In this document: piece by piece, positions 1 to 64,000 of the stretch
Position numbering within the stretch: position 1 is the stretch's first letter
Layout of the letters: each line of letters opens with the position of its first letter
Made by a program: the position numbers and the translations under genes
From: an uncultured Gammaproteobacteria bacterium
GTDB taxonomy: Bacteria; Pseudomonadota; Gammaproteobacteria; Magnimaribacterales; TMED112
Direction: 5' to 3'
Assembly (NCBI GenBank): GCA_964575305.1
Contig: CAZNPG010000002.1
Location: forward strand, 18,026-82,025
Length of the DNA stretch: 64,000 nucleotides
The notes under the pieces: model-generated
What the model was told of the DNA's origin: nothing
The model's input: the letters and a program-made list of their open reading frames with translations, nothing else
Database searches by the model: none

Positions 1-1146
<1,146 letters not shown>

Positions 1147-2190
1147 CTATTCTAAATAATTTTTTGAGACTCTACCTGAGATATTAGCTAATAAGTTATA
1201 AGTAATTGTATTAAATTCCTCTGAAAGTTCACTAAGGTCTGAATCAAAGTCCCAAATTTTAACACAATCGCCAGTCTTGATAGTATTGTCTTGTTCAAGG
1301 TTAATCATAACTAAATCCATATTAGCTTTTCCTGCTGTTTTAAATTTTTTTCCATTAATCTTAACTGTTATTGGATTAGTAAAATATGGCAATCCATCAC
1401 CATATCCAACTGGGATAGAGCCGATATAACAATCTTTTTCTGCAATCCATAAACCGTCATAACCTATCTTAGTGCCAGCTTTAACCGGTCTTATTGAAAT
1501 AATCTGTGAGCTTAGTGAAGAAACGTTTTTTGTTCCGAATTCATTGTACTTACCACCATAGATAGCAATACCTGGCCTAACAATGTCATGGTGTGCTTCT
1601 GAAAAATTAAATATACCGCCAGAATTGACTAAACTTTTTTTGAATTGCAGAGATTTTGTTGTTTGAGAGAACACCTCTATCTGCTCTTTTGTTTGCTTAT
1701 CATCCTTTATGCTTGATGCTGCAAGGTGAGACATCAAGATAATATCTTTTATCTCTAATTCTTTAACAATATTTAGTGCTTTATGGAATTCTTCTTGATC
1801 AAATCCAAGCCTATTCATCCCGGTATTAATTTTCAACCATATTCTTGAATCTTTTAAATTGAAGTTCGTAATGTTTTTCAACTGCCAGCTGGAATGCACT
1901 ACAAAATCAAATTTATATTTTTCAATTAACTTATAGTCATTTTGTTCATGAACGCCTTGCAAAAGTAAAATTGGCTTATCGGTATATTTGCGGAGATCTA
2001 ATGCTTCATCCAATGTGATTACTGAAAAGGATTCAACTTTATTTTCTATGGTTTTAGCTACTTCTGAAGCACTCAAACCATAACTGTTAGCTTTTACAAC
2101 TGCTTGAATGTCAGCATTTGTATATTCTTTTATTACATCTATATTGTGATTGAGATTTGAAAGTTTAATCTTCAGTTCTGTCTTGCGCAT
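1147..2190 (-). CDS. alr: Alanine racemase
   Basis: 347-aa ORF with the PLP-lysine motif VVKANSYGLS near the N-terminus and the GYGDG motif near the C-terminus. It lies downstream of dnaB, as in many gammaproteobacteria. Confidence 0.9.
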   Translation of the reverse strand: MRKTELKIKLSNLNHNIDVIKEYTNADIQAVVKANSYGLSASEVAKTIENKVESFSVITLDEALDLRKYTDKPILLLQGVHEQNDYKLIEKYKFDFVVHSSWQLKNITNFNLKDSRIWLKINTGMNRLGFDQEEFHKALNIVKELEIKDIILMSHLAASSIKDDKQTKEQIEVFSQTTKSLQFKKSLVNSGGIFNFSEAHHDIVRPGIAIYGGKYNEFGTKNVSSLSSQIISIRPVKAGTKIGYDGLWIAEKDCYIGSIPVGYGDGLPYFTNPITVKINGKKFKTAGKANMDLVMINLEQDNTIKTGDCVKIWDFDSDLSELSEEFNTITYNLLANISGRVSKNYLE

Positions 2191-3523
2191 AACTATTCAT
2201 TATTTCAGGAGCAAGATTATCGAACCTTGTTAATTCATCTCTAAATGACAACAGAACCCTTTTTGTTGGTCCGTTCCTATGTTTAACTAAATTTAGTTCA
2301 GCTACAGCTTTCCATTCTTCATTTTTGTTATAGACCCAGTCTCTGTAAAGCATAAAAATTAAGTCAGCGTCTTGCTCAATTGCACCAGAATCACGCAAAT
2401 CAGACATTTGAGGTCGTTTATTAGGTCTTTGCTCAACTCCCCTATTTAGCTGCGATAACACAATAACAGGAGCTTTAACTTCTTTTGCTAAACCTTTAAG
2501 GGCTCGAGAGATATCGGATAATTCATTTACTCTATTCTCTGTCCTGCCTGGCATTTGCATAAGCTGTATATAGTCAATGACTACAAGACTTAAACCTCCT
2601 TTGTCTCTAAATTGCTTGGCTAGTCTTCTAGATTTTGCTCTTATTTCAACAGGCGAAATATTGGGAGTATCATCAATATAAATATCTAATTCTTTAAGTT
2701 TAGCCGACTGCTGAGCTATCTTCTCCCATTGCCTATCAGTTAAGTTTGCTGACTTAACATTTGATTGGGATATTCCTGCCATGGATGCCATCATTCTTGC
2801 TGTAAGTGATTGAGAAGACATCTCCAAACTAAAAACTGCTACACAACCATCCTCATTTTTTGCAATATTCTCTGCAATATTCATTGCTAATGAAGTTTTC
2901 CCCATACTTGGCCTACCTGCAATAACTATTAAATCTTCATCCTGAAGTCCTTGTGTGATTCCATCAACTGCCTTAAAGCCAGAAGATAAGCCAATTAGTT
3001 CACCTTGTTTTTTTGCAAGTTCATCAAGCCTATCTAAAGTTTGCCCAACGTACTCATCAATCTTTTTCAAAGAGTCTGTTTTTGATCTGTTTTCAGAGAG
3101 TTCAAAGATCTTAGTTTCAGCATCATTCAAGAGATCATCGCTTGTCTTTCCTTTTGGATCTTTTGCTGTATTTAATAATTCATTTAAGACTTTTCTAAGA
3201 TTCCTATCAACAGATTGTTCTTTAACAGAATTGGCATAACTATCTGCATTAAATGCCGTTATTGGAATAGTTTGTAATTCCTTAAGATAATCAACACCAC
3301 CAACTCTTTTGAGAGAATTTTTTCTATCTAAGAGCTTTGAGACAGTTATATGATCGGTAGCTTTGCCCTGGTCTGCTAATTCTTTAATGCATTCATAGAT
3401 TTCTTTATGGACATCAGATTCAAAATCACCTGAGGTAATTAATGCATCTACTTCCGGATACTTCTCGACTGATAGTAGCAGCGAGCCTAAAACTGCTTGC
3501 TCTAATTCTGTGTTACTTGGCAT
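2165..3523 (-). CDS. dnaB: Replicative DNA helicase DnaB
   Basis: 452 aa. It has the N-terminal DnaB motif (ELEQAVLGSLLL), Walker A GRPSMGKTSLAMNIA and a RecA-like C-domain (VVIDYIQLM, SQLNR). Confidence 0.95.
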   Translation of the reverse strand: MPSNTELEQAVLGSLLLSVEKYPEVDALITSGDFESDVHKEIYECIKELADQGKATDHITVSKLLDRKNSLKRVGGVDYLKELQTIPITAFNADSYANSVKEQSVDRNLRKVLNELLNTAKDPKGKTSDDLLNDAETKIFELSENRSKTDSLKKIDEYVGQTLDRLDELAKKQGELIGLSSGFKAVDGITQGLQDEDLIVIAGRPSMGKTSLAMNIAENIAKNEDGCVAVFSLEMSSQSLTARMMASMAGISQSNVKSANLTDRQWEKIAQQSAKLKELDIYIDDTPNISPVEIRAKSRRLAKQFRDKGGLSLVVIDYIQLMQMPGRTENRVNELSDISRALKGLAKEVKAPVIVLSQLNRGVEQRPNKRPQMSDLRDSGAIEQDADLIFMLYRDWVYNKNEEWKAVAELNLVKHRNGPTKRVLLSFRDELTRFDNLAPEIMNSYAQDRTED

Positions 3524-3972
3524 TACGTTGGTTTTACTTCTATAGATATAGATTTAACTATTTCTGGATGAAGTTCAACGTTTATTGTAAATTCTCCGAC
3601 CTCTTTTATAGGTCCGGACAACAAAATTATAGATGACTTAGTAATAAAATCGTGACCTTCTGCATGCATAGCGTCTAAAATCTCATTTACACCAACTGAC
3701 CCAAAAAGCGTTCCACTTTCCTGAGCATTAGCAGATATAGTTAACTTAAGATCATTAAGATGAATTGCATTTGCTTCTGCAAGAGATAGTTCATCTTGAG
3801 CTTTTTTTAGATATTCTTCTTTCTTTTCTTCAAAATCTTTTATGTATTTATCAGTTGCAGGTAATGCTTTGTGATAAGGCAATAGAAAGTTACGTGCAAA
3901 GCCAGATTTAACATCGACAATATCACCAATATTTCCAAGATTTTTTATCTTGGTTACTAAAACTACTTTCAT
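3523..3972 (-). CDS. rplI: 50S ribosomal protein L9
   Basis: 149 aa. The N-terminus [32 protein letters not shown] matches the L9 consensus. Synteny is rpsF-rpsR-rplI-dnaB. Confidence 0.95.
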
Positions 3973-4175
3973 TTGTTTTCTTCGATTTTATGTTTGTCAG
4001 TGAATGGAAGTAGACCAAGCAACCTTGCTTTCTTTACTGCTTTTGTTAGCTTGCGCTGTTCTTTTGCGTTAAGTCTTGTATATCTTGAAGAGAGAATTTT
4101 TCCATTTTCAGATATAAAGCCTCTTAGAGTATCAGGATCTCTATAATCAATATTTACTTTTTTTTCTTCTGTCAT
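3969..4175 (-). CDS. rpsR: 30S ribosomal protein S18
   Basis: 68 aa. [39 protein letters not shown] matches the S18 core. It overlaps rplI by 4 nt. Confidence 0.95.
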
Positions 4176-4459
4176 TATGAGGCTAATTTTACAGTTAAAT
4201 GTCTAAATACATTTTGGTCATATCTAAATTTTTCTTCGAGTAAATCTAGTGTTTCAGGCTCTACATTCACATCTAGATGAACATAGTTAGCATAATTCAT
4301 GTTATTGATTGGGTAAGCAAGCTGTCTTTTCCCCAACAATTTTGTGTCAACTAAGTCACCTTTATTGTCAGAAATAAGTTTTTTTAGACCATCAATGAAA
4401 TCATCAACTTCATCCATTGTATTGGGGTTTAAAAGAAGCATTAATTCGTATTTTTGCAT
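4175..4459 (-). CDS. rpsF: 30S ribosomal protein S6
   Basis: [13 protein letters not shown]... matches the S6 N-terminus (E. coli MRHYEIVFMVHP). I prefer the ATG at 4459 over the upstream GTG at 4462 used by the track. That ATG overlaps the ftsA TGA stop (TGATG). Confidence 0.9.
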
Positions 4460-5655
4460 CACAATTCAGTTCTTATCCATTCAAGCACTCGGGCTATAAT
4501 ACCCTTGCTTTGATTAAAGGTAAACTCTTTATCTTGTTCTAAAGCATAAAATTTAATCAGCCCCAACAGAGCACTAAATTCAGGTTTTAAAAGTTTTGCT
4601 GATTTTTCAGGCAAATTATTTTCTGGCATTCCTATTTTAAATAAATTTTTAGTAACTCTTTCCCCTAAATCAACCATTCCTTCGAGGTTTGCTGAACCTC
4701 CTGTTAGAACAAATCCTCCGGCAATATGATTTATTAGTCCATTTTCCTCTAAGGAACTTACGCAATGTCTTAATATCTTCGAAAATGAATGCTCTATTTG
4801 GCCAGCAAGTACTTTTCTTGAAATGGATTGATTGCTACCAGAAACCTTTATCTTGAGCATATCTTCAGTTGCAATATCTGAAAAAGCACACCCATATTTC
4901 TTTTTAATTTGCTCTGCATCACTTGAAGAAATATCTAATGACAACGCGATTGATTCTGTGACGTAATCCCCTGCATATGGTAGAACTTTGGAGAATAAGA
5001 TTGAACCATTTTTATAAACTGAAATATCAGTTGTTCCAGCACCTATGTCAATTAAACATACACCTAATTTTTTTTGCTCTTCACTCAGAACTACTTCTGC
5101 AACCCCTAATTGATTAAAGTAAAAGCTAGTAACTGATAATGATTTTGAAGCTAGTCTGATACATTTTAAAATATTTTCTTTTGCATTCTTTGAAAAATGT
5201 ATTAAATGCGATTTAGCCTCCAGCTTTATACCATTCATACCCAGCGGATTTTTAATGCCGTTTTGACCGTCAACTAAATATTCACAAGGTACAGCATATA
5301 AAAGAGTTTTGTCATTTGGTACTTTCATTGTTTTTGACATATTTAAAGCTTTTTCTATATCTCTAAAAGTTACCTCCCGATCTGTTATCTTCACCTGTCC
5401 TATTGAGTTCGTGCTAGATATTTCTTCACCCGACAGCCCAATATGTAATTCTTTTATTTTTTCGTTTGACTGACTTTCAATTTGGTTAATACAATCAAGT
5501 ATTGCTTTTGCAGTAGAAGAAATATTTATTATTGAACCTCTTTTTATTCCTGAAGTCTCAACACTTGAGAAAGCTACAACTTCTGGAGTTGTGGTCTCAT
5601 TTTTAATTAAAATAGCAGATATTTTTGATGTTCCCAGATCTAATAAGCAAATCAT
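4459..5655 (-). CDS. ftsA: Cell division protein FtsA (actin-like ATPase)
   Basis: 398 aa. It has the actin-fold phosphate motifs (LDLGTSK, DIGAGTTDISVY, VLTGGSANL) and a C-terminal amphipathic tail (IIARVLEWIRTEL). It lies after ftsQ. Confidence 0.9.
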   Translation of the reverse strand: MICLLDLGTSKISAILIKNETTTPEVVAFSSVETSGIKRGSIINISSTAKAILDCINQIESQSNEKIKELHIGLSGEEISSTNSIGQVKITDREVTFRDIEKALNMSKTMKVPNDKTLLYAVPCEYLVDGQNGIKNPLGMNGIKLEAKSHLIHFSKNAKENILKCIRLASKSLSVTSFYFNQLGVAEVVLSEEQKKLGVCLIDIGAGTTDISVYKNGSILFSKVLPYAGDYVTESIALSLDISSSDAEQIKKKYGCAFSDIATEDMLKIKVSGSNQSISRKVLAGQIEHSFSKILRHCVSSLEENGLINHIAGGFVLTGGSANLEGMVDLGERVTKNLFKIGMPENNLPEKSAKLLKPEFSALLGLIKFYALEQDKEFTFNQSKGIIARVLEWIRTEL

Positions 5656-6276
5656 TTAACTATTTTTTAATACGTATCCTTGATGGTATCTTAAATCTAG
5701 AATAATTGGCTTTGAATCATTTTGTTCTAAATTTTTTGTAATCTTATTCAATTTTTCTAGACGATTATCTAAGTCTGTCTTACCAATGTAGGCATTAACT
5801 TTCTTAGTTTGTACTTCCCATCCTGATAACTCAGAATAATTAAGAGCAATAAGATCTGTAAGATATTTTTTAATAGTATTGGCCTGAGATATAGTTTTAT
5901 TCGATATATCATTTTCTTTTATTGATAATTTTGGAATCTGAAGGGATGAGGGCATAAAAAATAGATCAAATTTATGATCAAAATAAAAATTCTTATTACT
6001 TCTAAATATTGGGTCTTTCAATACTAGGTTGTATGACAAGTCTTTCCTAGAATCTGTCTTAGAGAAAGCTTTAACCCAGTCTTTTGTTTTTACATAGGCA
6101 CCTAAATTTCTTCCCTTATAAAGATTTATTTTTATGTCACTTACACATTCCATGCAATTCACACTCATTGAAATATTTGCAGAAATAATTTTTTTATCGT
6201 TTTTTAAAAAACCAAACATGTAGATAAAGCATGTAGATAAAAAAATGGTTAAAAGTATTTTATATTGAGTCTTCAA
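5656..6276 (-). CDS. ftsQ: Cell division protein FtsQ (short, 206 aa)
   Basis: It has an N-terminal TM segment and the C-terminal motif ILDLRYHQGYVL (cf. FtsQ VDLRY..G). It sits between ddl and ftsA. Confidence 0.75.
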   Translation of the reverse strand: MKTQYKILLTIFLSTCFIYMFGFLKNDKKIISANISMSVNCMECVSDIKINLYKGRNLGAYVKTKDWVKAFSKTDSRKDLSYNLVLKDPIFRSNKNFYFDHKFDLFFMPSSLQIPKLSIKENDISNKTISQANTIKKYLTDLIALNYSELSGWEVQTKKVNAYIGKTDLDNRLEKLNKITKNLEQNDSKPIILDLRYHQGYVLKNS

Positions 6277-7153
6277 TGATTCTTGTAATTAGTTCCTGAT
6301 AATTTATGCCTGAAATTTTTGCTGCTAGTGGGAAAAGACTGTTTTCTGTAAATCCAGGGACAGTATTTATTTCAAGAACTCCAAAATCTTTTCCATTGAA
6401 GACAAAATCTACTCTTCCCCAAGTCTGACAACCATGTTGATAAAAAGCTTTTAATGCTATTTTTTGGAGTTCTTTCTTGATCTCTTTATCAACAACTTCA
6501 ACTTTTTTTGTATTTTTACTTACATATTTAGCCTGATAGTCATAAAAGCCTTTATTATCATTTGCGATTATTTCTAATGGTTCAAGAGCCTCACCTTTTA
6601 AAATTCCAACTGTATATTCTGCCGTGTTGTATGCTTCCTCGATTATCACATCTTCTGAAAATTTTCTTGCTTCTTTTATTGCTTGATCTAATTGTTTAAA
6701 GCCTGTTACCTTAGATACTCCAAAGCTAGATCCATTGCTATTAGGTTTAACAAAAAAATTCTCTCTTGATAAAAAGAACTCATTTTTTAAATCTGGTTTC
6801 TTATTTTTACGTATTATTTTATAAGGAGGTGTGGGTATTTTATTTTTTTTCATTAAAGCTTTTGAAGAAATCTTATCCCAACAAAGTTTCGCAGAATCTT
6901 CACCTGAACCAGTGAACTTTATACCATTATCTGCTAAAAGTTTTTGAGTCTCTCCATCTTCTCCTCCCAAACCATGAACAGCAATAAATACAACTGTATC
7001 TTCTTTTATTAATTCTATTTTTAGATCTTTAATATTCAGAAGAGATGCGCAAAACTTTGATTGATCAATATTTTTTAATATACCTTCTGCACTTTGTGCG
7101 GAAATTTCATTTTCAACAGAGTCTCCTCCGAAAATAATTACAACATCTCTCAT
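6260..7153 (-). CDS. ddl: D-alanine--D-alanine ligase
   Basis: 297 aa. VFIAVHGLGGEDGETQKLLADNGIKFTGSG matches the Ddl N-domain, and the ATP-grasp C-terminal part is present (WGRVDF, LEINTVPG). Confidence 0.9.
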   Translation of the reverse strand: MRDVVIIFGGDSVENEISAQSAEGILKNIDQSKFCASLLNIKDLKIELIKEDTVVFIAVHGLGGEDGETQKLLADNGIKFTGSGEDSAKLCWDKISSKALMKKNKIPTPPYKIIRKNKKPDLKNEFFLSRENFFVKPNSNGSSFGVSKVTGFKQLDQAIKEARKFSEDVIIEEAYNTAEYTVGILKGEALEPLEIIANDNKGFYDYQAKYVSKNTKKVEVVDKEIKKELQKIALKAFYQHGCQTWGRVDFVFNGKDFGVLEINTVPGFTENSLFPLAAKISGINYQELITRIIEDSI

Positions 7154-8538
7154 TTATATATAGCCAGTACTGAATTCGATATATCTACAATGTTTCCTGC
7201 ACCCTGTGTAATTAGAATTTCTTCATCTCCCATCACAGAATCTAAATGCTTGCATATTTCTTTTAAATTTTTAGCAAAAAAAGCATTTCTTCCTTTATCT
7301 ACTAAAGCATTCACAAATGCGTAAGCAGTAATGTTTTCTGGGTTTTGCTCGCCTGCTGAATAGATATCTAAAACAACTAAATTATCAACCTCGGATAAGC
7401 ATTCTATAAATTCATCAAATAAAAAAATTGACCTGGAATACCTATGAGGTTGAAAAATCATTGAAATCTTCTTCTTTGGATTCGTGGCTTTTACAGCATC
7501 TATGGTGGCTTTTATCTCTGTTGGGTGATGCCCATAATCATCGATGAGTTTAACTCTATTTTTATTTATAATGATTTCTCCTTTATGCTCCATTCTTCTT
7601 GAAACACCACTAAAATTCATGAAGGATTCTTTGATAATTTTTATATTAATTCCTGCTTTTTGAGAAACGATGAATGCTGCTGTAGCATTTAGAGCATTAT
7701 GACGGCCAGCTAATGCCAATTTAAAGCTAGTTTCTTTCCCAGTAGAATTCTTAACAATTACAAATTCTTGAAATACATCATTCTGTTTAAGTTCTTTAAT
7801 GAAGTAATCAGCCTTTTTATCGAACCCATAGGAAATTTTTGGTCTTGAGAGTTTCTCATATACTGATTTTGATCTCTCACCATCAATACACATGATTGCA
7901 TTACCATAGAAAGGAAGGTTTTCTAAAAATTGCAGAAAAGTAGAATCAAGTTTTTCTAAATCATTCGAATAGAAATCTAGATGATCATTATCTATATTTG
8001 TAACAATACTTATTTCTGGATTAAGGTGTAAAAATGAAGCATCGCTCTCATCAGCTTCTACAATTAAATATTCACTTGACCCTAAAATGCTCTTATTTTC
8101 TTGTCCTAATATTTTCCCCCCAATTATAAATGTTGGGTCTAATTTTGCTCTAATAAAAATATCAGCAATTAAGCTAGTTGTTGTAGTTTTGCCATGCGAA
8201 CCAGCAACAGCAATACTTTGAAACCCTCTCATTAAACTTGATAGCATTTCTGCTCTGGGGATAAGTGTTGTATTTAAAGACTTTGCAGCCTTCATCTCAG
8301 GATTTGATTCACTAACTGCAGAAGAATATACAACCACATCAGCATCTCTAACATTCTTTTCATTATGACCAATAAAAATCTTTGCCCCGAGATTCTGAAG
8401 CCTACTTGTATTTTTATTTTTTACTAGATCGCTTCCACTTACATTAAATCCCTGATTTATAAGCATTTCTGCAATACCAACCATGCCAACGCCGCCTATA
8501 CCTATAAAGTGGATTTTCTTAATGTTGCTTAATTTCAT
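7150..8538 (-). CDS. murC: UDP-N-acetylmuramate--L-alanine ligase
   Basis: 462 aa. It has IHFIGIGGVGMVGIAEML and the Mur ligase P-loop GSHGKTTTTSL. Position in the dcw cluster fits. Confidence 0.95.
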   Translation of the reverse strand: MKLSNIKKIHFIGIGGVGMVGIAEMLINQGFNVSGSDLVKNKNTSRLQNLGAKIFIGHNEKNVRDADVVVYSSAVSESNPEMKAAKSLNTTLIPRAEMLSSLMRGFQSIAVAGSHGKTTTTSLIADIFIRAKLDPTFIIGGKILGQENKSILGSSEYLIVEADESDASFLHLNPEISIVTNIDNDHLDFYSNDLEKLDSTFLQFLENLPFYGNAIMCIDGERSKSVYEKLSRPKISYGFDKKADYFIKELKQNDVFQEFVIVKNSTGKETSFKLALAGRHNALNATAAFIVSQKAGINIKIIKESFMNFSGVSRRMEHKGEIIINKNRVKLIDDYGHHPTEIKATIDAVKATNPKKKISMIFQPHRYSRSIFLFDEFIECLSEVDNLVVLDIYSAGEQNPENITAYAFVNALVDKGRNAFFAKNLKEICKHLDSVMGDEEILITQGAGNIVDISNSVLAIYK

Positions 8539-9517
8539 TTGCTATTTTTCTTGCAGATTCCAAGTGTATACTTTTCCTCATTTTTTTACTTAAATCTTGA
8601 TGATTAAGACCATCAAATTCTCTTATAATTTTTAGAAAATTATCTTCATCGAATTCTTTTTCATTTAGAATTATTCCACCACCATCTTGGCATGCTATTT
8701 CTGCATTTTTTAACTGATGGTTATCTATAGAATCCGGTAAAGGAATAAATATTGCTGGCAAACCTAAGCTTTGAACTTCTGCAACAGTTGATGCCCCTGC
8801 TCTGCAAATAATAAACTTAGCTTTTGACATCACTTCCGGCATATTTTTAATAAATTCTAGATATTTAATATTTTTATTTGAAATGAAATTGTTATTGTTG
8901 CCAGTCTGAAAGATGACCTTTGTTTTTAAAGATAATTTTTCAAAAATATTTGGTAGGTTTTTATTGAAAAAGGAGGCTCCCTGACTGCCACCCAAGACAA
9001 GAATATGTTCCTTTTCTATTAAACCTGAATCAAAATTATTAAAATCTGGTCGAACTGGTTGGCCATGGTTAAATTCTTTCTTTATATTTAATTTAAAGGT
9101 TGAAAAAACCTTCTTTGCAAAAGGCAAACTTAATTTATTAGCCGATCCTAATATAGAGTTTTGTTCATGTATGTAAATTGGCTTGAAGAGTAGGATTGAT
9201 GAAATCAATCCTACTACTGAGACATAGTTACCCATTAATAAGATACTTGATGGCTTAAATTTTATGAGCAAAAATATTGTCGAAAAAATACCTAAGATTG
9301 AATTTATTGGCCATGATAATTTTTCTAATAAGCTTTTACCTCTGAAACCAGATACATTTAAATGCTTAACTTCAAAGCCTGAATCTCGATAAATTTTTTT
9401 TTCTAATTCTCTGTTAGAAGCAATGAAAATCACATTTTCTTTACCAAATTCCTTAGCAATAGAAAGTGCTGGGTAAATATGGCCACCTGTTCCAGCTGCA
9501 AAAATAGCAATTTTCAT
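8519..9517 (-). CDS. murG: UDP-GlcNAc:lipid I N-acetylglucosaminyltransferase MurG
   Basis: 332 aa. The N-terminal AAGTGGHIYPALSIA motif (GT28) is present. It sits between ftsW and murC. Confidence 0.9.
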   Translation of the reverse strand: MKIAIFAAGTGGHIYPALSIAKEFGKENVIFIASNRELEKKIYRDSGFEVKHLNVSGFRGKSLLEKLSWPINSILGIFSTIFLLIKFKPSSILLMGNYVSVVGLISSILLFKPIYIHEQNSILGSANKLSLPFAKKVFSTFKLNIKKEFNHGQPVRPDFNNFDSGLIEKEHILVLGGSQGASFFNKNLPNIFEKLSLKTKVIFQTGNNNNFISNKNIKYLEFIKNMPEVMSKAKFIICRAGASTVAEVQSLGLPAIFIPLPDSIDNHQLKNAEIACQDGGGIILNEKEFDEDNFLKIIREFDGLNHQDLSKKMRKSIHLESARKIANEIKQH

Positions 9518-9518
9518 A

Positions 9519-10640
9519 TTATTTTATTTTATTCCTAAACTCCCAGCTTGCTCTCAAAGTAATAGCTAGAGCAATGAAATTCATAATAACACTACTTCTT
9601 CCATAGCTAATGAAAGGAAGGGTTAAGCCTTTTGTAGGTATGACGCCTAAATTTACAAAAATATTTAAAGCTGTTTGAATAAAAAATAATAATGCAAATG
9701 AAGTTATTAATAAGCTATTAAAAAAATAATTCTGTTTATTTGAAGTTTCAGCAAGCTTAAAAAGCCTCCAAAGAATCACAAAATAGCATGCCATAAGAAC
9801 AGAAAACCCAACCAATCCTGTTTCTTCTAGAAAAATTGAAAAAATAAAATCAGTATGTGCTTCTGGCAGAAAAAAATATTTTTGTGTACTCTCCCCTATG
9901 CCTAAGCCTGTTAAACCACCCTGGACTGAAGCAATTAGGGCATTAATTAATTGATAATCCGAGCCTGTCATGTCATCCCATGGGTTTGCATATGATAAAA
10001 CCCTATCTAATCTCTCTGGATTAAAATAAATAGCAATTGATAAGAATGTGATAAAAATTACAGTCAAAATAGACAGCTGTGATATTTTTGCGCCACCAAT
10101 AAATAATATGCAAATTGCTATGGAAAAAAGTATTGCAGTATTTCCATAGTCAGGCTCCAAAAATAATAACAATCCTATAATAGTTGTAACAGCAATTGGT
10201 TTGATAAATCCTTTCCAACTTGATTCAAGCTGCTCTCTTCTTCTTAAGCAGTAACTGCAAAGATATAAAGGCAGAAATACTTTCACTATTTCAGAAGGTT
10301 GAATATTTATTGGTCCAATAGATAACCATCTTGTGGCTCCATTTCTCTCAATGCCTATACCTGGAACTAAGACTAAAGCAAGTAATATTGAACTTAGCAA
10401 TAATAGAATTAAGCCATTCTGCCTATAAAAGGAAATTGGTATAAACAGGAATACTGCACATGCTATTAGAGATATAGATAAAGCAACTATTTGCCTTTGT
10501 AAGAAAAAAAAAGGATTTCCATAATCAGCGTATGCAATAACATTTGATGATGAATAAATAAAAACAAGACTTATGCTCGTTATGATTAAAATTGGCAGCA
10601 ATAAAGTGATATCCAATAAGTTTTCTTTTTTCCTAATCAA
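9519..10640 (-). CDS. ftsW: SEDS peptidoglycan polymerase / cell division protein FtsW
   Basis: 373 aa and polytopic. The conserved SEDS motif FLPEAHTDFIFSIFLEETGLVG is present. Position in the dcw cluster fits. Confidence 0.9.
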   Translation of the reverse strand: MIRKKENLLDITLLLPILIITSISLVFIYSSSNVIAYADYGNPFFFLQRQIVALSISLIACAVFLFIPISFYRQNGLILLLLSSILLALVLVPGIGIERNGATRWLSIGPINIQPSEIVKVFLPLYLCSYCLRRREQLESSWKGFIKPIAVTTIIGLLLFLEPDYGNTAILFSIAICILFIGGAKISQLSILTVIFITFLSIAIYFNPERLDRVLSYANPWDDMTGSDYQLINALIASVQGGLTGLGIGESTQKYFFLPEAHTDFIFSIFLEETGLVGFSVLMACYFVILWRLFKLAETSNKQNYFFNSLLITSFALLFFIQTALNIFVNLGVIPTKGLTLPFISYGRSSVIMNFIALAITLRASWEFRNKIK

Positions 10641-11706
10641 GATATGCAGCCCTCAACTTATTAAAATGCTCTCCTCGTTCGATATAATTAGCATAATCAT
10701 TTCCGCTTGGATTTCCTGGACTGAATAAAAGATTATGAAAATCTTCTTCACTTCTTAAAATCTCAAATATTTCATGCAACTCATTACAAATTGTAATGTT
10801 TGGGTGTGAAATAAGTTTAGAAAGCTCTTTTTTGTGGTGGCCAAAAATAAATATTCTTTTTGGTCCTGTAATTTCAAGCTTCTTATATTTTTCTTTTTTT
10901 GGATCTCCACAAATTATTAAATTTCCCATAAATTTGAGTTTGCTTAGAGCATATAAAAGTGAAGCAGAATTAGTAGATTTAGAATCATTGAAAACGCCTT
11001 TAGAGATATTTTCAAGCCTAAATGGTAAGTTAGTAAATGTTATATCTTCCGACAAATTGACTGATTCTACTTTGGATACAAAATTGATAGCTATTTCTTT
11101 ATAGGAATCATTTTGACAAAAGACAGTTTGACCCAGTTCTGAACAAATCTTTAGTTTGGCATTTTTATAGTTTTCAAAATTTCTATGGAAATCAATATGA
11201 TCGTTTTGAATATTAGTAATAAATGAAAAATCAAAATTGTTATCTTTCATTTTTTCAAGCTGGAAACTAGATACTTCTATGACGCTATATTTATTTTCAT
11301 GATTTATATTGTCAAGCAAAGGGTTGCCTATATTTCCTAAAGCAATGGAACTGCTTAAATGGTTTAGAGCTTGGTTTAGATAATGGACGAGTGTACTCTT
11401 GCCGTTTGTTCCGGTAACTCCAATCTTTATAGATTTATTTTCTTTAAAAAATATATCTACATCAGTTTCATAATCTAACTCAGAAATGATTTTAGGAGAG
11501 AGATACTTTCTTATATCAATACCTGGAGAGATATACAGTTTTTTATATTCAAAAATTTTTTTGTTTTTGATGTCGTTTAAAGTATTTTTTTTGTCAGAAA
11601 GTTTTGATGCATCTTCATCAAATATATCAAACTTGATAGATTTTTTTGTTAGATATCGTTCAAAAGATTTTCCAGTAGAACCATAGCCGACAATAAGTGA
11701 TTTCAT
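10633..11706 (-). CDS. murD: UDP-N-acetylmuramoylalanine--D-glutamate ligase (short, 357 aa)
   Basis: It has the Mur ligase P-loop GVTGTNGKSTLVHYL and an N-terminal Rossmann-like IVGYGSTGKS. It sits between mraY and ftsW. Confidence 0.85.
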   Translation of the reverse strand: MKSLIVGYGSTGKSFERYLTKKSIKFDIFDEDASKLSDKKNTLNDIKNKKIFEYKKLYISPGIDIRKYLSPKIISELDYETDVDIFFKENKSIKIGVTGTNGKSTLVHYLNQALNHLSSSIALGNIGNPLLDNINHENKYSVIEVSSFQLEKMKDNNFDFSFITNIQNDHIDFHRNFENYKNAKLKICSELGQTVFCQNDSYKEIAINFVSKVESVNLSEDITFTNLPFRLENISKGVFNDSKSTNSASLLYALSKLKFMGNLIICGDPKKEKYKKLEITGPKRIFIFGHHKKELSKLISHPNITICNELHEIFEILRSEEDFHNLLFSPGNPSGNDYANYIERGEHFNKLRAAYLD

Positions 11707-12788
11707 TATCTTATTTTAAGCAACGACAAACCAACTAAAACAAAAATAAAAGTTAGTATCCAAAATCTCACTATAATTTTTGGCTCCTTCCAACCAATAA
11801 GTTCAAAATGATGATGTATTGGAGCCATCCTAAAAATTCTTTTTTTCCTAAGCTTAAAAGAAGAGACTTGCAAAATTACACTCATTGCTTCCATTATGAA
11901 AACCATAGACATAACAGCAAAAACAATTTCATGCCTCACAACTATTGCTATAAGAGCAATGAAAGCCCCCATTGAAAGTGATCCAACATCTCCCATGAAA
12001 ATTTGTGCAGGATAGGCATTAAACCATAAGAACCCTATACCTGCTCCTATCAATGCACCACATATAACTAAAAGTTCTCCTGTTCCATCAATGTAAGGTA
12101 TATATAGGTATTCAGAAACTATTGTATTTCCTGCTGCCCATGCAATGAGACCTAAAGCTGCTGTAATTAATATTACTGGTAAGATTGCTAGACCATCTAA
12201 GCCGTCTGTTAAATTCACAGCATTTGAACTACCGACAATAATAAAGACCGATATAGGAATGAATAATAATCCAAGTGATAGTGAGACCTCTTTAAAAAAA
12301 GGAACAATATAAGCTAGCTCGAAGCTTTGAAAAATATAGAAATATAGTGCTATAGAAATTATTGATGCAAATAAAATTTGGTATGAAATCTTAGTCCATG
12401 ATGATAAACCTTTTGAATTTTTTTCCTTAACTTTTTTATAATCATCTAAAAAACCAAGAAAGGCGAAAAGAAATAAACAAAGTAATGCTATTAATAAAAA
12501 CCTATTGGAAAAGTCCCCCCAGAGTAAACTTGAAAAAATTACACTTCCAATTATTAGTAAACCACCCATAGTTGGTGTTCCATCCTTAATCTTATGAGAT
12601 TCAGGCCCTCTATCTCCAATAGCTTGCTGAAATTGGATTGATCTTATCTTGCTTATGAAGAACTCACCCATGAAAAGAACAAGAAGCAATCCAGTTAAAG
12701 TTGATAAAAATGTTCGTGTAGTTAAATAAGAGAATAAATTAAGGAAAGGAGATTTCTCTGAAAGTAGATTTAGTAATAATTCAATCAT
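11706..12788 (-). CDS. mraY: Phospho-N-acetylmuramoyl-pentapeptide transferase
   Basis: 360 aa and polytopic. The MraY motifs KDGTPTMGG, NAVNLTDGLDGLA and MGDVGS are present. Confidence 0.95.
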   Translation of the reverse strand: MIELLLNLLSEKSPFLNLFSYLTTRTFLSTLTGLLLVLFMGEFFISKIRSIQFQQAIGDRGPESHKIKDGTPTMGGLLIIGSVIFSSLLWGDFSNRFLLIALLCLFLFAFLGFLDDYKKVKEKNSKGLSSWTKISYQILFASIISIALYFYIFQSFELAYIVPFFKEVSLSLGLLFIPISVFIIVGSSNAVNLTDGLDGLAILPVILITAALGLIAWAAGNTIVSEYLYIPYIDGTGELLVICGALIGAGIGFLWFNAYPAQIFMGDVGSLSMGAFIALIAIVVRHEIVFAVMSMVFIMEAMSVILQVSSFKLRKKRIFRMAPIHHHFELIGWKEPKIIVRFWILTFIFVLVGLSLLKIR

Positions 12789-13938
12789 CTAATAAAATTT
12801 TTAGGTATCTCTCCATTTTACTAGACCTAGAGCCTTTAAAATAGATTTTCTTGCCTGCCTTTAGCTGTTTAGATAAATATTCAATAGGAAAATCTTTCTC
12901 ATTCTGAAAAAATTCTACTCTATTACTTTCAAATTTATCTATTAATCCATTATAGATAGCTCCTGTTAGGAATATTTCATACTTATTAAGCTTCTTAATA
13001 AGATCAAAATGTATTTCATACTCTTTATCGCCTAGTTCAGCCATATCACCCAGAATAAGAATAGTTTCATTTGGATTTTCTTCATTTGCTGTTGCAAGAA
13101 CTGTATCTGGATGAGCATTATATGTTTGGTCAATAATTTGACCATTATGCTTATCTATTATGTTGCCTCTTCCGGTAGGATTTTTAAAAGAAATGCTGTC
13201 TAGTTCCATATCTATAGAGAGAAGCCCTAAAGTTTTTTTAAGAATTTCTTTATTTATTTCTAAAATGCTTTCTTTATTTACACTACGACCATCTATAAAA
13301 TTACTTTTATCTTTTAAACAATTTTTAAGTTTCATTTTTGTGTTAACAATATTCTCAACAGTACCAAATGTAGTTAAATGATTTTCTGCAATTGATGTCA
13401 AAATAAATACATCACAAAATAAATAATTAGAAATCAGGTCAAAATCATTTGGTTTTCTTGCTCCACATTCAACTACTAGATATTCACAATCTTTAGGCAT
13501 GCTAAGTATGGTAAAAGGAATTCCGAATTCGTTGTTTTCATTTTCTTTGCTTGCATGGCATGAAGGCCCCAGTATGGTTTTCAACATATCTTTAATAGTG
13601 GTCTTCCCATAGCTGCCAGTTATAAAGATAATTTTTGGTTTTAATGATAGAAGTTTGTAATTGCATATCTCCAGAAGACTCTTGTACACATCATTTACCT
13701 TTATTGCAGGACCATTAATAATTTTGGTTGTTAAGACAGCTGCACCATTATCTATCGCGTCTTTACAAAAATCTTCTCCATCATAATTGAGGCCTTTCAG
13801 AGGAATAAATAAGTCTCCTTTTTGAGCTAGTCTAGAATCAAAAATTATTCTTTTTACTGAATATTCTCTGATTTCTTTAGTGACATTAAGTACTGGTGAT
13901 AAATCATTTAAGTTAAACTTTTTACCTAGACCGTACAT
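12781..13938 (-). CDS. murF: UDP-MurNAc-tripeptide--D-alanyl-D-alanine ligase (short, 385 aa)
   Basis: It has the Mur ligase P-loop ITGSYGKTTIKDML. It sits between murE and mraY. Confidence 0.85.
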   Translation of the reverse strand: MYGLGKKFNLNDLSPVLNVTKEIREYSVKRIIFDSRLAQKGDLFIPLKGLNYDGEDFCKDAIDNGAAVLTTKIINGPAIKVNDVYKSLLEICNYKLLSLKPKIIFITGSYGKTTIKDMLKTILGPSCHASKENENNEFGIPFTILSMPKDCEYLVVECGARKPNDFDLISNYLFCDVFILTSIAENHLTTFGTVENIVNTKMKLKNCLKDKSNFIDGRSVNKESILEINKEILKKTLGLLSIDMELDSISFKNPTGRGNIIDKHNGQIIDQTYNAHPDTVLATANEENPNETILILGDMAELGDKEYEIHFDLIKKLNKYEIFLTGAIYNGLIDKFESNRVEFFQNEKDFPIEYLSKQLKAGKKIYFKGSRSSKMERYLKILLDD

Positions 13939-15320
13939 TTTTTAACTTCCTCATAATCTGAGTATTTTACAACCTTATTTTCAATGGCCTGATATTTCTC
14001 ATGGCCTTTCCCAGCAATTAGTAGTATTTCTTCATCCTTTAGATCATTAATTGCCTCTTCTATAGCAAGAGATCTATCAAGCTGTAAGGTGACTTTACTT
14101 GTATTTAAGATACCTTCTTGAATCATTTCAGCAATTAATCTCGGGTTTTCAGAGCGAGGATTATCAGAAGTAATGTAAATTTTATCGCAGTACTTTTCAG
14201 CAATTTCACCCATTATTTTTCTTTTACCAATATCTCTGTCACCACCAGCTCCAAAGACAATTGCCAGACTTTTAGGATTTTTTTCTCTTAAATTTAAGCA
14301 AACTTCTTCTAGTGCTTTTGGAGAATGTGCATAGTCAATATAAATATTTTTTCTAAACTCATCTAATCTACCCTTGGGCAAAACAATACCTTCCAATGCA
14401 TTAAAAAAATTGTCGCAATTATTATTAACTGCTTGGAAGTATGGAAGTGCAAGCAAAAGATTATAAATATTAAATTTTGAATGGACTCTGCTTTGCGATT
14501 GAAAGTTTCCCCATGGGGTTGTTGTATTAAATTTAATGTATCCATCTCTACTCTTTTCTTTTATTTGAAAAAAGATATCAGCGGACCTATCTTTTGCTGA
14601 TAAAGTAAAAACATTATCTATTAAAATTCTTTTTTTATTATTATGAATAATCTCATCATCAATATTTAAAGATATAGTTTTCAATTTTGTATCAAGAAGT
14701 AATTTAAATTTAGCGTTAATGTATTCTTCCATGCTTCCATGATAGTCAATATGATCCCTGGAAATATTCGTGAGAATTGCATGGTTAATGCTTAAACCTT
14801 GTAATCTGCCTTGGTCTATTCCAATTGATGATGCTTCAAAGAAAATATTTTTGATATCTTCTTTTTTGCAAATAGACATAAGGCGCCTAATAAAAAGTGC
14901 GTCTTCAGTAGTAAGCTGATTATTAAATAATTTTTTCTGGTTTAAATAAGTGCCAAGAGTTCCTGATGAGGAATAATCAAGTCCATTGTATTTAAATATT
15001 TGCGAGAGGAAATCTACTGTTGAAGTTTTTCCATTTGTTCCAGTAATAAAAATATTATCAAACTTAGAATGTTTAATGCCATAGTATTCATCTACCCACT
15101 CAATGTAATGTTTATTAAGATCTTTTATTTTTTGAAACTTTGGATTACTTGAAATAATGTCTTCTTGATCTATAAAAATTGATTTTGCTTTGCTTATATC
15201 TTCATTATTTAAGAACTTCACACCTCCTTTAATGGAAAGGAAAACGTCACCCTTATTTAAATAATTAGAATTTGAAACAAGATTTTCATTTGAATCTAAA
15301 TTTAAAAAAGGATTTTTCAT
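13926..15320 (-). CDS. murE: UDP-MurNAc-L-Ala-D-Glu--2,6-diaminopimelate ligase
   Basis: 464 aa. It has the P-loop ITGTNGKTSTVDFL and the MurE-specific DNPRSENP motif. Confidence 0.9.
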   Translation of the reverse strand: MKNPFLNLDSNENLVSNSNYLNKGDVFLSIKGGVKFLNNEDISKAKSIFIDQEDIISSNPKFQKIKDLNKHYIEWVDEYYGIKHSKFDNIFITGTNGKTSTVDFLSQIFKYNGLDYSSSGTLGTYLNQKKLFNNQLTTEDALFIRRLMSICKKEDIKNIFFEASSIGIDQGRLQGLSINHAILTNISRDHIDYHGSMEEYINAKFKLLLDTKLKTISLNIDDEIIHNNKKRILIDNVFTLSAKDRSADIFFQIKEKSRDGYIKFNTTTPWGNFQSQSRVHSKFNIYNLLLALPYFQAVNNNCDNFFNALEGIVLPKGRLDEFRKNIYIDYAHSPKALEEVCLNLREKNPKSLAIVFGAGGDRDIGKRKIMGEIAEKYCDKIYITSDNPRSENPRLIAEMIQEGILNTSKVTLQLDRSLAIEEAINDLKDEEILLIAGKGHEKYQAIENKVVKYSDYEEVKKCTV

Positions 15321-16900
15321 AAGTACTTTAATCTTTTCATGTATTTAGAAATTCTAGCAACGACAGGTGCTGAAACATCCCCTCCAAAATACTTATTAGG
15401 GTCGGGCTCATCAATCGAAACAATCATAATATATTTAGGAGTTTGGGCTGGGAAAATTGATGCAAAACTTGAAATATATTTCTCGGATGCATAACCAACA
15501 CCTTCTATATATTTTTCGGATGTCCCAGTTTTTCCAGCTATTTGAACTTCCTCATTTTTAAGATTTGATGCTGTTCCATCAAGGACAGTCATTCTTAGTG
15601 AATCTAAAATAAAATCTGCATTTGATTTAGTTAATATCCTTTTTCTAATTACTTGGTCATCAAGATAAAGTTTTGGTTCAATCATCACCCCTTCATTTGC
15701 AAAAGCACTATAAGCCCTAGCTAACTGAAGAGAATTTGATGTCAAACCATAACCATATCCCAAAGAAGCTTTATCAATGTCATAAAGCTTGGCAGCATCT
15801 ATCATTATGCCGCTATTATTGCTTAACCAGCTCATATTAAGATATTCACCAAAACCAAATAGTCTTAGATTCTCTCTAATTTGATCTGAAGAGAATTTAA
15901 TTGAAATCTTAGCTATACCAACTTGAGATGATTTAGAAATAGTTTCTGATAAAGAGATATTGCCAAAATTTTTACCTCCAGCTTCACTTCTTTTAATATC
16001 AGATAAAGTAATGAAGCCTGGGTTTGTATCAATCATAGAATTTTTCTCTATAAGATTTAGTCTAATTGCTCCTGCAACTGTTATTGGTTTAATTAGTGAT
16101 CCTGGTTCATAAAAATCTTCAATTGCTCTATTTCTTTCAATAACACGCTGAGGGTTATTTGGGTTGAAAGATGGGTAACTAACCATAGCTAATACATCTC
16201 CTGTTGATGCATTCATTATTACTGCAGAGCCTCCTTTTGCTTTGGAGTCTGAAATAGCTGTTTTTAATTCCTCAAAAAGTTTGAACTGCAAATTTGTATC
16301 TAAAGTTAAAGACAAACCTTCTGAATCTTCTAAATTTAAATAACTATCTAAACTTCCATATAACTTCTCTCCTCTCAGGCTCTTGTTATAAATTGATCTT
16401 TTGCTATCAATAATCAATAAATCATCCATTACTTTCTCGACACCTTCTAACCCACCATCAGTTCCTGAGAAACCAATTACAGTTCCAAAAATACTGCCAA
16501 ATGGATAGTATCTTTTGAAAGTATCCTCTCTAATAGGTGAGCAACTGCATGCTGCTTGAACTTTAGTTAGTATTTTCTGTGACACTTTATTTTCTAAGTA
16601 AAGTCTTCTTTTTGTATTTAGAAAAATGTCTTGTGAGTCATCAAGCAAAACTGTAAGAGCTTGCTCTTTTTCTTTCTCATTTTTAAATAGCAATGTTGGT
16701 CTAAGAATATCAGTTGCCAGCTCTATTCCATTTCTATCAAAGATTTTCTTTCTTGGATGAATGTTTAGTTTTGTCGCGGTGCTTCTTATTTCAGAAGCTT
16801 CTAAAAATAAATCCCTTTCCTGATTTAATTGGTAATAGCGTATTCCAGGAATTAATAGAAGAACTAAAAAAATAATAAAAAGCAGGCGTAGTTTACTCAT
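15317..16900 (-). CDS. ftsI: Peptidoglycan D,D-transpeptidase FtsI (PBP3)
   Basis: 527 aa. It has an N-terminal TM anchor, the SxxK motif (GSLIKP) and the KTGT motif (AGKTGTSEK). It lies after ftsL. Confidence 0.9.
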   Translation of the reverse strand: MSKLRLLFIIFLVLLLIPGIRYYQLNQERDLFLEASEIRSTATKLNIHPRKKIFDRNGIELATDILRPTLLFKNEKEKEQALTVLLDDSQDIFLNTKRRLYLENKVSQKILTKVQAACSCSPIREDTFKRYYPFGSIFGTVIGFSGTDGGLEGVEKVMDDLLIIDSKRSIYNKSLRGEKLYGSLDSYLNLEDSEGLSLTLDTNLQFKLFEELKTAISDSKAKGGSAVIMNASTGDVLAMVSYPSFNPNNPQRVIERNRAIEDFYEPGSLIKPITVAGAIRLNLIEKNSMIDTNPGFITLSDIKRSEAGGKNFGNISLSETISKSSQVGIAKISIKFSSDQIRENLRLFGFGEYLNMSWLSNNSGIMIDAAKLYDIDKASLGYGYGLTSNSLQLARAYSAFANEGVMIEPKLYLDDQVIRKRILTKSNADFILDSLRMTVLDGTASNLKNEEVQIAGKTGTSEKYIEGVGYASEKYISSFASIFPAQTPKYIMIVSIDEPDPNKYFGGDVSAPVVARISKYMKRLKYL

Positions 16901-17145
16901 TAATCTATATCAGGATCTTTCATTCCAATTGCTAAAGCTTTCTCATATATGAACGGTGATGATTTAATTAAAGCTATCTCAATATCTAATTTAGTATTTT
17001 GATTTTGAAGGTAAAAAATTTTTTCTTGCACATCATCTAAGTGGTTAAAACTTCTTTTGTATTCAAAGACAAGGAAGACTTTTACGAATGAAAGCATGAG
17101 TAAAATTATAAAAAATACAATTAAACCAATATTGATAATTTTCAT
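16900..17145 (-). CDS. ftsL: Cell division protein FtsL
   Basis: 81 aa. It has a single N-terminal TM followed by a short coiled-coil-like segment. It sits between rsmH and ftsI with 4-nt and 1-nt overlaps. The call rests mainly on position and architecture. Confidence 0.65.
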   Translation of the reverse strand: MKIINIGLIVFFIILLMLSFVKVFLVFEYKRSFNHLDDVQEKIFYLQNQNTKLDIEIALIKSSPFIYEKALAIGMKDPDID

Positions 17146-18038
17146 AATTTTTTAATTACTCTCATTTTAGCGCTTCTAGATCTGGGATTCATTGATATCT
17201 CATCATTAGTAGGCAACAACACCTTACTTACTGTAAATTTTTCTTTGGTGGTGTCATTAAAAATTGGAATTTTTTTCTCAACCAGATTAGGTTGGGTCTT
17301 AAAGCTTTGTTTGGCTATACGATCTTCAAGTGAATGGAACGAGATCACCACTATTTTTCCTGACTTTTTAAGCTTATTCTTCAAGACTTCAAGACACTTT
17401 GATAAACTTTCAAGCTCAGAATTTACGGCCATTCTTAAAGCCTGAAATGATTTTGTTGCAGAATGTTTTTTTGTTCTTTTTCTTTTTGCTAGCTTTATTA
17501 CATTTGCTAAGTCAGTAGTGCTTTTAAATTTCTTTACCTCTCTTCTTTCAACAATAAATTTTGCAATGCGCCTAGATTCTTCTTCCTCTCCTAACTTCCA
17601 CAATATTTCAGATAGTTCGCTTTCACTATAATTTTCAATAATGTCAGAGCAAGTTAATTCTTGGTTTCTATTAAATCTCATATCTAGAGGACCATCTTTC
17701 TGAAAACTAAACCCTCTTTCTGGCTCATCTAATTGAGGCGAGGATACGCCACAATCAATTAAGGCTCCCATCAATGAATCATCTTCAATAAAATTTCCAA
17801 TCTGAGAAAAGTTTGTTTTATGGAATTGGAAGTTATTTTTTTTAATTGCTTTAGATTCTTCCATAGCTTCATTATCAAGATCGAAAGCTATAAGTTTTCC
17901 ATTATTTGATAATCTTTCTAGAATTTTTTTTGAATGCCCTCCCCTTCCAAAAGTGCAGTCAACATAAATGCCATTTGGATCAGTAATTAACTGATCAATT
18001 GAATGGTCAAGAAGTACTGGTATATGCTTAATTCTCAA
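17142..18038 (-). CDS. rsmH: 16S rRNA (cytosine1402-N4)-methyltransferase RsmH/MraW
   Basis: 298 aa. It has HIPVLL and the SAM motif DCTFGRGGHS. The apparent TTG start at 18038 overlaps the last codons of ftsZ. Confidence 0.9.
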   Translation of the reverse strand: MRIKHIPVLLDHSIDQLITDPNGIYVDCTFGRGGHSKKILERLSNNGKLIAFDLDNEAMEESKAIKKNNFQFHKTNFSQIGNFIEDDSLMGALIDCGVSSPQLDEPERGFSFQKDGPLDMRFNRNQELTCSDIIENYSESELSEILWKLGEEEESRRIAKFIVERREVKKFKSTTDLANVIKLAKRKRTKKHSATKSFQALRMAVNSELESLSKCLEVLKNKLKKSGKIVVISFHSLEDRIAKQSFKTQPNLVEKKIPIFNDTTKEKFTVSKVLLPTNDEISMNPRSRSAKMRVIKKL

Positions 18039-19131
18039 TACTCCGTATTACTTCAAGAATATCTATACGTTTTAATTTATCTGGATCTACATAACCTTGA
18101 GTTTCATTTGTATTTAAAGATGAAATATCCCGAACTGGCCTTATGTAACTGGTGGAAAATTCATCTAGATTAAACTTTCTTAAGCCTGTAGCAATAATAA
18201 TAACTGATATTTCATCTCCAAACGATTCATCAATTGTCAGTCCTGGAATGGCTTCAACACCATGTTGACTTATTTTTTGTGCGTGAGTCATTATTTCATT
18301 TATTTCCTGCATTTCCATACCTGAAGGACCACAAATATTTACTAAAAGACCCTTAGCATTTTTTACTTCAGCACGGTTAAAAAATGGATTACCAAGAGCA
18401 TCATCCACAGCCTCAGCCGCTCTATTTGGTCCACTTGCTTTTCCAATACACATTATTGCCATTCCTTTTTGTGACATAGCAGCTTGGACATCAGCAAAAT
18501 CTACATTCATTGTTGCTGGATTAAGAATTACATTAGATACACCTTTCACTGCATTAGTTATAACTTCATTTACAGCATTAAAGCCTTCATTAAATTGAGC
18601 ATTTTCTGGAAAAATTTCAAAGATTTTTTCGTTATCTATTTCAATTAAAGAATCTACGCTTTGCATAAGCTTTGCAATACCTGCTGCTGCTTGTTCAGCT
18701 CTTTTTTCTTGTTCGTATTTAAATGGTGTAGTTACAACAGCAACTGTTAATATTCCTAGCTCTTTTGCTATTTTAGCTACTACTGGCGCTCCTCCTGTAC
18801 CAGTGCCTCCACCCATACCTGCCACAATAAAAAGCATTTCAGTATGTTCTAGTGATTCTTTTATTTCAGGTATGCTTAATTCTGTTGCAACCCTCCCTCT
18901 TTCTGGATCATTGCCTGCACCAAGCCCTTTAGTAAATTCTTCACCTAACTTAATTTTCTTTGCTTTTTGTACTTTTGAAAGATCCTGAGAATCTGTATTC
19001 GCACAAATAAATTCAACTCCTTTTATGCCTGACTTTATAATGTGATTTACACTGTTTCCACCACCACCCCCAACACCAATGACAGTTATCTTTGCTTGTT
19101 CATAATTAGAGTCAATAATTTGCCAGGTCAT
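18028..19131 (-). CDS. ftsZ: Cell division GTPase FtsZ
   Basis: 367 aa. It has VIGVGGGGGN, the tubulin signature AGMGGGTGTGGAPVVA and the NTDSQDL motif. It is located upstream of rsmH, not after ftsA. Confidence 0.95.
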   Translation of the reverse strand: MTWQIIDSNYEQAKITVIGVGGGGGNSVNHIIKSGIKGVEFICANTDSQDLSKVQKAKKIKLGEEFTKGLGAGNDPERGRVATELSIPEIKESLEHTEMLFIVAGMGGGTGTGGAPVVAKIAKELGILTVAVVTTPFKYEQEKRAEQAAAGIAKLMQSVDSLIEIDNEKIFEIFPENAQFNEGFNAVNEVITNAVKGVSNVILNPATMNVDFADVQAAMSQKGMAIMCIGKASGPNRAAEAVDDALGNPFFNRAEVKNAKGLLVNICGPSGMEMQEINEIMTHAQKISQHGVEAIPGLTIDESFGDEISVIIIATGLRKFNLDEFSTSYIRPVRDISSLNTNETQGYVDPDKLKRIDILEVIRSIEN

Positions 19132-19151
19132 ATTAAGATTTTAAATTAGAG

Positions 19152-19480
19152 AAATGAGTTGGTCTATAAGCCGGATTCTGTTTAAGCCATCATTTATCTA
19201 GATGTTTTGTCACCAAAACATTCATGCTGCCTACCCTGATCCTGCGCGAGCAACGCAATAAGATCTCTATTTGGCATTGCTTCGAGTGGGGTTTGCCGTG
19301 CCCTAATTTTAATTAGGCGGTAAGCTCTTACCTTACCTTTTCACCCTTACCAGATAAACTGGCGGTTTATTTTCTGTTGCACTAGCCGTAGACTCACGTC
19401 CCCCAGCTGTTAGCTGGCACTCTGCTCTTTGAAGTCCGGACTTTCCTCTTATAAAAAATAAGCGATAGCTCGACCAACTC
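19152..19480 (-). ncRNA. rnpB: RNase P RNA, bacterial type A
   Basis: The minus strand reads GAGUUGGUCG...GAGGAAAGUCCGGAC...GUGCCAGCUAACAGCUGGGG...AGUGCAACAGAAA...AAACCGCC...GGUAAGGGUGAAAAGGUAAGGUAAGAGCUUACCGCC...GGCACGGCAAACCCCAC...GCAAUGCCAAAUAG...ACAGAAUCCGGCUUAUAGACCAACUC. All universally conserved rnpB blocks are present. P1 pairs GAGUUGGUC with GACCAACUC. Ends are accurate to about 5 nt. Confidence 0.9.
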
Positions 19481-19488
19481 AGCGTCAT

Positions 19489-19497
19489 ATAATATCA
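19489..19497 (-). promoter_or_regulatory. Putative extended -10 promoter (TGATATTAT) for rnpB
   Basis: On the minus strand, TGaTATTAT ends 8 nt upstream of the predicted rnpB 5' G. Its TGA is the rsmI stop codon. No convincing -35 was seen. Confidence 0.3.
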
Positions 19498-20325
19498 AGA
19501 CTTTTTAGAAAAAGACAAAAATCTTTCATATAAAAAATTTTTGTTTATTCCAGTAATTTCGTAAGAAAGTTTTGCAAGCTCTTTATTGCTTAGTTTTCCT
19601 TTCAGATTTTCAAATAATTTATCTGCAACTGAAGTATCTTCTTCTAGTGATAGGAAATTAAGCATCAAGATAAATTCACCTTTTAGCAAACTTTTATCTT
19701 GGTTAAAATTTAACAATATTTCACCAGCTGTTCCTCTCAAGAACCTTTCATGAATCTTAGAAATCTCTTTTGCTATACATATATTAGCTTGATTGCCAAA
19801 TAAGCTGTCAATTATATTTAAAGTTGCAGTTAGCCTATGAGAAGATTCCAAAAAAATTGAAGTCCCAGTATCTGTTGAACATTTAGTAAAGATTTTTTTA
19901 ATTTCATTAGTTTTCTTTGGCAAAAATCCATAAAAGTGAAATGTATCTGTTGGCATACCACTGCCTACAAGAGCGGGAATAACTGATGTTGGTCCAGGCA
20001 GAGGAATTATTTTTATATTTTTTTTAATTAGGCTAGAAATTAACTTGTATCCAGGGTCAGATATTAATGGTGTGCCAGCTTCTGAAATTATTCCACCCTT
20101 TTTCCCATCCTCTAAAAGATTATTAATTTTATTCCTGTCTTTTAAGGTAGAGTGATCATTGTAAATAACAAGATTTTTAATTTTTAGATTATATTTCTTT
20201 AAAAGTTTCTGGGCAGAATGCCTGCTTTCAACAGCCAGGAAGTCTAATTCAGCAATTGTATTAATTGCCCTAATAGTAAAATCATCAAGATTGCCTACTG
20301 GAGAAGGTATAATATAGAAAATCAT
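19495..20325 (-). CDS. rsmI: 16S rRNA (cytidine1402-2'-O)-methyltransferase RsmI
   Basis: 276 aa. It has the tetrapyrrole-methylase-fold motifs (YIIPSPVGNLDD, SEAGTPLISDPGYKLI). It is divergent from an lpoA-like lipoprotein gene, as in E. coli and Pseudomonas. Confidence 0.9.
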   Translation of the reverse strand: MIFYIIPSPVGNLDDFTIRAINTIAELDFLAVESRHSAQKLLKKYNLKIKNLVIYNDHSTLKDRNKINNLLEDGKKGGIISEAGTPLISDPGYKLISSLIKKNIKIIPLPGPTSVIPALVGSGMPTDTFHFYGFLPKKTNEIKKIFTKCSTDTGTSIFLESSHRLTATLNIIDSLFGNQANICIAKEISKIHERFLRGTAGEILLNFNQDKSLLKGEFILMLNFLSLEEDTSVADKLFENLKGKLSNKELAKLSYEITGINKNFLYERFLSFSKKS

Positions 20326-21391
20326 GCTTAAAAAATTATTTTATTGTTTTTTATCTATTTTAATTATAACTAGTTGCTCGACAGCACCTAAAGAAAGTTC
20401 AATAAATTCTAAAATTATTGAAAAGACAGACAATAGTAAATTTGATGGAGTAACAGAACTCGGTGATTATTTTGAGCAAATCTATTATCAAAAAAAATTT
20501 ATCGTAGCTGCACCAGACCACAAAAAATTTGCTGAGTTTAATAGCTATTTCCAGTTAGGAATTCTTGCAGCAAAAGAAAAATATAAGATCAAGAATGAAG
20601 TAAGTTTTGTTAAACAAGATGATCTGGATCTTAGTGAAGCAAATAAGAATTTTTTGATAGGGCCTCTAAGCAAAGAAATTGTTTCAAGAATAGATGGTTT
20701 ACTATTATCTGATAAAGCTCTTCTACTAAATGATTCGGAAAAGAATTTTTCTATTTCTCTAAGCCAAAAATCTCAAAACAGAGCGTTAAATAAATATCTT
20801 AAAGATAAAGATATTAAAAGAATTGGGTTTATTAAGGATACGCAAAGCACAGTTAAAAGCAGCAACTCCTTTAGGAGTTTATGGTTTAGCAATGAAAAGG
20901 ATGCAATTACTATTGAAGTTGGTAAAGACCCATCGAAAAGAATTGAAAATTTTTTAGATGTCACTGAAAGCAGGGAAAGATTCAATCTCATTGACAAAGC
21001 TAGTTTCTCTAAAGTTGAATTTGTACCTAGAACAAGAGGAGATTTTGAGCAAATCGTTATCTTTCCTAAAAATCTTACACGGCTTTATGAAATAGCATCT
21101 CTCGTAAGATTTAATTATGGGCTCAATTATGAAATTTTTTCTTTTACATCAGATTTCAACCAAAAGATTGATAGCAATGAAATATCATTGCATAACATCA
21201 CACTAATTGATCACAGTTATGAAAATAAATATAGTTTTGATTTGCCAAAGAGTAGAAGCTTTTGCCTTGGTTTTGATGCAATGCTTCTAAGTTATGCTAT
21301 TGCCAATAATATTAAAGGCGAGATAAGAGGCTTGCTTGGCATCTATGAAATCAATGAAAATGAATTGACCTCAAGGTCTTATCTTAATTAA
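20324..21391 (+). CDS. lpoA: Lipoprotein, probable LpoA-like PBP1A activator (short, 355 aa)
   Basis: It has a signal peptide with a lipobox (LIITSC). The divergent rsmI/lpoA (yraL/yraM) synteny is conserved. No family motif could be verified by eye. Confidence 0.5.
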   Translation: MLKKLFYCFLSILIITSCSTAPKESSINSKIIEKTDNSKFDGVTELGDYFEQIYYQKKFIVAAPDHKKFAEFNSYFQLGILAAKEKYKIKNEVSFVKQDDLDLSEANKNFLIGPLSKEIVSRIDGLLLSDKALLLNDSEKNFSISLSQKSQNRALNKYLKDKDIKRIGFIKDTQSTVKSSNSFRSLWFSNEKDAITIEVGKDPSKRIENFLDVTESRERFNLIDKASFSKVEFVPRTRGDFEQIVIFPKNLTRLYEIASLVRFNYGLNYEIFSFTSDFNQKIDSNEISLHNITLIDHSYENKYSFDLPKSRSFCLGFDAMLLSYAIANNIKGEIRGLLGIYEINENELTSRSYLN

Positions 21392-22004
21392 AAGAATATT
21401 TGAGATCTCTTTCAGAGTCTGTTAACGATAAATCAAAACTTGGTCTAGAAAATAATTTTTCTTGATAAGCACTTAAACTAGCAAATGACTTTGTATTAGG
21501 AAGACTTACACCTAGATAAGGCAACCTATAAAGAATTGCTGACATATAGCAATCTACAAGAGTAAATTCATCGCTCATAAAGTACGGCTTTTCTTTTAAC
21601 ACTAAGACAATACCTGAAACTAAGTTTACAAGTTCTTTTTTCAGCGCATTAAATTCTTTTTGACTAATTTTTGGGCTCATCATTTTATCTATTACTGGTA
21701 GCCAATCTTTTTCAATGCGGTGGATTAAGAGCCTACACTCTGCTTTGTCATTTGGGTAAATTGGTAATAATGGTGGATGAGGGAACCTTTCATCAAGATA
21801 TTCTAAAATAACCCTTGGCTCATAAATTGTAACTTCTCTATCAACTAAAACTGGTAACTTGTTATATGGATTTATGCTTGGCAACTCCTCTGGAAGTTTA
21901 CCTGCTGGATCAAATTCTTTAATTTCACAAGCAATATCTTTCTCTGCAAGCACTAGTCTTACCATATGGCTGTAATGCCCTTTTTCTTCTGAATAAAATA
22001 TCAT
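21384..22004 (-). CDS. sspA: Stringent starvation protein A (GST-like)
   Basis: 206 aa. YSHMVRLVLAEKDI...INPYNKLPVLVDREVTIYEPRVILEYLDERFPHPPLLP aligns closely with E. coli SspA. It lies downstream of petABC, as in Pseudomonas. Confidence 0.9.
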   Translation of the reverse strand: MIFYSEEKGHYSHMVRLVLAEKDIACEIKEFDPAGKLPEELPSINPYNKLPVLVDREVTIYEPRVILEYLDERFPHPPLLPIYPNDKAECRLLIHRIEKDWLPVIDKMMSPKISQKEFNALKKELVNLVSGIVLVLKEKPYFMSDEFTLVDCYMSAILYRLPYLGVSLPNTKSFASLSAYQEKLFSRPSFDLSLTDSERDLKYSFN

Positions 22005-22699
22005 TTAAGCTCCTTTGCGTATTCTCTATATAGAAGGTTCATTACAGCAGTAAAAACAATAAAGAATAAAATAACGAAAATTCCATTTTTTTCTCTAGTT
22101 ATTCTTGCTGGCTCACTGGCATATGCCAAGAAATTAACTAAATCTCTCATAGAATCGTCAAACTCTTCTCTGGTCATTGAACCTTCAGACACTTTTACAA
22201 TGTTACCATCTATGTCAAGTGCTTGATTGCCTTGAAGACCAGCAAGTACATTTGGCATTGATGTACCAACATAGACAAGGTTATTTGAACCAGAGGTTTG
22301 AGAAGAGTCTTCATAGAATGTTCTTAAATATGTATAGATCCAATCATCCCCTCTGACTCTAGTTCTTAAAGTAAGATCAGGAGCTCCAATAGGTGATTTA
22401 TCTGGTATGCCGAATGTCATATGATCAGCAATTTTTGTGTCAGGAGTTCTTATAAGATCTTCAGTAATTATGTTTTCAGGAATAACTAAATCTTTTTGTA
22501 ATCTATTCCATCTGAGTAATTTCAAAGAGTGGCAGCTTGAACAATAATTCATGTATAGACCAAGCCCCCTCTGCAAAGAATATGTATCATGTACATCTGA
22601 AGAGAAGTCATCACATTCTTCTAAGCTTCCGCACGCGTTTTCACCGGCAGAAAAACTATAACCACTCAAAAGAAAGAGAATTAAATATAATTTCTTCAT
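22001..22699 (-). CDS. petC: Cytochrome c1 of the bc1 complex
   Basis: 232 aa. It has a signal peptide, the heme motif CSSCHS and a C-terminal TM anchor. It lies after cytochrome b. Confidence 0.85.
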   Translation of the reverse strand: MKKLYLILFLLSGYSFSAGENACGSLEECDDFSSDVHDTYSLQRGLGLYMNYCSSCHSLKLLRWNRLQKDLVIPENIITEDLIRTPDTKIADHMTFGIPDKSPIGAPDLTLRTRVRGDDWIYTYLRTFYEDSSQTSGSNNLVYVGTSMPNVLAGLQGNQALDIDGNIVKVSEGSMTREEFDDSMRDLVNFLAYASEPARITREKNGIFVILFFIVFTAVMNLLYREYAKELK

Positions 22700-23940
22700 A
22701 ATCTGTCTGGCACTTCCAGTGTTTTTTCGTATTTAGTATATATAGGCATGAGGATAAATGGAGCAAAATAAAATACAGTGCATATTTGAGCTATCAAAGT
22801 TCTAAGCTCATTTACTGGCTTTGTTCCAAGATAACCTAAAGTTATGAATGAAGCTGCAAATAAGATCATAGCAATTTTACTATATATGCCTTTGTAACGT
22901 ATGCTCTGAACATTTGATCTATCGAGCCATGGGACTACAAATAAGATTGCAATACTTGCTGCAAAAATTATAAAACCTAAAAATTTACTGGTAATACCAA
23001 GAAATGGTATTCCAAATGTAACTGCTCTTAATATTGAATAGAAAGGAGCATAATACCAAACAGGTGCAATGTGCTCTGGAGTTTTGAGAAAATTGGCTTC
23101 CTCGAAGTTAGGTTTTTCAATAAAGTATCCGCCTCCTGTAGGAGCAAAAAATACTATTGCAAAGAAAACTATAAAAAATACTCCTATTGCAGGTAAAGCA
23201 CCAAAAGTCTTATAAGGGTGAAATGGCGCACCATCTAATGGCATACCTTTAGCATCTCTGTATTTTTCAATATCTACACCTTCAGGATTTCCTGCGCCAA
23301 CTTCATGTAAAGCAAAAATATGAAAAACAACTAAAGCTATCATCAATAGTGGAACGACAACAACATGTAAGGCAAAAAACCTAGACAACGTTATGCCAGA
23401 TAATACAAAGTCCCCTTGTATCCAAACCTGAAGGTCTGGTCCAATGAATGGAATTGCACCAAAAAGAGATAAAATTACATTTGCTGCCCAATATGACATC
23501 TGACCCCATGGCAAGACATAACCCAAGAATCCTTCTGCCATTAGCAGGAAAAGCAAGAAACAACCAAATAACCAAACAAGTTCTTTTGGTTTCTGATAAG
23601 AACCATATAAGAGCCCTCTAAACATGTGGAAATACATCAAGAAAAAGAATGCACTAGCTCCTGTGCTATGCATGTATCTCATCAACCATCCATATTCAAC
23701 ATCTCTCATAATATATTCAACGCTAGCAAAAGCACCTTCTTCAGTATTGGTGTAAAACATCATTAACCAGATACCTGTTATTACTTGAACCATAAACACA
23801 ACCATCAAAAGAGCACCAAAGAGATAAAAAAAGTTAACTTTTTTTGGCACTGGATGTTTAGTTAAATGTCGTTCTAGGTTTTCTGTTACAGGCAGCCTTC
23901 TATCAAGCCATCCCATTATGGTATTTTTTTCTGTAGCCAT
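22696..23940 (-). CDS. petB: Cytochrome b of the bc1 complex
   Basis: 414 aa and polytopic. It has motifs such as WGQMSYWAANVI and PEHIAPVWYYAPFY. Confidence 0.95.
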   Translation of the reverse strand: MATEKNTIMGWLDRRLPVTENLERHLTKHPVPKKVNFFYLFGALLMVVFMVQVITGIWLMMFYTNTEEGAFASVEYIMRDVEYGWLMRYMHSTGASAFFFLMYFHMFRGLLYGSYQKPKELVWLFGCFLLFLLMAEGFLGYVLPWGQMSYWAANVILSLFGAIPFIGPDLQVWIQGDFVLSGITLSRFFALHVVVVPLLMIALVVFHIFALHEVGAGNPEGVDIEKYRDAKGMPLDGAPFHPYKTFGALPAIGVFFIVFFAIVFFAPTGGGYFIEKPNFEEANFLKTPEHIAPVWYYAPFYSILRAVTFGIPFLGITSKFLGFIIFAASIAILFVVPWLDRSNVQSIRYKGIYSKIAMILFAASFITLGYLGTKPVNELRTLIAQICTVFYFAPFILMPIYTKYEKTLEVPDRL

Positions 23941-24740
23941 TACGCAGGTTCTCCGATAATTAATGTATCACCATCAAAAGAATGTGGTGGTACCTCTAGG
24001 TTGATTGGTGCAGGAACTCCCTTGTAGACTCTTCCAGCAAGGTCAAACTTTGAACCATGACAAGGACAGAAAAAACCGCCTAACCATTCTTCATCCCATG
24101 CTTTGGGTTCTATTTCAGGGTGATATTTAGGTGCACAAGATAGGTGAGTGCAAACTCCTTTTAAAACTGTATATTTTTCATTAGAAGATCTAGCTACACC
24201 TTCAGAAAGTGCAGGATCTGTAACCCTATCATTTAATTTGGGAAGATTTTCTAATGCTTTCTGGGTTTGATGAACAACAAAAATTGGTGTTCTTCTCCAT
24301 TCAACAACAGCCATTGCTCCAGGATCAAGTTTTGAGAGATCAAATTTAACAGATGCACCAAGAGCTTTTGCTTTTTCACTTGGATTCCATGCGCTCAAAA
24401 AAGGAACCGCAAAACCTGTTACAGTTACAGCTCCCATCAAGCCTGATGTAATCATTAGTGCTTTTCTTCTAGTGCTATCAACTTTGTGATTATTTGATAG
24501 ATTAGAATCAAGTTCTGTTGAAATTTTATCTTCTGCTGTTATCTCACCTGTATACAATTCATTTTTCCATTGAAACAGAAGCCTTTCTGCTTCCTTTTTA
24601 TCTGTTGTTTTGAGACTCTTTTTGTGAATTTCTCCATCGATATTTAAATATCCCCAATAAAAAGGTGATTTGTCTCTGGTATATAGAGACATTCCATCGA
24701 GAATATGAATGTGTTTTTTCCCTTGCTTATTTTTTGACAT
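23940..24740 (-). CDS. petA: Ubiquinol-cytochrome c reductase Rieske Fe-S subunit with an unusual N-terminal extension
   Basis: It has the Rieske boxes CTHLSC and CPCHGS and the twin-arginine motif STRRKAL at aa 89-95. The ORF from ATG 24740 is 266 aa, against about 197 aa for the Pseudomonas protein as I recall it. An alternative TTG start lies at 24557. Confidence 0.9.
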   Translation of the reverse strand: MSKNKQGKKHIHILDGMSLYTRDKSPFYWGYLNIDGEIHKKSLKTTDKKEAERLLFQWKNELYTGEITAEDKISTELDSNLSNNHKVDSTRRKALMITSGLMGAVTVTGFAVPFLSAWNPSEKAKALGASVKFDLSKLDPGAMAVVEWRRTPIFVVHQTQKALENLPKLNDRVTDPALSEGVARSSNEKYTVLKGVCTHLSCAPKYHPEIEPKAWDEEWLGGFFCPCHGSKFDLAGRVYKGVPAPINLEVPPHSFDGDTLIIGEPA

Positions 24741-24766
24741 TTTGAACAGTTGGTTAGGTGTTCAAA
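24741..24766 (-). promoter_or_regulatory. Inverted repeat TTTGAACA-N10-TGTTCAAA abutting the petA start codon
   Basis: Perfect 8-bp arms lie at 24741-24748 and 24759-24766. In the mRNA the hairpin ends at the base preceding the AUG. The same 8-mer pair recurs at 24879-24916. Confidence 0.3.
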
Positions 24767-24878
24767 TTAGTGTGAATCCTATCCAATATATTCCTCTTAA
24801 ATCTTTATGATCAGTATTATATATAGATTAATCCTAAAATAAAAAGCTTTTTAAAAAATAATCTTTAAAAATAATAAT

Positions 24879-24916
24879 TTTGAACAAAAATTATAGTAAA
24901 TTTGAAGGTGTTCAAA
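24879..24916 (-). terminator. Terminator-like inverted repeat after rpsI (TTTGAACA-N22-TGTTCAAA, with nested UUUGAAcaccUUCAAA)
   Basis: It starts 8 nt after the rpsI stop. On the minus strand a U-rich tract follows (AUUAUUAUUUUU). The stem is AU-rich and weak, so its function is uncertain. Confidence 0.3.
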
Positions 24917-24923
24917 GACAGAT

Positions 24924-25304
24924 TTATCTTTTAGAAAATTGTGGGCTCTTTCTTGCTTTCTTAAGACCAACTTTCTTTCTTTCTTTTACTCTTGAATCTC
25001 TTGTTAAATACCCAGCTTTTTTCAATTCTGCCCTGAGTTCTGGATCTTCTTCCAAAAGAGCTTTGGATATAGCTAGCCTTATAGCTCCAGCTTGCCCAAA
25101 AGAACCTCCACCTTGTACTTTTGCATCTACATCATATGCTTCTGCATTCTTGGTTAATACTAATGGTTGTCTAACAATCATTTTGGCTACGTCTCTACCA
25201 AAATATTCATCAATACTTTTTTTGTTTACAGTTACGACACCAGTTCCCTTTGTTAATCTAACTACTGCTGTTGCTTCTTTTCTTCTGCCAGAAATAGTAT
25301 TCAT
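24924..25304 (-). CDS. rpsI: 30S ribosomal protein S9
   Basis: 126 aa. It has [19 protein letters not shown] and the C-terminus [11 protein letters not shown], typical of S9. Confidence 0.95.
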
Positions 25305-25729
25305 TATTTTATCTCCTCAGGATTTTGAGCTTCATGAGGGTGAACCTCATCGTTATATACTTTTAATTTTTTAATTATTTGTCTATTTAATCTGTTTTTT
25401 GGCAGCATTCCTTTAACAGCATCTCTTATTACTTTTTCTGGGTTCTTATCCATTTGGTCTTGAAATGATATTTGTTTAATCCCACCAGGGAACCCTGAGT
25501 GTCTGTAATATATTTTATCGGTAGCTTTTTTTCCTGTTACTTCTATGTTTTTTGCATTAAGTAGAATCACAAAATCACCAACATCTGAGTTTGGCGTATA
25601 TTCTGGTTTATTTTTTCCTCTTAATATATTTGCTACTTGCACAGATAATCTGCCAAGTTTTTTACCGGTACAGTCTACTATGTACCACTTTTGCTCAATA
25701 TCTTGAGTTCTTAATGCTGTTGTTTTCAT
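25304..25729 (-). CDS. rplM: 50S ribosomal protein L13
   Basis: 141 aa. [33 protein letters not shown] matches the L13 N-terminus. It overlaps rpsI by 1 nt. Confidence 0.95.
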
Positions 25730-25784
25730 GTAATGCTCAAAGTTGACCCGCTATATATTAATATATTGGTAAGGGATTTGAAAC

Positions 25785-26753
25785 ATGAAAAACCTGTTTT
25801 TATTAATATTATTTTTTGGCATATTTTTTGGTGCACAGTTTGTTTATTTCGAAAATCGATTATCAGATCAAAAAGAAATAAATTTTGATGATGTCTCAGC
25901 TTCTATTGTCACAATTGAATCTATTAACAATAGAGGTAAAAGTTTTGGTTCAGGGGTAATTATTTCAGATGATGGCTATATCATTACAGCATTCCATGTG
26001 CTTTCTGGAAATCTAAGTACAGTTAAAATTTCGGGCAAATCATATTTAGCTAACCTTATAGGCTTTGATGAGTATGCAGATCTGGCAGTTCTAAAAATTA
26101 ATGAACAAGATTTAAAGCATATAGAGTTCTCAGATGAGGAGGAATTAAAAATTGGACAAACAGTATATGCAATTGGAAATCCTTATAACCTTGGTACTTC
26201 TGTCTCAAGGGGAATATTAAGTGCAACAGGTAGGAATTTTGGTAACCCTTATCTAGACATCATTCAAACAGATGCTGCAATAAATAAAGGAAACTCCGGA
26301 GGTGCTTTAATTAATAGTAATGGTGAACTTATTGGATTGAGCACACTTATTGCATCTGCTTCAGGAGGTTCTGATGGTGTAGGTTTTGCACTGCCATCTG
26401 AAAAAGTTTTATCCATAACCAATGAAATCATTAAGTATGGAAAAGTTAACAGAGCTTGGCTTGGAGACTTCACTTTCAGAAGAGGATTTTTTACACCACT
26501 TAATAGTGCAAGTAGAATCCCAGCTTTATATGTTGTGGAGCTAAATAATAGCTCTAAATTTACTGATGGGCTCCAAGATGGTGACATAATTATTGGTATT
26601 AAAGGGGCGGAAGCTAGGTGGAATATTTTGCTAGCTTCAGTTAATAGTGTAAGTCCTGGAGAAGTTCTTGAACTGAAGGTTATCAGATCTGATGAGCAAT
26701 TAGATTTGAAGCTTGTAACAAAAGAAAGACCTAATACACCACAGGCTCTCTAA
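25785..26753 (+). CDS. HtrA-family periplasmic serine endoprotease, DegS/AlgW-like (one PDZ)
   Basis: 322 aa. It has an N-terminal TM, a trypsin-fold triad context (ITAFHVL, DLAVLKI, GNSGGALIN) and a C-terminal PDZ-like region. Confidence 0.8.
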   Translation: MKNLFLLILFFGIFFGAQFVYFENRLSDQKEINFDDVSASIVTIESINNRGKSFGSGVIISDDGYIITAFHVLSGNLSTVKISGKSYLANLIGFDEYADLAVLKINEQDLKHIEFSDEEELKIGQTVYAIGNPYNLGTSVSRGILSATGRNFGNPYLDIIQTDAAINKGNSGGALINSNGELIGLSTLIASASGGSDGVGFALPSEKVLSITNEIIKYGKVNRAWLGDFTFRRGFFTPLNSASRIPALYVVELNNSSKFTDGLQDGDIIIGIKGAEARWNILLASVNSVSPGEVLELKVIRSDEQLDLKLVTKERPNTPQAL

Positions 26754-27996
26754 TAATTTCAGCTCCCAATTTATTTAGCTTTTCTTCAATACACTCATAA
26801 CCTCTATCAATGTGATAAATATCATCTATTTGTGTTTTATTTTTTCCAACTAAGCCTGCAAGAACCAAACTAGCTGATGCTCTCAAGTCAGACGCACTCA
26901 CATTAGCTCCAACTAGATTAGACACTCCTGAAATCAATGCTTTATTGTTATTTAAAGATATATCAGCTCCCATTTTTTTTAATTGACTAACATGCTGAAA
27001 TCTATTCTCAAATACTGTTTCCTCAATGACACAACTTCCTGATGCTATAGAATTTAACGTCATAAATTGTGCTTGCATATCAGTCGGAAAACCTGGGAAT
27101 GGTTCAGTAAAAATATCTTGTGCTTTGATATCTGATGAAGTTGCATCAACTTCAACATAATCTTCTCCAATATCTACTTTAACGCCCATACTAATGAGCT
27201 TTTGGCTAATAATATCAATAGTATTCGGATTAATTTTGTTAACTTTTACATGTCCATTTGTAATTGCACCTGCAACTAGATAAGTACCCGCTTCTATTCT
27301 GTCAAATAATACATTCCATCTATTTGCTTTAAGATTTGATACACCTGTTATAGAAATATTAGATTCACCGGCTCCCTCAATCTTTGCTCCACAGCTATTT
27401 AAATAATTTGCTAATTCAACAACTTCTGGCTCCTTCGCACAATTGCGTAAAACTGTTACACCATCTATAAGTGTAGCTGCCATCATTAAGTTTTCTGTCC
27501 CAGTTACTGAAACCTTTGGGAAATCAAAATCAATTGGATTAAGTTTATTTGCTTCTAGATAAATGTATTTAGAATCAGAGGTAATCTTAGCACCCATCTG
27601 TTCAAGACCAGCTAGGTGAAAGTCAATTGGTCTTGTGCCAATATCACAACCGCCTGGTTGAGAAATTTTAGCTTTTCCGTATTTAGCTACTAATGGCCCC
27701 ATCACTAATATTGAAGCTCTCATTGTTTTAACCAGTTCATACCTTGCTTCCGGTAGAATGATATTAGATGAATTAATTTCAATGAAACCATCCTCATGGA
27801 AATTAATGTTTGATCCCATTGAATTAAGTAATTCAAGCTTTGTAGTAATGTCTTGAAGATGGGGTAAATTTCCTATAAAAGCAGAGTCATCTAATAAGAT
27901 TGTAGAGGCTAATATTGGAAGGCCAGCATTTTTTGCTCCAGAGCAATCAATTTCACCAGATAGATGATTGCCTCCCTTAATTATTAATCTTTCCAT
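26731..27996 (-). CDS. murA: UDP-N-acetylglucosamine 1-carboxyvinyltransferase
   Basis: 421 aa. It has SGAKNAGLPILAST and the catalytic-Cys loop QPGGCDIGTRPID. Confidence 0.95.
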   Translation of the reverse strand: MERLIIKGGNHLSGEIDCSGAKNAGLPILASTILLDDSAFIGNLPHLQDITTKLELLNSMGSNINFHEDGFIEINSSNIILPEARYELVKTMRASILVMGPLVAKYGKAKISQPGGCDIGTRPIDFHLAGLEQMGAKITSDSKYIYLEANKLNPIDFDFPKVSVTGTENLMMAATLIDGVTVLRNCAKEPEVVELANYLNSCGAKIEGAGESNISITGVSNLKANRWNVLFDRIEAGTYLVAGAITNGHVKVNKINPNTIDIISQKLISMGVKVDIGEDYVEVDATSSDIKAQDIFTEPFPGFPTDMQAQFMTLNSIASGSCVIEETVFENRFQHVSQLKKMGADISLNNNKALISGVSNLVGANVSASDLRASASLVLAGLVGKNKTQIDDIYHIDRGYECIEEKLNKLGAEIIREPVVY

Positions 27997-28001
27997 TTAT
28001 T

Positions 28002-28607
28002 TTAAAAAGTTGTGGGCTTCCAAGATTCTATAGCATCATCAAGATTAGAGTTATTTTCTATATAAGCATCTTGGAATTGGTTTCTAAATGTTAAACCCAA
28101 GTTTATTCCATCAATAATTATATTTACTATTCGATAATCTCCAAGATTATTCTTATAAACAGTAAATTTTGTTACAAAAGAGCTCGAATCAGAATAGAAA
28201 TTCATTGAAACTTCAAAAGTCTTTTTATTCACTTTTATATCCTCATCAGTTTCTATTTGATAGTTATCAAATTCTAAAAGTGTTGTTACATATGTATCCA
28301 AAAGTAGTTTCTTTGTTCTTTCTTCGAATAATTTTTTTTGCTCTTCCGTGGCTGAAGCATAAATTTTTGATGAAAGAATTAATCTTGAAACCACTTTTAC
28401 ATCAACCATTGGCTCCCAAATTGCTTTTAACCTATCTTTGAATGCTTCTGGATCTTCATCATATTTTGAACCTTCTTCCTTTATTATTGTCAAAAAGTAC
28501 TGACCATTAGAGTCTATAAATTTATAAAGTTCAGGAATTTTATCTGCATTAATAAATTGAGATAAAAGAAGAACAAATAAAATTTTTGATGAAAAAAATC
28601 GTATCAT
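28002..28607 (-). CDS. mlaC: Periplasmic phospholipid-binding protein MlaC/Ttg2D family
   Basis: I prefer the internal ATG at 28607 (MIRFFSSKILFVLLLSQFINA is a signal peptide). The longer track ORF would overlap kdsD by 200 nt. The pattern SRLILSSKIYASATEEQKKLFEERTKKLLLDTYVTTL resembles the MlaC core. It sits between murA and kdsD, as the mla operon does in E. coli and Pseudomonas. Confidence 0.7.
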   Translation of the reverse strand: MIRFFSSKILFVLLLSQFINADKIPELYKFIDSNGQYFLTIIKEEGSKYDEDPEAFKDRLKAIWEPMVDVKVVSRLILSSKIYASATEEQKKLFEERTKKLLLDTYVTTLLEFDNYQIETDEDIKVNKKTFEVSMNFYSDSSSFVTKFTVYKNNLGDYRIVNIIIDGINLGLTFRNQFQDAYIENNSNLDDAIESWKPTTF

Positions 28608-28626
28608 GTGTAGATTATAGTTTGAA

Positions 28627-29592
28627 ATGAAAAAAAATATTTTCCAAAAAGAAGCAAAAAAAGCGTTTTTAATAGAATTAGACGAATTAAAGGCCTTTTC
28701 TGAGTCAAAAAACTTCAATGTTGAAGAATTATGCTCAAATATTTTTAACTGTAAGGGGAAGGTTTTTATAACTGGTGTTGGGAAATCAGGGCATATAGCT
28801 AATAAAATTGCTGCCACTTTATCAAGCACCGGAACTCCATCTTTTTTTATTCACCCAGCAGAAGCATTGCATGGCGATCTTGGAATGATTGAGAAAAAGG
28901 ATGCCATTTTAGCAATCTCTAAATCAGGAGAGAGTAAAGAAATATGTGATCTTATTCCTGCCATTAAATTAAAAAAAATAGACCTTTACTCAATAACTGA
29001 AAATGTTAATTCAACTATAGCTAAAGCATCAAAAACACACATATTAGTGAAAGTAAAAAGAGAGGCATGTCCAAATGACTTAGCACCTACGTCTAGTACA
29101 ACAGTAACTCTAGCACTCGGTGACGCAATAGCAGTAGCACTTTTGAAAGCAAAAGGGTTTACTTCTGAGGATTTTGCAAAATCGCACCCAGGAGGAAAGC
29201 TTGGAAAAAAACTTACTCTGAGAGCAAGAGACCTAATGGTTCCTATTAATAGAGCTGCAGTTGTAAATACCACTGATACGATTAAAGATTTAATCTTTGA
29301 AGTTTCTGAAAAAAAACAAGGCATTGCATTAGTTAAAAAAGGTAAAAAGGTTGTTGGGGTCTTTACTGATGGTGACTTGAGAAGACAACTCAAGAAGAAT
29401 ATACAAATTGATAAAGTTGAATTAAGTACGGTAATTGCGAAAAAATTTAAAACTGTTAAATCAAGTGACTTGGTAGTAGAAGCAGCTAAAATGATGAAAA
29501 AATTTAAAGTCTATACTTTAGTTGTAGAGGAAAACAAAGATATTGTAGGCATCTTATCAATGCATGACATATTGGAAGCAAATGTTTTATAA
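28627..29592 (+). CDS. kdsD: Arabinose-5-phosphate isomerase (SIS + tandem CBS)
   Basis: 321 aa. GVGKSGHIANKIAATLSSTGTPSFFIHPAEALHGDLGMI is the KdsD SIS motif. A C-terminal CBS pair is present. Confidence 0.9.
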   Translation: MKKNIFQKEAKKAFLIELDELKAFSESKNFNVEELCSNIFNCKGKVFITGVGKSGHIANKIAATLSSTGTPSFFIHPAEALHGDLGMIEKKDAILAISKSGESKEICDLIPAIKLKKIDLYSITENVNSTIAKASKTHILVKVKREACPNDLAPTSSTTVTLALGDAIAVALLKAKGFTSEDFAKSHPGGKLGKKLTLRARDLMVPINRAAVVNTTDTIKDLIFEVSEKKQGIALVKKGKKVVGVFTDGDLRRQLKKNIQIDKVELSTVIAKKFKTVKSSDLVVEAAKMMKKFKVYTLVVEENKDIVGILSMHDILEANVL

Positions 29593-29965
29593 GCTACTTT
29601 TTTTATTATTTATTTCTTTGAGTGCCTTTTCTCAAGAATATGAGATTACATCTGAGAATATAGAAATAAATACAGACCTGAACACTATCAGCTATGAAAA
29701 TAAAGTTTTCTTCAGCTCTGAGAATATAAAATTCTCTGCAGACAAACTAAAACTTAACCAGAATAATGATTCTTTCACTGCCACAGGTATGCCAATAAAA
29801 ATAGTTTTTTTTGATGGGTCTGAATTTATTGAAGGTGAAGCAGAAATTATAGAAATAGACTCGGAGAGACTTGTGCTTTCAAAAAATGTTTCTGTGATTA
29901 AATCTGGAAATAAAATTAATTCAGAAAAAATGGTTGTTAAACTGAAAAAGAATGATAAAAGCTGA
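29582..29965 (+). CDS. lptA: OstA-fold LPS transport periplasmic protein, LptA-like (short, about 127 aa)
   Basis: It has the signal peptide MFYKLLFLLFISLSAFSQE. A repeated beta-jellyroll pattern (I.I.S......Y..NV......I.ADK....) aligns with LptA. It lies directly upstream of lptB. The start could also be ATG 29564. Confidence 0.6.
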   Translation: MFYKLLFLLFISLSAFSQEYEITSENIEINTDLNTISYENKVFFSSENIKFSADKLKLNQNNDSFTATGMPIKIVFFDGSEFIEGEAEIIEIDSERLVLSKNVSVIKSGNKINSEKMVVKLKKNDKS

Positions 29966-30662
29966 GAAAATAAGCAGATCTATAAATTCTAAATTACTAT
30001 TTAAAGATATATCTTTCGAGTTACCTAATAATAGAATTACAGGTCTATTAGGTGCAAATGGTGCTGGAAAAACAAGCCTTTTTAAAGCGCTTGCAGGTTT
30101 AACAAAAATAGATAATGGAACCTTGAGCTTTTTTGGGAAAAATCTTAACTCTATGAGTCTGGAAGAAAGATCAAATTCAGGACTGAACTATGTACCACAA
30201 GAAAATTCTCTCTTTGATGATTTGACGCTTAAAGAAAATTTGCAAGCAGTAGTAGAGTTAAAATACAAGAAAATATCAAAGGAAAAATCTTCTCAAATAG
30301 AGGAATTGCTAAAAAAAATGAGTTTGGAAGATAAAGCACACAGTCAAGCAAAGTTTCTTTCTGGTGGTGAAAAAAGAAAAACAGAAATACTTAGATCAAT
30401 CTTATTGGACGCTAAATTTATTTTGCTTGATGAGCCATTTGCTGGTGTTGATCCTATATCTGTTGAAGAAATCATTAAAATGCTCAAAGCTTTCAAGGAA
30501 AATATAGGAATATTTATTAGTGATCATAATTTTAGAGATGTTATAAATGTTTGTGATGAAATAATTCTTTTAAATCAAGGTGAAGTCTTATTAAAAGGCA
30601 CTCCTAATCAGGTTAAAAATGATCCAGTCGCTAAAAAGTTATATTTTGGCGAGCTGAATTAA
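29952..30662 (+). CDS. lptB: LPS export ABC transporter ATPase LptB
   Basis: 236 aa. It has Walker A GANGAGKTS, signature LSGGEKRKTEI and Walker B ILLDEPFAGVDP. Synteny with kdsD and lptA fits. Confidence 0.9.
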   Translation: MIKAEKISRSINSKLLFKDISFELPNNRITGLLGANGAGKTSLFKALAGLTKIDNGTLSFFGKNLNSMSLEERSNSGLNYVPQENSLFDDLTLKENLQAVVELKYKKISKEKSSQIEELLKKMSLEDKAHSQAKFLSGGEKRKTEILRSILLDAKFILLDEPFAGVDPISVEEIIKMLKAFKENIGIFISDHNFRDVINVCDEIILLNQGEVLLKGTPNQVKNDPVAKKLYFGELN

Positions 30663-30686
30663 GCGTTTTTCTTGTAGAATAGCCCA

Positions 30687-32030
30687 ATGGCTAACGAAAA
30701 TTTAGATAAACGATTTGAACTGATACAAGAAACATTCTCAAATCCAGAATTTAAAACAAAACTTGGAAGAATTTTAAGTGAAATGACTCCAAGTGAATTA
30801 GCTTATGTAATTGAATCATCTCCTCCTCATGAGAGAAAAATTATCTGGGATTTGATCCAACTTGATACCGAAGGAGAGGTTTTAGGTGAATTAGATGAGA
30901 GTCTAAGAGAAGATTTATTGGCAGGCATGAATCCTGAGGAAATTTCTGCTGCAATTAGTGATCTTGAAGTAGATGATCTAGCTGATATTCTTCAAACTCT
31001 TCCAGAAAAAATGACAAATGAAGTTTTGTCCTTAATGAATTCAAGAGATAGAGGAAGGGTAGAGAAAATTCTTGACTACCCAGAAGAATCAGCAGGCGGT
31101 CTCATGAATACTGATGTTATTACTGTTCGTGCAGAAAATTCTATTGAACTGGTAATGAGATATCTAAGGTTTCTAAAAGAATTACCTCAAAATACTGATG
31201 ATATCTATGTTGTATCAAAAAAAGATGAATATCTTGGAATACTTCCAATAACAAAAATTTTAACTTCTGATCCAAATTTAACTGTAAGAGAGGTAATGGA
31301 TACCGAATTTAGCCCTTTAAGCATAGAGAGTGATCAAATTGATATTTACAACCAATTTAAAACTAAAGATTTATTTTCAGCTCCTGTAGTAGATGAAAAT
31401 AACCATTTATTGGGGAGAATTACAGTTGATGACATTATAGAAGTAGCAGCAGATGAAGCAGAACAAGACTTTATTGGTTTTGCGCAGATCGAAGAAGATA
31501 TTTTTGCATCACCAAAGAAATCTATTCGAAATCGTCTTCTGTGGTTGTCGATAAATTTGCTGACAGCAATAATAGCTGCTTTCTCTATTAGTATTTTTGA
31601 AGATGTAATACAGCAGGTTGTATATGCTGCAATATTAATGCCGATTGTTGCAAGCATGGGGGGAATCGCAGCAACCCAAACATTAGGGATATATATTAGA
31701 GCTGAAGCAATGCGGCAATTAAATAGAAAAAATCTGCGCTACCTCTTTAGGAGAGAGTTTATTGTTGCTCTAGCTAATTGTGTTGTATTTTCTTTAGCAA
31801 TATATGCCATAACATCTTTTTGGTTTGCAGATTCATCTCTTTCTCTGGCAATAGCTCTTGCAATGATATTTAATCTGCTTGCTGCTGCCATTTTTGGCTT
31901 TTTATTTCCTCACCTTTTAAGAAAATTTGGATATGACCCTGCTATTGCTGGAGGTGTAGTGATTACTACATTTACAGATATCATTGGGTTTGTAAGTTTT
32001 CTTGGAATAATTAGCTTTCTTATTGCCTAG
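30687..32030 (+). CDS. mgtE: Magnesium transporter MgtE
   Basis: 447 aa. It has the MgtE N-domain, a CBS pair and five C-terminal TMs with PIVASMGGIAATQT. Confidence 0.9.
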   Translation: MANENLDKRFELIQETFSNPEFKTKLGRILSEMTPSELAYVIESSPPHERKIIWDLIQLDTEGEVLGELDESLREDLLAGMNPEEISAAISDLEVDDLADILQTLPEKMTNEVLSLMNSRDRGRVEKILDYPEESAGGLMNTDVITVRAENSIELVMRYLRFLKELPQNTDDIYVVSKKDEYLGILPITKILTSDPNLTVREVMDTEFSPLSIESDQIDIYNQFKTKDLFSAPVVDENNHLLGRITVDDIIEVAADEAEQDFIGFAQIEEDIFASPKKSIRNRLLWLSINLLTAIIAAFSISIFEDVIQQVVYAAILMPIVASMGGIAATQTLGIYIRAEAMRQLNRKNLRYLFRREFIVALANCVVFSLAIYAITSFWFADSSLSLAIALAMIFNLLAAAIFGFLFPHLLRKFGYDPAIAGGVVITTFTDIIGFVSFLGIISFLIA

Positions 32031-34071
32031 TCTCAATAGTTAAATTTTCTACGCTACCTGAAATACCATATTTTGTTTCTGTAATTTGATTAATTCCATC
32101 TTCAAGAACTCCTGTTACAACAACTGCGCCTGCCGCAGCTGGAAAGCCACCTAATATAGCAACATACCATGGTATATTTTGAGAAAGTGTAGAGTTAAAG
32201 CTCATCTCTAAATCAAAAGTATCAAAGGACTCTAGCTCAGAAGAAATAGTGCCTACTATCTCTGCATCACCAACATCAAAATTTAAATTTAAATTACTAA
32301 TGTTTGCGTACCCAGCGCTATCTGCAAAAAACTCTCCAGAAAGAGAATTTATAAAAAAGTTATTTTGATCTAATTTATCAAAATCTGCATTTAAAATATT
32401 TACTAATCTAGATCTTATGTCTATCAAAGAGAGAACTCGTAAAGCATCAATAGTAAACGTTGAATCAGTATAAGAAATATCTTTACCTGAGACCTTGACC
32501 AATCCACCATAACTCATATTGGTGTCTTTAAAGTTTATGTAGCTATTACTGAATGAGAGATTGAATTCTGTAAACTCAAGGTTCGAGTCACGGGCTGGAT
32601 TTTCACTACTATTCAAAAGCCCAAAATTTGCATTTAGATTACTTAATTCCATATCATTGAAATTAAATTCAAAAGAACTTTTTTGGGTGTTTTCTAGAGA
32701 AAAGTAATTTGAATTAAATTCACTTGGATATATTTTAAAACCACCATTAATAGTTTCGTAATTATCTAGAATATTGAAATCAAAATATATTTCATCTGCA
32801 TTTAGAAGAATTCTATTCTTATTGAAAGATACATTGAAATCAGAGTCTAAGGTAGGTATTTTTCCATCTATGCTTTTTAAAATACCTTCATCATTAAACT
32901 GGACAGTAAAGTTATCATAATCATTTAGCACTAATTTATAATTAGCATCATCCATTAATTTTCTAGATAAAAAAACCTTTCCGAGATCGAAATCAGTTAG
33001 CTTTAAACCATCTCCAAAAATTCTTAAAGAACTATTATCGATGTAGAAATTGGTAGATTTGGTTGCTAAATCTAATCCAGATACCTTTAAAGAGCCATCT
33101 TGTGCCTTCATTACTACATTAAAATTTGAGTCATTACCAAAATCTGTAAAAGAAAGCAGTAAATCTAAATTGCTTGTTTCAAAATTAGAATTTTCTAAAA
33201 AAAGCTTTACATTATCTGCAGTTGAAGGAATCAGATTGATGACATCGCTTTGATTTCCCTTTACCCATAACTCCAGCAAAAAAGAATCATCATATTTAAA
33301 AGATGATTTTATGTTTTTAATTCCATCACTGGCTGAAAGTTTAGCAAAGGGGATAGAGAAATCATTATTTAGGTCAATCTCTATATAACCCTTCAGATTC
33401 TTAAACTCACTTGGGGCATCATAAAATGTAAAATCAATAAGAACTTCATTTGAATCAACATTCAAGAAAAGCTTATTTTCTGAAAAATATCCTCTGCCAT
33501 TAAATTGATCTAATGAATTGATGCTTCCAGGCAGATCTATGCTCAAATCATTAAATGCAAAGCCAATTTCTGCTGCTTGAGAAAGAAAATTATTCAGTTC
33601 CAATCTTTTGAATTCAATGTTTCCAGCTTTTAAATTAGTTATTGATAGTTCATTTATATAGATATCAGGTTGTATGGCTTCATCAGTGGACGACTCATCA
33701 TTGAGTTTTACTTCACTATTATAAAGTTCAAGACTTGGAATATAGATTACTTTTCCAATGAGTGAATTAAGAAAGTTGATTTCTAGATTAATTCTATCGC
33801 CTGAAAAATTTGCTGCTCCTAAAAAAGAGAAGCCTTCAATATCAACCCTCATTCCTAGCAAACTTGGTTCAATTGAAATATCTTCAAATTTTATATTTTC
33901 CCCAAATAATAGTTTAGATGTCTGTTTGGATCCAAAATCTGTTGTTAGAAATAAGCAAAAGGAATAAAAACTTATGATCAGGATTGCAATTACATATAAG
34001 AAAAGCCTTATTGGCCAAATTAAATATTTTTTAACCATTTTTGTCTCTGGTTTATGAAAATAAGTGTCCAT
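32020..34071 (-). CDS. AsmA-like/YhdP-like membrane-anchored protein (about 672-683 aa, roughly half the length of E. coli YhdP)
   Basis: It has an N-terminal TM anchor and a long, beta-rich, N/S/F/D-rich body. The C-terminus WYVAILGGFPAAAGAVVVTGVLEDGINQITETKYGISGSVENLTIE resembles the YhdP C-terminal motif (..VNPIVGAAVFAASKVLGPLWSKVSILRYHISGPLDDPQINE). It lies downstream of mreBCD, where yhdP sits in E. coli and Pseudomonas. The start may be ATG 34038. Confidence 0.55.
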   Translation of the reverse strand: MDTYFHKPETKMVKKYLIWPIRLFLYVIAILIISFYSFCLFLTTDFGSKQTSKLLFGENIKFEDISIEPSLLGMRVDIEGFSFLGAANFSGDRINLEINFLNSLIGKVIYIPSLELYNSEVKLNDESSTDEAIQPDIYINELSITNLKAGNIEFKRLELNNFLSQAAEIGFAFNDLSIDLPGSINSLDQFNGRGYFSENKLFLNVDSNEVLIDFTFYDAPSEFKNLKGYIEIDLNNDFSIPFAKLSASDGIKNIKSSFKYDDSFLLELWVKGNQSDVINLIPSTADNVKLFLENSNFETSNLDLLLSFTDFGNDSNFNVVMKAQDGSLKVSGLDLATKSTNFYIDNSSLRIFGDGLKLTDFDLGKVFLSRKLMDDANYKLVLNDYDNFTVQFNDEGILKSIDGKIPTLDSDFNVSFNKNRILLNADEIYFDFNILDNYETINGGFKIYPSEFNSNYFSLENTQKSSFEFNFNDMELSNLNANFGLLNSSENPARDSNLEFTEFNLSFSNSYINFKDTNMSYGGLVKVSGKDISYTDSTFTIDALRVLSLIDIRSRLVNILNADFDKLDQNNFFINSLSGEFFADSAGYANISNLNLNFDVGDAEIVGTISSELESFDTFDLEMSFNSTLSQNIPWYVAILGGFPAAAGAVVVTGVLEDGINQITETKYGISGSVENLTIETRQ

Positions 34072-34478
34072 ACTAATGAGTTAAGTAAGGGATTAAGCAA
34101 AATTCTAATATTCATACCATCAGCGTAGCTATTGCTCATGAAAAGCATAATATTTAAAGCAAGAGAGATAGAGCTTATTAAAATTATTTGCTCTAGGAGC
34201 GACCTCTGAATCCATTTTAATGTAGAGAAGTTAAGGTATAACCCAATAATTCCAAAGGTTATGGTATATGGCAAAGTTACATTACTGAAAAAAAGATCTA
34301 TCAGAAAACCTTTAAATATAAAAAAATATATATTTGGTATTTTCTTCACAAAAGTAGTCATTACTAATGTATTTATTAAAAAAATATCAGGTGTAATTGA
34401 CCAAATACTGGATGCTAAGAAAATCTGATTAATGATGACTAGTACAAAAAGACTCAAATATCTAAATAGCTCATTCAT
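34020..34478 (-). CDS. mreD: Rod shape-determining protein MreD
   Basis: 152 aa and polytopic. It lies immediately after mreC with an 8-nt overlap. The call rests on position and architecture. Confidence 0.75.
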   Translation of the reverse strand: MNELFRYLSLFVLVIINQIFLASSIWSITPDIFLINTLVMTTFVKKIPNIYFFIFKGFLIDLFFSNVTLPYTITFGIIGLYLNFSTLKWIQRSLLEQIILISSISLALNIMLFMSNSYADGMNIRILLNPLLNSLVWTLIFINQRQKWLKNI

Positions 34479-35268
34479 GCAGAATCACCTTCTTATCAAT
34501 AGATTGAAATGGATCAAAAAATAGCTGTATTTCTAAATTTTGTTGAAAAATATTTGAATCAGCATTTGAGATATTAATCAATCTTCCAACTATGAGGCCT
34601 TGAGGGTATATTCCATCAAAGCCAGTTGTAAAAAAAGTATCGCCCTTGCTATAACTAACAGCTTTTGACTCATTATTGCAATTGATTAATCTTCTCTTTC
34701 CTGAGCCTTTAGCAATGCAATAAAAACCATTAATATTTTTTATTGAAATATACTCCTCAGGATCACTTAAAAGTCTCACTTCTATTTCATTGCTAGAAAT
34801 ATTTTTTGTCTTTCCAACAGCAAAACTGCCATGAGACACAGCAAAAATTCCACTGATGATTGTCTCAGGATTATTGAGATAGACCCTATGCTTATTACAA
34901 CAGGTGAAATTCATTTGATCAAAAGAATTAATATGCAGCTCAGCATCACTTTTTTCTGAAAATATTAAATTAGAGTAAGAAGTTGAATTTTCTAGAGACC
35001 TTATCTTAAGTTCACTTTCATAGATATCATTTTGTAGTTTAATTATCTCTTCTTCTAAAGAAGCAATTCTTTGATTCTCAAACTCTTGATATTCTTGCAA
35101 AATTTGTGAAATGAATTGTTGAGGTACGTTTAAAAATTTTACTAATAACCTTTGTGATTTTTCATTAAGTTTAAAAGCATCAGATAGATATATAAGAAGG
35201 CAAGCAAAAATAAAAGCTAGCAGAATTAATCTTATTTTCTTCTGAATTGGAAGAATGTTTGATGACAT
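34471..35268 (-). CDS. mreC: Rod shape-determining protein MreC
   Basis: 265 aa. It has an N-terminal TM, a coiled coil (LEEEIIKLQNDIYESELKIRSLE) and a beta-rich C-domain (GIYPQGLIVGRL). Confidence 0.85.
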   Translation of the reverse strand: MSSNILPIQKKIRLILLAFIFACLLIYLSDAFKLNEKSQRLLVKFLNVPQQFISQILQEYQEFENQRIASLEEEIIKLQNDIYESELKIRSLENSTSYSNLIFSEKSDAELHINSFDQMNFTCCNKHRVYLNNPETIISGIFAVSHGSFAVGKTKNISSNEIEVRLLSDPEEYISIKNINGFYCIAKGSGKRRLINCNNESKAVSYSKGDTFFTTGFDGIYPQGLIVGRLINISNADSNIFQQNLEIQLFFDPFQSIDKKVILHE

Positions 35269-36308
35269 TACTCTTCAGCAAATAGGTCGAAATCTTTGTC
35301 CATTAGGCCAAGCGCAATACCACCACCTCGTGCAACACAAGTTAATGGGTCATCAGCAACTCTAGTAGGTATGCCAGTAGACTGCTCAATCAATGTATCT
35401 AAACAATGCAATAATGCACCACCCCCAGTCAGAACGATACCATCTTGAGAAATATCCGCTGCAAGCTCAGGTGGTGAAAGTTCAAGAGCTGTTCTTACAG
35501 ATCTAACAATTGCAGATGTTTGATTTTCTAGCGCCCTAAAACCATCCTCTTTTTGGAATACGACTAGTTCTGGTATACCTTCTGCAAGGTTTCTTCCTCT
35601 AAACTCATAAGGCTCAAAATCTTTTTTGCAATTTAATGTTGCACAACCAACCTGAAGTTTTATTAGTTCAGCAGTTGATTCTCCAATTACTACTCCAAAT
35701 TTTCTTCGCACATATGTCTGTATGGCTTCATCGAATTTATCCCCTCCAACTTTAAGAGATTCAGAGTATACAATCCCATTCAAAGATAAAATTGCAACTT
35801 CAGAGGTTCCACCACCAATATCAATAACCATACTTCCTCTCGGCTTATCAATCTCTACACCTGCTCCGAGTGCCGCTGCAATTGGTTCTTCTATAAGTTT
35901 TACCACACTTGCTCCTGCAGATAATGCCGATTCTCTTATCGCTCTTTTTTCAACTTGAGTTGCTTTAGATGGAACACAGACTAGAACTCTAGGACTAGGA
36001 GAAAGAATAGAATTATTTGAAACTTTTTTTATAAAATGTTGGAGCATTTTTTCAGTGACATTAAAGTCAGCGATAACCCCGTCTCTTAAAGGTCTTATTG
36101 CTTCCATTTGCCCAGGTGTTCTCCCAAGCATTTTTTTAGCATCATGACCTACAGCTACAACTGTTTTTTGACCACTTCTTTCTTGTATTGCTACAACTGA
36201 CGGCTCATCCAATACTATGCCATCATCTTTTGTGTAAATTAAAGTGTTCGCCGTACCCAAGTCAATGGATATATCATTTGAAAAAAGACTGCGTAAAAAC
36301 TTAAACAT
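35268..36308 (-). CDS. mreB: Rod shape-determining actin homologue MreB
   Basis: 346 aa. It has the motifs [20 protein letters not shown] and VLTGGGALL. Confidence 0.95.
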
Positions 36309-36320
36309 TTCTAATATATC

Positions 36321-36345
36321 TCTATAATATTCAGAATCTTATAGA
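36321..36345. promoter_or_regulatory. 25-bp near-perfect palindrome in the 49-bp mreB/gatC divergent spacer; candidate symmetric bidirectional promoter or operator
   Basis: In TCTATAATATTCAGAATCTTATAGA, 22 of 25 positions are self-complementary. The left arm gives TATAAT on the + strand (towards gatC). The right arm gives TATAAG on the - strand (towards mreB). Confidence 0.35.
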
Positions 36346-36357
36346 ATAAGGCTTTTA

Positions 36358-36639
36358 ATGGATAAAATCGAGATAAAAAATCTTTTATTTCTTGCACGAA
36401 TCAGTGCTGATGAAAAAGAACACACTAAAATCATTGAAAAATTGAAAAATACTTTCAATTTAATAGATGAAATGCAAGATTTAGACCTTTCTGATTTAGA
36501 GCCCTTAAATAATCCTCTAGAACTAAATAACGTCTCTAGAGAAGATGTTAATAATGATAGAAATTCAAAGGCTGATTTTCTTGAGAACTCACCAGAATCT
36601 GATGAAGATTACTTTTTGGTACCCAAGATAATAGAATGA
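36358..36639 (+). CDS. gatC: Asp/Glu-tRNA amidotransferase subunit C
   Basis: 93 aa. It lies upstream of and overlaps gatA by 4 nt. It has a typical GatC N-terminus (I.NL..LARI....EE). Confidence 0.85.
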   Translation: MDKIEIKNLLFLARISADEKEHTKIIEKLKNTFNLIDEMQDLDLSDLEPLNNPLELNNVSREDVNNDRNSKADFLENSPESDEDYFLVPKIIE

Positions 36640-38063
36640 ATTTCAAAGAACAGAGAGATAACTTTAGAACAAAAAAAGTTTCTGCTAAAGAAGCAGTTCA
36701 AGAATCAATAAAAAAAGTTAATGGCGATAATTTAAATATTTTCATAAATACTTTTCAGACGGAAGCCCTAAAACAAGCTGAGTACATAGATAATAATTTT
36801 GATAAATTTAAGAATGCTCCTTTATCAGGAATACCAATAGCTCACAAAGATATTTTTTGCACTAAAGGCTTGCCGACAACTTGCGGATCTAAAATGTTGG
36901 AAAATTTTGTTCCACCATATGATTCAACAGTAATTCATAACTGTAGTGAAGCTGGCTCAGTGATGGTTGGCAAAACTAATATGGATGAGTTTGCTATGGG
37001 TTCTTCAAATGAAACAAGTTTTTTTGGTCCAGTCTCTAACCCATGGAACCCTGATTTAGTTCCAGGAGGCAGTTCAGGTGGTGCAGCAGCATGTGTTGCA
37101 GCCAATATCACTTCTATTTCAACAGGAACTGATACTGGAGGCTCTATAAGGCAACCAGCAGCCCTTTGTGGAATCACGGGCCTGAAACCTACATATGGTT
37201 TGGTTTCAAGATGGGGAATGATTGCTTTCTGTTCGAGCATGGATCAAGCTGGACCCTTTTCCAGAGATGCTTTTGGTTGTGCAGCATTATTGGATGCAAT
37301 GGCATCTTATGATAGTAAAGACTCAACATCTACAAAAAGACCGGACAAAAATTTTGAAAAGCTGCTAACTGAAGATTTTGGTTCATTAAAAATAGGAGTA
37401 ATAAAAGATATTGATAATTTTGGCATTAATTCAGATGTAATGCAGTCTTATGAAGCTTCTAAAACTGTTATTTCTGGATTAGGCCATGAGCTTAAAGAAG
37501 TTGATTTTTCAGAGCTATCTTCTGGAATATGTTCGTATTATGTAATAGCTCCTGCTGAATGCTCCTCAAATTTATCCAGATTTGATGGTGTTAAATATGG
37601 TCATAGAGCTAGTGATCAAAAAGATATTTCTAAACTTTATATGGAAACAAGATCAGAAGCCTTTGGTGATGAAGTTAAAAAAAGAATATTGATAGGAACA
37701 CATGTTCTATCGGCTGGTTTCTACGATGCATATTACTTGCAAGCCCAAAAAGTAAGAAGAATGATCAAAAATAAATTTGAAAACATCTTCAAAGATGTTG
37801 ATCTAATTTTTATGCCAACAACTTTAGACCAAGCATTTGAAAAAAATAGAGAATCTAACGACCCTAATAGAATGTACAAAGAAGATTTGCTTACTATTCC
37901 TGCAAATTTAGCAGGTTTGCCTGCTATTTCTTTTCCCAATGGCTTTAAAAATAACCTACCAATTGGTGGACAATTTGTAGGGAATTATTTTAGTGAAGAT
38001 TTGTTACTTGCCACTACTCATAAAATACAGGAGGTGTCAGATTGGCACAAAATGACACCTTAA
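36636..38063 (+). CDS. gatA: Asp/Glu-tRNA amidotransferase subunit A
   Basis: 475 aa. It has the amidase signature GGSSGGAAACVA...GTDTGGSIRQPAA. Confidence 0.95.
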   Translation: MNFKEQRDNFRTKKVSAKEAVQESIKKVNGDNLNIFINTFQTEALKQAEYIDNNFDKFKNAPLSGIPIAHKDIFCTKGLPTTCGSKMLENFVPPYDSTVIHNCSEAGSVMVGKTNMDEFAMGSSNETSFFGPVSNPWNPDLVPGGSSGGAAACVAANITSISTGTDTGGSIRQPAALCGITGLKPTYGLVSRWGMIAFCSSMDQAGPFSRDAFGCAALLDAMASYDSKDSTSTKRPDKNFEKLLTEDFGSLKIGVIKDIDNFGINSDVMQSYEASKTVISGLGHELKEVDFSELSSGICSYYVIAPAECSSNLSRFDGVKYGHRASDQKDISKLYMETRSEAFGDEVKKRILIGTHVLSAGFYDAYYLQAQKVRRMIKNKFENIFKDVDLIFMPTTLDQAFEKNRESNDPNRMYKEDLLTIPANLAGLPAISFPNGFKNNLPIGGQFVGNYFSEDLLLATTHKIQEVSDWHKMTP

Positions 38064-39481
38064 TTAAAGGTTGGCAACCAGTTATAGGGCTTGAAGTTCA
38101 TGTTCAACTTATGACTAATACCAAACTTTTTTCTCCAGCAAAAAATAAATTTGGAGAAGACGCAAATACTCTTGTAGATCTTATTGATATGGGTCTACCA
38201 GGAGTTTTACCAGTTTTGAATGAGGGAGCTATGAAACAAGGCATAAAGTTTGGTTTAGCGACTTCAGCTAAAATTGCAAAAACAATGATTTTTGATAGAA
38301 AAAATTATTTTTATCCAGATCTTCCAAAAGGCTATCAAATAACACAACTACATTTTCCTATTGTTAAGGATGGGGTTGTTGACGTAAATGGGAAACAAAT
38401 TCGAATTCATCAAGCACACTTAGAAGAAGATGCTGGAAAATCGATGCATGACAAATATGACAATAAATCAGTTATTGATTTAAATAGATCAGGGGTTCCA
38501 TTACTTGAAATAGTTTCTGAACCAGACATAAGGTCTGCAGGAGAGGCAGTTGATTACCTGAAAAAGATTCACCAAATAATTACTTATCTTGATATCTCAG
38601 ATGGCAATATGTCACAAGGGTCTATGAGGTGTGATGCAAACATTTCTATTATGAAGCCTGATGCTGAAGAGTATGGAACTAGAGCTGAAATCAAGAATAT
38701 AAACTCATTTAAATTTGTTGAGAAAGCGATTAATTTTGAAATTAAAAGACAAATTAAATTAATAGAAAATGGTGGAGTAGTTGAACAGGAAACCCGTTTA
38801 TATGATTCAGTAAAAGATGAAACCAGATCTATGAGAACAAAGGAATTTGCAAATGATTACAGATACTTTCCATGTCCAGATTTAGTGCCAACAAATATAT
38901 CAAGCGATCTTATAGAAGAAGTTAGGAAAGCTATGGATGAATTGCCTGAAGAGAAAGAGGCAAGATTTAGATCTGAGTACAATTTAGGAGATTATGAGGC
39001 ACAGGTTTTATGTGCGGAAAAAACAACAGCAAATTTCTATGAAGAAGTGTGCAAAGTGACAGATCCAATTCTTTCTGCAAAATGGATTATTGGCGAAGTG
39101 AATGCCCTTTTAAATAAACATGATGTTTCACTAAATGAATCTAATATCAATTCAGAGAACTTCTCTAATCTAATTCTAAAAATTAAAGATGGGACAATCT
39201 CTGGAAAGATTGCAAAAGAAGTATTGGAAGAAATGTGGGAAGAAGGCTCAGATCCAATCGAGATAATTAAATCCAAGGGCCTTGAACAGATTTCAGATGA
39301 AGGAGAATTGGAAACAATAGCTCAAGCTGTTATAGACAATAATTCTAGCCAAGTTGCAGCCTATAAGTCAGGAAAAGATAAGTTATTTGGTTTTTTTGTT
39401 GGTCAGGTAATGAAAGAGACACAAGGCAAAGCAAACCCAGGTGCAGTAAATGAAATACTTAAAAAATTGCTTGCTAATTAG
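38042..39481 (+). CDS. gatB: Asp/Glu-tRNA amidotransferase subunit B
   Basis: 479 aa. It has W.PVIGLEVHVQL, the C-terminal YqeY-like tail and an apparent TTG start. Confidence 0.95.
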   Translation: MAQNDTLIKGWQPVIGLEVHVQLMTNTKLFSPAKNKFGEDANTLVDLIDMGLPGVLPVLNEGAMKQGIKFGLATSAKIAKTMIFDRKNYFYPDLPKGYQITQLHFPIVKDGVVDVNGKQIRIHQAHLEEDAGKSMHDKYDNKSVIDLNRSGVPLLEIVSEPDIRSAGEAVDYLKKIHQIITYLDISDGNMSQGSMRCDANISIMKPDAEEYGTRAEIKNINSFKFVEKAINFEIKRQIKLIENGGVVEQETRLYDSVKDETRSMRTKEFANDYRYFPCPDLVPTNISSDLIEEVRKAMDELPEEKEARFRSEYNLGDYEAQVLCAEKTTANFYEEVCKVTDPILSAKWIIGEVNALLNKHDVSLNESNINSENFSNLILKIKDGTISGKIAKEVLEEMWEEGSDPIEIIKSKGLEQISDEGELETIAQAVIDNNSSQVAAYKSGKDKLFGFFVGQVMKETQGKANPGAVNEILKKLLAN

Positions 39482-40365
39482 TGAATTCTTAAAAGATCAG
39501 TTGCAACTTCAATATCTCCATCATAATACTTTGCTACTTCCATTTTAATTTGTGATTCAGTAGCACCCCAATAAAGAATATGAGAAAGAACAAGCTTCTT
39601 GGGCTTTATTTCATAAGCTATTTTGCCAAGTTGTTCAGGACTTGTATGGTGTGCAGCGTGATATATTTGCCAATCAGGTGTTTTTTTTAAAAAACCGGCT
39701 TCTGAAAAAACCTCATGTACCAGTATGTCAGCACCCTTAGATTTTTCTATAAGCTTACTTGATGGAGCTGTATCTCCAGAAAAAACTATTTTTAGATCGC
39801 TTGTCGTGACAACAAAACCAAATGATTTTTCTAAATCACCATGGGTATTTTTGAAAGCTTCTAATCTTATTTCTTGGTTTTCGTAAACATACCCATCATA
39901 AATTTCAAAAAATTCATATTTGTAACCAGTACTATTCTGAGGTTGAGTGCCATTAATCCGGTAATTAATGTCAAAAGCGTAAGCATCTATTATATTTTTT
40001 GCCATCAAATCTAATTCTTTAGGGCCATGAAGTTTAAGGCTTTTAGTTTTGCCCATTATCCAAGGTGTGATTATTAAGTCACTTAGACCGAGAGTATGAT
40101 CTGAGTGCATATGTGTAAGAAATGCATGCTCAATGCTTGTAGTATCAACTTCAAGATCGCCGCCCCACTCTGTGGTTAATCCAGCAAAATTACGAACCAC
40201 TCCAGCTCCAAAATCAATGAGATATGGAGTTTTATCAACCATTATTAAATATGAAGATCCTCCTCTATCTGGATCAGGGTTGGGTGTTCCTGAGCCAAGA
40301 ACAAAAACTTTTGTTTCTGCCTCTAGACCCAAAATAAAAAACAATAAAAAAAATAATCTAATCAT
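39478..40365 (-). CDS. Exported metallo-beta-lactamase-fold hydrolase
   Basis: 295 aa. It has the signal peptide MIRLFFLLFFILGLEA, LGSGTPNPDPDRGGSS and the zinc motif HMHSDH (HxHxDH). Confidence 0.75.
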   Translation of the reverse strand: MIRLFFLLFFILGLEAETKVFVLGSGTPNPDPDRGGSSYLIMVDKTPYLIDFGAGVVRNFAGLTTEWGGDLEVDTTSIEHAFLTHMHSDHTLGLSDLIITPWIMGKTKSLKLHGPKELDLMAKNIIDAYAFDINYRINGTQPQNSTGYKYEFFEIYDGYVYENQEIRLEAFKNTHGDLEKSFGFVVTTSDLKIVFSGDTAPSSKLIEKSKGADILVHEVFSEAGFLKKTPDWQIYHAAHHTSPEQLGKIAYEIKPKKLVLSHILYWGATESQIKMEVAKYYDGDIEVATDLLRIH

Positions 40366-41524
40366 TTATAGTAAAAATACCAATTCTATCTGATTTGTAA
40401 GAGCCTAGTATAAGTTCATCTTTGAATGGATAGACTACTGATAAACCTCCAAAAGCTGTATCTCCAAAATTATATTCTTTGATTAGGTTCAAGGATTTAT
40501 CAGTCGCAATTACTGAAAAGGGTGTAGCACATTGTATTTGAGATGGATCCATACATGACAAGCCACCAAGATCTGTATTTTGAACAGCTATCCATAATTC
40601 ATCTCCTTTTGCGATAATATTATCTGATCCACCTTCAAGATAATTTCTGAATTTAAAATTTTTTCTTTTGCCATTCTTAATTGAAGCTACGGTTCCATTC
40701 ATCCTAAAACTTATGAATAATGTTTCTCCAATTATTTCAATACCATTTGGCCATGCCCCTTGTGAATGTTCCACAATATTAAATCCACTCATTTTATTCC
40801 ACTCATAAACGTAGCCTGTATCCCATTCAAAAGTATTGTAAATTTCCAATTTTGAGAAATCCCAATCCTTGTCATATTGATGAGTAGCGTAGAAACTTCC
40901 AAGATCATCTTTGATCACTACATCATTAAAATAAGTATTTTCTCTAGGAGCTTCAACACAACCAATCCAGAATAAAGTTCTTTTGGGATCGTCAGAAAAT
41001 ACAATGTCGTCATTAAAAAATAAAAAGAACTCTATTCTATCTATAACCTCATGGTTAATGACAGCGAGCAAATGAGCTTCTTCAAGAAATGGACTGAAGT
41101 TATTTGTTTTTTTTAATGAAATTTTTTTATGGGTGTCTATACCATGAGGGTAAAATTGTTTGTAAGGCTTACAACCTTCTTCACCGATACCAAGACCACT
41201 TTCTTCTATAAATTTGACTTCATAGTCTTCAATCTTTTTTGTCTTTAGGTCTAATCTTGATATTATTCCAGTCTTTGTTGAACCCTCATTTAATTCAGCA
41301 AGCCCAGCAAACTGAGAAATAATTAATGCATCTTCACCTGGTATTTCAGCAAAATCTTCAGGATTTTGTAAGTTGCAAATTAATTGAAGTATACCTTTTG
41401 ATAAACAGTTATCTTTATTTTCATACTCTGGAGCAAAAGATTTTAGAATAGGATCAAGTGACAGCAGCCCTACAAAAATAATTAGAGCTACTGCTGCCAG
41501 TATTTTTAAAAGAATCTTATACAA
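40358..41524 (-). CDS. Membrane-anchored paraoxonase/arylesterase-like six-bladed beta-propeller protein
   Basis: 388 aa with an N-terminal TM anchor. Segments line up with mammalian PON1 as I recall it: PHGI, VINH, NDVV..GSFYATHQY (PON1 NDIV..EHFY.TNDHY), YVYEW, PNGIEI (PON1 ANGINI), SDNII..GDELWIA (PON1 VDNISVDPETGDLWVG) and ELILGS (PON1 KLLIGT). Confidence 0.6.
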   Translation of the reverse strand: MYKILLKILAAVALIIFVGLLSLDPILKSFAPEYENKDNCLSKGILQLICNLQNPEDFAEIPGEDALIISQFAGLAELNEGSTKTGIISRLDLKTKKIEDYEVKFIEESGLGIGEEGCKPYKQFYPHGIDTHKKISLKKTNNFSPFLEEAHLLAVINHEVIDRIEFFLFFNDDIVFSDDPKRTLFWIGCVEAPRENTYFNDVVIKDDLGSFYATHQYDKDWDFSKLEIYNTFEWDTGYVYEWNKMSGFNIVEHSQGAWPNGIEIIGETLFISFRMNGTVASIKNGKRKNFKFRNYLEGGSDNIIAKGDELWIAVQNTDLGGLSCMDPSQIQCATPFSVIATDKSLNLIKEYNFGDTAFGGLSVVYPFKDELILGSYKSDRIGIFTIND

Positions 41525-41966
41525 ATATCATTGCAAGATTTTCAGCAACAAAACCTGGTTTTTCCTGGCCCTCTATTTCTAGCTCTATTCCAAATTTCAT
41601 TAGCCATCTGCCGCCGCCTTTCTCTGTTACTTCAAGCAGTGAGCTGTTATATCTACATTTTGAGTCAACAGGAACTGGACTTATAAACCTGATCTTATCG
41701 TACCCATAATTCATGGCCATTTTTGTTCCTTCGACAGGTATTGAAGTCTCATAACCTTTTCCAACCGATAAAGAAAGCATTAAGGCACCATGTGCAATAG
41801 TACTACCAAATATTGGCGCAGCTTTCTCTGGATCAACATGAATAAACTGAGGATCGTCGGTTACATCTGCAAATGTATTTATCATTTCTTGATTTACCAC
41901 AAACCATGATGTGCTTTGTGACTTACCAATTTCTTTATGTAAGTCTTCTGGTTTAATTGCTTCCAT
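41517..41966 (-). CDS. MaoC-like (R)-specific enoyl-CoA hydratase / hotdog-fold dehydratase
   Basis: 149 aa. FADVTDDPQFIHVDPEKAAPIFGSTIAHGALMLSL is the MaoC dehydratase motif. Confidence 0.8.
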   Translation of the reverse strand: MEAIKPEDLHKEIGKSQSTSWFVVNQEMINTFADVTDDPQFIHVDPEKAAPIFGSTIAHGALMLSLSVGKGYETSIPVEGTKMAMNYGYDKIRFISPVPVDSKCRYNSSLLEVTEKGGGRWLMKFGIELEIEGQEKPGFVAENLAMIFV

Positions 41967-41976
41967 AATTTTTCTC

Positions 41977-43590
41977 CTATTTCATTAAATGGTCTTTGAA
42001 CTGTTCTCTCAGTTCAATCTTCAGGACTTTGCCTGTTGCTCCAATTGGTAGCTCCTCTACGAAAACAATATCATCTGGCTTCCACCACTTTGCTATCTTA
42101 TCTTCTAGAAAAGCATAAATTGAATCTTTGTCTTTCTTTTCATTTGCTGGAACTACTAATAACACTGGTCTTTCATCCCACTTTGGATGAGCAACTCCAA
42201 TTACACATGCTTGCATCACATCAGGATGCCCTTGAGCAGCATTTTCTAAATCTACTGAACTTATCCACTCCCCGCCTGATTTGATAACATCTTTTGCCCT
42301 ATCAACTATGGTCATATAACCTTCAGGATCTATTGAGGAAATATCACCTGTGTCAAACCAACCATCTGCATCAACAGCATCAGCATCATGTTTGTAGTAT
42401 CTTTTATTAATCCAAGGCCCTCTTATCATTAACTTACCGTAAGCTTTACCATCTTCTGGAAGTGTTTTTCCCTCATCATCAATAATTTTTAACTCAACTC
42501 CATAAATAGGCTTGCCTTGTTTGGTTTGAAGCTTATACATTTCATCTTTAGACATTTTTTCCATAGCTTTAGTCTTAATATTTGCTGTTGCTAATGGACT
42601 TGTTTCTGTCATACCCCAACCTTGTACAACATTAATATTATGTTCTTCATCAAATTGTTTAATCATGGAATAAGGCACAGCCGAACCGCCAATAAGTGTC
42701 TGTTTTACTGTATTAAGCTTAATATTGTTTTCTTTACAATAATTCAGCAAGCCAAGCCAAATTGTTGGAACTCCAAATGCTAAAGTTACATGTTCTTTTT
42801 CAATTAATTCTACAAGCGCTGGACCATCCATTCCCATTCCAGGCAAGACTAACTTAATACCATTCATTGCGCCTATATATGGCAAACCCCAACCCATTAC
42901 ATGGAACATTGGAACTACCATTAATATTGAGTCATCTTTATCAAGCCCTAACCCATTAGCAGAAGATCCAGCCCAGGTATGCAGCAAAGTTGACTTGTGT
43001 GAATAAAGAACTCCTTTAGGATTGCCAGTTGTTCCAGAGGTGTAACATAAACCGCATGGTGCATCCTCATCTAATTCTGGCCATGAATATGATTCATCTC
43101 CATCTTCTATAAATTCTTCATATGAAATTACGTTCTTTAATTTTGTTTCAGGCATTTCTTCTTTAGAACAAAGAAGTATGTATTTTTCAACTGTTGGACA
43201 GTTATCTTGAAGCGCTTCCAATAGTGGTGCGAAAACAGTTTCTAAAAATATCAGCCTATTTTCAGCATGATTTATGATGTATGCAATCTGCTCAGGATGT
43301 AATCTAAAATTGATTGTGTGCATAACGGCACCCATACCTGAAATGCCGTAATACATTTCCATATTTCTGTATGTATTAAGTGCTAATGATCCAACATTTT
43401 GACCGTGCTTTATGCCATAAGATTCTAATGATGAGCCTAATTTTTTTGCTCTTTTTGCAACTTGTCCATAATTTGATTTGACTATCTCCCCAGTCAAAGC
43501 TCTAGATACGATTTCTACATCTGGAAAAATTCTTTCTGCATAGTCAATTAAGCTGCCTATGTTCTGTTTCCATTCTTGCATATTACTCAT
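41977..43590 (-). CDS. Fatty-acid--CoA ligase (AMP-binding family)
   Basis: 537 aa. It has the AMP-binding motif [18 protein letters not shown] and a C-terminal GKVLK lysine. Confidence 0.85.
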
Positions 43591-43597
43591 AATTTAA

Positions 43598-44578
43598 TTA
43601 CTCCCAATTTTTTAAATTATGAAGATAAGGATACCATTCATTTTTAAGAGGGTGAAACCATGTAAACATAATTTTATGAATTTTATCTTTATCTTCTTTT
43701 TTTAAATTTACTTTAACTTTTGGATTAAAAAGGCTTATTTGCTCAATTAATCTTTCATCAACTCCATGTTTAAGCAAGATTTCTTCATAAGAAGTTTCTT
43801 TTTGAGCATAAAATGATCCCAACATATCGACTATTAGATTATCAGTTCTTGGCATTCCAGTTAGGTTTACCAGATAACAGTTTTTTGAAGAGATAAACTC
43901 ATGCTCAAGGTGATCAAAAAAAGAAAAGTTTAATTTCTTTGGGCATGAATCAACAGTAAAATAATTATCCCAAATAGCTATGTTGCTATTAGAAAAATTT
44001 TGTAGCTGTTCTTGACTTGAACTATTTATCTTCTCACTTATTACTCTTTGCCCTGTCCAGAAAAAATCCTCATGCCTAGGAAAATGCTCAATAAATTCTT
44101 TAAAGTATTCTTGATGAGCCAAGTTTTTATCTATTAGCTCTGCAGCATAAACAGTTGGACAGAAATCGAAATATAAATTGGGAAATTCATCTTTGATAAC
44201 TTTATAGATTTCGATTTGATCAAAAAAGGAAAAATTTTCTTCAATATCATCAAACAAAATAGAAAAGAATTTTATTCCTAGGTCAGAAAAATTTTTAACC
44301 TTCTTTTTCAGCGCTTCTAAGTTATTTTTTTTAATAGGTGCAAGACCAAGACCAACTTCGACATCCATTTTTTTTGAGAACTCCAAAAAATCATCAAAAT
44401 CTTTAAGCCAGTTTTCAGTGTGATCAATATCTATATGTGAACGTAAGAACGGATCTTCTTTTGGAGCATATAAATAAAAATTTAAGTTGCTCTCACTCAA
44501 GCTTGATATTATTTTTTTTCTCTGCTCAAAGGTCGGTATTTTGCCATAATAACCTTCAACAATTCCTATTCTTCTCAT
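43598..44578 (-). CDS. GH84-like (O-GlcNAcase / beta-N-acetylglucosaminidase family) catalytic domain protein
   Basis: 326 aa. Its motifs correspond to human and bacterial OGA motifs as I recall them:
- GIVEGYYGKIPTFEQRKKII...NFYLYAPKEDP matches GVVEGFYGRPW..EQR...NTYLYAPKDD.
- FSILFDDI matches FALLFDDI, the catalytic DD pair.
- FCPTVY matches FCPTEY.
- FWTGQRVIS matches LWTGPKVVS.
- IWDNY matches IWDNI. Confidence 0.65.
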   Translation of the reverse strand: MRRIGIVEGYYGKIPTFEQRKKIISSLSESNLNFYLYAPKEDPFLRSHIDIDHTENWLKDFDDFLEFSKKMDVEVGLGLAPIKKNNLEALKKKVKNFSDLGIKFFSILFDDIEENFSFFDQIEIYKVIKDEFPNLYFDFCPTVYAAELIDKNLAHQEYFKEFIEHFPRHEDFFWTGQRVISEKINSSSQEQLQNFSNSNIAIWDNYFTVDSCPKKLNFSFFDHLEHEFISSKNCYLVNLTGMPRTDNLIVDMLGSFYAQKETSYEEILLKHGVDERLIEQISLFNPKVKVNLKKEDKDKIHKIMFTWFHPLKNEWYPYLHNLKNWE

Positions 44579-44592
44579 TTTATTTTTTTCAA

Positions 44593-45384
44593 TTATTTAA
44601 AACCAACAATAAACCTATTTATTCCATTAAGGTCTTTTATTAATTCTATCTTTTTATAGGAATTATTGAGCATTTTTTGTTTAAGAGCTTCTTCTTGTCC
44701 AATTCCATGCTCAAGCATTATTGCCCCGTTGTCTTCAAGATAAGTAGAAGCTTCATCAATAATCCTTTCTAAATCAGATAAACCATTTTGTTTAGATATT
44801 AAGGCTGATCTTGGTTCATGCTTAAGACTTTCATCCAATGCCTCATTTTCTGAAATGTATGGAGGATTGGTAACTATCAAATCATAAGTTTCATCTATAT
44901 TTGAGAACCAATTAGAGATTTTAAAATGAACTGGATTCTTAGTTTGTTTATTATTGGTTTCAGCTACCTTTAAAGCATTCTCATACTTATCGACTCCTGT
45001 AACTTTTGATGCAGAAAGTTTTTTAGATATCTCTATTGCTATGCAGCCAGAACCAGTGCCTAGATCCAGAATTGTTTTAGCATAAGGGAAATTGCTTACT
45101 ACATAATCAACTAGCACTTCAGTTTCTGGCCTAGGGATTAAAACATGATGATTTAAGAAATACTCACCATCATAAAAAAACCAATTCTTCAGAATATATT
45201 GAATTGGGACTTTATTCTTGATTTGGATTAATACTTTTTCTAATGAGAAATTTTGATCTTTTAGGCCGTCTAATAAAAAGTGCAAGCCCTCTTCATATGA
45301 ATTTTTATAGGTACTGCGCCAAGCTTTTTTAATAACCGCTAGTTCTTCTTTAATTTTCTTGGATTTCAAGGAGCTTCTCTGCAT
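44593..45384 (-). CDS. prmC: Release factor glutamine N5-methyltransferase
   Basis: 263 aa. It has the SAM motif [11 protein letters not shown] and the catalytic NPPYI. It lies after prfA. Confidence 0.9.
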
Positions 45385-46429
45385 TGCTCTGTGCTTTTAA
45401 TGAATCTAACATTTCATCAATATCACCATCAAGGAAATTTTCAATGTTATAAAGAGTTAACTTCAATCTATGGTCAGTTATTCTTCCTTGAGGGAAGTTA
45501 TAGGTTCTTATTTTCTCACTTCTATCACCAGTGCCTACCAAAGATTTTCTCTCAGTTGCTTTTTCCTGTTCAATTTTTTGTTTTTCTACGTCGTAAATTT
45601 TTGCAGATAATAATGCCAAAGCTTTTGCTTTGTTTTTATGTTGGCTCCTATCTTCTTGGCACTCTACAACTATTCCACTTGGTTCATGAGTTAAACGAAC
45701 GGCTGAGTCTGTTTTATTGACATGTTGACCACCAGCTCCTGAAGCTCTGTAAGTGTCTACTCTTATCTCTGACATATCAAGATCCTTCTCTTCGATATCA
45801 TCTAGTTCTGGCATAATTGCTACAGTTGCTGTTGATGTATGTATTCTGCCCTGAGATTCAGTCAATGGAACTCTTTGCACGCGATGAACACCTGATTCAA
45901 ATTTCAATTTTCCATATGAGTCATTACCTATAATTTTCATTACAACTTCTTTAAAACCTCCAGGCCCCGATACAACTTCTTTAATTTTCTCAGTTTTCCA
46001 ATTATTTCTCTCAGCATATCTACTAAACATTCGATATAGATCTCCAACAAATATTGCAGCTTCATCTCCTCCTGCTCCAGCCCTTAGTTCAAGAAAAGAA
46101 TTCCTTGAATCATCTTTATCTTTAGGCAATAGCTGAAGCATTATTTCTGATTCAAGCTCAAGAAGTTTATTTTCACAATCTAATTTCTCTTCTTGTGCCA
46201 TATCTTTCATTTCTTCATCTTTTAATAGCTTTTCTAAATCTAAGATTGTTAGCTCAATCTCTTGATAATTTGTCCAGTTCTCAACTACATCTTTAATTTC
46301 TGAAAATTCTTTATTCAAACTAGTTAATTTAGATATATCTGAAGTAATAGATGGGTCAGATAATTTCTGGCTTAGCTCTTCAGCCTTTTCCTGCAAACTA
46401 GTTAATGATTTTCTTATTGAATCTTTCAT
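45350..46429 (-). CDS. prfA: Peptide chain release factor 1
   Basis: 359 aa. It has the GGQ motif ([19 protein letters not shown]) and an RF1-type PxT tripeptide ([14 protein letters not shown]). Confidence 0.95.
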
Positions 46430-46435
46430 AGAAAG

Positions 46436-47602
46436 TTAGCTCCCTCTCTTTTTGCCGCCCAATGATTCATCTAGTATCTTTGAAACATGAAAAGCATTTT
46501 TTGATGCAATCTCATCGGCAAGTTCTTCTATTATCTCTTCAACATTATTGTCATCTGAAAGTTTTTTAAGCGCATTATCTATTGCGTTTTCTTTAATTAT
46601 TGATTGCTCTTCATGAAATCTTTTTTGAACATTATTGATATTTTTTCTATTTCTTAGTTTTGCAAACTCTTGATCACTATTCATAGAAATAAACTCCTCA
46701 GCTTCCTTTACTGCAATCTTTCTTCCTTTTAAATTTTCATTTACCATTCCACTAAGTTCATCAAGCGTTAAAACATTTAAGTTGATGCAGTCTTTAAGTT
46801 CTTGCGGAAGATTTCTTGGTATTGCTAAATCAAAGATTAGAGAATCATCGCTTGATAAATCATTTTCATCAAAAAAGGGATTTTCTGAAGCTGCTGCCAC
46901 AACTACTATTTGATAATCCTTTATATCTTTCTTAACACGCTCCAATGATTTAGATTGTATTCCTTCTACCTCTATATCTGATCTGTTATATAGGCTTATG
47001 TCATAGTCTTTATCTTTCAATCTTTTAATTAAAGCTTTACCAACATCACCAGCACCTATAACTAATACTGGCTTCTGCTTGGTTTCGAGTATTTTATTTT
47101 CAACTAGTGAAGCTATTGAAAGTGGATTTTTTGATAACTGAGTATTAGAGCGTATCTCCTTAGTTAAACTTATTGCTCTTGAAAATATTACCTCTAATTC
47201 AGAATCAAGATAGTTGAATGTTTTTGAATTCTGAAAAGATTTTTTTACTTGTCCAAAAATATCAGGCTCTCCCACTATCATTGAATCAATCCCTGTCATA
47301 ACTCTTAGTAGGTGTTTAAAAGCATCGTTATTTGAAAATAGATATTGATCATTTTTTCTTAGATTAATATCTCTGCCTGTTAACCTTTCAAGGAATGTAT
47401 CAAAATTTTTGATTTCTGTTCTTTTGCAAAATGAATAAAATTCTGTTCTATTGCATGTTGAAAGAAATACACCATTATCAAATGGTGTAATTAGCTTAAG
47501 ATTCGCAATAATTTCATCAATCTTTTCTTTATTAAAGGCAAATTTTTCTCTAACCTCTAAAGAGGTAGATTTATGACTTATTCCCCAACAATGAAATTCC
47601 AT
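46436..47602 (-). CDS. hemA: Glutamyl-tRNA reductase (short, 388 aa)
   Basis: The N-terminus has GISHKSTSLEVREKFAF (consensus G.NHKTAP...RE). It also has the catalytic-Cys region STCNRTEFY and the NADPH site VIGAGDVGK. Confidence 0.9.
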   Translation of the reverse strand: MEFHCWGISHKSTSLEVREKFAFNKEKIDEIIANLKLITPFDNGVFLSTCNRTEFYSFCKRTEIKNFDTFLERLTGRDINLRKNDQYLFSNNDAFKHLLRVMTGIDSMIVGEPDIFGQVKKSFQNSKTFNYLDSELEVIFSRAISLTKEIRSNTQLSKNPLSIASLVENKILETKQKPVLVIGAGDVGKALIKRLKDKDYDISLYNRSDIEVEGIQSKSLERVKKDIKDYQIVVVAAASENPFFDENDLSSDDSLIFDLAIPRNLPQELKDCINLNVLTLDELSGMVNENLKGRKIAVKEAEEFISMNSDQEFAKLRNRKNINNVQKRFHEEQSIIKENAIDNALKKLSDDNNVEEIIEELADEIASKNAFHVSKILDESLGGKKRGS

Positions 47603-48004
47603 AATTATTTTCCTAAAAACATACTTTATTCTATTTTTTTAATATACATCTTATCTAGCTGTGCAAGTTTAAATACATCTAATCAAACATACAATCTTGA
47701 GGGGAAGTTTTCTTATGTTTCAAAGGACTTGTCAGCAATTTTTTTAGTAGAAATAACCACTAACTTAAAAAATATTAAAATCGACCTCTATGAGCCTATA
47801 AGTGGGACTTTATTTACTAGTTTAAAGGGGTCAAACAATAACTGGATAACAAAAAACCAAAACTCAGAAAATATAGAAACAATATTTCCAGAGCCTATAG
47901 AGCTTTTATATGTCATTAGGAATAAATGCCTCAATAGTACTGAGTGTAAGTTTGATATAGCTACTAATAATGCAAAAGTTAAGGTGCTCCTGAAAAATGT
48001 TTAA
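47591..48004 (+). CDS. lolB: Small outer-membrane lipoprotein, LolB-like by position
   Basis: It has a signal peptide with a lipobox (IYILSSC). The lolB-ispE-prs synteny, divergent from hemA, is conserved. At about 137 aa it is much shorter than E. coli LolB. The start is ATG 47591 or ATG 47573, and both overlap the hemA 5' end. Confidence 0.5.
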   Translation: MKFHNYFPKNILYSIFLIYILSSCASLNTSNQTYNLEGKFSYVSKDLSAIFLVEITTNLKNIKIDLYEPISGTLFTSLKGSNNNWITKNQNSENIETIFPEPIELLYVIRNKCLNSTECKFDIATNNAKVKVLLKNV

Positions 48005-48794
48005 GTATAAATCTTGCGCAAAATTAAATAGCTTTCTAAATGTCACTGCAAAACTTAAAAATGGTTATCATGAATTAAATACACACTTTCAGCTAATAGA
48101 CCTTTTCGATGAGATTGAATTTACTGAGAACGAAACTTTTTCATTGGATTCGAATACTGAATTAAGCCAACATGATAATTCTGTTTTGAATGCTATCGAT
48201 TGGTTTAACAGCAAGTTTAACTTTAACCAAAATTTTAGAGTTTCCCTGAAAAAAAATATACCAATTGGCGGAGGATTAGGAGGTGGGAGCTCGAATTGTG
48301 CAACAACACTTAAGTTTCTTTGCGATTATCACTCTATTGATCGTGGCTTTCTTGATTTTGATGAAATTTGCTTTGATTTAGGAGCAGATGTTCCGGTATT
48401 TTTGTATGGCAAAAGCGCTTTTGCAAAAGGCTATGGGCAGATATTCACTGATGATTACTCTTACAATTCAAAATATCTACTCATTATGCCTAATATTTCA
48501 ATTGCAACGAAAGAATTATTTGAGTCGAGTCATCTTCGAATAAGTTCTGAAATAGACAAATCTCAAAATAATTTTCTTGATGCTCTTACCAAAGAAAATC
48601 AGAAATTTTCTGAATTCATTAGTTTTCTTTGTGAGAACCTTCCAAAGAATACTCAAAATAAACTCAAATTAAGTGGAACAGGATCAACATTGTTCATCGA
48701 AAACCCTAATGATGATGAAATTCAATTAATTATGGGTAAAATTGATAAAAATTTTAGAGTTTTTCAAGTGAAAGGATTAGAATACTATCACTAG
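47997..48794 (+). CDS. ispE: 4-diphosphocytidyl-2-C-methyl-D-erythritol kinase
   Basis: 265 aa. It has CAKLNSFLNV...NGYHEL and the GHMP kinase motif PIGGGLGGGSSNCA. Confidence 0.9.
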   Translation: MFKYKSCAKLNSFLNVTAKLKNGYHELNTHFQLIDLFDEIEFTENETFSLDSNTELSQHDNSVLNAIDWFNSKFNFNQNFRVSLKKNIPIGGGLGGGSSNCATTLKFLCDYHSIDRGFLDFDEICFDLGADVPVFLYGKSAFAKGYGQIFTDDYSYNSKYLLIMPNISIATKELFESSHLRISSEIDKSQNNFLDALTKENQKFSEFISFLCENLPKNTQNKLKLSGTGSTLFIENPNDDEIQLIMGKIDKNFRVFQVKGLEYYH

Positions 48795-48799
48795 ATTGA

Positions 48800-48874
48800 T
48801 GGGGTGTCGCCAAGTGGTAAGGCAGAGGCTTTTGATGCCTCCATGCGTAGGTTCGAATCCTACCACCCCAGCCA
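48800..48874 (+). tRNA. tRNA-Gln (anticodon UUG), CCA encoded
   Basis: The sequence is UGGGGUG UC GCCAAGUGGUAAGGCA GAGGC uuUUGau GCCUC CAUGC GUAGG UUCGAAUCC UAC.. CACCCCA GCCA. It is nearly identical in pattern to E. coli tRNA-Gln. It lies between ispE and prs, as in Pseudomonas. Confidence 0.9.
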
Positions 48875-48884
48875 TTATTTTATT

Positions 48885-49832
48885 ATGAATAACAGAGTAG
48901 TTTTTACAGGAAATTCAAATCCAAAGTTAGCAGAGAAAGTAGCTGAAAATCTCGGCGTAAAGTTAGGTTCAATGAAAGTTGGGTCTTTTAGTGATGGTGA
49001 AATTAACGTTGAGATAAATGAGAATGTTAGAGGTAAAGATACATTTATAATTCAATCAACTAATCACCCTGCAGAGAAAAATTTAATGGAGTTAATTCTT
49101 ATTATTGATGCTCTAAAAAGAGCATCAGTTAGATCAATAACCGCAGTAATACCATATTTTGGCTATTCAAGACAAGATAGAAGAGTTAGATCAGCAAGAG
49201 TACCAATTAGTGCAAAAGTTGTCGCAGATATGCTTTCAAATGCTGGTGCAACAAGAATTATTACTCTGGACATCCATTCAGAACAAATACAGGGATTCTT
49301 TTCTTTCCCAATGGATAATATTTATACTGCGAACTTAATGGTCAAAGATCTTCTTGATCAATATAAGGTAGATGATTTACAAGTAGTATCACCAGACACA
49401 GGTGGGGTTATTAGAGCAAGATCAGTAGCAAAAACACTAGGAGTGCAAGATCTTGCAATAATTGATAAAAGAAGAGAGAAAGCTAACGAATCAGAAGTTA
49501 TCAACCTTATTGGAGATGTAGAAGGGAAAATTTGCATTGTTCCTGACGATTTAATCGATACAGCAGGCACTTTAAGTAATGCTAGCCATGCCTTAAAGGA
49601 AAAAGGTGCCAAGGAAATAATTGCTTACATAACACATCCAGTCCTTTCAGGGGATGCTATAGAGAATCTTAATAAATCTTCAATTGATAAGTTGGTAGTA
49701 TCAAACTCTATAGATATTGGTGACAAATCGAAAAAATGTCCTAAAATAGACGTCTTTGATATTGCACCAATTTTGTCACAAGCAATAACTAGACTTATGA
49801 CAGGTGAATCAGTAAGCGAGTTATTTAGATAA
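48885..49832 (+). CDS. prs: Ribose-phosphate pyrophosphokinase
   Basis: The true start is ATG 48885 (MNNRVVFTGNSNPKLAEKVAENLG). The longer track ORF reads through the tRNA. It has the motifs DLHSEQIQGFF and DDLIDTAGT. Confidence 0.95.
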   Translation: MNNRVVFTGNSNPKLAEKVAENLGVKLGSMKVGSFSDGEINVEINENVRGKDTFIIQSTNHPAEKNLMELILIIDALKRASVRSITAVIPYFGYSRQDRRVRSARVPISAKVVADMLSNAGATRIITLDIHSEQIQGFFSFPMDNIYTANLMVKDLLDQYKVDDLQVVSPDTGGVIRARSVAKTLGVQDLAIIDKRREKANESEVINLIGDVEGKICIVPDDLIDTAGTLSNASHALKEKGAKEIIAYITHPVLSGDAIENLNKSSIDKLVVSNSIDIGDKSKKCPKIDVFDIAPILSQAITRLMTGESVSELFR

Positions 49833-50539
49833 TGGAAAGTTTGAAATTAAAAGCAGAAGTAAGGGAAAAGGTCGGAGGCCTTAGCTCTAAAACTGCTATA
49901 TATAAAGATAGTAAGATTCCAGGCATTATTTATGGTGGTAAAGATGCACCACAGCCAATTCTTGTTAAAAATAATGAGTTATTAAAAATAATAAATAATG
50001 ACGGGCTATTTAACTCAGTAGTTGAAGTTGATTTAGATGGAAAGGTTGTGAATGTAGTATTCAAAGAAGTTCAAAAACATCCTGCTAAAAATATTTTCAC
50101 TCATATTGATCTACAAAGAGTAGTTAAAGGTACAAAAGTGAATGTAGTTGTTCCTGTTGTATTGAAGAATCAAGATAAATGTTATGGTGTAAAAATTGAG
50201 GGTGGAGTTATTAACCATGTTTTAAAAGAGGTTTCAGTCCTCTCAAGCCCAGATTCTATTCCGGAATTTATTGAAGTGGATATGGAAGAAATTAAGTCTA
50301 AAGAAAAGGTAAGACTAAGCTCCATAGGTGAAAATGATAGTTATGATTTCCCATCTAGCCTTAAGAGCCAAGACCCAGTTTTAGTCTCTGTTCTTACTGC
50401 TAAAGGTGGAGCTCTTGATTTTGAAGATGAAGAAACCGATGATGTTGAAGAGGGTGCTGATGGTGAAAGTACTGAATCAAGTGATGAAAAATCTTCTGAA
50501 GAAAATAACTCAGATAATTCTGAGGAAAAATCCGAGTAA
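49832..50539 (+). CDS. rplY: 50S ribosomal protein L25 (Ctc form) with an acidic Ser/Glu/Asp-rich tail
   Basis: 235 aa. GKIPGIIYGG and the two-domain Ctc-type architecture are present. Synteny is prs-rplY-pth. Confidence 0.9.
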   Translation: MESLKLKAEVREKVGGLSSKTAIYKDSKIPGIIYGGKDAPQPILVKNNELLKIINNDGLFNSVVEVDLDGKVVNVVFKEVQKHPAKNIFTHIDLQRVVKGTKVNVVVPVVLKNQDKCYGVKIEGGVINHVLKEVSVLSSPDSIPEFIEVDMEEIKSKEKVRLSSIGENDSYDFPSSLKSQDPVLVSVLTAKGGALDFEDEETDDVEEGADGESTESSDEKSSEENNSDNSEEKSE

Positions 50540-50540
50540 C

Positions 50541-51110
50541 TTGCTTGATCTTTGCATAGTTGGTCTAGGGAATCCTGGCGATAAACACAAGAAAACAAGA
50601 CATAATGCTGGCTACGACTTCGTAGAGTTATTGGCAAATAATCTAAATGTCGAATTGAAAGATACAAAAAAACTCGATGCCCTTTATGGTGAAGTATCAA
50701 TAGGTGATAGCACAATAGCATTAGTGAAACCAAATGAATATATAAATAATTCAGGTAAAACACTAAATCTCTTAAAAAAATACAAAGTTAAATCTTTAAA
50801 GGACGTTCTCGTTGTTCATGATGATATGGATTTAGAGCCTGGGGAAGTTAAATTGAAGGATGGTGGAGGACATAGTGGTCATAATGGCTTAAAAGATATT
50901 ATTAACCGAGTAGGTAGTGATTTTATGAGGTTAAGGTTTGGCATAGGCCACCCTCCTGTAAAGAATGATACGAATGCTTGGGTTATTAAGAAACCTAACC
51001 CTCAAGAAAAAAGGGGTCTTGAAGAAGCTTTCAAAAAAACATTAAGTTCATTGGATCAGTTATTGGATAAGGACTGGCTGATAGCCATGAATGACCTTCA
51101 CTCAAAATGA
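50541..51110 (+). CDS. pth: Peptidyl-tRNA hydrolase
   Basis: A TTG start at 50541 gives (M)LDLCIVGLGNPGDKHKKTRHNAGYDF, the canonical Pth N-terminus. The longer track ORF (from 50406) overlaps the rplY tail and is rejected. Confidence 0.9.
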   Translation: MLDLCIVGLGNPGDKHKKTRHNAGYDFVELLANNLNVELKDTKKLDALYGEVSIGDSTIALVKPNEYINNSGKTLNLLKKYKVKSLKDVLVVHDDMDLEPGEVKLKDGGGHSGHNGLKDIINRVGSDFMRLRFGIGHPPVKNDTNAWVIKKPNPQEKRGLEEAFKKTLSSLDQLLDKDWLIAMNDLHSK

Positions 51111-52195
51111 GTATCAAATGTGGTATTGTTGGCCTCCCAAATGTTGGTAAATCGACATTGTTTAATGCCCTTACTTCACAAAAAATAGATGCTGAGAATT
51201 TTCCTTTTTGCACCATTGAGCCAAATATAGCTAGAGTAAATATACCTGATGAAAGATTAAATAAACTTTCTAATCTGGTTGACCCAGAAAAAGTAATACC
51301 ATCTTTTATGGAATTTGTTGATATTGCAGGTCTTGTGAAAGGAGCACACTCTGGAGAAGGTTTAGGAAACAAATTTTTATCTCATATTCGTGAAACTCAA
51401 TGTTTTGCCCATGTTATAAGATGTTTTGAAGATGAAAATGTTATTCATGTTGAAGGCCGAGTGTCTCCTATCAATGACCTCGAGACAATTGAAACAGAAT
51501 TAATACTTGCTGACCTAGAAGTAGTATCCAAAAGAAAAGAATCAGTTCAGAAAAAATTAAGAAGTGGAGATAAAACGACTCAAAAAGAATTTGATATTTT
51601 AGAAAAGATTCAAATTAACTTAGATAGCAATAAACCAGTTCGAGATATTGATTTTGAAGATAATGACAAGGCATTCCTTAAACAACTTCAATTAGTTACC
51701 AGTAAACCATTCTTCTTTATTGCTAATATTCATGAAGATGAGGAAAAAAATATGCATCTCGCTGAATTAGAAGAGTATGCAAAGCAACACAACCTAGAGA
51801 TCTTAAAAGTATTTGCAAAAGCAGAAGGTGAATTAATTGATCTAGAACAAGAGGAAAGGAAAGAATATCTTGAAATGATGGGCTTAAAAGAACCAGCATT
51901 GAACACAATTATTAGAAAAGGTTATGAAATGTTGGATTTATTTTCTTATTTTACAGCTGGGCCTAAAGAAGTAAGAGCCTGGTCTATTAAAAGGAATGCA
52001 ACAGCTCCCCAAGCTGCAGGAAAAATTCATACTGACTTTGAGAGAGGTTTTATCAAAGCAGAAGTTATAGGGTTCGATGACTATATTGAATGTGGCGGTG
52101 AACTAAAAGCAAAAGAACAAGGGAAACTAAGGCTAGAAGGAAAGGAATACATTGTTAAAGACGGTGATGTAATTCATTTCAAATTTAACGTCTAA
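51107..52195 (+). CDS. ychF: Ribosome-binding ATPase YchF
   Basis: 362 aa. It has the G1 motif GIVGLPNVGKSTLFNALT and a C-terminal TGS-like domain (GFIKAEVI). Confidence 0.95.
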   Translation: MSIKCGIVGLPNVGKSTLFNALTSQKIDAENFPFCTIEPNIARVNIPDERLNKLSNLVDPEKVIPSFMEFVDIAGLVKGAHSGEGLGNKFLSHIRETQCFAHVIRCFEDENVIHVEGRVSPINDLETIETELILADLEVVSKRKESVQKKLRSGDKTTQKEFDILEKIQINLDSNKPVRDIDFEDNDKAFLKQLQLVTSKPFFFIANIHEDEEKNMHLAELEEYAKQHNLEILKVFAKAEGELIDLEQEERKEYLEMMGLKEPALNTIIRKGYEMLDLFSYFTAGPKEVRAWSIKRNATAPQAAGKIHTDFERGFIKAEVIGFDDYIECGGELKAKEQGKLRLEGKEYIVKDGDVIHFKFNV

Positions 52196-52220
52196 TAGTG
52201 TGTAAAGACAATTATTTCTT

Positions 52221-52226
52221 TATAAT
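52221..52226 (+). promoter_or_regulatory. Consensus -10 hexamer TATAAT upstream of tRNA-Met
   Basis: A perfect TATAAT ends 9 nt before the first tRNA base. No convincing -35 was seen, and the AT-rich background makes chance matches likely. Confidence 0.3.
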
Positions 52227-52235
52227 TGTGTCCTC

Positions 52236-52312
52236 GGCTATGTAGCTCAGCTGGTTAGAGCACAGCATTCATAATGCTGGGGTCGGTGGTTCAAGTCCAC
52301 CCATAGCCACCA
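52236..52312 (+). tRNA. tRNA-Met (anticodon CAU), elongator type, CCA encoded
   Basis: GGCUAUGUAGCUCAGCUGGUUAGAGCACAGCAUUCAUAAUGCUGGGGUCGGUGGUUCAAGUCCACCCAUAGCCACCA is very close to E. coli elongator tRNA-Met. The 1:72 pair is G-C and the anticodon stem has no triple G-C run, so it is not an initiator. A lysidine-modified tRNA-Ile2 cannot be strictly excluded. Confidence 0.9.
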
Positions 52313-52324
52313 ATATTAAGTTTC

Positions 52325-52558
52325 TTATTTCTTAAGAACTGCAAAAATTATTGCTACTGAAACTAATGCGATAATGCCATTCTCACCAATATTGGAAAGA
52401 ATAGTAGCAAAATTCTGATAGACAGATCCAACAAATGCAGTATCAGGACCAAACAGAACGCCCATTAAGAGTGATACAGAAATTACCAATAAAAGAACTT
52501 CTGTAAGCTTTTCAAGGAAGCTTTTTAGAGCGGAAAAATTAAAATCAAAAAATTTCAT
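52325..52558 (-). CDS. Small two-TM membrane protein, paralogue B (about 77 aa), unknown function
   Basis: The ORF is MKFFDFNFSALKSFLEKLTEVLLLVISVSLLMGVLFGPDTAFVGSVYQNFATILSNIGENGIIALVSVAIIFAVLKK. It has two hydrophobic helices. Its C-terminal 40 aa align with paralogue A, sharing G.D..F.G.V..N......GENG...LV...II..VL. The track start at 52579 lies inside the upstream hairpin, so I prefer ATG 52558. Confidence 0.5.
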   Translation of the reverse strand: MKFFDFNFSALKSFLEKLTEVLLLVISVSLLMGVLFGPDTAFVGSVYQNFATILSNIGENGIIALVSVAIIFAVLKK

Positions 52559-52566
52559 ATTCAAAA

Positions 52567-52591
52567 GCATGAGGGGCAAAACCCCTCATGC
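52567..52591 (-). terminator. GC-rich hairpin between the two small-protein genes (intercistronic terminator or stabiliser candidate)
   Basis: The minus-strand RNA is GCAUGAGGGG-UUUUG-CCCCUCAUGC, a perfect 10-bp stem followed by UUUUGAAU. It begins 12 nt after the paralogue A stop and ends 8 nt before the paralogue B ATG. It is conspicuously GC-rich for this window. Confidence 0.5.
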
Positions 52592-52603
52592 AGAAATTAT
52601 ACT

Positions 52604-52828
52604 TTATTTGATGTTAAGTACACCCATGATGATGAGCAATACGACTAGACCAGCTAATCCATTTTCACCCAACATATCGACATACATCATGATGTTACCA
52701 ATAACATCGCCAGCAAACCAAGCATCACCGATTACGATTTGAGCAACAATGCCTAAACCAAGAACGGCTACAAGAACACCTGTAAGACCATTTACGAATC
52801 CTACAACAGTTTTCATTAAACTATCCAT
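52604..52828 (-). CDS. Small two-TM membrane protein, paralogue A (74 aa), unknown function
   Basis: The ORF is MDSLMKTVVGFVNGLTGVLVAVLGLGIVAQIVIGDAWFAGDVIGNIMMYVDMLGENGLAGLVVLLIIMGVLNIK. A G-rich SD-like tract (GGGGGA, 52832-52837) lies 3 nt upstream of the ATG, and a 171-bp non-coding region precedes it. Confidence 0.6.
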   Translation of the reverse strand: MDSLMKTVVGFVNGLTGVLVAVLGLGIVAQIVIGDAWFAGDVIGNIMMYVDMLGENGLAGLVVLLIIMGVLNIK

Positions 52829-52965
52829 AATTCCCCCATGTAATAGTTACGAATATGGTACAAAATAGACCACATTTCACAAATTATTTTAAATTTACTT
52901 TTAATAAGGCTTTATAAGGCTATGGGAAGATATAAATTTGGCTTATATTGTGCTTATTCTTATGT

Positions 52966-52987
52966 GAAACACTATATATAGTGTTTC
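52966..52987. repeat. Perfect 22-bp palindrome GAAACACTATATATAGTGTTTC after the FAD-oxidase gene
   Basis: Self-complementary 11-bp arms start 13 nt after the stop at 53000. No U-tract follows on either strand. It could be a terminator-like hairpin or an operator for the downstream small-protein genes. Confidence 0.3.
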
Positions 52988-52999
52988 CGGGTAGTTATC

Positions 53000-54301
53000 T
53001 TAATCAAAAAAAACTTTTGGTGAAAGCAAATTCTTTGGATCCATTGATTTTTTGAGGGTTTTAAGCAATTTATACTTATCTTGATATTCAATAAATTCGG
53101 TCCAAATGTCTTTTTTCCTCTGTCCAATTCCATGTTCTGCACTTGGAGACCCATTGCACTCTTTTAGAAGCTTATATGTTGATGCAATGAGCTCAGATTG
53201 TTTCGACGGCGAAACAATATTTACATGAATATTTCCGTCTCCTAGATGGCCAAATGAATAAATTTCTTTGCTTTCTAGATTTTTTATTTTATCAAGAAAG
53301 CTACTTAACTTATTAAGTGGCAATGACACATCCATTTTATATGCGCCCTTATCTGCCAAGATGACTGGAAGATCCTCTCGTTTATCCCAAATTTCCTTAG
53401 CTTGTTTTGAATTTAATAAAGCAATATTAAGGTCTTTTTTAGCTAATAACTCAAGACAACTTTCTAGCTCTTGTTCTGATTGTGAAACTAATTCGATAAC
53501 GATGAAATATTTTTTCTCAGGATTGTCTCCTATTAAAGTTTGGCAATTCTCATCCCAGTACTCTACAGAAGAAATACATTTTTTTATCTCTGGGAAAAGA
53601 ATGTGATCTTTCACTGCATCGATATCATCACTTCTAAGCAAAACTGTTTCTAAAAATTTTGGCTTTTCACAAGTATTAAAAACAATTTCAAAAATAATGC
53701 CCAATGAGCCTTCAGAACCAAAGAATAATTCCATCAGGTTAGGTCCCGTAGCGTCTTTTTCAATTTCTTTTTGCAATGTTAGAACTTCTCCATTAGCAAG
53801 TAGCACTTTTATACGAGCAACATGTTCTTTTGTAGACCCATAGCGTATAAATTTAGAACCTGCTGCATTTGTTGCAACATTACCACCTACCGAGCTCGAT
53901 GAAGATGAAGCTAAAGAAATTGGCAGCAATCTACCATGACCATCAACAAAGTCTTTTACAACATCTGTGATAGCTCCTGCTTGGCAGACTACCTGTTTTT
54001 TTTCATCCGACCACTCGATTTTGTTCATTTTTTCCAATGAAACTATTAGTTCTTTATTAGCAGCAGTAGCACCACCACACAAACCTGTGCGACCACCTGA
54101 TATTACAATTGGTTGATTTCTTTTATTAGCAAATAAGATTACTTTTTCTAGATCAGATTCACATTCAGGAAAGAATATTGCTAAAGGATCAGGTTTTATT
54201 TCTTTATACCAATCTGTTCCATATTTTTCAAAATATTCTTCAGTAAACTTTACTTTTTGGTCACCAAATTCCTCTAGAAGTATTCTCAGATTTTCAGTCA
54301 T
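53000..54301 (-). CDS. FAD-linked oxidoreductase (GlcD / D-2-hydroxyacid dehydrogenase family)
   Basis: 433 aa. It has an FAD_binding_4-type N-domain (PIVISGGRTGLCGGA) and a C-terminal FAD-oxidase domain ending GSPSAEHGIGQRK. Confidence 0.75.
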   Translation of the reverse strand: MTENLRILLEEFGDQKVKFTEEYFEKYGTDWYKEIKPDPLAIFFPECESDLEKVILFANKRNQPIVISGGRTGLCGGATAANKELIVSLEKMNKIEWSDEKKQVVCQAGAITDVVKDFVDGHGRLLPISLASSSSSSVGGNVATNAAGSKFIRYGSTKEHVARIKVLLANGEVLTLQKEIEKDATGPNLMELFFGSEGSLGIIFEIVFNTCEKPKFLETVLLRSDDIDAVKDHILFPEIKKCISSVEYWDENCQTLIGDNPEKKYFIVIELVSQSEQELESCLELLAKKDLNIALLNSKQAKEIWDKREDLPVILADKGAYKMDVSLPLNKLSSFLDKIKNLESKEIYSFGHLGDGNIHVNIVSPSKQSELIASTYKLLKECNGSPSAEHGIGQRKKDIWTEFIEYQDKYKLLKTLKKSMDPKNLLSPKVFFD

Positions 54302-54677
54302 CTTTAAATACTATGTAATTTCTATAAATGAATACAGTAGTGAAACTAAAAATTCCAGCGATAATCTTCTGAATAAGAATATTATTAACTTCAACTGCTG
54401 CTAAGAGATAGAAAGCAACCGCAGTAATTACTGCTCCAATTACACCACCCAAAAAATAAGCAAGAAACTCCACAAAAGGCTTTTTAGCCAACCAACCTCT
54501 TCCAAAAACAAAATTTTTTGCTAAGACGAAGCTTACACAGGTTCCAAGCAGGTAACAGAAGAATGAAGTATAAACCCTACTGAAATCTGTATAGTAATCA
54601 AGAGCAAGCAACACTGCAAAATCAACAACGAATGCTGCACCATTAGTTCCTGCATACTTAATAATTTTTATGACCAT
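54294..54677 (-). CDS. GtrA-family small polytopic membrane protein
   Basis: 127 aa with four hydrophobic helices. The N-terminal pattern KYAGTNGAAFVVDFAVL is typical of GtrA-like proteins. It overlaps the FAD-oxidase start by 8 nt. Confidence 0.65.
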   Translation of the reverse strand: MVIKIIKYAGTNGAAFVVDFAVLLALDYYTDFSRVYTSFFCYLLGTCVSFVLAKNFVFGRGWLAKKPFVEFLAYFLGGVIGAVITAVAFYLLAAVEVNNILIQKIIAGIFSFTTVFIYRNYIVFKDD

Positions 54678-54690
54678 GGGAAAGCTATTT

Positions 54691-55962
54691 TTAGCCTGTT
54701 ATTTTGGTAAAGACTTCATTAATCTTATCAAGACCCCAATCTAATTCCTCTTTTGTAATCACTAAAGGTGGGGCAAATCTGATTGTTGTTTCATGAGTCT
54801 CTTTGCAAAGAATTCCGTGATCTAGACACATCTTTGATAAGTCTTTTCCAGAAATCAGTTCAGGATCAATTTCAACACCGAGCCATAAACCCATTCCTCG
54901 AATCTCTTTAATAAGTTTTGAGTTCATCCCAAGTAAAGATTCTTTGAAGTAATCGCCCATTAATCTACTATTTTCAATTAAATCTTCTTCATCCAGTAAT
55001 TCCAGTGATCTCTTTGCTATCGCGGCAGCAAGAGGATTACCTCCAAAAGTTGAACCATGTGATCCAGGATCCATCCACTGCATTACTTCTTTTGAGGTTA
55101 GAAAGCATGATACGGGCATGAATCCTCCACCCAAAGCTTTACCAAGGATTAAGCCATCAGGTCTTGATTCTCTTACCTGATCGTCTTCACAGCCTATATT
55201 GCAATTACAATCTCCACAAGAATGCTGGTAAGCAAATAATTTCCCTGTTCTTCCTAGACCTGATTGAATTTCGTCTAATAACATAAGAACATTATTTTTT
55301 GTGCAGATTTCTCTAACCTCTCTCAAATAATTTTCAGGTGGTACGATTATTCCGCCCTCACCTTGTATAGGTTCAATTAAAACTGCTGCTGTATTTTCAT
55401 TTATTGCTGTCTCTATAGATTTAGAACACCCATATTTTACAGCCTTAAATCCAGGAGTATGTGGCCCAAAATCTTCTTTAGAGTTTTCATCTGTAGAGAA
55501 ACTAATTATTGTTGTGGTTCTACCATGGAAATTACCTTCCGCTACAATAATTTCCGCTTTACCAGGCTCTACTTTCTTAGTTCTATAGGCCCATCTTCTA
55601 GATGATTTTATTGCTGTCTCTACTGCTTCAGCACCTGAGTTCATTGGAAGACACATTTCAAAGCCACTCATTTTTGTAATGGTCTCTAAGTAAGGTCCTA
55701 GTGTATCTGTATAAAATGCTCTTGAAGTTAAAGAAAGCCTACTAGACTGTTCATGAAAAACTCTTAAAAGCTCAGGATGTGCGTGCCCATGACTTACAGC
55801 AGAATAGCCTGACATCATATCAAGATATTTCTTTTCATTTACATCCCATGCCCAGACCCCTTTTGCTTTTGATAATACAACTGGTAAAGGCTTATAATTA
55901 TCTGGGCCAAATATTGACTCTTTTTTTATTAGGCTATTTTGAATATCATTTACCACTGACAA
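54691..55962 (-). CDS. rocD: Ornithine aminotransferase (class III PLP aminotransferase) with a Cys-rich insertion
   Basis: 423 aa. NYKPLPVVLSKAKGVWAWDVNEKKYLDMMSGYSAVSHGHAHPE...LTSRAFY aligns closely with OAT (NYHPLPVAL..GKG.Y.WDVEG..Y.DFLS.YSAVNQGHCHP...LTSRAFY). It also has DEIQSGLGRTG and LGKALGGG. Confidence 0.85.
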   Translation of the reverse strand: MSVVNDIQNSLIKKESIFGPDNYKPLPVVLSKAKGVWAWDVNEKKYLDMMSGYSAVSHGHAHPELLRVFHEQSSRLSLTSRAFYTDTLGPYLETITKMSGFEMCLPMNSGAEAVETAIKSSRRWAYRTKKVEPGKAEIIVAEGNFHGRTTTIISFSTDENSKEDFGPHTPGFKAVKYGCSKSIETAINENTAAVLIEPIQGEGGIIVPPENYLREVREICTKNNVLMLLDEIQSGLGRTGKLFAYQHSCGDCNCNIGCEDDQVRESRPDGLILGKALGGGFMPVSCFLTSKEVMQWMDPGSHGSTFGGNPLAAAIAKRSLELLDEEDLIENSRLMGDYFKESLLGMNSKLIKEIRGMGLWLGVEIDPELISGKDLSKMCLDHGILCKETHETTIRFAPPLVITKEELDWGLDKINEVFTKITG

Positions 55963-56000
55963 TATTCTAATAGCAAATATTTTGTACTGCTAGCTAAAAT

Positions 56001-56900
56001 ATGAAAGATAAACAATCTACAAATAAGATCTTCATGGTAGAGCCTGAGGTGTTTTTTATGAATCCTCAAACTGCTTCGAGCAATCATTATCAACTTGATG
56101 ATAAGCATGAAAATTCAAATCAAATCCTAGATTCTGCAATACAAGAGTTCAAGAAATTCAAGAACTGTCTAGAAAGCAATGGTGTTGAAGTCATAGCTCT
56201 TAAAGGCTCATCAGAATGCCCTGATCATATTTTTCCTAATTGGTTTATAACATTTGAAAATAAAACTTTTCAAATATTTAGCATGCTTGCAGAAAATAGA
56301 AGGCTTGAGAAAACTCCTGAGATGATTAATTACCTTAAACAAGATTATGAGTTAACCGAAGATATGAGCAATTTAGAATCTGAAAATAAATTTTTGGAAT
56401 CAACAAGCAGCATGGTATTCGATAGAACAAATAGGATTGTCTATTTAACAGTATCTCCAAGGGCAAATGCTGAACTAGCTAAAGAATGGTGCACAAGAAA
56501 TAATTATGAACTGGTAATGTTTGAGACTGAAAGCCATACCGGAAGCCCTATATACCATACAGATGTTTTAATGTATGTTGGAACAACTGCCATTGGAGTA
56601 TGTTTTGATGTAATTAAATCAGAGTATAGGGATCATGTTAGGGAAATGACGAATAAACATCATGAAGTCATTGAAATAAAGAAAGAGCAATTATTAGACT
56701 TCTGCGGGAACTGTTTAGAGGTACCAAATAAAAATGGCGAGCTTCTGCTCGCCATGTCTTCAAGAGCTTTTAATAGTTACTCCGATGAACAAAAATTAAA
56801 ACTTGCCAAGCATTTTAATAAAATTGTTCACTCAGATATACCAACTATCGAAAAGTACGGAGGCGGCTCCGCAAGATGTATGATCGCTGAGCTATTCTGA
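56001..56900 (+). CDS. Amidinotransferase-superfamily hydrolase, CtlX-like (citrulline utilisation) / arginine-deiminase-related
   Basis: 299 aa. The N-terminus has IFMVEPEVFFMNPQTA. The C-terminus has the catalytic-Cys motif GGGSARCMIAELF, typical of the guanidino-group-modifying superfamily. It is divergent from rocD. Confidence 0.55.
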   Translation: MKDKQSTNKIFMVEPEVFFMNPQTASSNHYQLDDKHENSNQILDSAIQEFKKFKNCLESNGVEVIALKGSSECPDHIFPNWFITFENKTFQIFSMLAENRRLEKTPEMINYLKQDYELTEDMSNLESENKFLESTSSMVFDRTNRIVYLTVSPRANAELAKEWCTRNNYELVMFETESHTGSPIYHTDVLMYVGTTAIGVCFDVIKSEYRDHVREMTNKHHEVIEIKKEQLLDFCGNCLEVPNKNGELLLAMSSRAFNSYSDEQKLKLAKHFNKIVHSDIPTIEKYGGGSARCMIAELF

Positions 56901-58958
56901 ATCAGAAAATTCTAATTTTACTTTTCCGTCTCTTCTAATCTCAGTTACTTTTACTCTTACTTTATCGCCTTCGTTGATCACATCAGTGAGCTGCTCAAAG
57001 TCTTGTTTGAATTGGGAGATATGAAGCAAACCATCTTTTCCAGGCATAAATGTAACAAATGCGCCAAACTCCATAATCTTTGCTACAACAGCATCATAAT
57101 CCTTTCCAACTTCAGGCTCAGCACATAAAAGCTCTATCTTTGCTTTTGCAGCTTCTGCTACTTCTTTATTCTCTCCAAAAACATTAACTTCTCCAGAATC
57201 TTGGAGTTCTATAGTTACTCCAAACTCCTCTTGCAAGCCTTTAATAGTTGACCCACCTTTTCCGATGACTACTTTCACCTTATCTTTGTGAACTTTAAAC
57301 TTACAGAAATAAGGTGCTAGTCCAGTTAATTCATTTGGTTTAGATAAGACCTTATCCATTTCACCAAGAATATGCATTCTTGCATCCTTTGCCTGAGTTA
57401 ATGCTTTCTCTAAAATTTCTTCATTGATGCCTTCAATCTTGATATCCATCTGTAGACCAGATACGCCATTTTTAGTACCAGCTACTTTGAAGTCCATATC
57501 TCCAAGATGATCTTCATCTCCTAATATATCTGTTAAGACTTCATATCTATCTTCATCTTTTACAAGACCCATAGCTACGCCAGCAATATTTTCTTTTACA
57601 GGTATACCTGCAGCCATCATTGCTAAGCTTCCGCCACATACTGATGCCATTGAACTTGAACCATTTGATTCAGTAATCTCACTGACAACTCTAATTGCAT
57701 AAGGAAATTCTTCTAAGCTTGGAACTGCAAACTGTAAAGATCTTTTTGCTAAAGCTCCATGTCCGATTTCTCTTCTCTTTGGGCCCATTGGGAAGCCTAA
57801 TTCACCAACACTATAACTTGGGAAATTGTAATGCAGCATAAAGTTATCTTTAACCTCGCCGGCTAAAGAGTCCACAATTTGCACATCTCTTCCAGATCCA
57901 AGTGTTGCTGTTACTATCGCTTGAGTTTCACCTCTGGTGAATAAAGCTGAACCATGCACTGAAGGCAAGAAGTTAGTTTCAATACTTATATTTCTTACTT
58001 CTGTTAGCCCTCTACCATCAATTCTATTTTGATTAGCTAATATGTTTTCTCTAACAATATGTTTTTCAACTTCTTTGAATTGTTTGAGATAACTGTTGTG
58101 TTGCTCTTCTTCTAATCCTTCTAAAAGCTCTTGCTTAACAGCTGAAATTTTTTCGCCTCTTTCTTTTTTATCTGTAGTTGTGAATGCATCACTTAAACCT
58201 TTTGTACATTTCTCACTAACTTCAGCAAAGATTTTTTCTTCTTCATCTTTATTAGGGTTAACGTGTTCTTTCCTTTCGGGAAGAACTTCTTTTGCAAAAT
58301 CGTCTATTGCTTTGATGACTGGTTTCATTTCTTGGTGTCCATAAAGTATCGCACCAATCATTAAATCTTCACTTAACTCATTTGCATCTGACTCTACCAT
58401 CAATACTGCACTTTCAGAGCCTGCAACAACCATATCAAGATCTGAATTTTCCAGATCAGAGAATGATGGATTTAAAACATATTCATCTTCAACAAAACCC
58501 ACTCTTGCAGCAGCCATTGGTCCTTTAAAAGGAACATCTGCTATAGACATTGCAGCAGATGCAGCCATTAATGCTACGACATCTGGTGGATTTTCCTTAT
58601 CTAATGAAAGTAACATGCAGTTAACCTGAACTTCATCCTTATAAAAATCTGGGAATAATGGTCTCAGAGGCCTATCTATTAATCTAGAAGTCAGAGTCTC
58701 AACTTCGGTTGGTCTTCCTTCTCTTTTGAAATAACCTCCTGGTATTTTTCCAGCTGAATAGGTTTTTTCCATATAGTGAACACTTAGAGGGAAGAAATCT
58801 CTCCCTACTTCACTTTGTTTAGTTACTACAGCACACATAACAACTGTTCCGCCCATTGAGGCAATAACTGATGCTGTTGCTTGTCTAGCTATCTTTCCAG
58901 TCTCTAATACGAGTGTCTTTGATCCCATTGGGATCTCTTTTCTTATAATATTTTTCAT
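56892..58958 (-). CDS. pnp: Polyribonucleotide nucleotidyltransferase (PNPase)
   Basis: 688 aa. The N-terminus has LETGKIARQATASV. It has two RNase PH domains plus KH and S1 (GKDYDAVVAKIMEFGAFV). Confidence 0.95.
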   Translation of the reverse strand: MKNIIRKEIPMGSKTLVLETGKIARQATASVIASMGGTVVMCAVVTKQSEVGRDFFPLSVHYMEKTYSAGKIPGGYFKREGRPTEVETLTSRLIDRPLRPLFPDFYKDEVQVNCMLLSLDKENPPDVVALMAASAAMSIADVPFKGPMAAARVGFVEDEYVLNPSFSDLENSDLDMVVAGSESAVLMVESDANELSEDLMIGAILYGHQEMKPVIKAIDDFAKEVLPERKEHVNPNKDEEEKIFAEVSEKCTKGLSDAFTTTDKKERGEKISAVKQELLEGLEEEQHNSYLKQFKEVEKHIVRENILANQNRIDGRGLTEVRNISIETNFLPSVHGSALFTRGETQAIVTATLGSGRDVQIVDSLAGEVKDNFMLHYNFPSYSVGELGFPMGPKRREIGHGALAKRSLQFAVPSLEEFPYAIRVVSEITESNGSSSMASVCGGSLAMMAAGIPVKENIAGVAMGLVKDEDRYEVLTDILGDEDHLGDMDFKVAGTKNGVSGLQMDIKIEGINEEILEKALTQAKDARMHILGEMDKVLSKPNELTGLAPYFCKFKVHKDKVKVVIGKGGSTIKGLQEEFGVTIELQDSGEVNVFGENKEVAEAAKAKIELLCAEPEVGKDYDAVVAKIMEFGAFVTFMPGKDGLLHISQFKQDFEQLTDVINEGDKVRVKVTEIRRDGKVKLEFSDSE

Positions 58959-58961
58959 AAT

Positions 58962-59231
58962 TTAGTCTCTTAGATTTAATTCTTTTACGAGCTTCTGATA
59001 AGCAGCAGAATCAGACTTCTTTAGATAACTTAAAAGCTTCTTTCTATCACTAACTATTTGTAAAAGGCCAGTTCTAGAATGATTATCTTTTTTGTGTTCT
59101 TTAAAGTGACTTTGCAATTCTTCAATTCTTTCGGTTAATAAAGCTATCTGCACAGATGCAGAACCTGTATCTGTTTCTGTTTTTCCAAATTTTTTTATAA
59201 CTGCTTGAGTTTTTTCTTTACTTAAGCTCAT
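58962..59231 (-). CDS. rpsO: 30S ribosomal protein S15
   Basis: 89 aa. It has DTGSASVQIALLTERI..L..HFK.HKKDNHSR.GLL. Confidence 0.95.
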   Translation of the reverse strand: MSLSKEKTQAVIKKFGKTETDTGSASVQIALLTERIEELQSHFKEHKKDNHSRTGLLQIVSDRKKLLSYLKKSDSAAYQKLVKELNLRD

Positions 59232-60114
59232 TTTCTTTTTTTTCTCCTTTCGTTAAAACTTTTAGAGGATTTATATGTAATTCGTTATCCACTAAACCTA
59301 ATCCCAATAATTCCTTTTTGTAAAAAATAAAATGTTTTCCAGTCTTTTCTATTTCCCTTGCCTCTAATTGGCACCCATTTTGAAATTTCTTAACTTCAGA
59401 AGACCTTATTTCTACCTGTGGGATATCTATTAAAATTTCTTCAACCCGCCTAACATACTGCATTTTTTGGTTTTTGTCCAAATTTTTTAATTCAGATAAT
59501 GAGATGGAATCATCTAAATTTAAATGGCCAAATTTTGTTCTCTGTAATTCACATAAAGAAACAGACTGGTTGAGTCTTTTACCTATATCGACACCTAATG
59601 TTCTGATATAAGTCCCCTTGCTACAACATACTTTTATTTTGAATCTTGGAAATTCGTACTCCAGCAAATTAATTTCATGAATATTAATTTTTTGTTCTTT
59701 TCTGTCAAACTCTTCGCCCTTTCTTGCTAGCTTATACATCGGAATACCATTAATCTTTTTGGCTGAAAATTTTGGGGGCACTTGTGTTTGTTCACCTAAA
59801 AATGAGTCTAAAGTTTTACAAAGCTGGTCTTTAGTTGGTTCTTCTTCATAATCTTTGTAAGTAAGTATCCCTGAAATATCTTCAGTATTTGAGCTTATGC
59901 CAAAGATATATTCTGCTATGTACTCTTTTGACTCAGTATTAAAGTACTGAAGAAATTTTGTTGATTGCTCAAAAAATATTGGCAATAAACCGGTTGCAAG
60001 AGGATCTAATGTTCCGCCGTGTCCAGCTTTTGAAAATCCAAGATTTTTTTGTGCTTGCTTGAGAGCATAAAACGATGTCATGCCCTTATCTTTATTCAAA
60101 AGCAATATGCTCAT
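59218..60114 (-). CDS. truB: tRNA pseudouridine-55 synthase
   Basis: 298 aa. It has the catalytic motif GHGGTLDPLATGLLPI. Confidence 0.9.
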   Translation of the reverse strand: MSILLLNKDKGMTSFYALKQAQKNLGFSKAGHGGTLDPLATGLLPIFFEQSTKFLQYFNTESKEYIAEYIFGISSNTEDISGILTYKDYEEEPTKDQLCKTLDSFLGEQTQVPPKFSAKKINGIPMYKLARKGEEFDRKEQKINIHEINLLEYEFPRFKIKVCCSKGTYIRTLGVDIGKRLNQSVSLCELQRTKFGHLNLDDSISLSELKNLDKNQKMQYVRRVEEILIDIPQVEIRSSEVKKFQNGCQLEAREIEKTGKHFIFYKKELLGLGLVDNELHINPLKVLTKGEKKENELK

Positions 60115-60116
60115 AT

Positions 60117-60452
60117 TTATAATTTTTCAATCAAGTCGTCTATTTTTCTTACATTATCAATGTGCTCATCATAGAAAAATTTTAACTCTGGAACTCTTTT
60201 CAAAGGAAGAATGCCAGACAATCCCTTTCTAATCATCCAAGCATTCTCATTTAGATATTTTTGCAAGTCTTTATTAGATAGTTCAGAGTTTATAGTAGAA
60301 AAAAATACCCTAGCACTTGAAAGGTCTCGTGCTGTGTCGACATGATTAATGCTTATGAAACCACAAGAATTTTTTAAATCAGAATTTTGAATAAAAGAAG
60401 CAATCTCTTTTTTTAGGTTATCGTTGACCCTAACAATTCTATCTTTTTCCAT
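60117..60452 (-). CDS. rbfA: Ribosome-binding factor A
   Basis: 111 aa. It has RVNDNLKKEIASFI and a KH-like fold pattern. It sits between infB and truB. Confidence 0.9.
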   Translation of the reverse strand: MEKDRIVRVNDNLKKEIASFIQNSDLKNSCGFISINHVDTARDLSSARVFFSTINSELSNKDLQKYLNENAWMIRKGLSGILPLKRVPELKFFYDEHIDNVRKIDDLIEKL

Positions 60453-60455
60453 TTG

Positions 60456-62546
60456 TTATAAAGATCTTTTTTCTTCTTTCTGCTCGAAGTTTTCGATTAC
60501 ATCGCCAGGCTTAATATCAAGATAATTTTTTATACCAATACCACACTCAGTTCCATTTTGAACTTCTTTAACATCGTCTTTAAATCTTCTTAATGAATCA
60601 AGTTCGCCTTCATGAATAACAACACTATCTCTAAGTACTCTTACATGCTTCTCTCTTTTCACAAGACCTTCTGTAACCAAACAACCAGCGACTAGACCAA
60701 ACTCAGGAGATTTGAATACTTCCTTAACTTCAGCAAGCCCAAGAATTTTCTCTGAATATATTGGTTTTAGCAAACCTGATAATAATCGTCTTGTATCTTC
60801 TATAAGATCATATATGACACTGTAGTAGTTTACTTCTATACCTTGTTCTTCTAATAGTTTTTTAGCTTTATTATCTGATCTAACATTAAAACCAAAAATT
60901 CTTGCTCCCGTAGTTATAGCAAGATTAACATCGGATTCAGTTATTCCACCAACACCAGAACTTACAATATCTACATCAACTTCATCATTTCCAATTTTAA
61001 GTAAAGATGCATTTATTGCTTCATTTGTTCCTGCTACATCGGACTTTACAATAATTCTTAGTTTATTAATTTTTTCCTGGTCTAAAAGGTCGAAGGCAGT
61101 TTGAGATGTCATAATATTTTTATCAGCTTTTTGTTTTAAATATGCATTCCTCTCATCGACTATATTTCTTGCATCTTTTTCTGTATTCATTACATTGAAT
61201 ACTTCGCCTGCAGGAACACAATCTTCTAAACCTAGGACTTCAACAGGTGTAGAGGGTCCTGCTTCTTTAATTAGTTCGCCTGAACTATTAACTAAAGATT
61301 TTATTTTTCCTTTCTTCTCTGCTGCAACAATAATGTCCCCAACTTTTAAAATTCCTTTTTGCACAAGAAATGTTCCAAGAGGCCCTTTAAATCGATCTAA
61401 TTCTGATTCTAAGATGACGCCCATTGCTGGACCATCTTGAGGTGCCTTAAGCTCTAATAACTCAGATTCCAACTCTATTGCATTCAATAATGAATCTATA
61501 CCATCTTTTGTTATGGCAGAAACCGGGATCATTTGATTCTTACCTCCCCAGTCCTCAGGTACTAACTCATATTTAGCTAAATCTCCTTTAACTTTATCTA
61601 CATCAGCTGCTTCTAAATCCATTTTATTTATTGCGACAATTATTGGGACCTCTGCTGCCTTGGCATGTGTAATTGCCTCAATCGTTTGGGGTTTAACACT
61701 ATCATTAGCAGCTACAACCAGAATTACTATGTCTGTTGTATTCGCTCCCCTAGCTCTCATTGCTGTAAAAGCTTCATGTCCAGGAGTATCAATAAAAGTA
61801 ATCTTTCCTGATTTTGTTTTAACTTCATATGCTGCAATATGTTGAGTAATTCCTCCTGACTCACCATCAACTACATTTGTAGATTTAATTGCATCAAGCA
61901 ATGAGGTCTTACCATGATCTACATGACCCATAACAGTAACAACTGAGTGCCTTGCTTTTTGTGAACCTTCATCTGAATAGCTATTTTCAATTTGAGGGTA
62001 ATCGGTTGTTTCTTCACTAAGTTGCTGCTCTTCTTCAAACTTAACTGCAAATCCAAATTCTTCAGCAACTAATACAGCAGTTTCTTGATCTACCTCATCA
62101 TTTAATGAAACCATTTCACCAAGCTCCATGAGCTTTTTAACTACTTCGTTTCCTCTTCTATTTAATTTTCTGGATAAGTCATTTACACGGATTGAGCCAT
62201 TTATATTGACAGTTTTTTTTGGTTTTTCTTTTGCAGGCTCAGAATCTTTTTTGACTACAGCTGGTTTTGATTTTTTGACAGGTTCGGCTTTTTCTTCAGG
62301 TTTTGGCTTTTCTATAGGTTCGGGTTTCTCCTTTTGCGGCTCAAGCTCTTTGGGAACTTCTACTTTTTTTTCAGAAACTGGTGAATCTTTTGCACTTCTT
62401 ATATAAGCAAGGAGTTTTTGTTTATCTTCTGTGGAAACTAAATCATCTAAGCTTTTTTGAGATAGCCCAGCAGCAATCATTTTTTCAAGAAGCGCATTAG
62501 GATCTATCTTTAAAATTTCAGAAAGTTTTTTTACTGATATATCCAT
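60456..62546 (-). CDS. infB: Translation initiation factor IF-2
   Basis: 696 aa. It has a K/E/P-rich N-terminal linker, a G domain (GHVDHGKTSLLD, DTPGHEAF, NKMD) and C-terminal domains. Confidence 0.95.
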   Translation of the reverse strand: MDISVKKLSEILKIDPNALLEKMIAAGLSQKSLDDLVSTEDKQKLLAYIRSAKDSPVSEKKVEVPKELEPQKEKPEPIEKPKPEEKAEPVKKSKPAVVKKDSEPAKEKPKKTVNINGSIRVNDLSRKLNRRGNEVVKKLMELGEMVSLNDEVDQETAVLVAEEFGFAVKFEEEQQLSEETTDYPQIENSYSDEGSQKARHSVVTVMGHVDHGKTSLLDAIKSTNVVDGESGGITQHIAAYEVKTKSGKITFIDTPGHEAFTAMRARGANTTDIVILVVAANDSVKPQTIEAITHAKAAEVPIIVAINKMDLEAADVDKVKGDLAKYELVPEDWGGKNQMIPVSAITKDGIDSLLNAIELESELLELKAPQDGPAMGVILESELDRFKGPLGTFLVQKGILKVGDIIVAAEKKGKIKSLVNSSGELIKEAGPSTPVEVLGLEDCVPAGEVFNVMNTEKDARNIVDERNAYLKQKADKNIMTSQTAFDLLDQEKINKLRIIVKSDVAGTNEAINASLLKIGNDEVDVDIVSSGVGGITESDVNLAITTGARIFGFNVRSDNKAKKLLEEQGIEVNYYSVIYDLIEDTRRLLSGLLKPIYSEKILGLAEVKEVFKSPEFGLVAGCLVTEGLVKREKHVRVLRDSVVIHEGELDSLRRFKDDVKEVQNGTECGIGIKNYLDIKPGDVIENFEQKEEKRSL

Positions 62547-62561
62547 ACTATAGCTACCTCC

Positions 62562-64000
62562 TTACTCAAACCATGGCTTTCGAGCCTCCATTATAAGAGC
62601 CGATGCTTCCGTTTCAGTAATTTTGTCTGATAAATCCATCAACTCTCCAACTGACATTTCAGCTAATTCATCAAGCTTCTTTATCTTGTTAGCGCTTAAT
62701 GAGCTAAGAATATCATTTGTAATACCACTTAAATTAACCAATGAATCCTCCATAGTAGGATCGCTAAAATCTGCATTAAATGCGTCTTGAAGCAATAATT
62801 CATTAGCTTTATCTAGAACTTCAGTGGTTCTCTTTTCTTCACCAAATATTGCAGAAATGCTGGTAGCATCAAGATCAACAATTTTTTCTAAACTATCAAG
62901 CTCTTTAGCCATTACACCTTCTTTCTCTTTCTCAGAAAGACCTAACCTAGCTGCTAGACCATCATACTTTTCAACTAATGATGAGTCTTGGTATTCTTTG
63001 AATTGTTCTTTATTAAGGACTTGGAAAGACCAGCCAATCATATGAGTCATCAAACGTAAATTTTGACCGTTTTTTCCAATAATCTGTGCTTGATTTTCCT
63101 CTTCAACTTCTAGGACTAAGGTTGATGTTCTTTCATCAACCAGAATGGAATAAATCTTTACTGGTGCAAGACAATTAACAACGAATTCAGCTGGATTATC
63201 GCTATGAATAAAAATATCAATCCTTTCATTTCCAATTTCGTTAGAAACTGCTTGAACTCTTGAGCCTCTCATACCAACACAAGCTCCGACAGGATCTATT
63301 CTGCCATCGTAAGTTTTTACAGCAATTTTTGATCTATAACCAGGATCTCTAGCAATAGCTTTAATCTCAATAGTTCCTTCTGAAATTTCTGGGACTTCCT
63401 GTGTGAATAGTTGAACTACAAGCCTTTCATCTGTTCTGCTTAAAATAATTTGTGGGCCTCTTGGAGTTGTCACAATTTCTTTTATTACCGCTCTGACACG
63501 ATCATTTAATTTAAAGATTTCACCTGGGATAATCTGATCTCTTGGTATTTGAGCATTTAGATCTTCTTCTATTTCTAAGAGTAAGAAATCTCTGTTGATT
63601 CTTTTAACTTGGCCAGATATTACTTCACCAACTAAGCTTTCGTACTTTTGTGTTATTTTGCTTCTTTCAGCTTCCCTAACTTTTTGTATTATTACTTGTT
63701 TAGCAGCTTGGGCAGAGATTCGACCAAAATCTATATTTTCAATTAATTTAGTTGCTATACCATCTTCAACTTTATGCCATCCATCTTTGTCAGCAGCAAT
63801 AGCTTCTTCAGAAACTTCAAAAACCTCATCTTCAACATCATCTTTATCTACAATAATCGTCCAGTTTCTGTAAGTTTTATATTCACCAGAGGTTGTATCA
63901 ATTACTACTTCTATATTAGCTTCATCATCAACTAATTTCTTAGTTGCGCTTGCAATAGCTTCTTCAAGAGCTTCAAAGATTATTGCTTTATCGACCCCTT
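62562..64000 (-). CDS. nusA: Transcription termination/antitermination factor NusA (extreme N-terminus outside the window)
   Basis: The track ORF starts at an internal Met (63473). The same frame remains coding up to the window edge: ...GVDKAIIFEALEEAIASATKK...GEVISGQVKRINRDFLLLEI (S1)...VTTPRGPQIILSRT...KH domains. It is followed by infB. Confidence 0.9.
   Translation of the reverse strand, partial: GVDKAIIFEALEEAIASATKKLVDDEANIEVVIDTTSGEYKTYRNWTIIVDKDDVEDEVFEVSEEAIAADKDGWHKVEDGIATKLIENIDFGRISAQAAKQVIIQKVREAERSKITQKYESLVGEVISGQVKRINRDFLLLEIEEDLNAQIPRDQIIPGEIFKLNDRVRAVIKEIVTTPRGPQIILSRTDERLVVQLFTQEVPEISEGTIEIKAIARDPGYRSKIAVKTYDGRIDPVGACVGMRGSRVQAVSNEIGNERIDIFIHSDNPAEFVVNCLAPVKIYSILVDERTSTLVLEVEEENQAQIIGKNGQNLRLMTHMIGWSFQVLNKEQFKEYQDSSLVEKYDGLAARLGLSEKEKEGVMAKELDSLEKIVDLDATSISAIFGEEKRTTEVLDKANELLLQDAFNADFSDPTMEDSLVNLSGITNDILSSLSANKIKKLDELAEMSVGELMDLSDKITETEASALIMEARKPWFE

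Follow-up and report, generated by a model that had tools for sequence, protein, structure and literature searches.

The window, the whole 64-kb stretch of DNA analysed here, carries on its minus strand a cluster of genes for division and the cell wall in the order rsmI, rnpB, ftsZ, rsmH, ftsL, ftsI, murE, murF, mraY, murD, ftsW, murG, murC, ddl, an FtsQ-like ORF, ftsA and rpsF. A first-pass annotation of the sequence had given this order and, the ftsQ call aside, it is borne out by the profile-based identities of the genes. The gene rsmI (19495..20325; all features described here are on the minus strand) encodes the 16S rRNA C1402 2'-O-methyltransferase (TIGR00096, 202 bits vs a cut-off of 168) and occupies the same place at all related loci. 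Following ftsZ and rsmH, the ftsL reading frame (16900..17145) matches TIGR02209 weakly, with 23 bits and under the cut-off; the call is backed by its position and by the DivIC/FtsL matches of its homologue at a related locus, L022. The gene ftsI (15317..16900) encodes a class B PBP (PF00905, NF011685). It is followed by murE, murF, mraY, murD, ftsW, murG, murC and ddl (6260..15320), which were identified by their best NCBIfam matches and all overlap or abut. From ftsZ to alr the cluster forms a string of 19 genes and approximately 18 kb in which neighbours overlap or abut, so that no intergenic signals are possible along it.

The canonical proteobacterial dcw (mra) cluster, as found for example in Escherichia coli and Pseudomonas, has the order mraZ-rsmH-ftsL-ftsI-murE-murF-mraY-murD-ftsW-murG-murC-ddl-ftsQ-ftsA-ftsZ(-lpxC). 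The window has the same gene set and, with rsmH to ftsA intact, the same strict collinearity as the canonical cluster of Halioglobus (L102), which it also resembles upstream, where rsmI-rnpB is preceded further away by rplM-rpsI-petABC-sspA. However, ftsZ lies at the 5' end of the cluster rather than at its 3' end, approximately 13.5 kb upstream of ftsA. No mraZ with its operator and Pmra was found as the first gene of the cluster, where only 19 nt separate rnpB from ftsZ, and neither ftsZ nor lpxC was found directly 3' of ftsA, where rpsF stands instead. A tblastn search of the 64-kb window with Halioglobus LpxC, SecA, ArgJ and FtsZ and with an E. coli MraZ sequence detected no lpxC, no mraZ and no ftsZ beyond the single copy described here, in agreement with the reported absence of mraZ and lpxC from the cluster.

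The ftsZ gene (18028..19131) encodes a protein of 367 amino acids that scores 354.2 bits against the TIGR00065 equivalog model (cut-off 295.2), 156 bits against the Tubulin domain PF00091 and 79 bits against the FtsZ_C domain PF12327. In an alignment with outgroup FtsZ proteins (A1), the GTP-binding motifs are invariant, both at G105-G113, which contains the GGGTGTG signature, and in the T7-loop region at N209-V215. The conserved C-terminal peptide of FtsZ binds FtsA and ZipA. The canonical form of this peptide (D-I/L-P-x-F-L-R-K/R), which the relatives L022 and L103 keep, is absent from the protein in the window; its C-terminus (...RIDILEVIRSIEN) has lost the proline and the phenylalanine and has a three-residue gap relative to DIPAFLRRQAD. 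As judged by the profile matches, membership of the FtsZ family stands despite this atypical tail, because the C-terminal peptide is no family-defining criterion of the HMMs.

The rsmH (mraW) gene (17142..18038; TIGR00006, 327 bits) overlaps the 3' end of ftsZ. The TTG at 18038 that had been taken as its start, giving an overlap of 11 nt, is present in the window but is not conserved, being replaced by TAG, TCG, TTA or TTC in relatives. What does not vary among these loci is another candidate start, the ATT at 18032-18030, which shares bases with the TAA of ftsZ and follows a GGAG (18044-18041) after 8 nt. ATTAA and either GGAG or GAGG are kept in all 12 of 12 loci, and the ATT is likely the real start of rsmH, the whole element (18030..18044) forming a putative translational coupling site.

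At the other end of the cluster, the reading frame between ddl and ftsA (5656..6276, 206 amino acids) is short and divergent. Its position, its hydrophobic, transmembrane-like segment near the N-terminus and a C-terminal LDLRYxxG agree with the proposed ftsQ. However, it matches no Pfam or NCBIfam family (neither POTRA_1 nor FtsQ_DivIB_C is recognised), FtsQ being barely recognisable in comparison with the canonical cluster, and we refer to the ORF only as FtsQ-like. It is 24% identical to a 205-amino-acid ORF in the same place at locus L101, and shares with Halioglobus FtsQ the C-terminal motif (I/L)D(I/L)RYxxG. The ftsA gene (4459..5655; TIGR01174, 314 bits) then runs straight into rpsF (4175..4459; TIGR00166), the junction sequence containing the described overlap of the ftsA TGA with the rpsF ATG (TGATG). 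Without spacers, rpsR, rplI, dnaB and alr follow; rplI, dnaB and alr are confirmed by profile matches and rpsR is identified as an ORF.

The rnpB-ftsZ junction

The RNase P RNA gene rnpB (19151..19481) is of type A and matches RF00010 over its full length (model positions 1-367, 312 bits vs a gathering score of 100). A promoter scan identified a putative rnpB promoter, TTGTCT-18-TATTAT with an extended -10 TG (19489..19518), within the 3' end of rsmI. The TG is contributed by the TGA stop codon of rsmI, and the predicted start coincides with the first nucleotide of rnpB (~19481). Both the -35 and the -10 element are kept in all aligned SAR86 loci.

The spacer between rnpB and ftsZ (19132..19150) is 19 nt in every SAR86 locus examined. 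In an alignment of 14 loci it consists of a conserved block (TCTAATTTAAAAT) followed by six variable nucleotides, and it contains no Shine-Dalgarno (SD) sequence. Thus, the description of ftsZ as the first cistron, about 14 kb from ftsA, holds insofar as ftsZ is the first protein-coding gene, but rnpB is immediately upstream and the spacer is too short for a terminator. A simple scan finds no rnpB terminator in the outgroups either; the loss of such a terminator cannot be demonstrated for this reason, and we have dropped the argument from it.

The promoter scan also yielded a putative -10 hexamer, TAAAAT (19138..19143), at -12 to -7 relative to the ftsZ ATG. It is separated by 17 nt from a -35-like TAGACC at 19161-19166, which lies inside helix P1 of rnpB, and a transcript initiated from this pair would start on the A of the ftsZ ATG. 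Variants of the hexamer are TAGAAT and TAAACT. Its key -10 positions carry zero substitutions, but we estimate from the 14-locus alignment that only approximately seven events occurred overall, so that this conservation is not statistically significant.

Recurrence in SAR86 and the order of events

SAR86 are abundant marine bacteria. The order rnpB-19 nt-ftsZ is present in every independent SAR86 assembly examined, more than 15 in all, which include single-cell genomes, metagenome-assembled genomes (MAGs) and polished contigs of approximately 1 Mb and reach down to an FtsZ identity of 62%; the arrangement is thus far beyond chance. Genome contigs named SAR86 or TMED112 (L001-L007) have the same order and 19-nt spacing with FtsZ 84-95% identical, and a further set (L008-L014), which includes a polished contig of 1.13 Mb, has both with FtsZ 59-68% identical. 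The ftsA-rpsF-rpsR-rplI-dnaB-alr junction also extends to L017/L018, the most divergent of the SAR86 clades examined. Matches to an N-terminal piece of MurC were for the most part fragmentary, but one of them (P0241) led to the ftsA end of this divergent clade. A protein search with RsmH for outgroups returned only relatives 85-100% identical and no outgroup context.

The relocation of ftsZ is real and lineage-wide in SAR86. A chimeric join at rnpB|ftsZ, ftsZ|rsmH or ftsA|rpsF is an alternative explanation, and chimeric contigs do occur in the data. One locus (L015/P0058) that seemed to be a deep lineage in which this junction of 19 nt occurs together with an FtsZ whose tail is canonical was rejected, as its FtsZ is half SAR86 (N-terminal) and half L022-type (C-terminal). 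Another, L020, contains a palindromic join and was kept as weak support only. However, all three junctions are reproduced across many independent samples and methods, among them genomes of single cells, MAGs built from short reads and two polished contigs (1.04 and 1.13 Mb), and we regard an assembly artefact at these points, a concern raised in the first-pass annotation, as excluded for practical purposes.

It is also very improbable that this ftsZ is an extra paralogue of a canonical ftsA-ftsZ-lpxC locus elsewhere in the genome. The atypical C-terminal peptide would fit such a paralogue, and our view of this genome is confined to 64 kb. Against this, the protein exceeds the TIGR00065 equivalog cut-off, ftsA runs directly into rpsF in two further lineages as well as in the window, and every SAR86-like FtsZ from the protein search that was checked has the same context. 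Moreover, in the examined part of a CheckM-type marker table, a part that covers 47 SAR86 genomes, the TIGR00065 count is one and never two (Freel et al. 2024, PMC11582366 Table S1). The same part of the table records lpxC elsewhere in SAR86 genomes, and the mraZ markers PF02381 and TIGR00242 were not found in it.

Comparison with other lineages suggests how the arrangement arose. The outgroup Halioglobus is canonical at both ends (L016; L102), with rsmI-rnpB-mraZ-rsmH...ftsQ-ftsA-ftsZ-lpxC, and the ancestral rsmI-rnpB-mraZ junction is present there and at many metagenome loci. In a census of 80 rsmH loci, 72 had enough upstream sequence; mraZ lies directly upstream of rsmH in 66 of these and ftsZ in four. 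We identified an intermediate order, rnpB-mraZ-ftsZ-rsmH, in related AT-rich marine gammaproteobacteria (L022, L023, L099, L100 and L101), three of which (L099-L101) have SAR86-like flanking synteny and both derived junctions, ftsZ-rsmH and ftsA-rpsF. The rnpB of the L022-type lineage is 78-79% identical to that of SAR86, vs 67-72% for other outgroups. A third lineage with mraZ-ftsZ-rsmH is represented by L075 and L103, and the L103 lineage could be an independent event.

These loci (L022, L023, L099-L101 and L075/L103) resemble the window in having ftsZ directly upstream of rsmH, the same ftsA-rpsF junction and flanks, and low GC. In contrast to the window, they keep mraZ, a MraZ operator of four GTGTG boxes with a promoter before mraZ, an SD sequence on ftsZ (a strong AGGGG in the L022 type) and the canonical C-terminal peptide (LDVPTFMRKQVD). 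Each of these four features has been lost in the window.

The first-pass annotation had proposed that mraZ was lost and that ftsZ was translocated in one step into the vacated slot behind rnpB. In the window and at all core SAR86 loci ftsZ does hold exactly the position of Halioglobus mraZ. However, in relatives the order is rnpB-mraZ-ftsZ-rsmH, the MraZ operator is intact and the derived ftsA-rpsF junction is shared, which largely refutes this proposal and makes it unlikely. Because related lineages have this order and share the ftsA-rpsF junction, the comparative gene orders indicate that ftsZ was inserted between mraZ and rsmH before mraZ was lost, and that it sits downstream of the mraZ slot rather than in it. 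We therefore favor a series of three states. From the canonical order rsmI-rnpB-[Pmra]-mraZ-rsmH...ftsQ-ftsA-ftsZ-lpxC, as in Halioglobus, the single orthologous ftsZ would have left the side of ftsA to give rnpB-[four GTGTG boxes + promoter]-mraZ-ftsZ-rsmH...ftsA-rpsF. The SAR86 branch would then have deleted mraZ with its operator and promoter, leaving ftsZ exactly 19 nt behind rnpB. We consider this series, combined with the position and read-through model of expression described below, to be a likely account of the locus as a whole.

Expression of a cluster headed by ftsZ

Since no terminator fits in 19 nt, read-through from rnpB into ftsZ is expected. From the conserved promoter predicted for rnpB within the 3' end of rsmI, a polymerase would continue into ftsZ, and expression of ftsZ is probably tied to that of rnpB by co-transcription. 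As the promoter-proximal protein gene, ftsZ would have the highest dosage simply because of where it lies. Translational coupling would supply the genes downstream, as with rsmH and the GGAG-8 nt-ATT element at the ftsZ stop, and the -35/-10 pair straddling the 3' end of rnpB may add a leaderless ftsZ start. Gene position would in this way stand in for repression by MraZ and for the several promoters of ftsQAZ. In a more far-reaching reading, which we put forward tentatively, rnpB would act both as promoter and as 5' leader for the entire SAR86 division and cell-wall operon. A single growth-rate-type promoter in rsmI would yield one rnpB-ftsZ precursor from which the RNase P RNA is cleaved off, with gene position and the coupling of stops to starts, among them re-initiation on rsmH at an AUU codon, taking over the control of divisome stoichiometry from MraZ and the ftsQAZ promoters.

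Alternatively, ftsZ may be transcribed mainly from its own promoter (TAGACC-17-TAAAAT) as a leaderless mRNA beginning at the A of the ATG, with rnpB read-through making a minor contribution. The hexamer is positioned exactly for this; none of 14 loci departs from T-12, A-11 and T-7, whereas variation at positions -6 to -1 is free, and the length of the spacer is constant. In addition, the first operon gene of the relatives, mraZ, has TTGCAA-17-TATATT in the same -12 to -7 geometry, and the ftsZ of mraZ-retaining relatives has a strong SD vs none here. However, genes in this genome generally start without an SD, so that the missing SD is not diagnostic. In addition, the -35 element is weak, and promoter-like matches occur at chance frequency in this AT-rich region (17 found vs 19 expected from shuffles). 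Among the 19 genes of the window with upstream gaps, ftsZ is the sole case of the leaderless geometry, and in Gammaproteobacteria the translation of leaderless mRNAs is usually poor. Moreover, read-through from rnpB is not preventable without a terminator. We consider a predominant leaderless promoter to be possible rather than probable.

In E. coli, ftsQAZ is served by multiple promoters inside ddlB, ftsQ and ftsA in addition to Pmra, and processing by RNase E sets the FtsZ:FtsA ratio. As in E. coli, far more FtsZ than FtsA is needed from one cluster in SAR86. However, because ftsZ lies 13.5 kb upstream of ftsA, any such ratio would have to come from polarity, decay and coupling and not from ftsZ-proximal promoters. 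That control of FtsZ:FtsA stoichiometry has been rewired, as was suggested from the displacement of ftsZ, is a reasonable inference from the gene order. The minimal division cluster of Mycoplasma, mraZ-mraW-MG_223-ftsZ (PMC8475190), is likewise a shortened and tightly packed division operon in a streamlined genome. In contrast to Mycoplasma, where mraZ is first and ftsZ last, SAR86 retains its peptidoglycan genes as a complete set and has ftsZ at the opposite end.

Significance of the ftsZ-first order

A terminal ftsZ and a leading mraZ are among the most conserved features of bacterial gene order and underlie current models of FtsZ dosage. In the literature on SAR86, Magnimaribacter, dcw gene order and rnpB-mraZ, a scope that excludes the broad dcw survey of Megrian et al. 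2022, we found no description of ftsZ before rsmH, and the ftsZ-first order of SAR86 is apparently undescribed. The extant intermediates reveal the order of events.

The arrangement also bears on measurements of growth. A 2026 metatranscriptome study uses the per-taxon ratio of ftsZ to RNase P transcripts as a growth index and gives values for SAR86 (PMC13349992). In this group the two terms of the ratio are not independent, because just 19 nt lie between the genes and their co-transcription is probable. The predictions of the model can be tested in a cultured isolate, Ca. Magnimaribacter mokuoloeensis HIMB1674 (PMC11582366).

SAR86 thus offers a natural experiment on whether position alone can set the stoichiometry of the divisome after the loss of its regulator. 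If rnpB does act as promoter and leader of the operon, the synthesis of FtsZ would be hard-wired to that of a core RNA of the translation machinery in a regulator-poor, streamlined cell.

Gene content of the cluster and its recurrence in SAR86

At a GC content of ~32%, the window is most closely related to contigs that bear the names SAR86 cluster bacterium or TMED112. On the minus strand we confirmed rsmI (19495-20325), followed by rnpB (19151-19481; Rfam RF00010, 312 bits) and ftsZ (18028-19131), whose product exceeds the TIGR00065 equivalog cut-off (354 versus 295 bits), contains Tubulin and FtsZ_C domains and retains every GTPase motif. Domain or family matches confirm rsmH, ftsI, ftsA, rpsF and rplI on the same strand; murE, murF, mraY, murD, ftsW, murG, murC, ddl, dnaB and alr (minus) were also confirmed, and ftsL (minus) has a weak match. 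Nineteen minus-strand genes, beginning at the ftsZ ATG (19131) and finishing with alr (1147), abut or overlap over 18 kb with spacers of at most 1 nt. This string joins the dcw cluster to rpsF-rpsR-rplI-dnaB-alr, and the TGATG overlap of the ftsA stop with the rpsF start, reported in the first-pass annotation, is indeed present. With the two groups fused in this way, any promoter serving the ribosomal protein genes must be located within ftsA. Apart from where ftsZ sits and the missing mraZ, this is the canonical dcw cluster, with an FtsQ-like ORF at the ftsQ position.

Several neighboring features are unusual. MurD (10633-11706, minus; 357 aa) and MurF (12781-13938, minus; 385 aa) are ~70-85 aa below the usual length and score under the NCBIfam cut-offs, and only the N-terminal half of each protein aligns to its model. 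A divergently oriented 355-aa ORF (20324-21391, plus) has a start codon that overlaps that of rsmI in the palindrome CATG (20323-20326), leaving zero intergenic space for either promoter. This ORF has no family match, begins with a lipoprotein-like N-terminus (MLKKLFYCF) and occupies the position of lpoA.

The rnpB-ftsZ-rsmH arrangement is neither an assembly artefact nor private to one genome. Seven contigs with FtsZ 84-95% identical, drawn from single-cell genomes and MAGs, repeat the gene order, and in each of these exactly 19 nt separate the end of the Rfam-matched rnpB from the ftsZ ATG. The same context and spacing accompany FtsZ relatives at 68, 65, 62 and 59% identity, one of them on a 1.13-Mb polished contig. 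Two contigs (1.04 and 0.43 Mb) from the most divergent of the SAR86 clades examined carry ftsZ-rsmH-...-murC-ddl-ftsA-rpsF-rpsR-rplI-dnaB-alr-pyrG-kdsA. Two metagenome contigs were discounted as support: L015 (P0058) is a chimera of a SAR86 FtsZ N-terminal half and a C-terminal half of the type found in L022, a mraZ-retaining relative, and in L020 mraZ-ftsZ' and ftsZ-rsmH are joined as a palindrome. The label 'Bacteroidota bacterium' that one source gives to another SAR86 FtsZ (P0028) looks like a mislabel.

No lpxC, mraZ or second ftsZ was found within the 64-kb window by tblastn with Halioglobus LpxC, SecA, ArgJ and FtsZ and an E. coli MraZ. According to Freel et al. 2024 (PMC11582366, Table S1), the TIGR00065 count is one, never two, in 46 of 47 SAR86 genomes, and the LpxC (TIGR00325) count is one in most. 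By these table counts, ftsZ is single-copy in SAR86 and lpxC lies at another genomic site.

Relatives that retain mraZ and the likely order of events

FtsZ matches under ~54% identity belong to Halieaceae, Porticoccaceae and other Gammaproteobacteria. In a Halioglobus contig both ends of the cluster are canonical, reading yraN-lpoA-rsmI-rnpB-[TTGACA-18-TATAGT]-mraZ-rsmH at the 5' end and ftsQ-ftsA-ftsZ-lpxC at the 3' end. Scanning metagenomes with an alignment of RsmH yielded 80 non-SAR86 loci, 72 of which could be judged by upstream sequence; the gene directly 5' of rsmH is mraZ in 66 of these and ftsZ in four. An rnpB motif stands just ahead of mraZ in ~24 of the 66, three of which were confirmed with Rfam.

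Two AT-rich marine relatives, L022 and L023 (GC 31-32%), have the order petC-sspA-orf(-)-rsmI-rnpB-mraZ-ftsZ-rsmH-ftsL-ftsI. The rnpB-mraZ interval of such relatives (L022, 3326-3414; L099, 9432-9519) contains four GTGTG boxes with a 10-nt period, followed by TTGCAA-17-TATATT. Box arrays of this kind are the classical MraZ operator layout, and the boxes form a putative MraZ operator. In both loci the -10 element occupies positions -12 to -7 relative to the mraZ ATG, a leaderless geometry for mraZ.

Longer contigs of the L022 lineage (65 and 820 kb) have the whole flank murA...rplM-rpsI-petABC-sspA in common with SAR86, and likewise the second derived junction, ftsA-rpsF-rpsR-rplI-dnaB-alr-pyrG-kdsA. 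The rnpB of this lineage is 78-79% identical to that of SAR86, versus 67-72% for other outgroups. Since two derived junctions are common to both groups, a single ancestral relocation of ftsZ is the parsimonious reading. The first-pass annotation had placed ftsZ in the slot of a lost mraZ; common ancestry would instead imply that ftsZ entered between mraZ and rsmH, and that the SAR86 branch later deleted mraZ together with its operator and promoter. A third marine lineage with mraZ-ftsZ-rsmH is represented by L075 and L103 (GC 37%, Tara). There mraY stands immediately after ftsI; in L103 (2740-6771) ftsW and murG come next, and the cluster lacks murE, murF and murD.

Expression of ftsZ and rsmH

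A promoter-like site for rnpB, TTGTCT-18-TGaTATTAT (19489-19518, minus), lies entirely within the 3' end of the rsmI coding region and is kept in all SAR86 loci; the TG of its extended -10 is supplied by the rsmI TGA stop, and the predicted start coincides with rnpB +1. The spacer between rnpB and ftsZ, invariant in length, combines a conserved block with six variable bases after it. At 19 nt it is too short for a terminator, so read-through is the default expectation, and polymerase from the predicted rnpB promoter would continue into ftsZ. Alternatively or additionally, the junction may hold its own promoter: TAAAAT (variants TAGAAT and TAAACT) occupies precisely positions -12 to -7 relative to the ftsZ ATG, with TAGACC 17 nt 5' of it within helix P1 of rnpB, a geometry that would start a leaderless ftsZ mRNA. 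However, such promoter-like matches occur at chance frequency in the region, the geometry is found in no other window gene, and starts lacking a Shine-Dalgarno sequence are the norm in this genome. We regard this second route as possible but less likely than not, and because the case for a leaderless start is weak, rnpB-driven co-transcription is on balance the probable main route to ftsZ expression.

The rsmH reading frame overlaps the end of ftsZ in all lineages. The TTG start codon of the window is a stop or non-start codon in most relatives (TAG, TCG, TTA, TTC). In contrast, all 12 loci compared keep an ATT that overlaps the ftsZ TAA (ATTAA) and is preceded at 8 nt by GGAG/GAGG (window 18030-18044, minus, and equivalents in the SAR86 loci L001-L014); the purine-rich element is composed of rare CGG/AGG arginine codons in the FtsZ tail. 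This pattern suggests that RsmH has an AUU start or is coupled to FtsZ by termination-reinitiation.

Divisome features and implications

In core SAR86 the FtsZ linker is short and the C-terminal peptide (window 18031-18090, minus; residues ~348-367) is degenerate, reading IDILEV---IRSIEN or INIQDALRRFPN versus the canonical DIPAFLRRQAD, which mraZ-retaining relatives keep. The tail is degenerate despite the presence of FtsA; ZipA_C is among the entries for SAR86 genomes in Table S1 of PMC11582366. The L075 tail carries a duplicated IDILDVP motif.

The ORF at the ftsQ position (5656-6276, minus) is short (206 aa) and is not matched by any FtsQ/POTRA model; a transmembrane-like N-terminus and an LDLRYxxG motif are retained. 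The SAR86 clade at 62-65% FtsZ identity has no ORF at this position, with a ddl-ftsA gap of just 48 nt (L017, 12265-12313). These two observations suggest that FtsQ is degenerating or has been lost in SAR86.

In the literature searched, which did not include the principal survey of dcw clusters (Megrian et al. 2022), no description was found of ftsZ preceding rsmH, either in SAR86 or in other organisms, and the SAR86 isolate paper (PMC11582366) never mentions ftsZ, dcw or mraZ. The rnpB-ftsZ arrangement probably affects the ftsZ:RNase P growth index, as applied to SAR86 in PMC13349992, and is testable in the isolate HIMB1674 (Ca. Magnimaribacter mokuoloeensis). The ftsZ-first cluster offers a natural test of dosage control by gene position in a bacterium that is abundant and poor in regulators.
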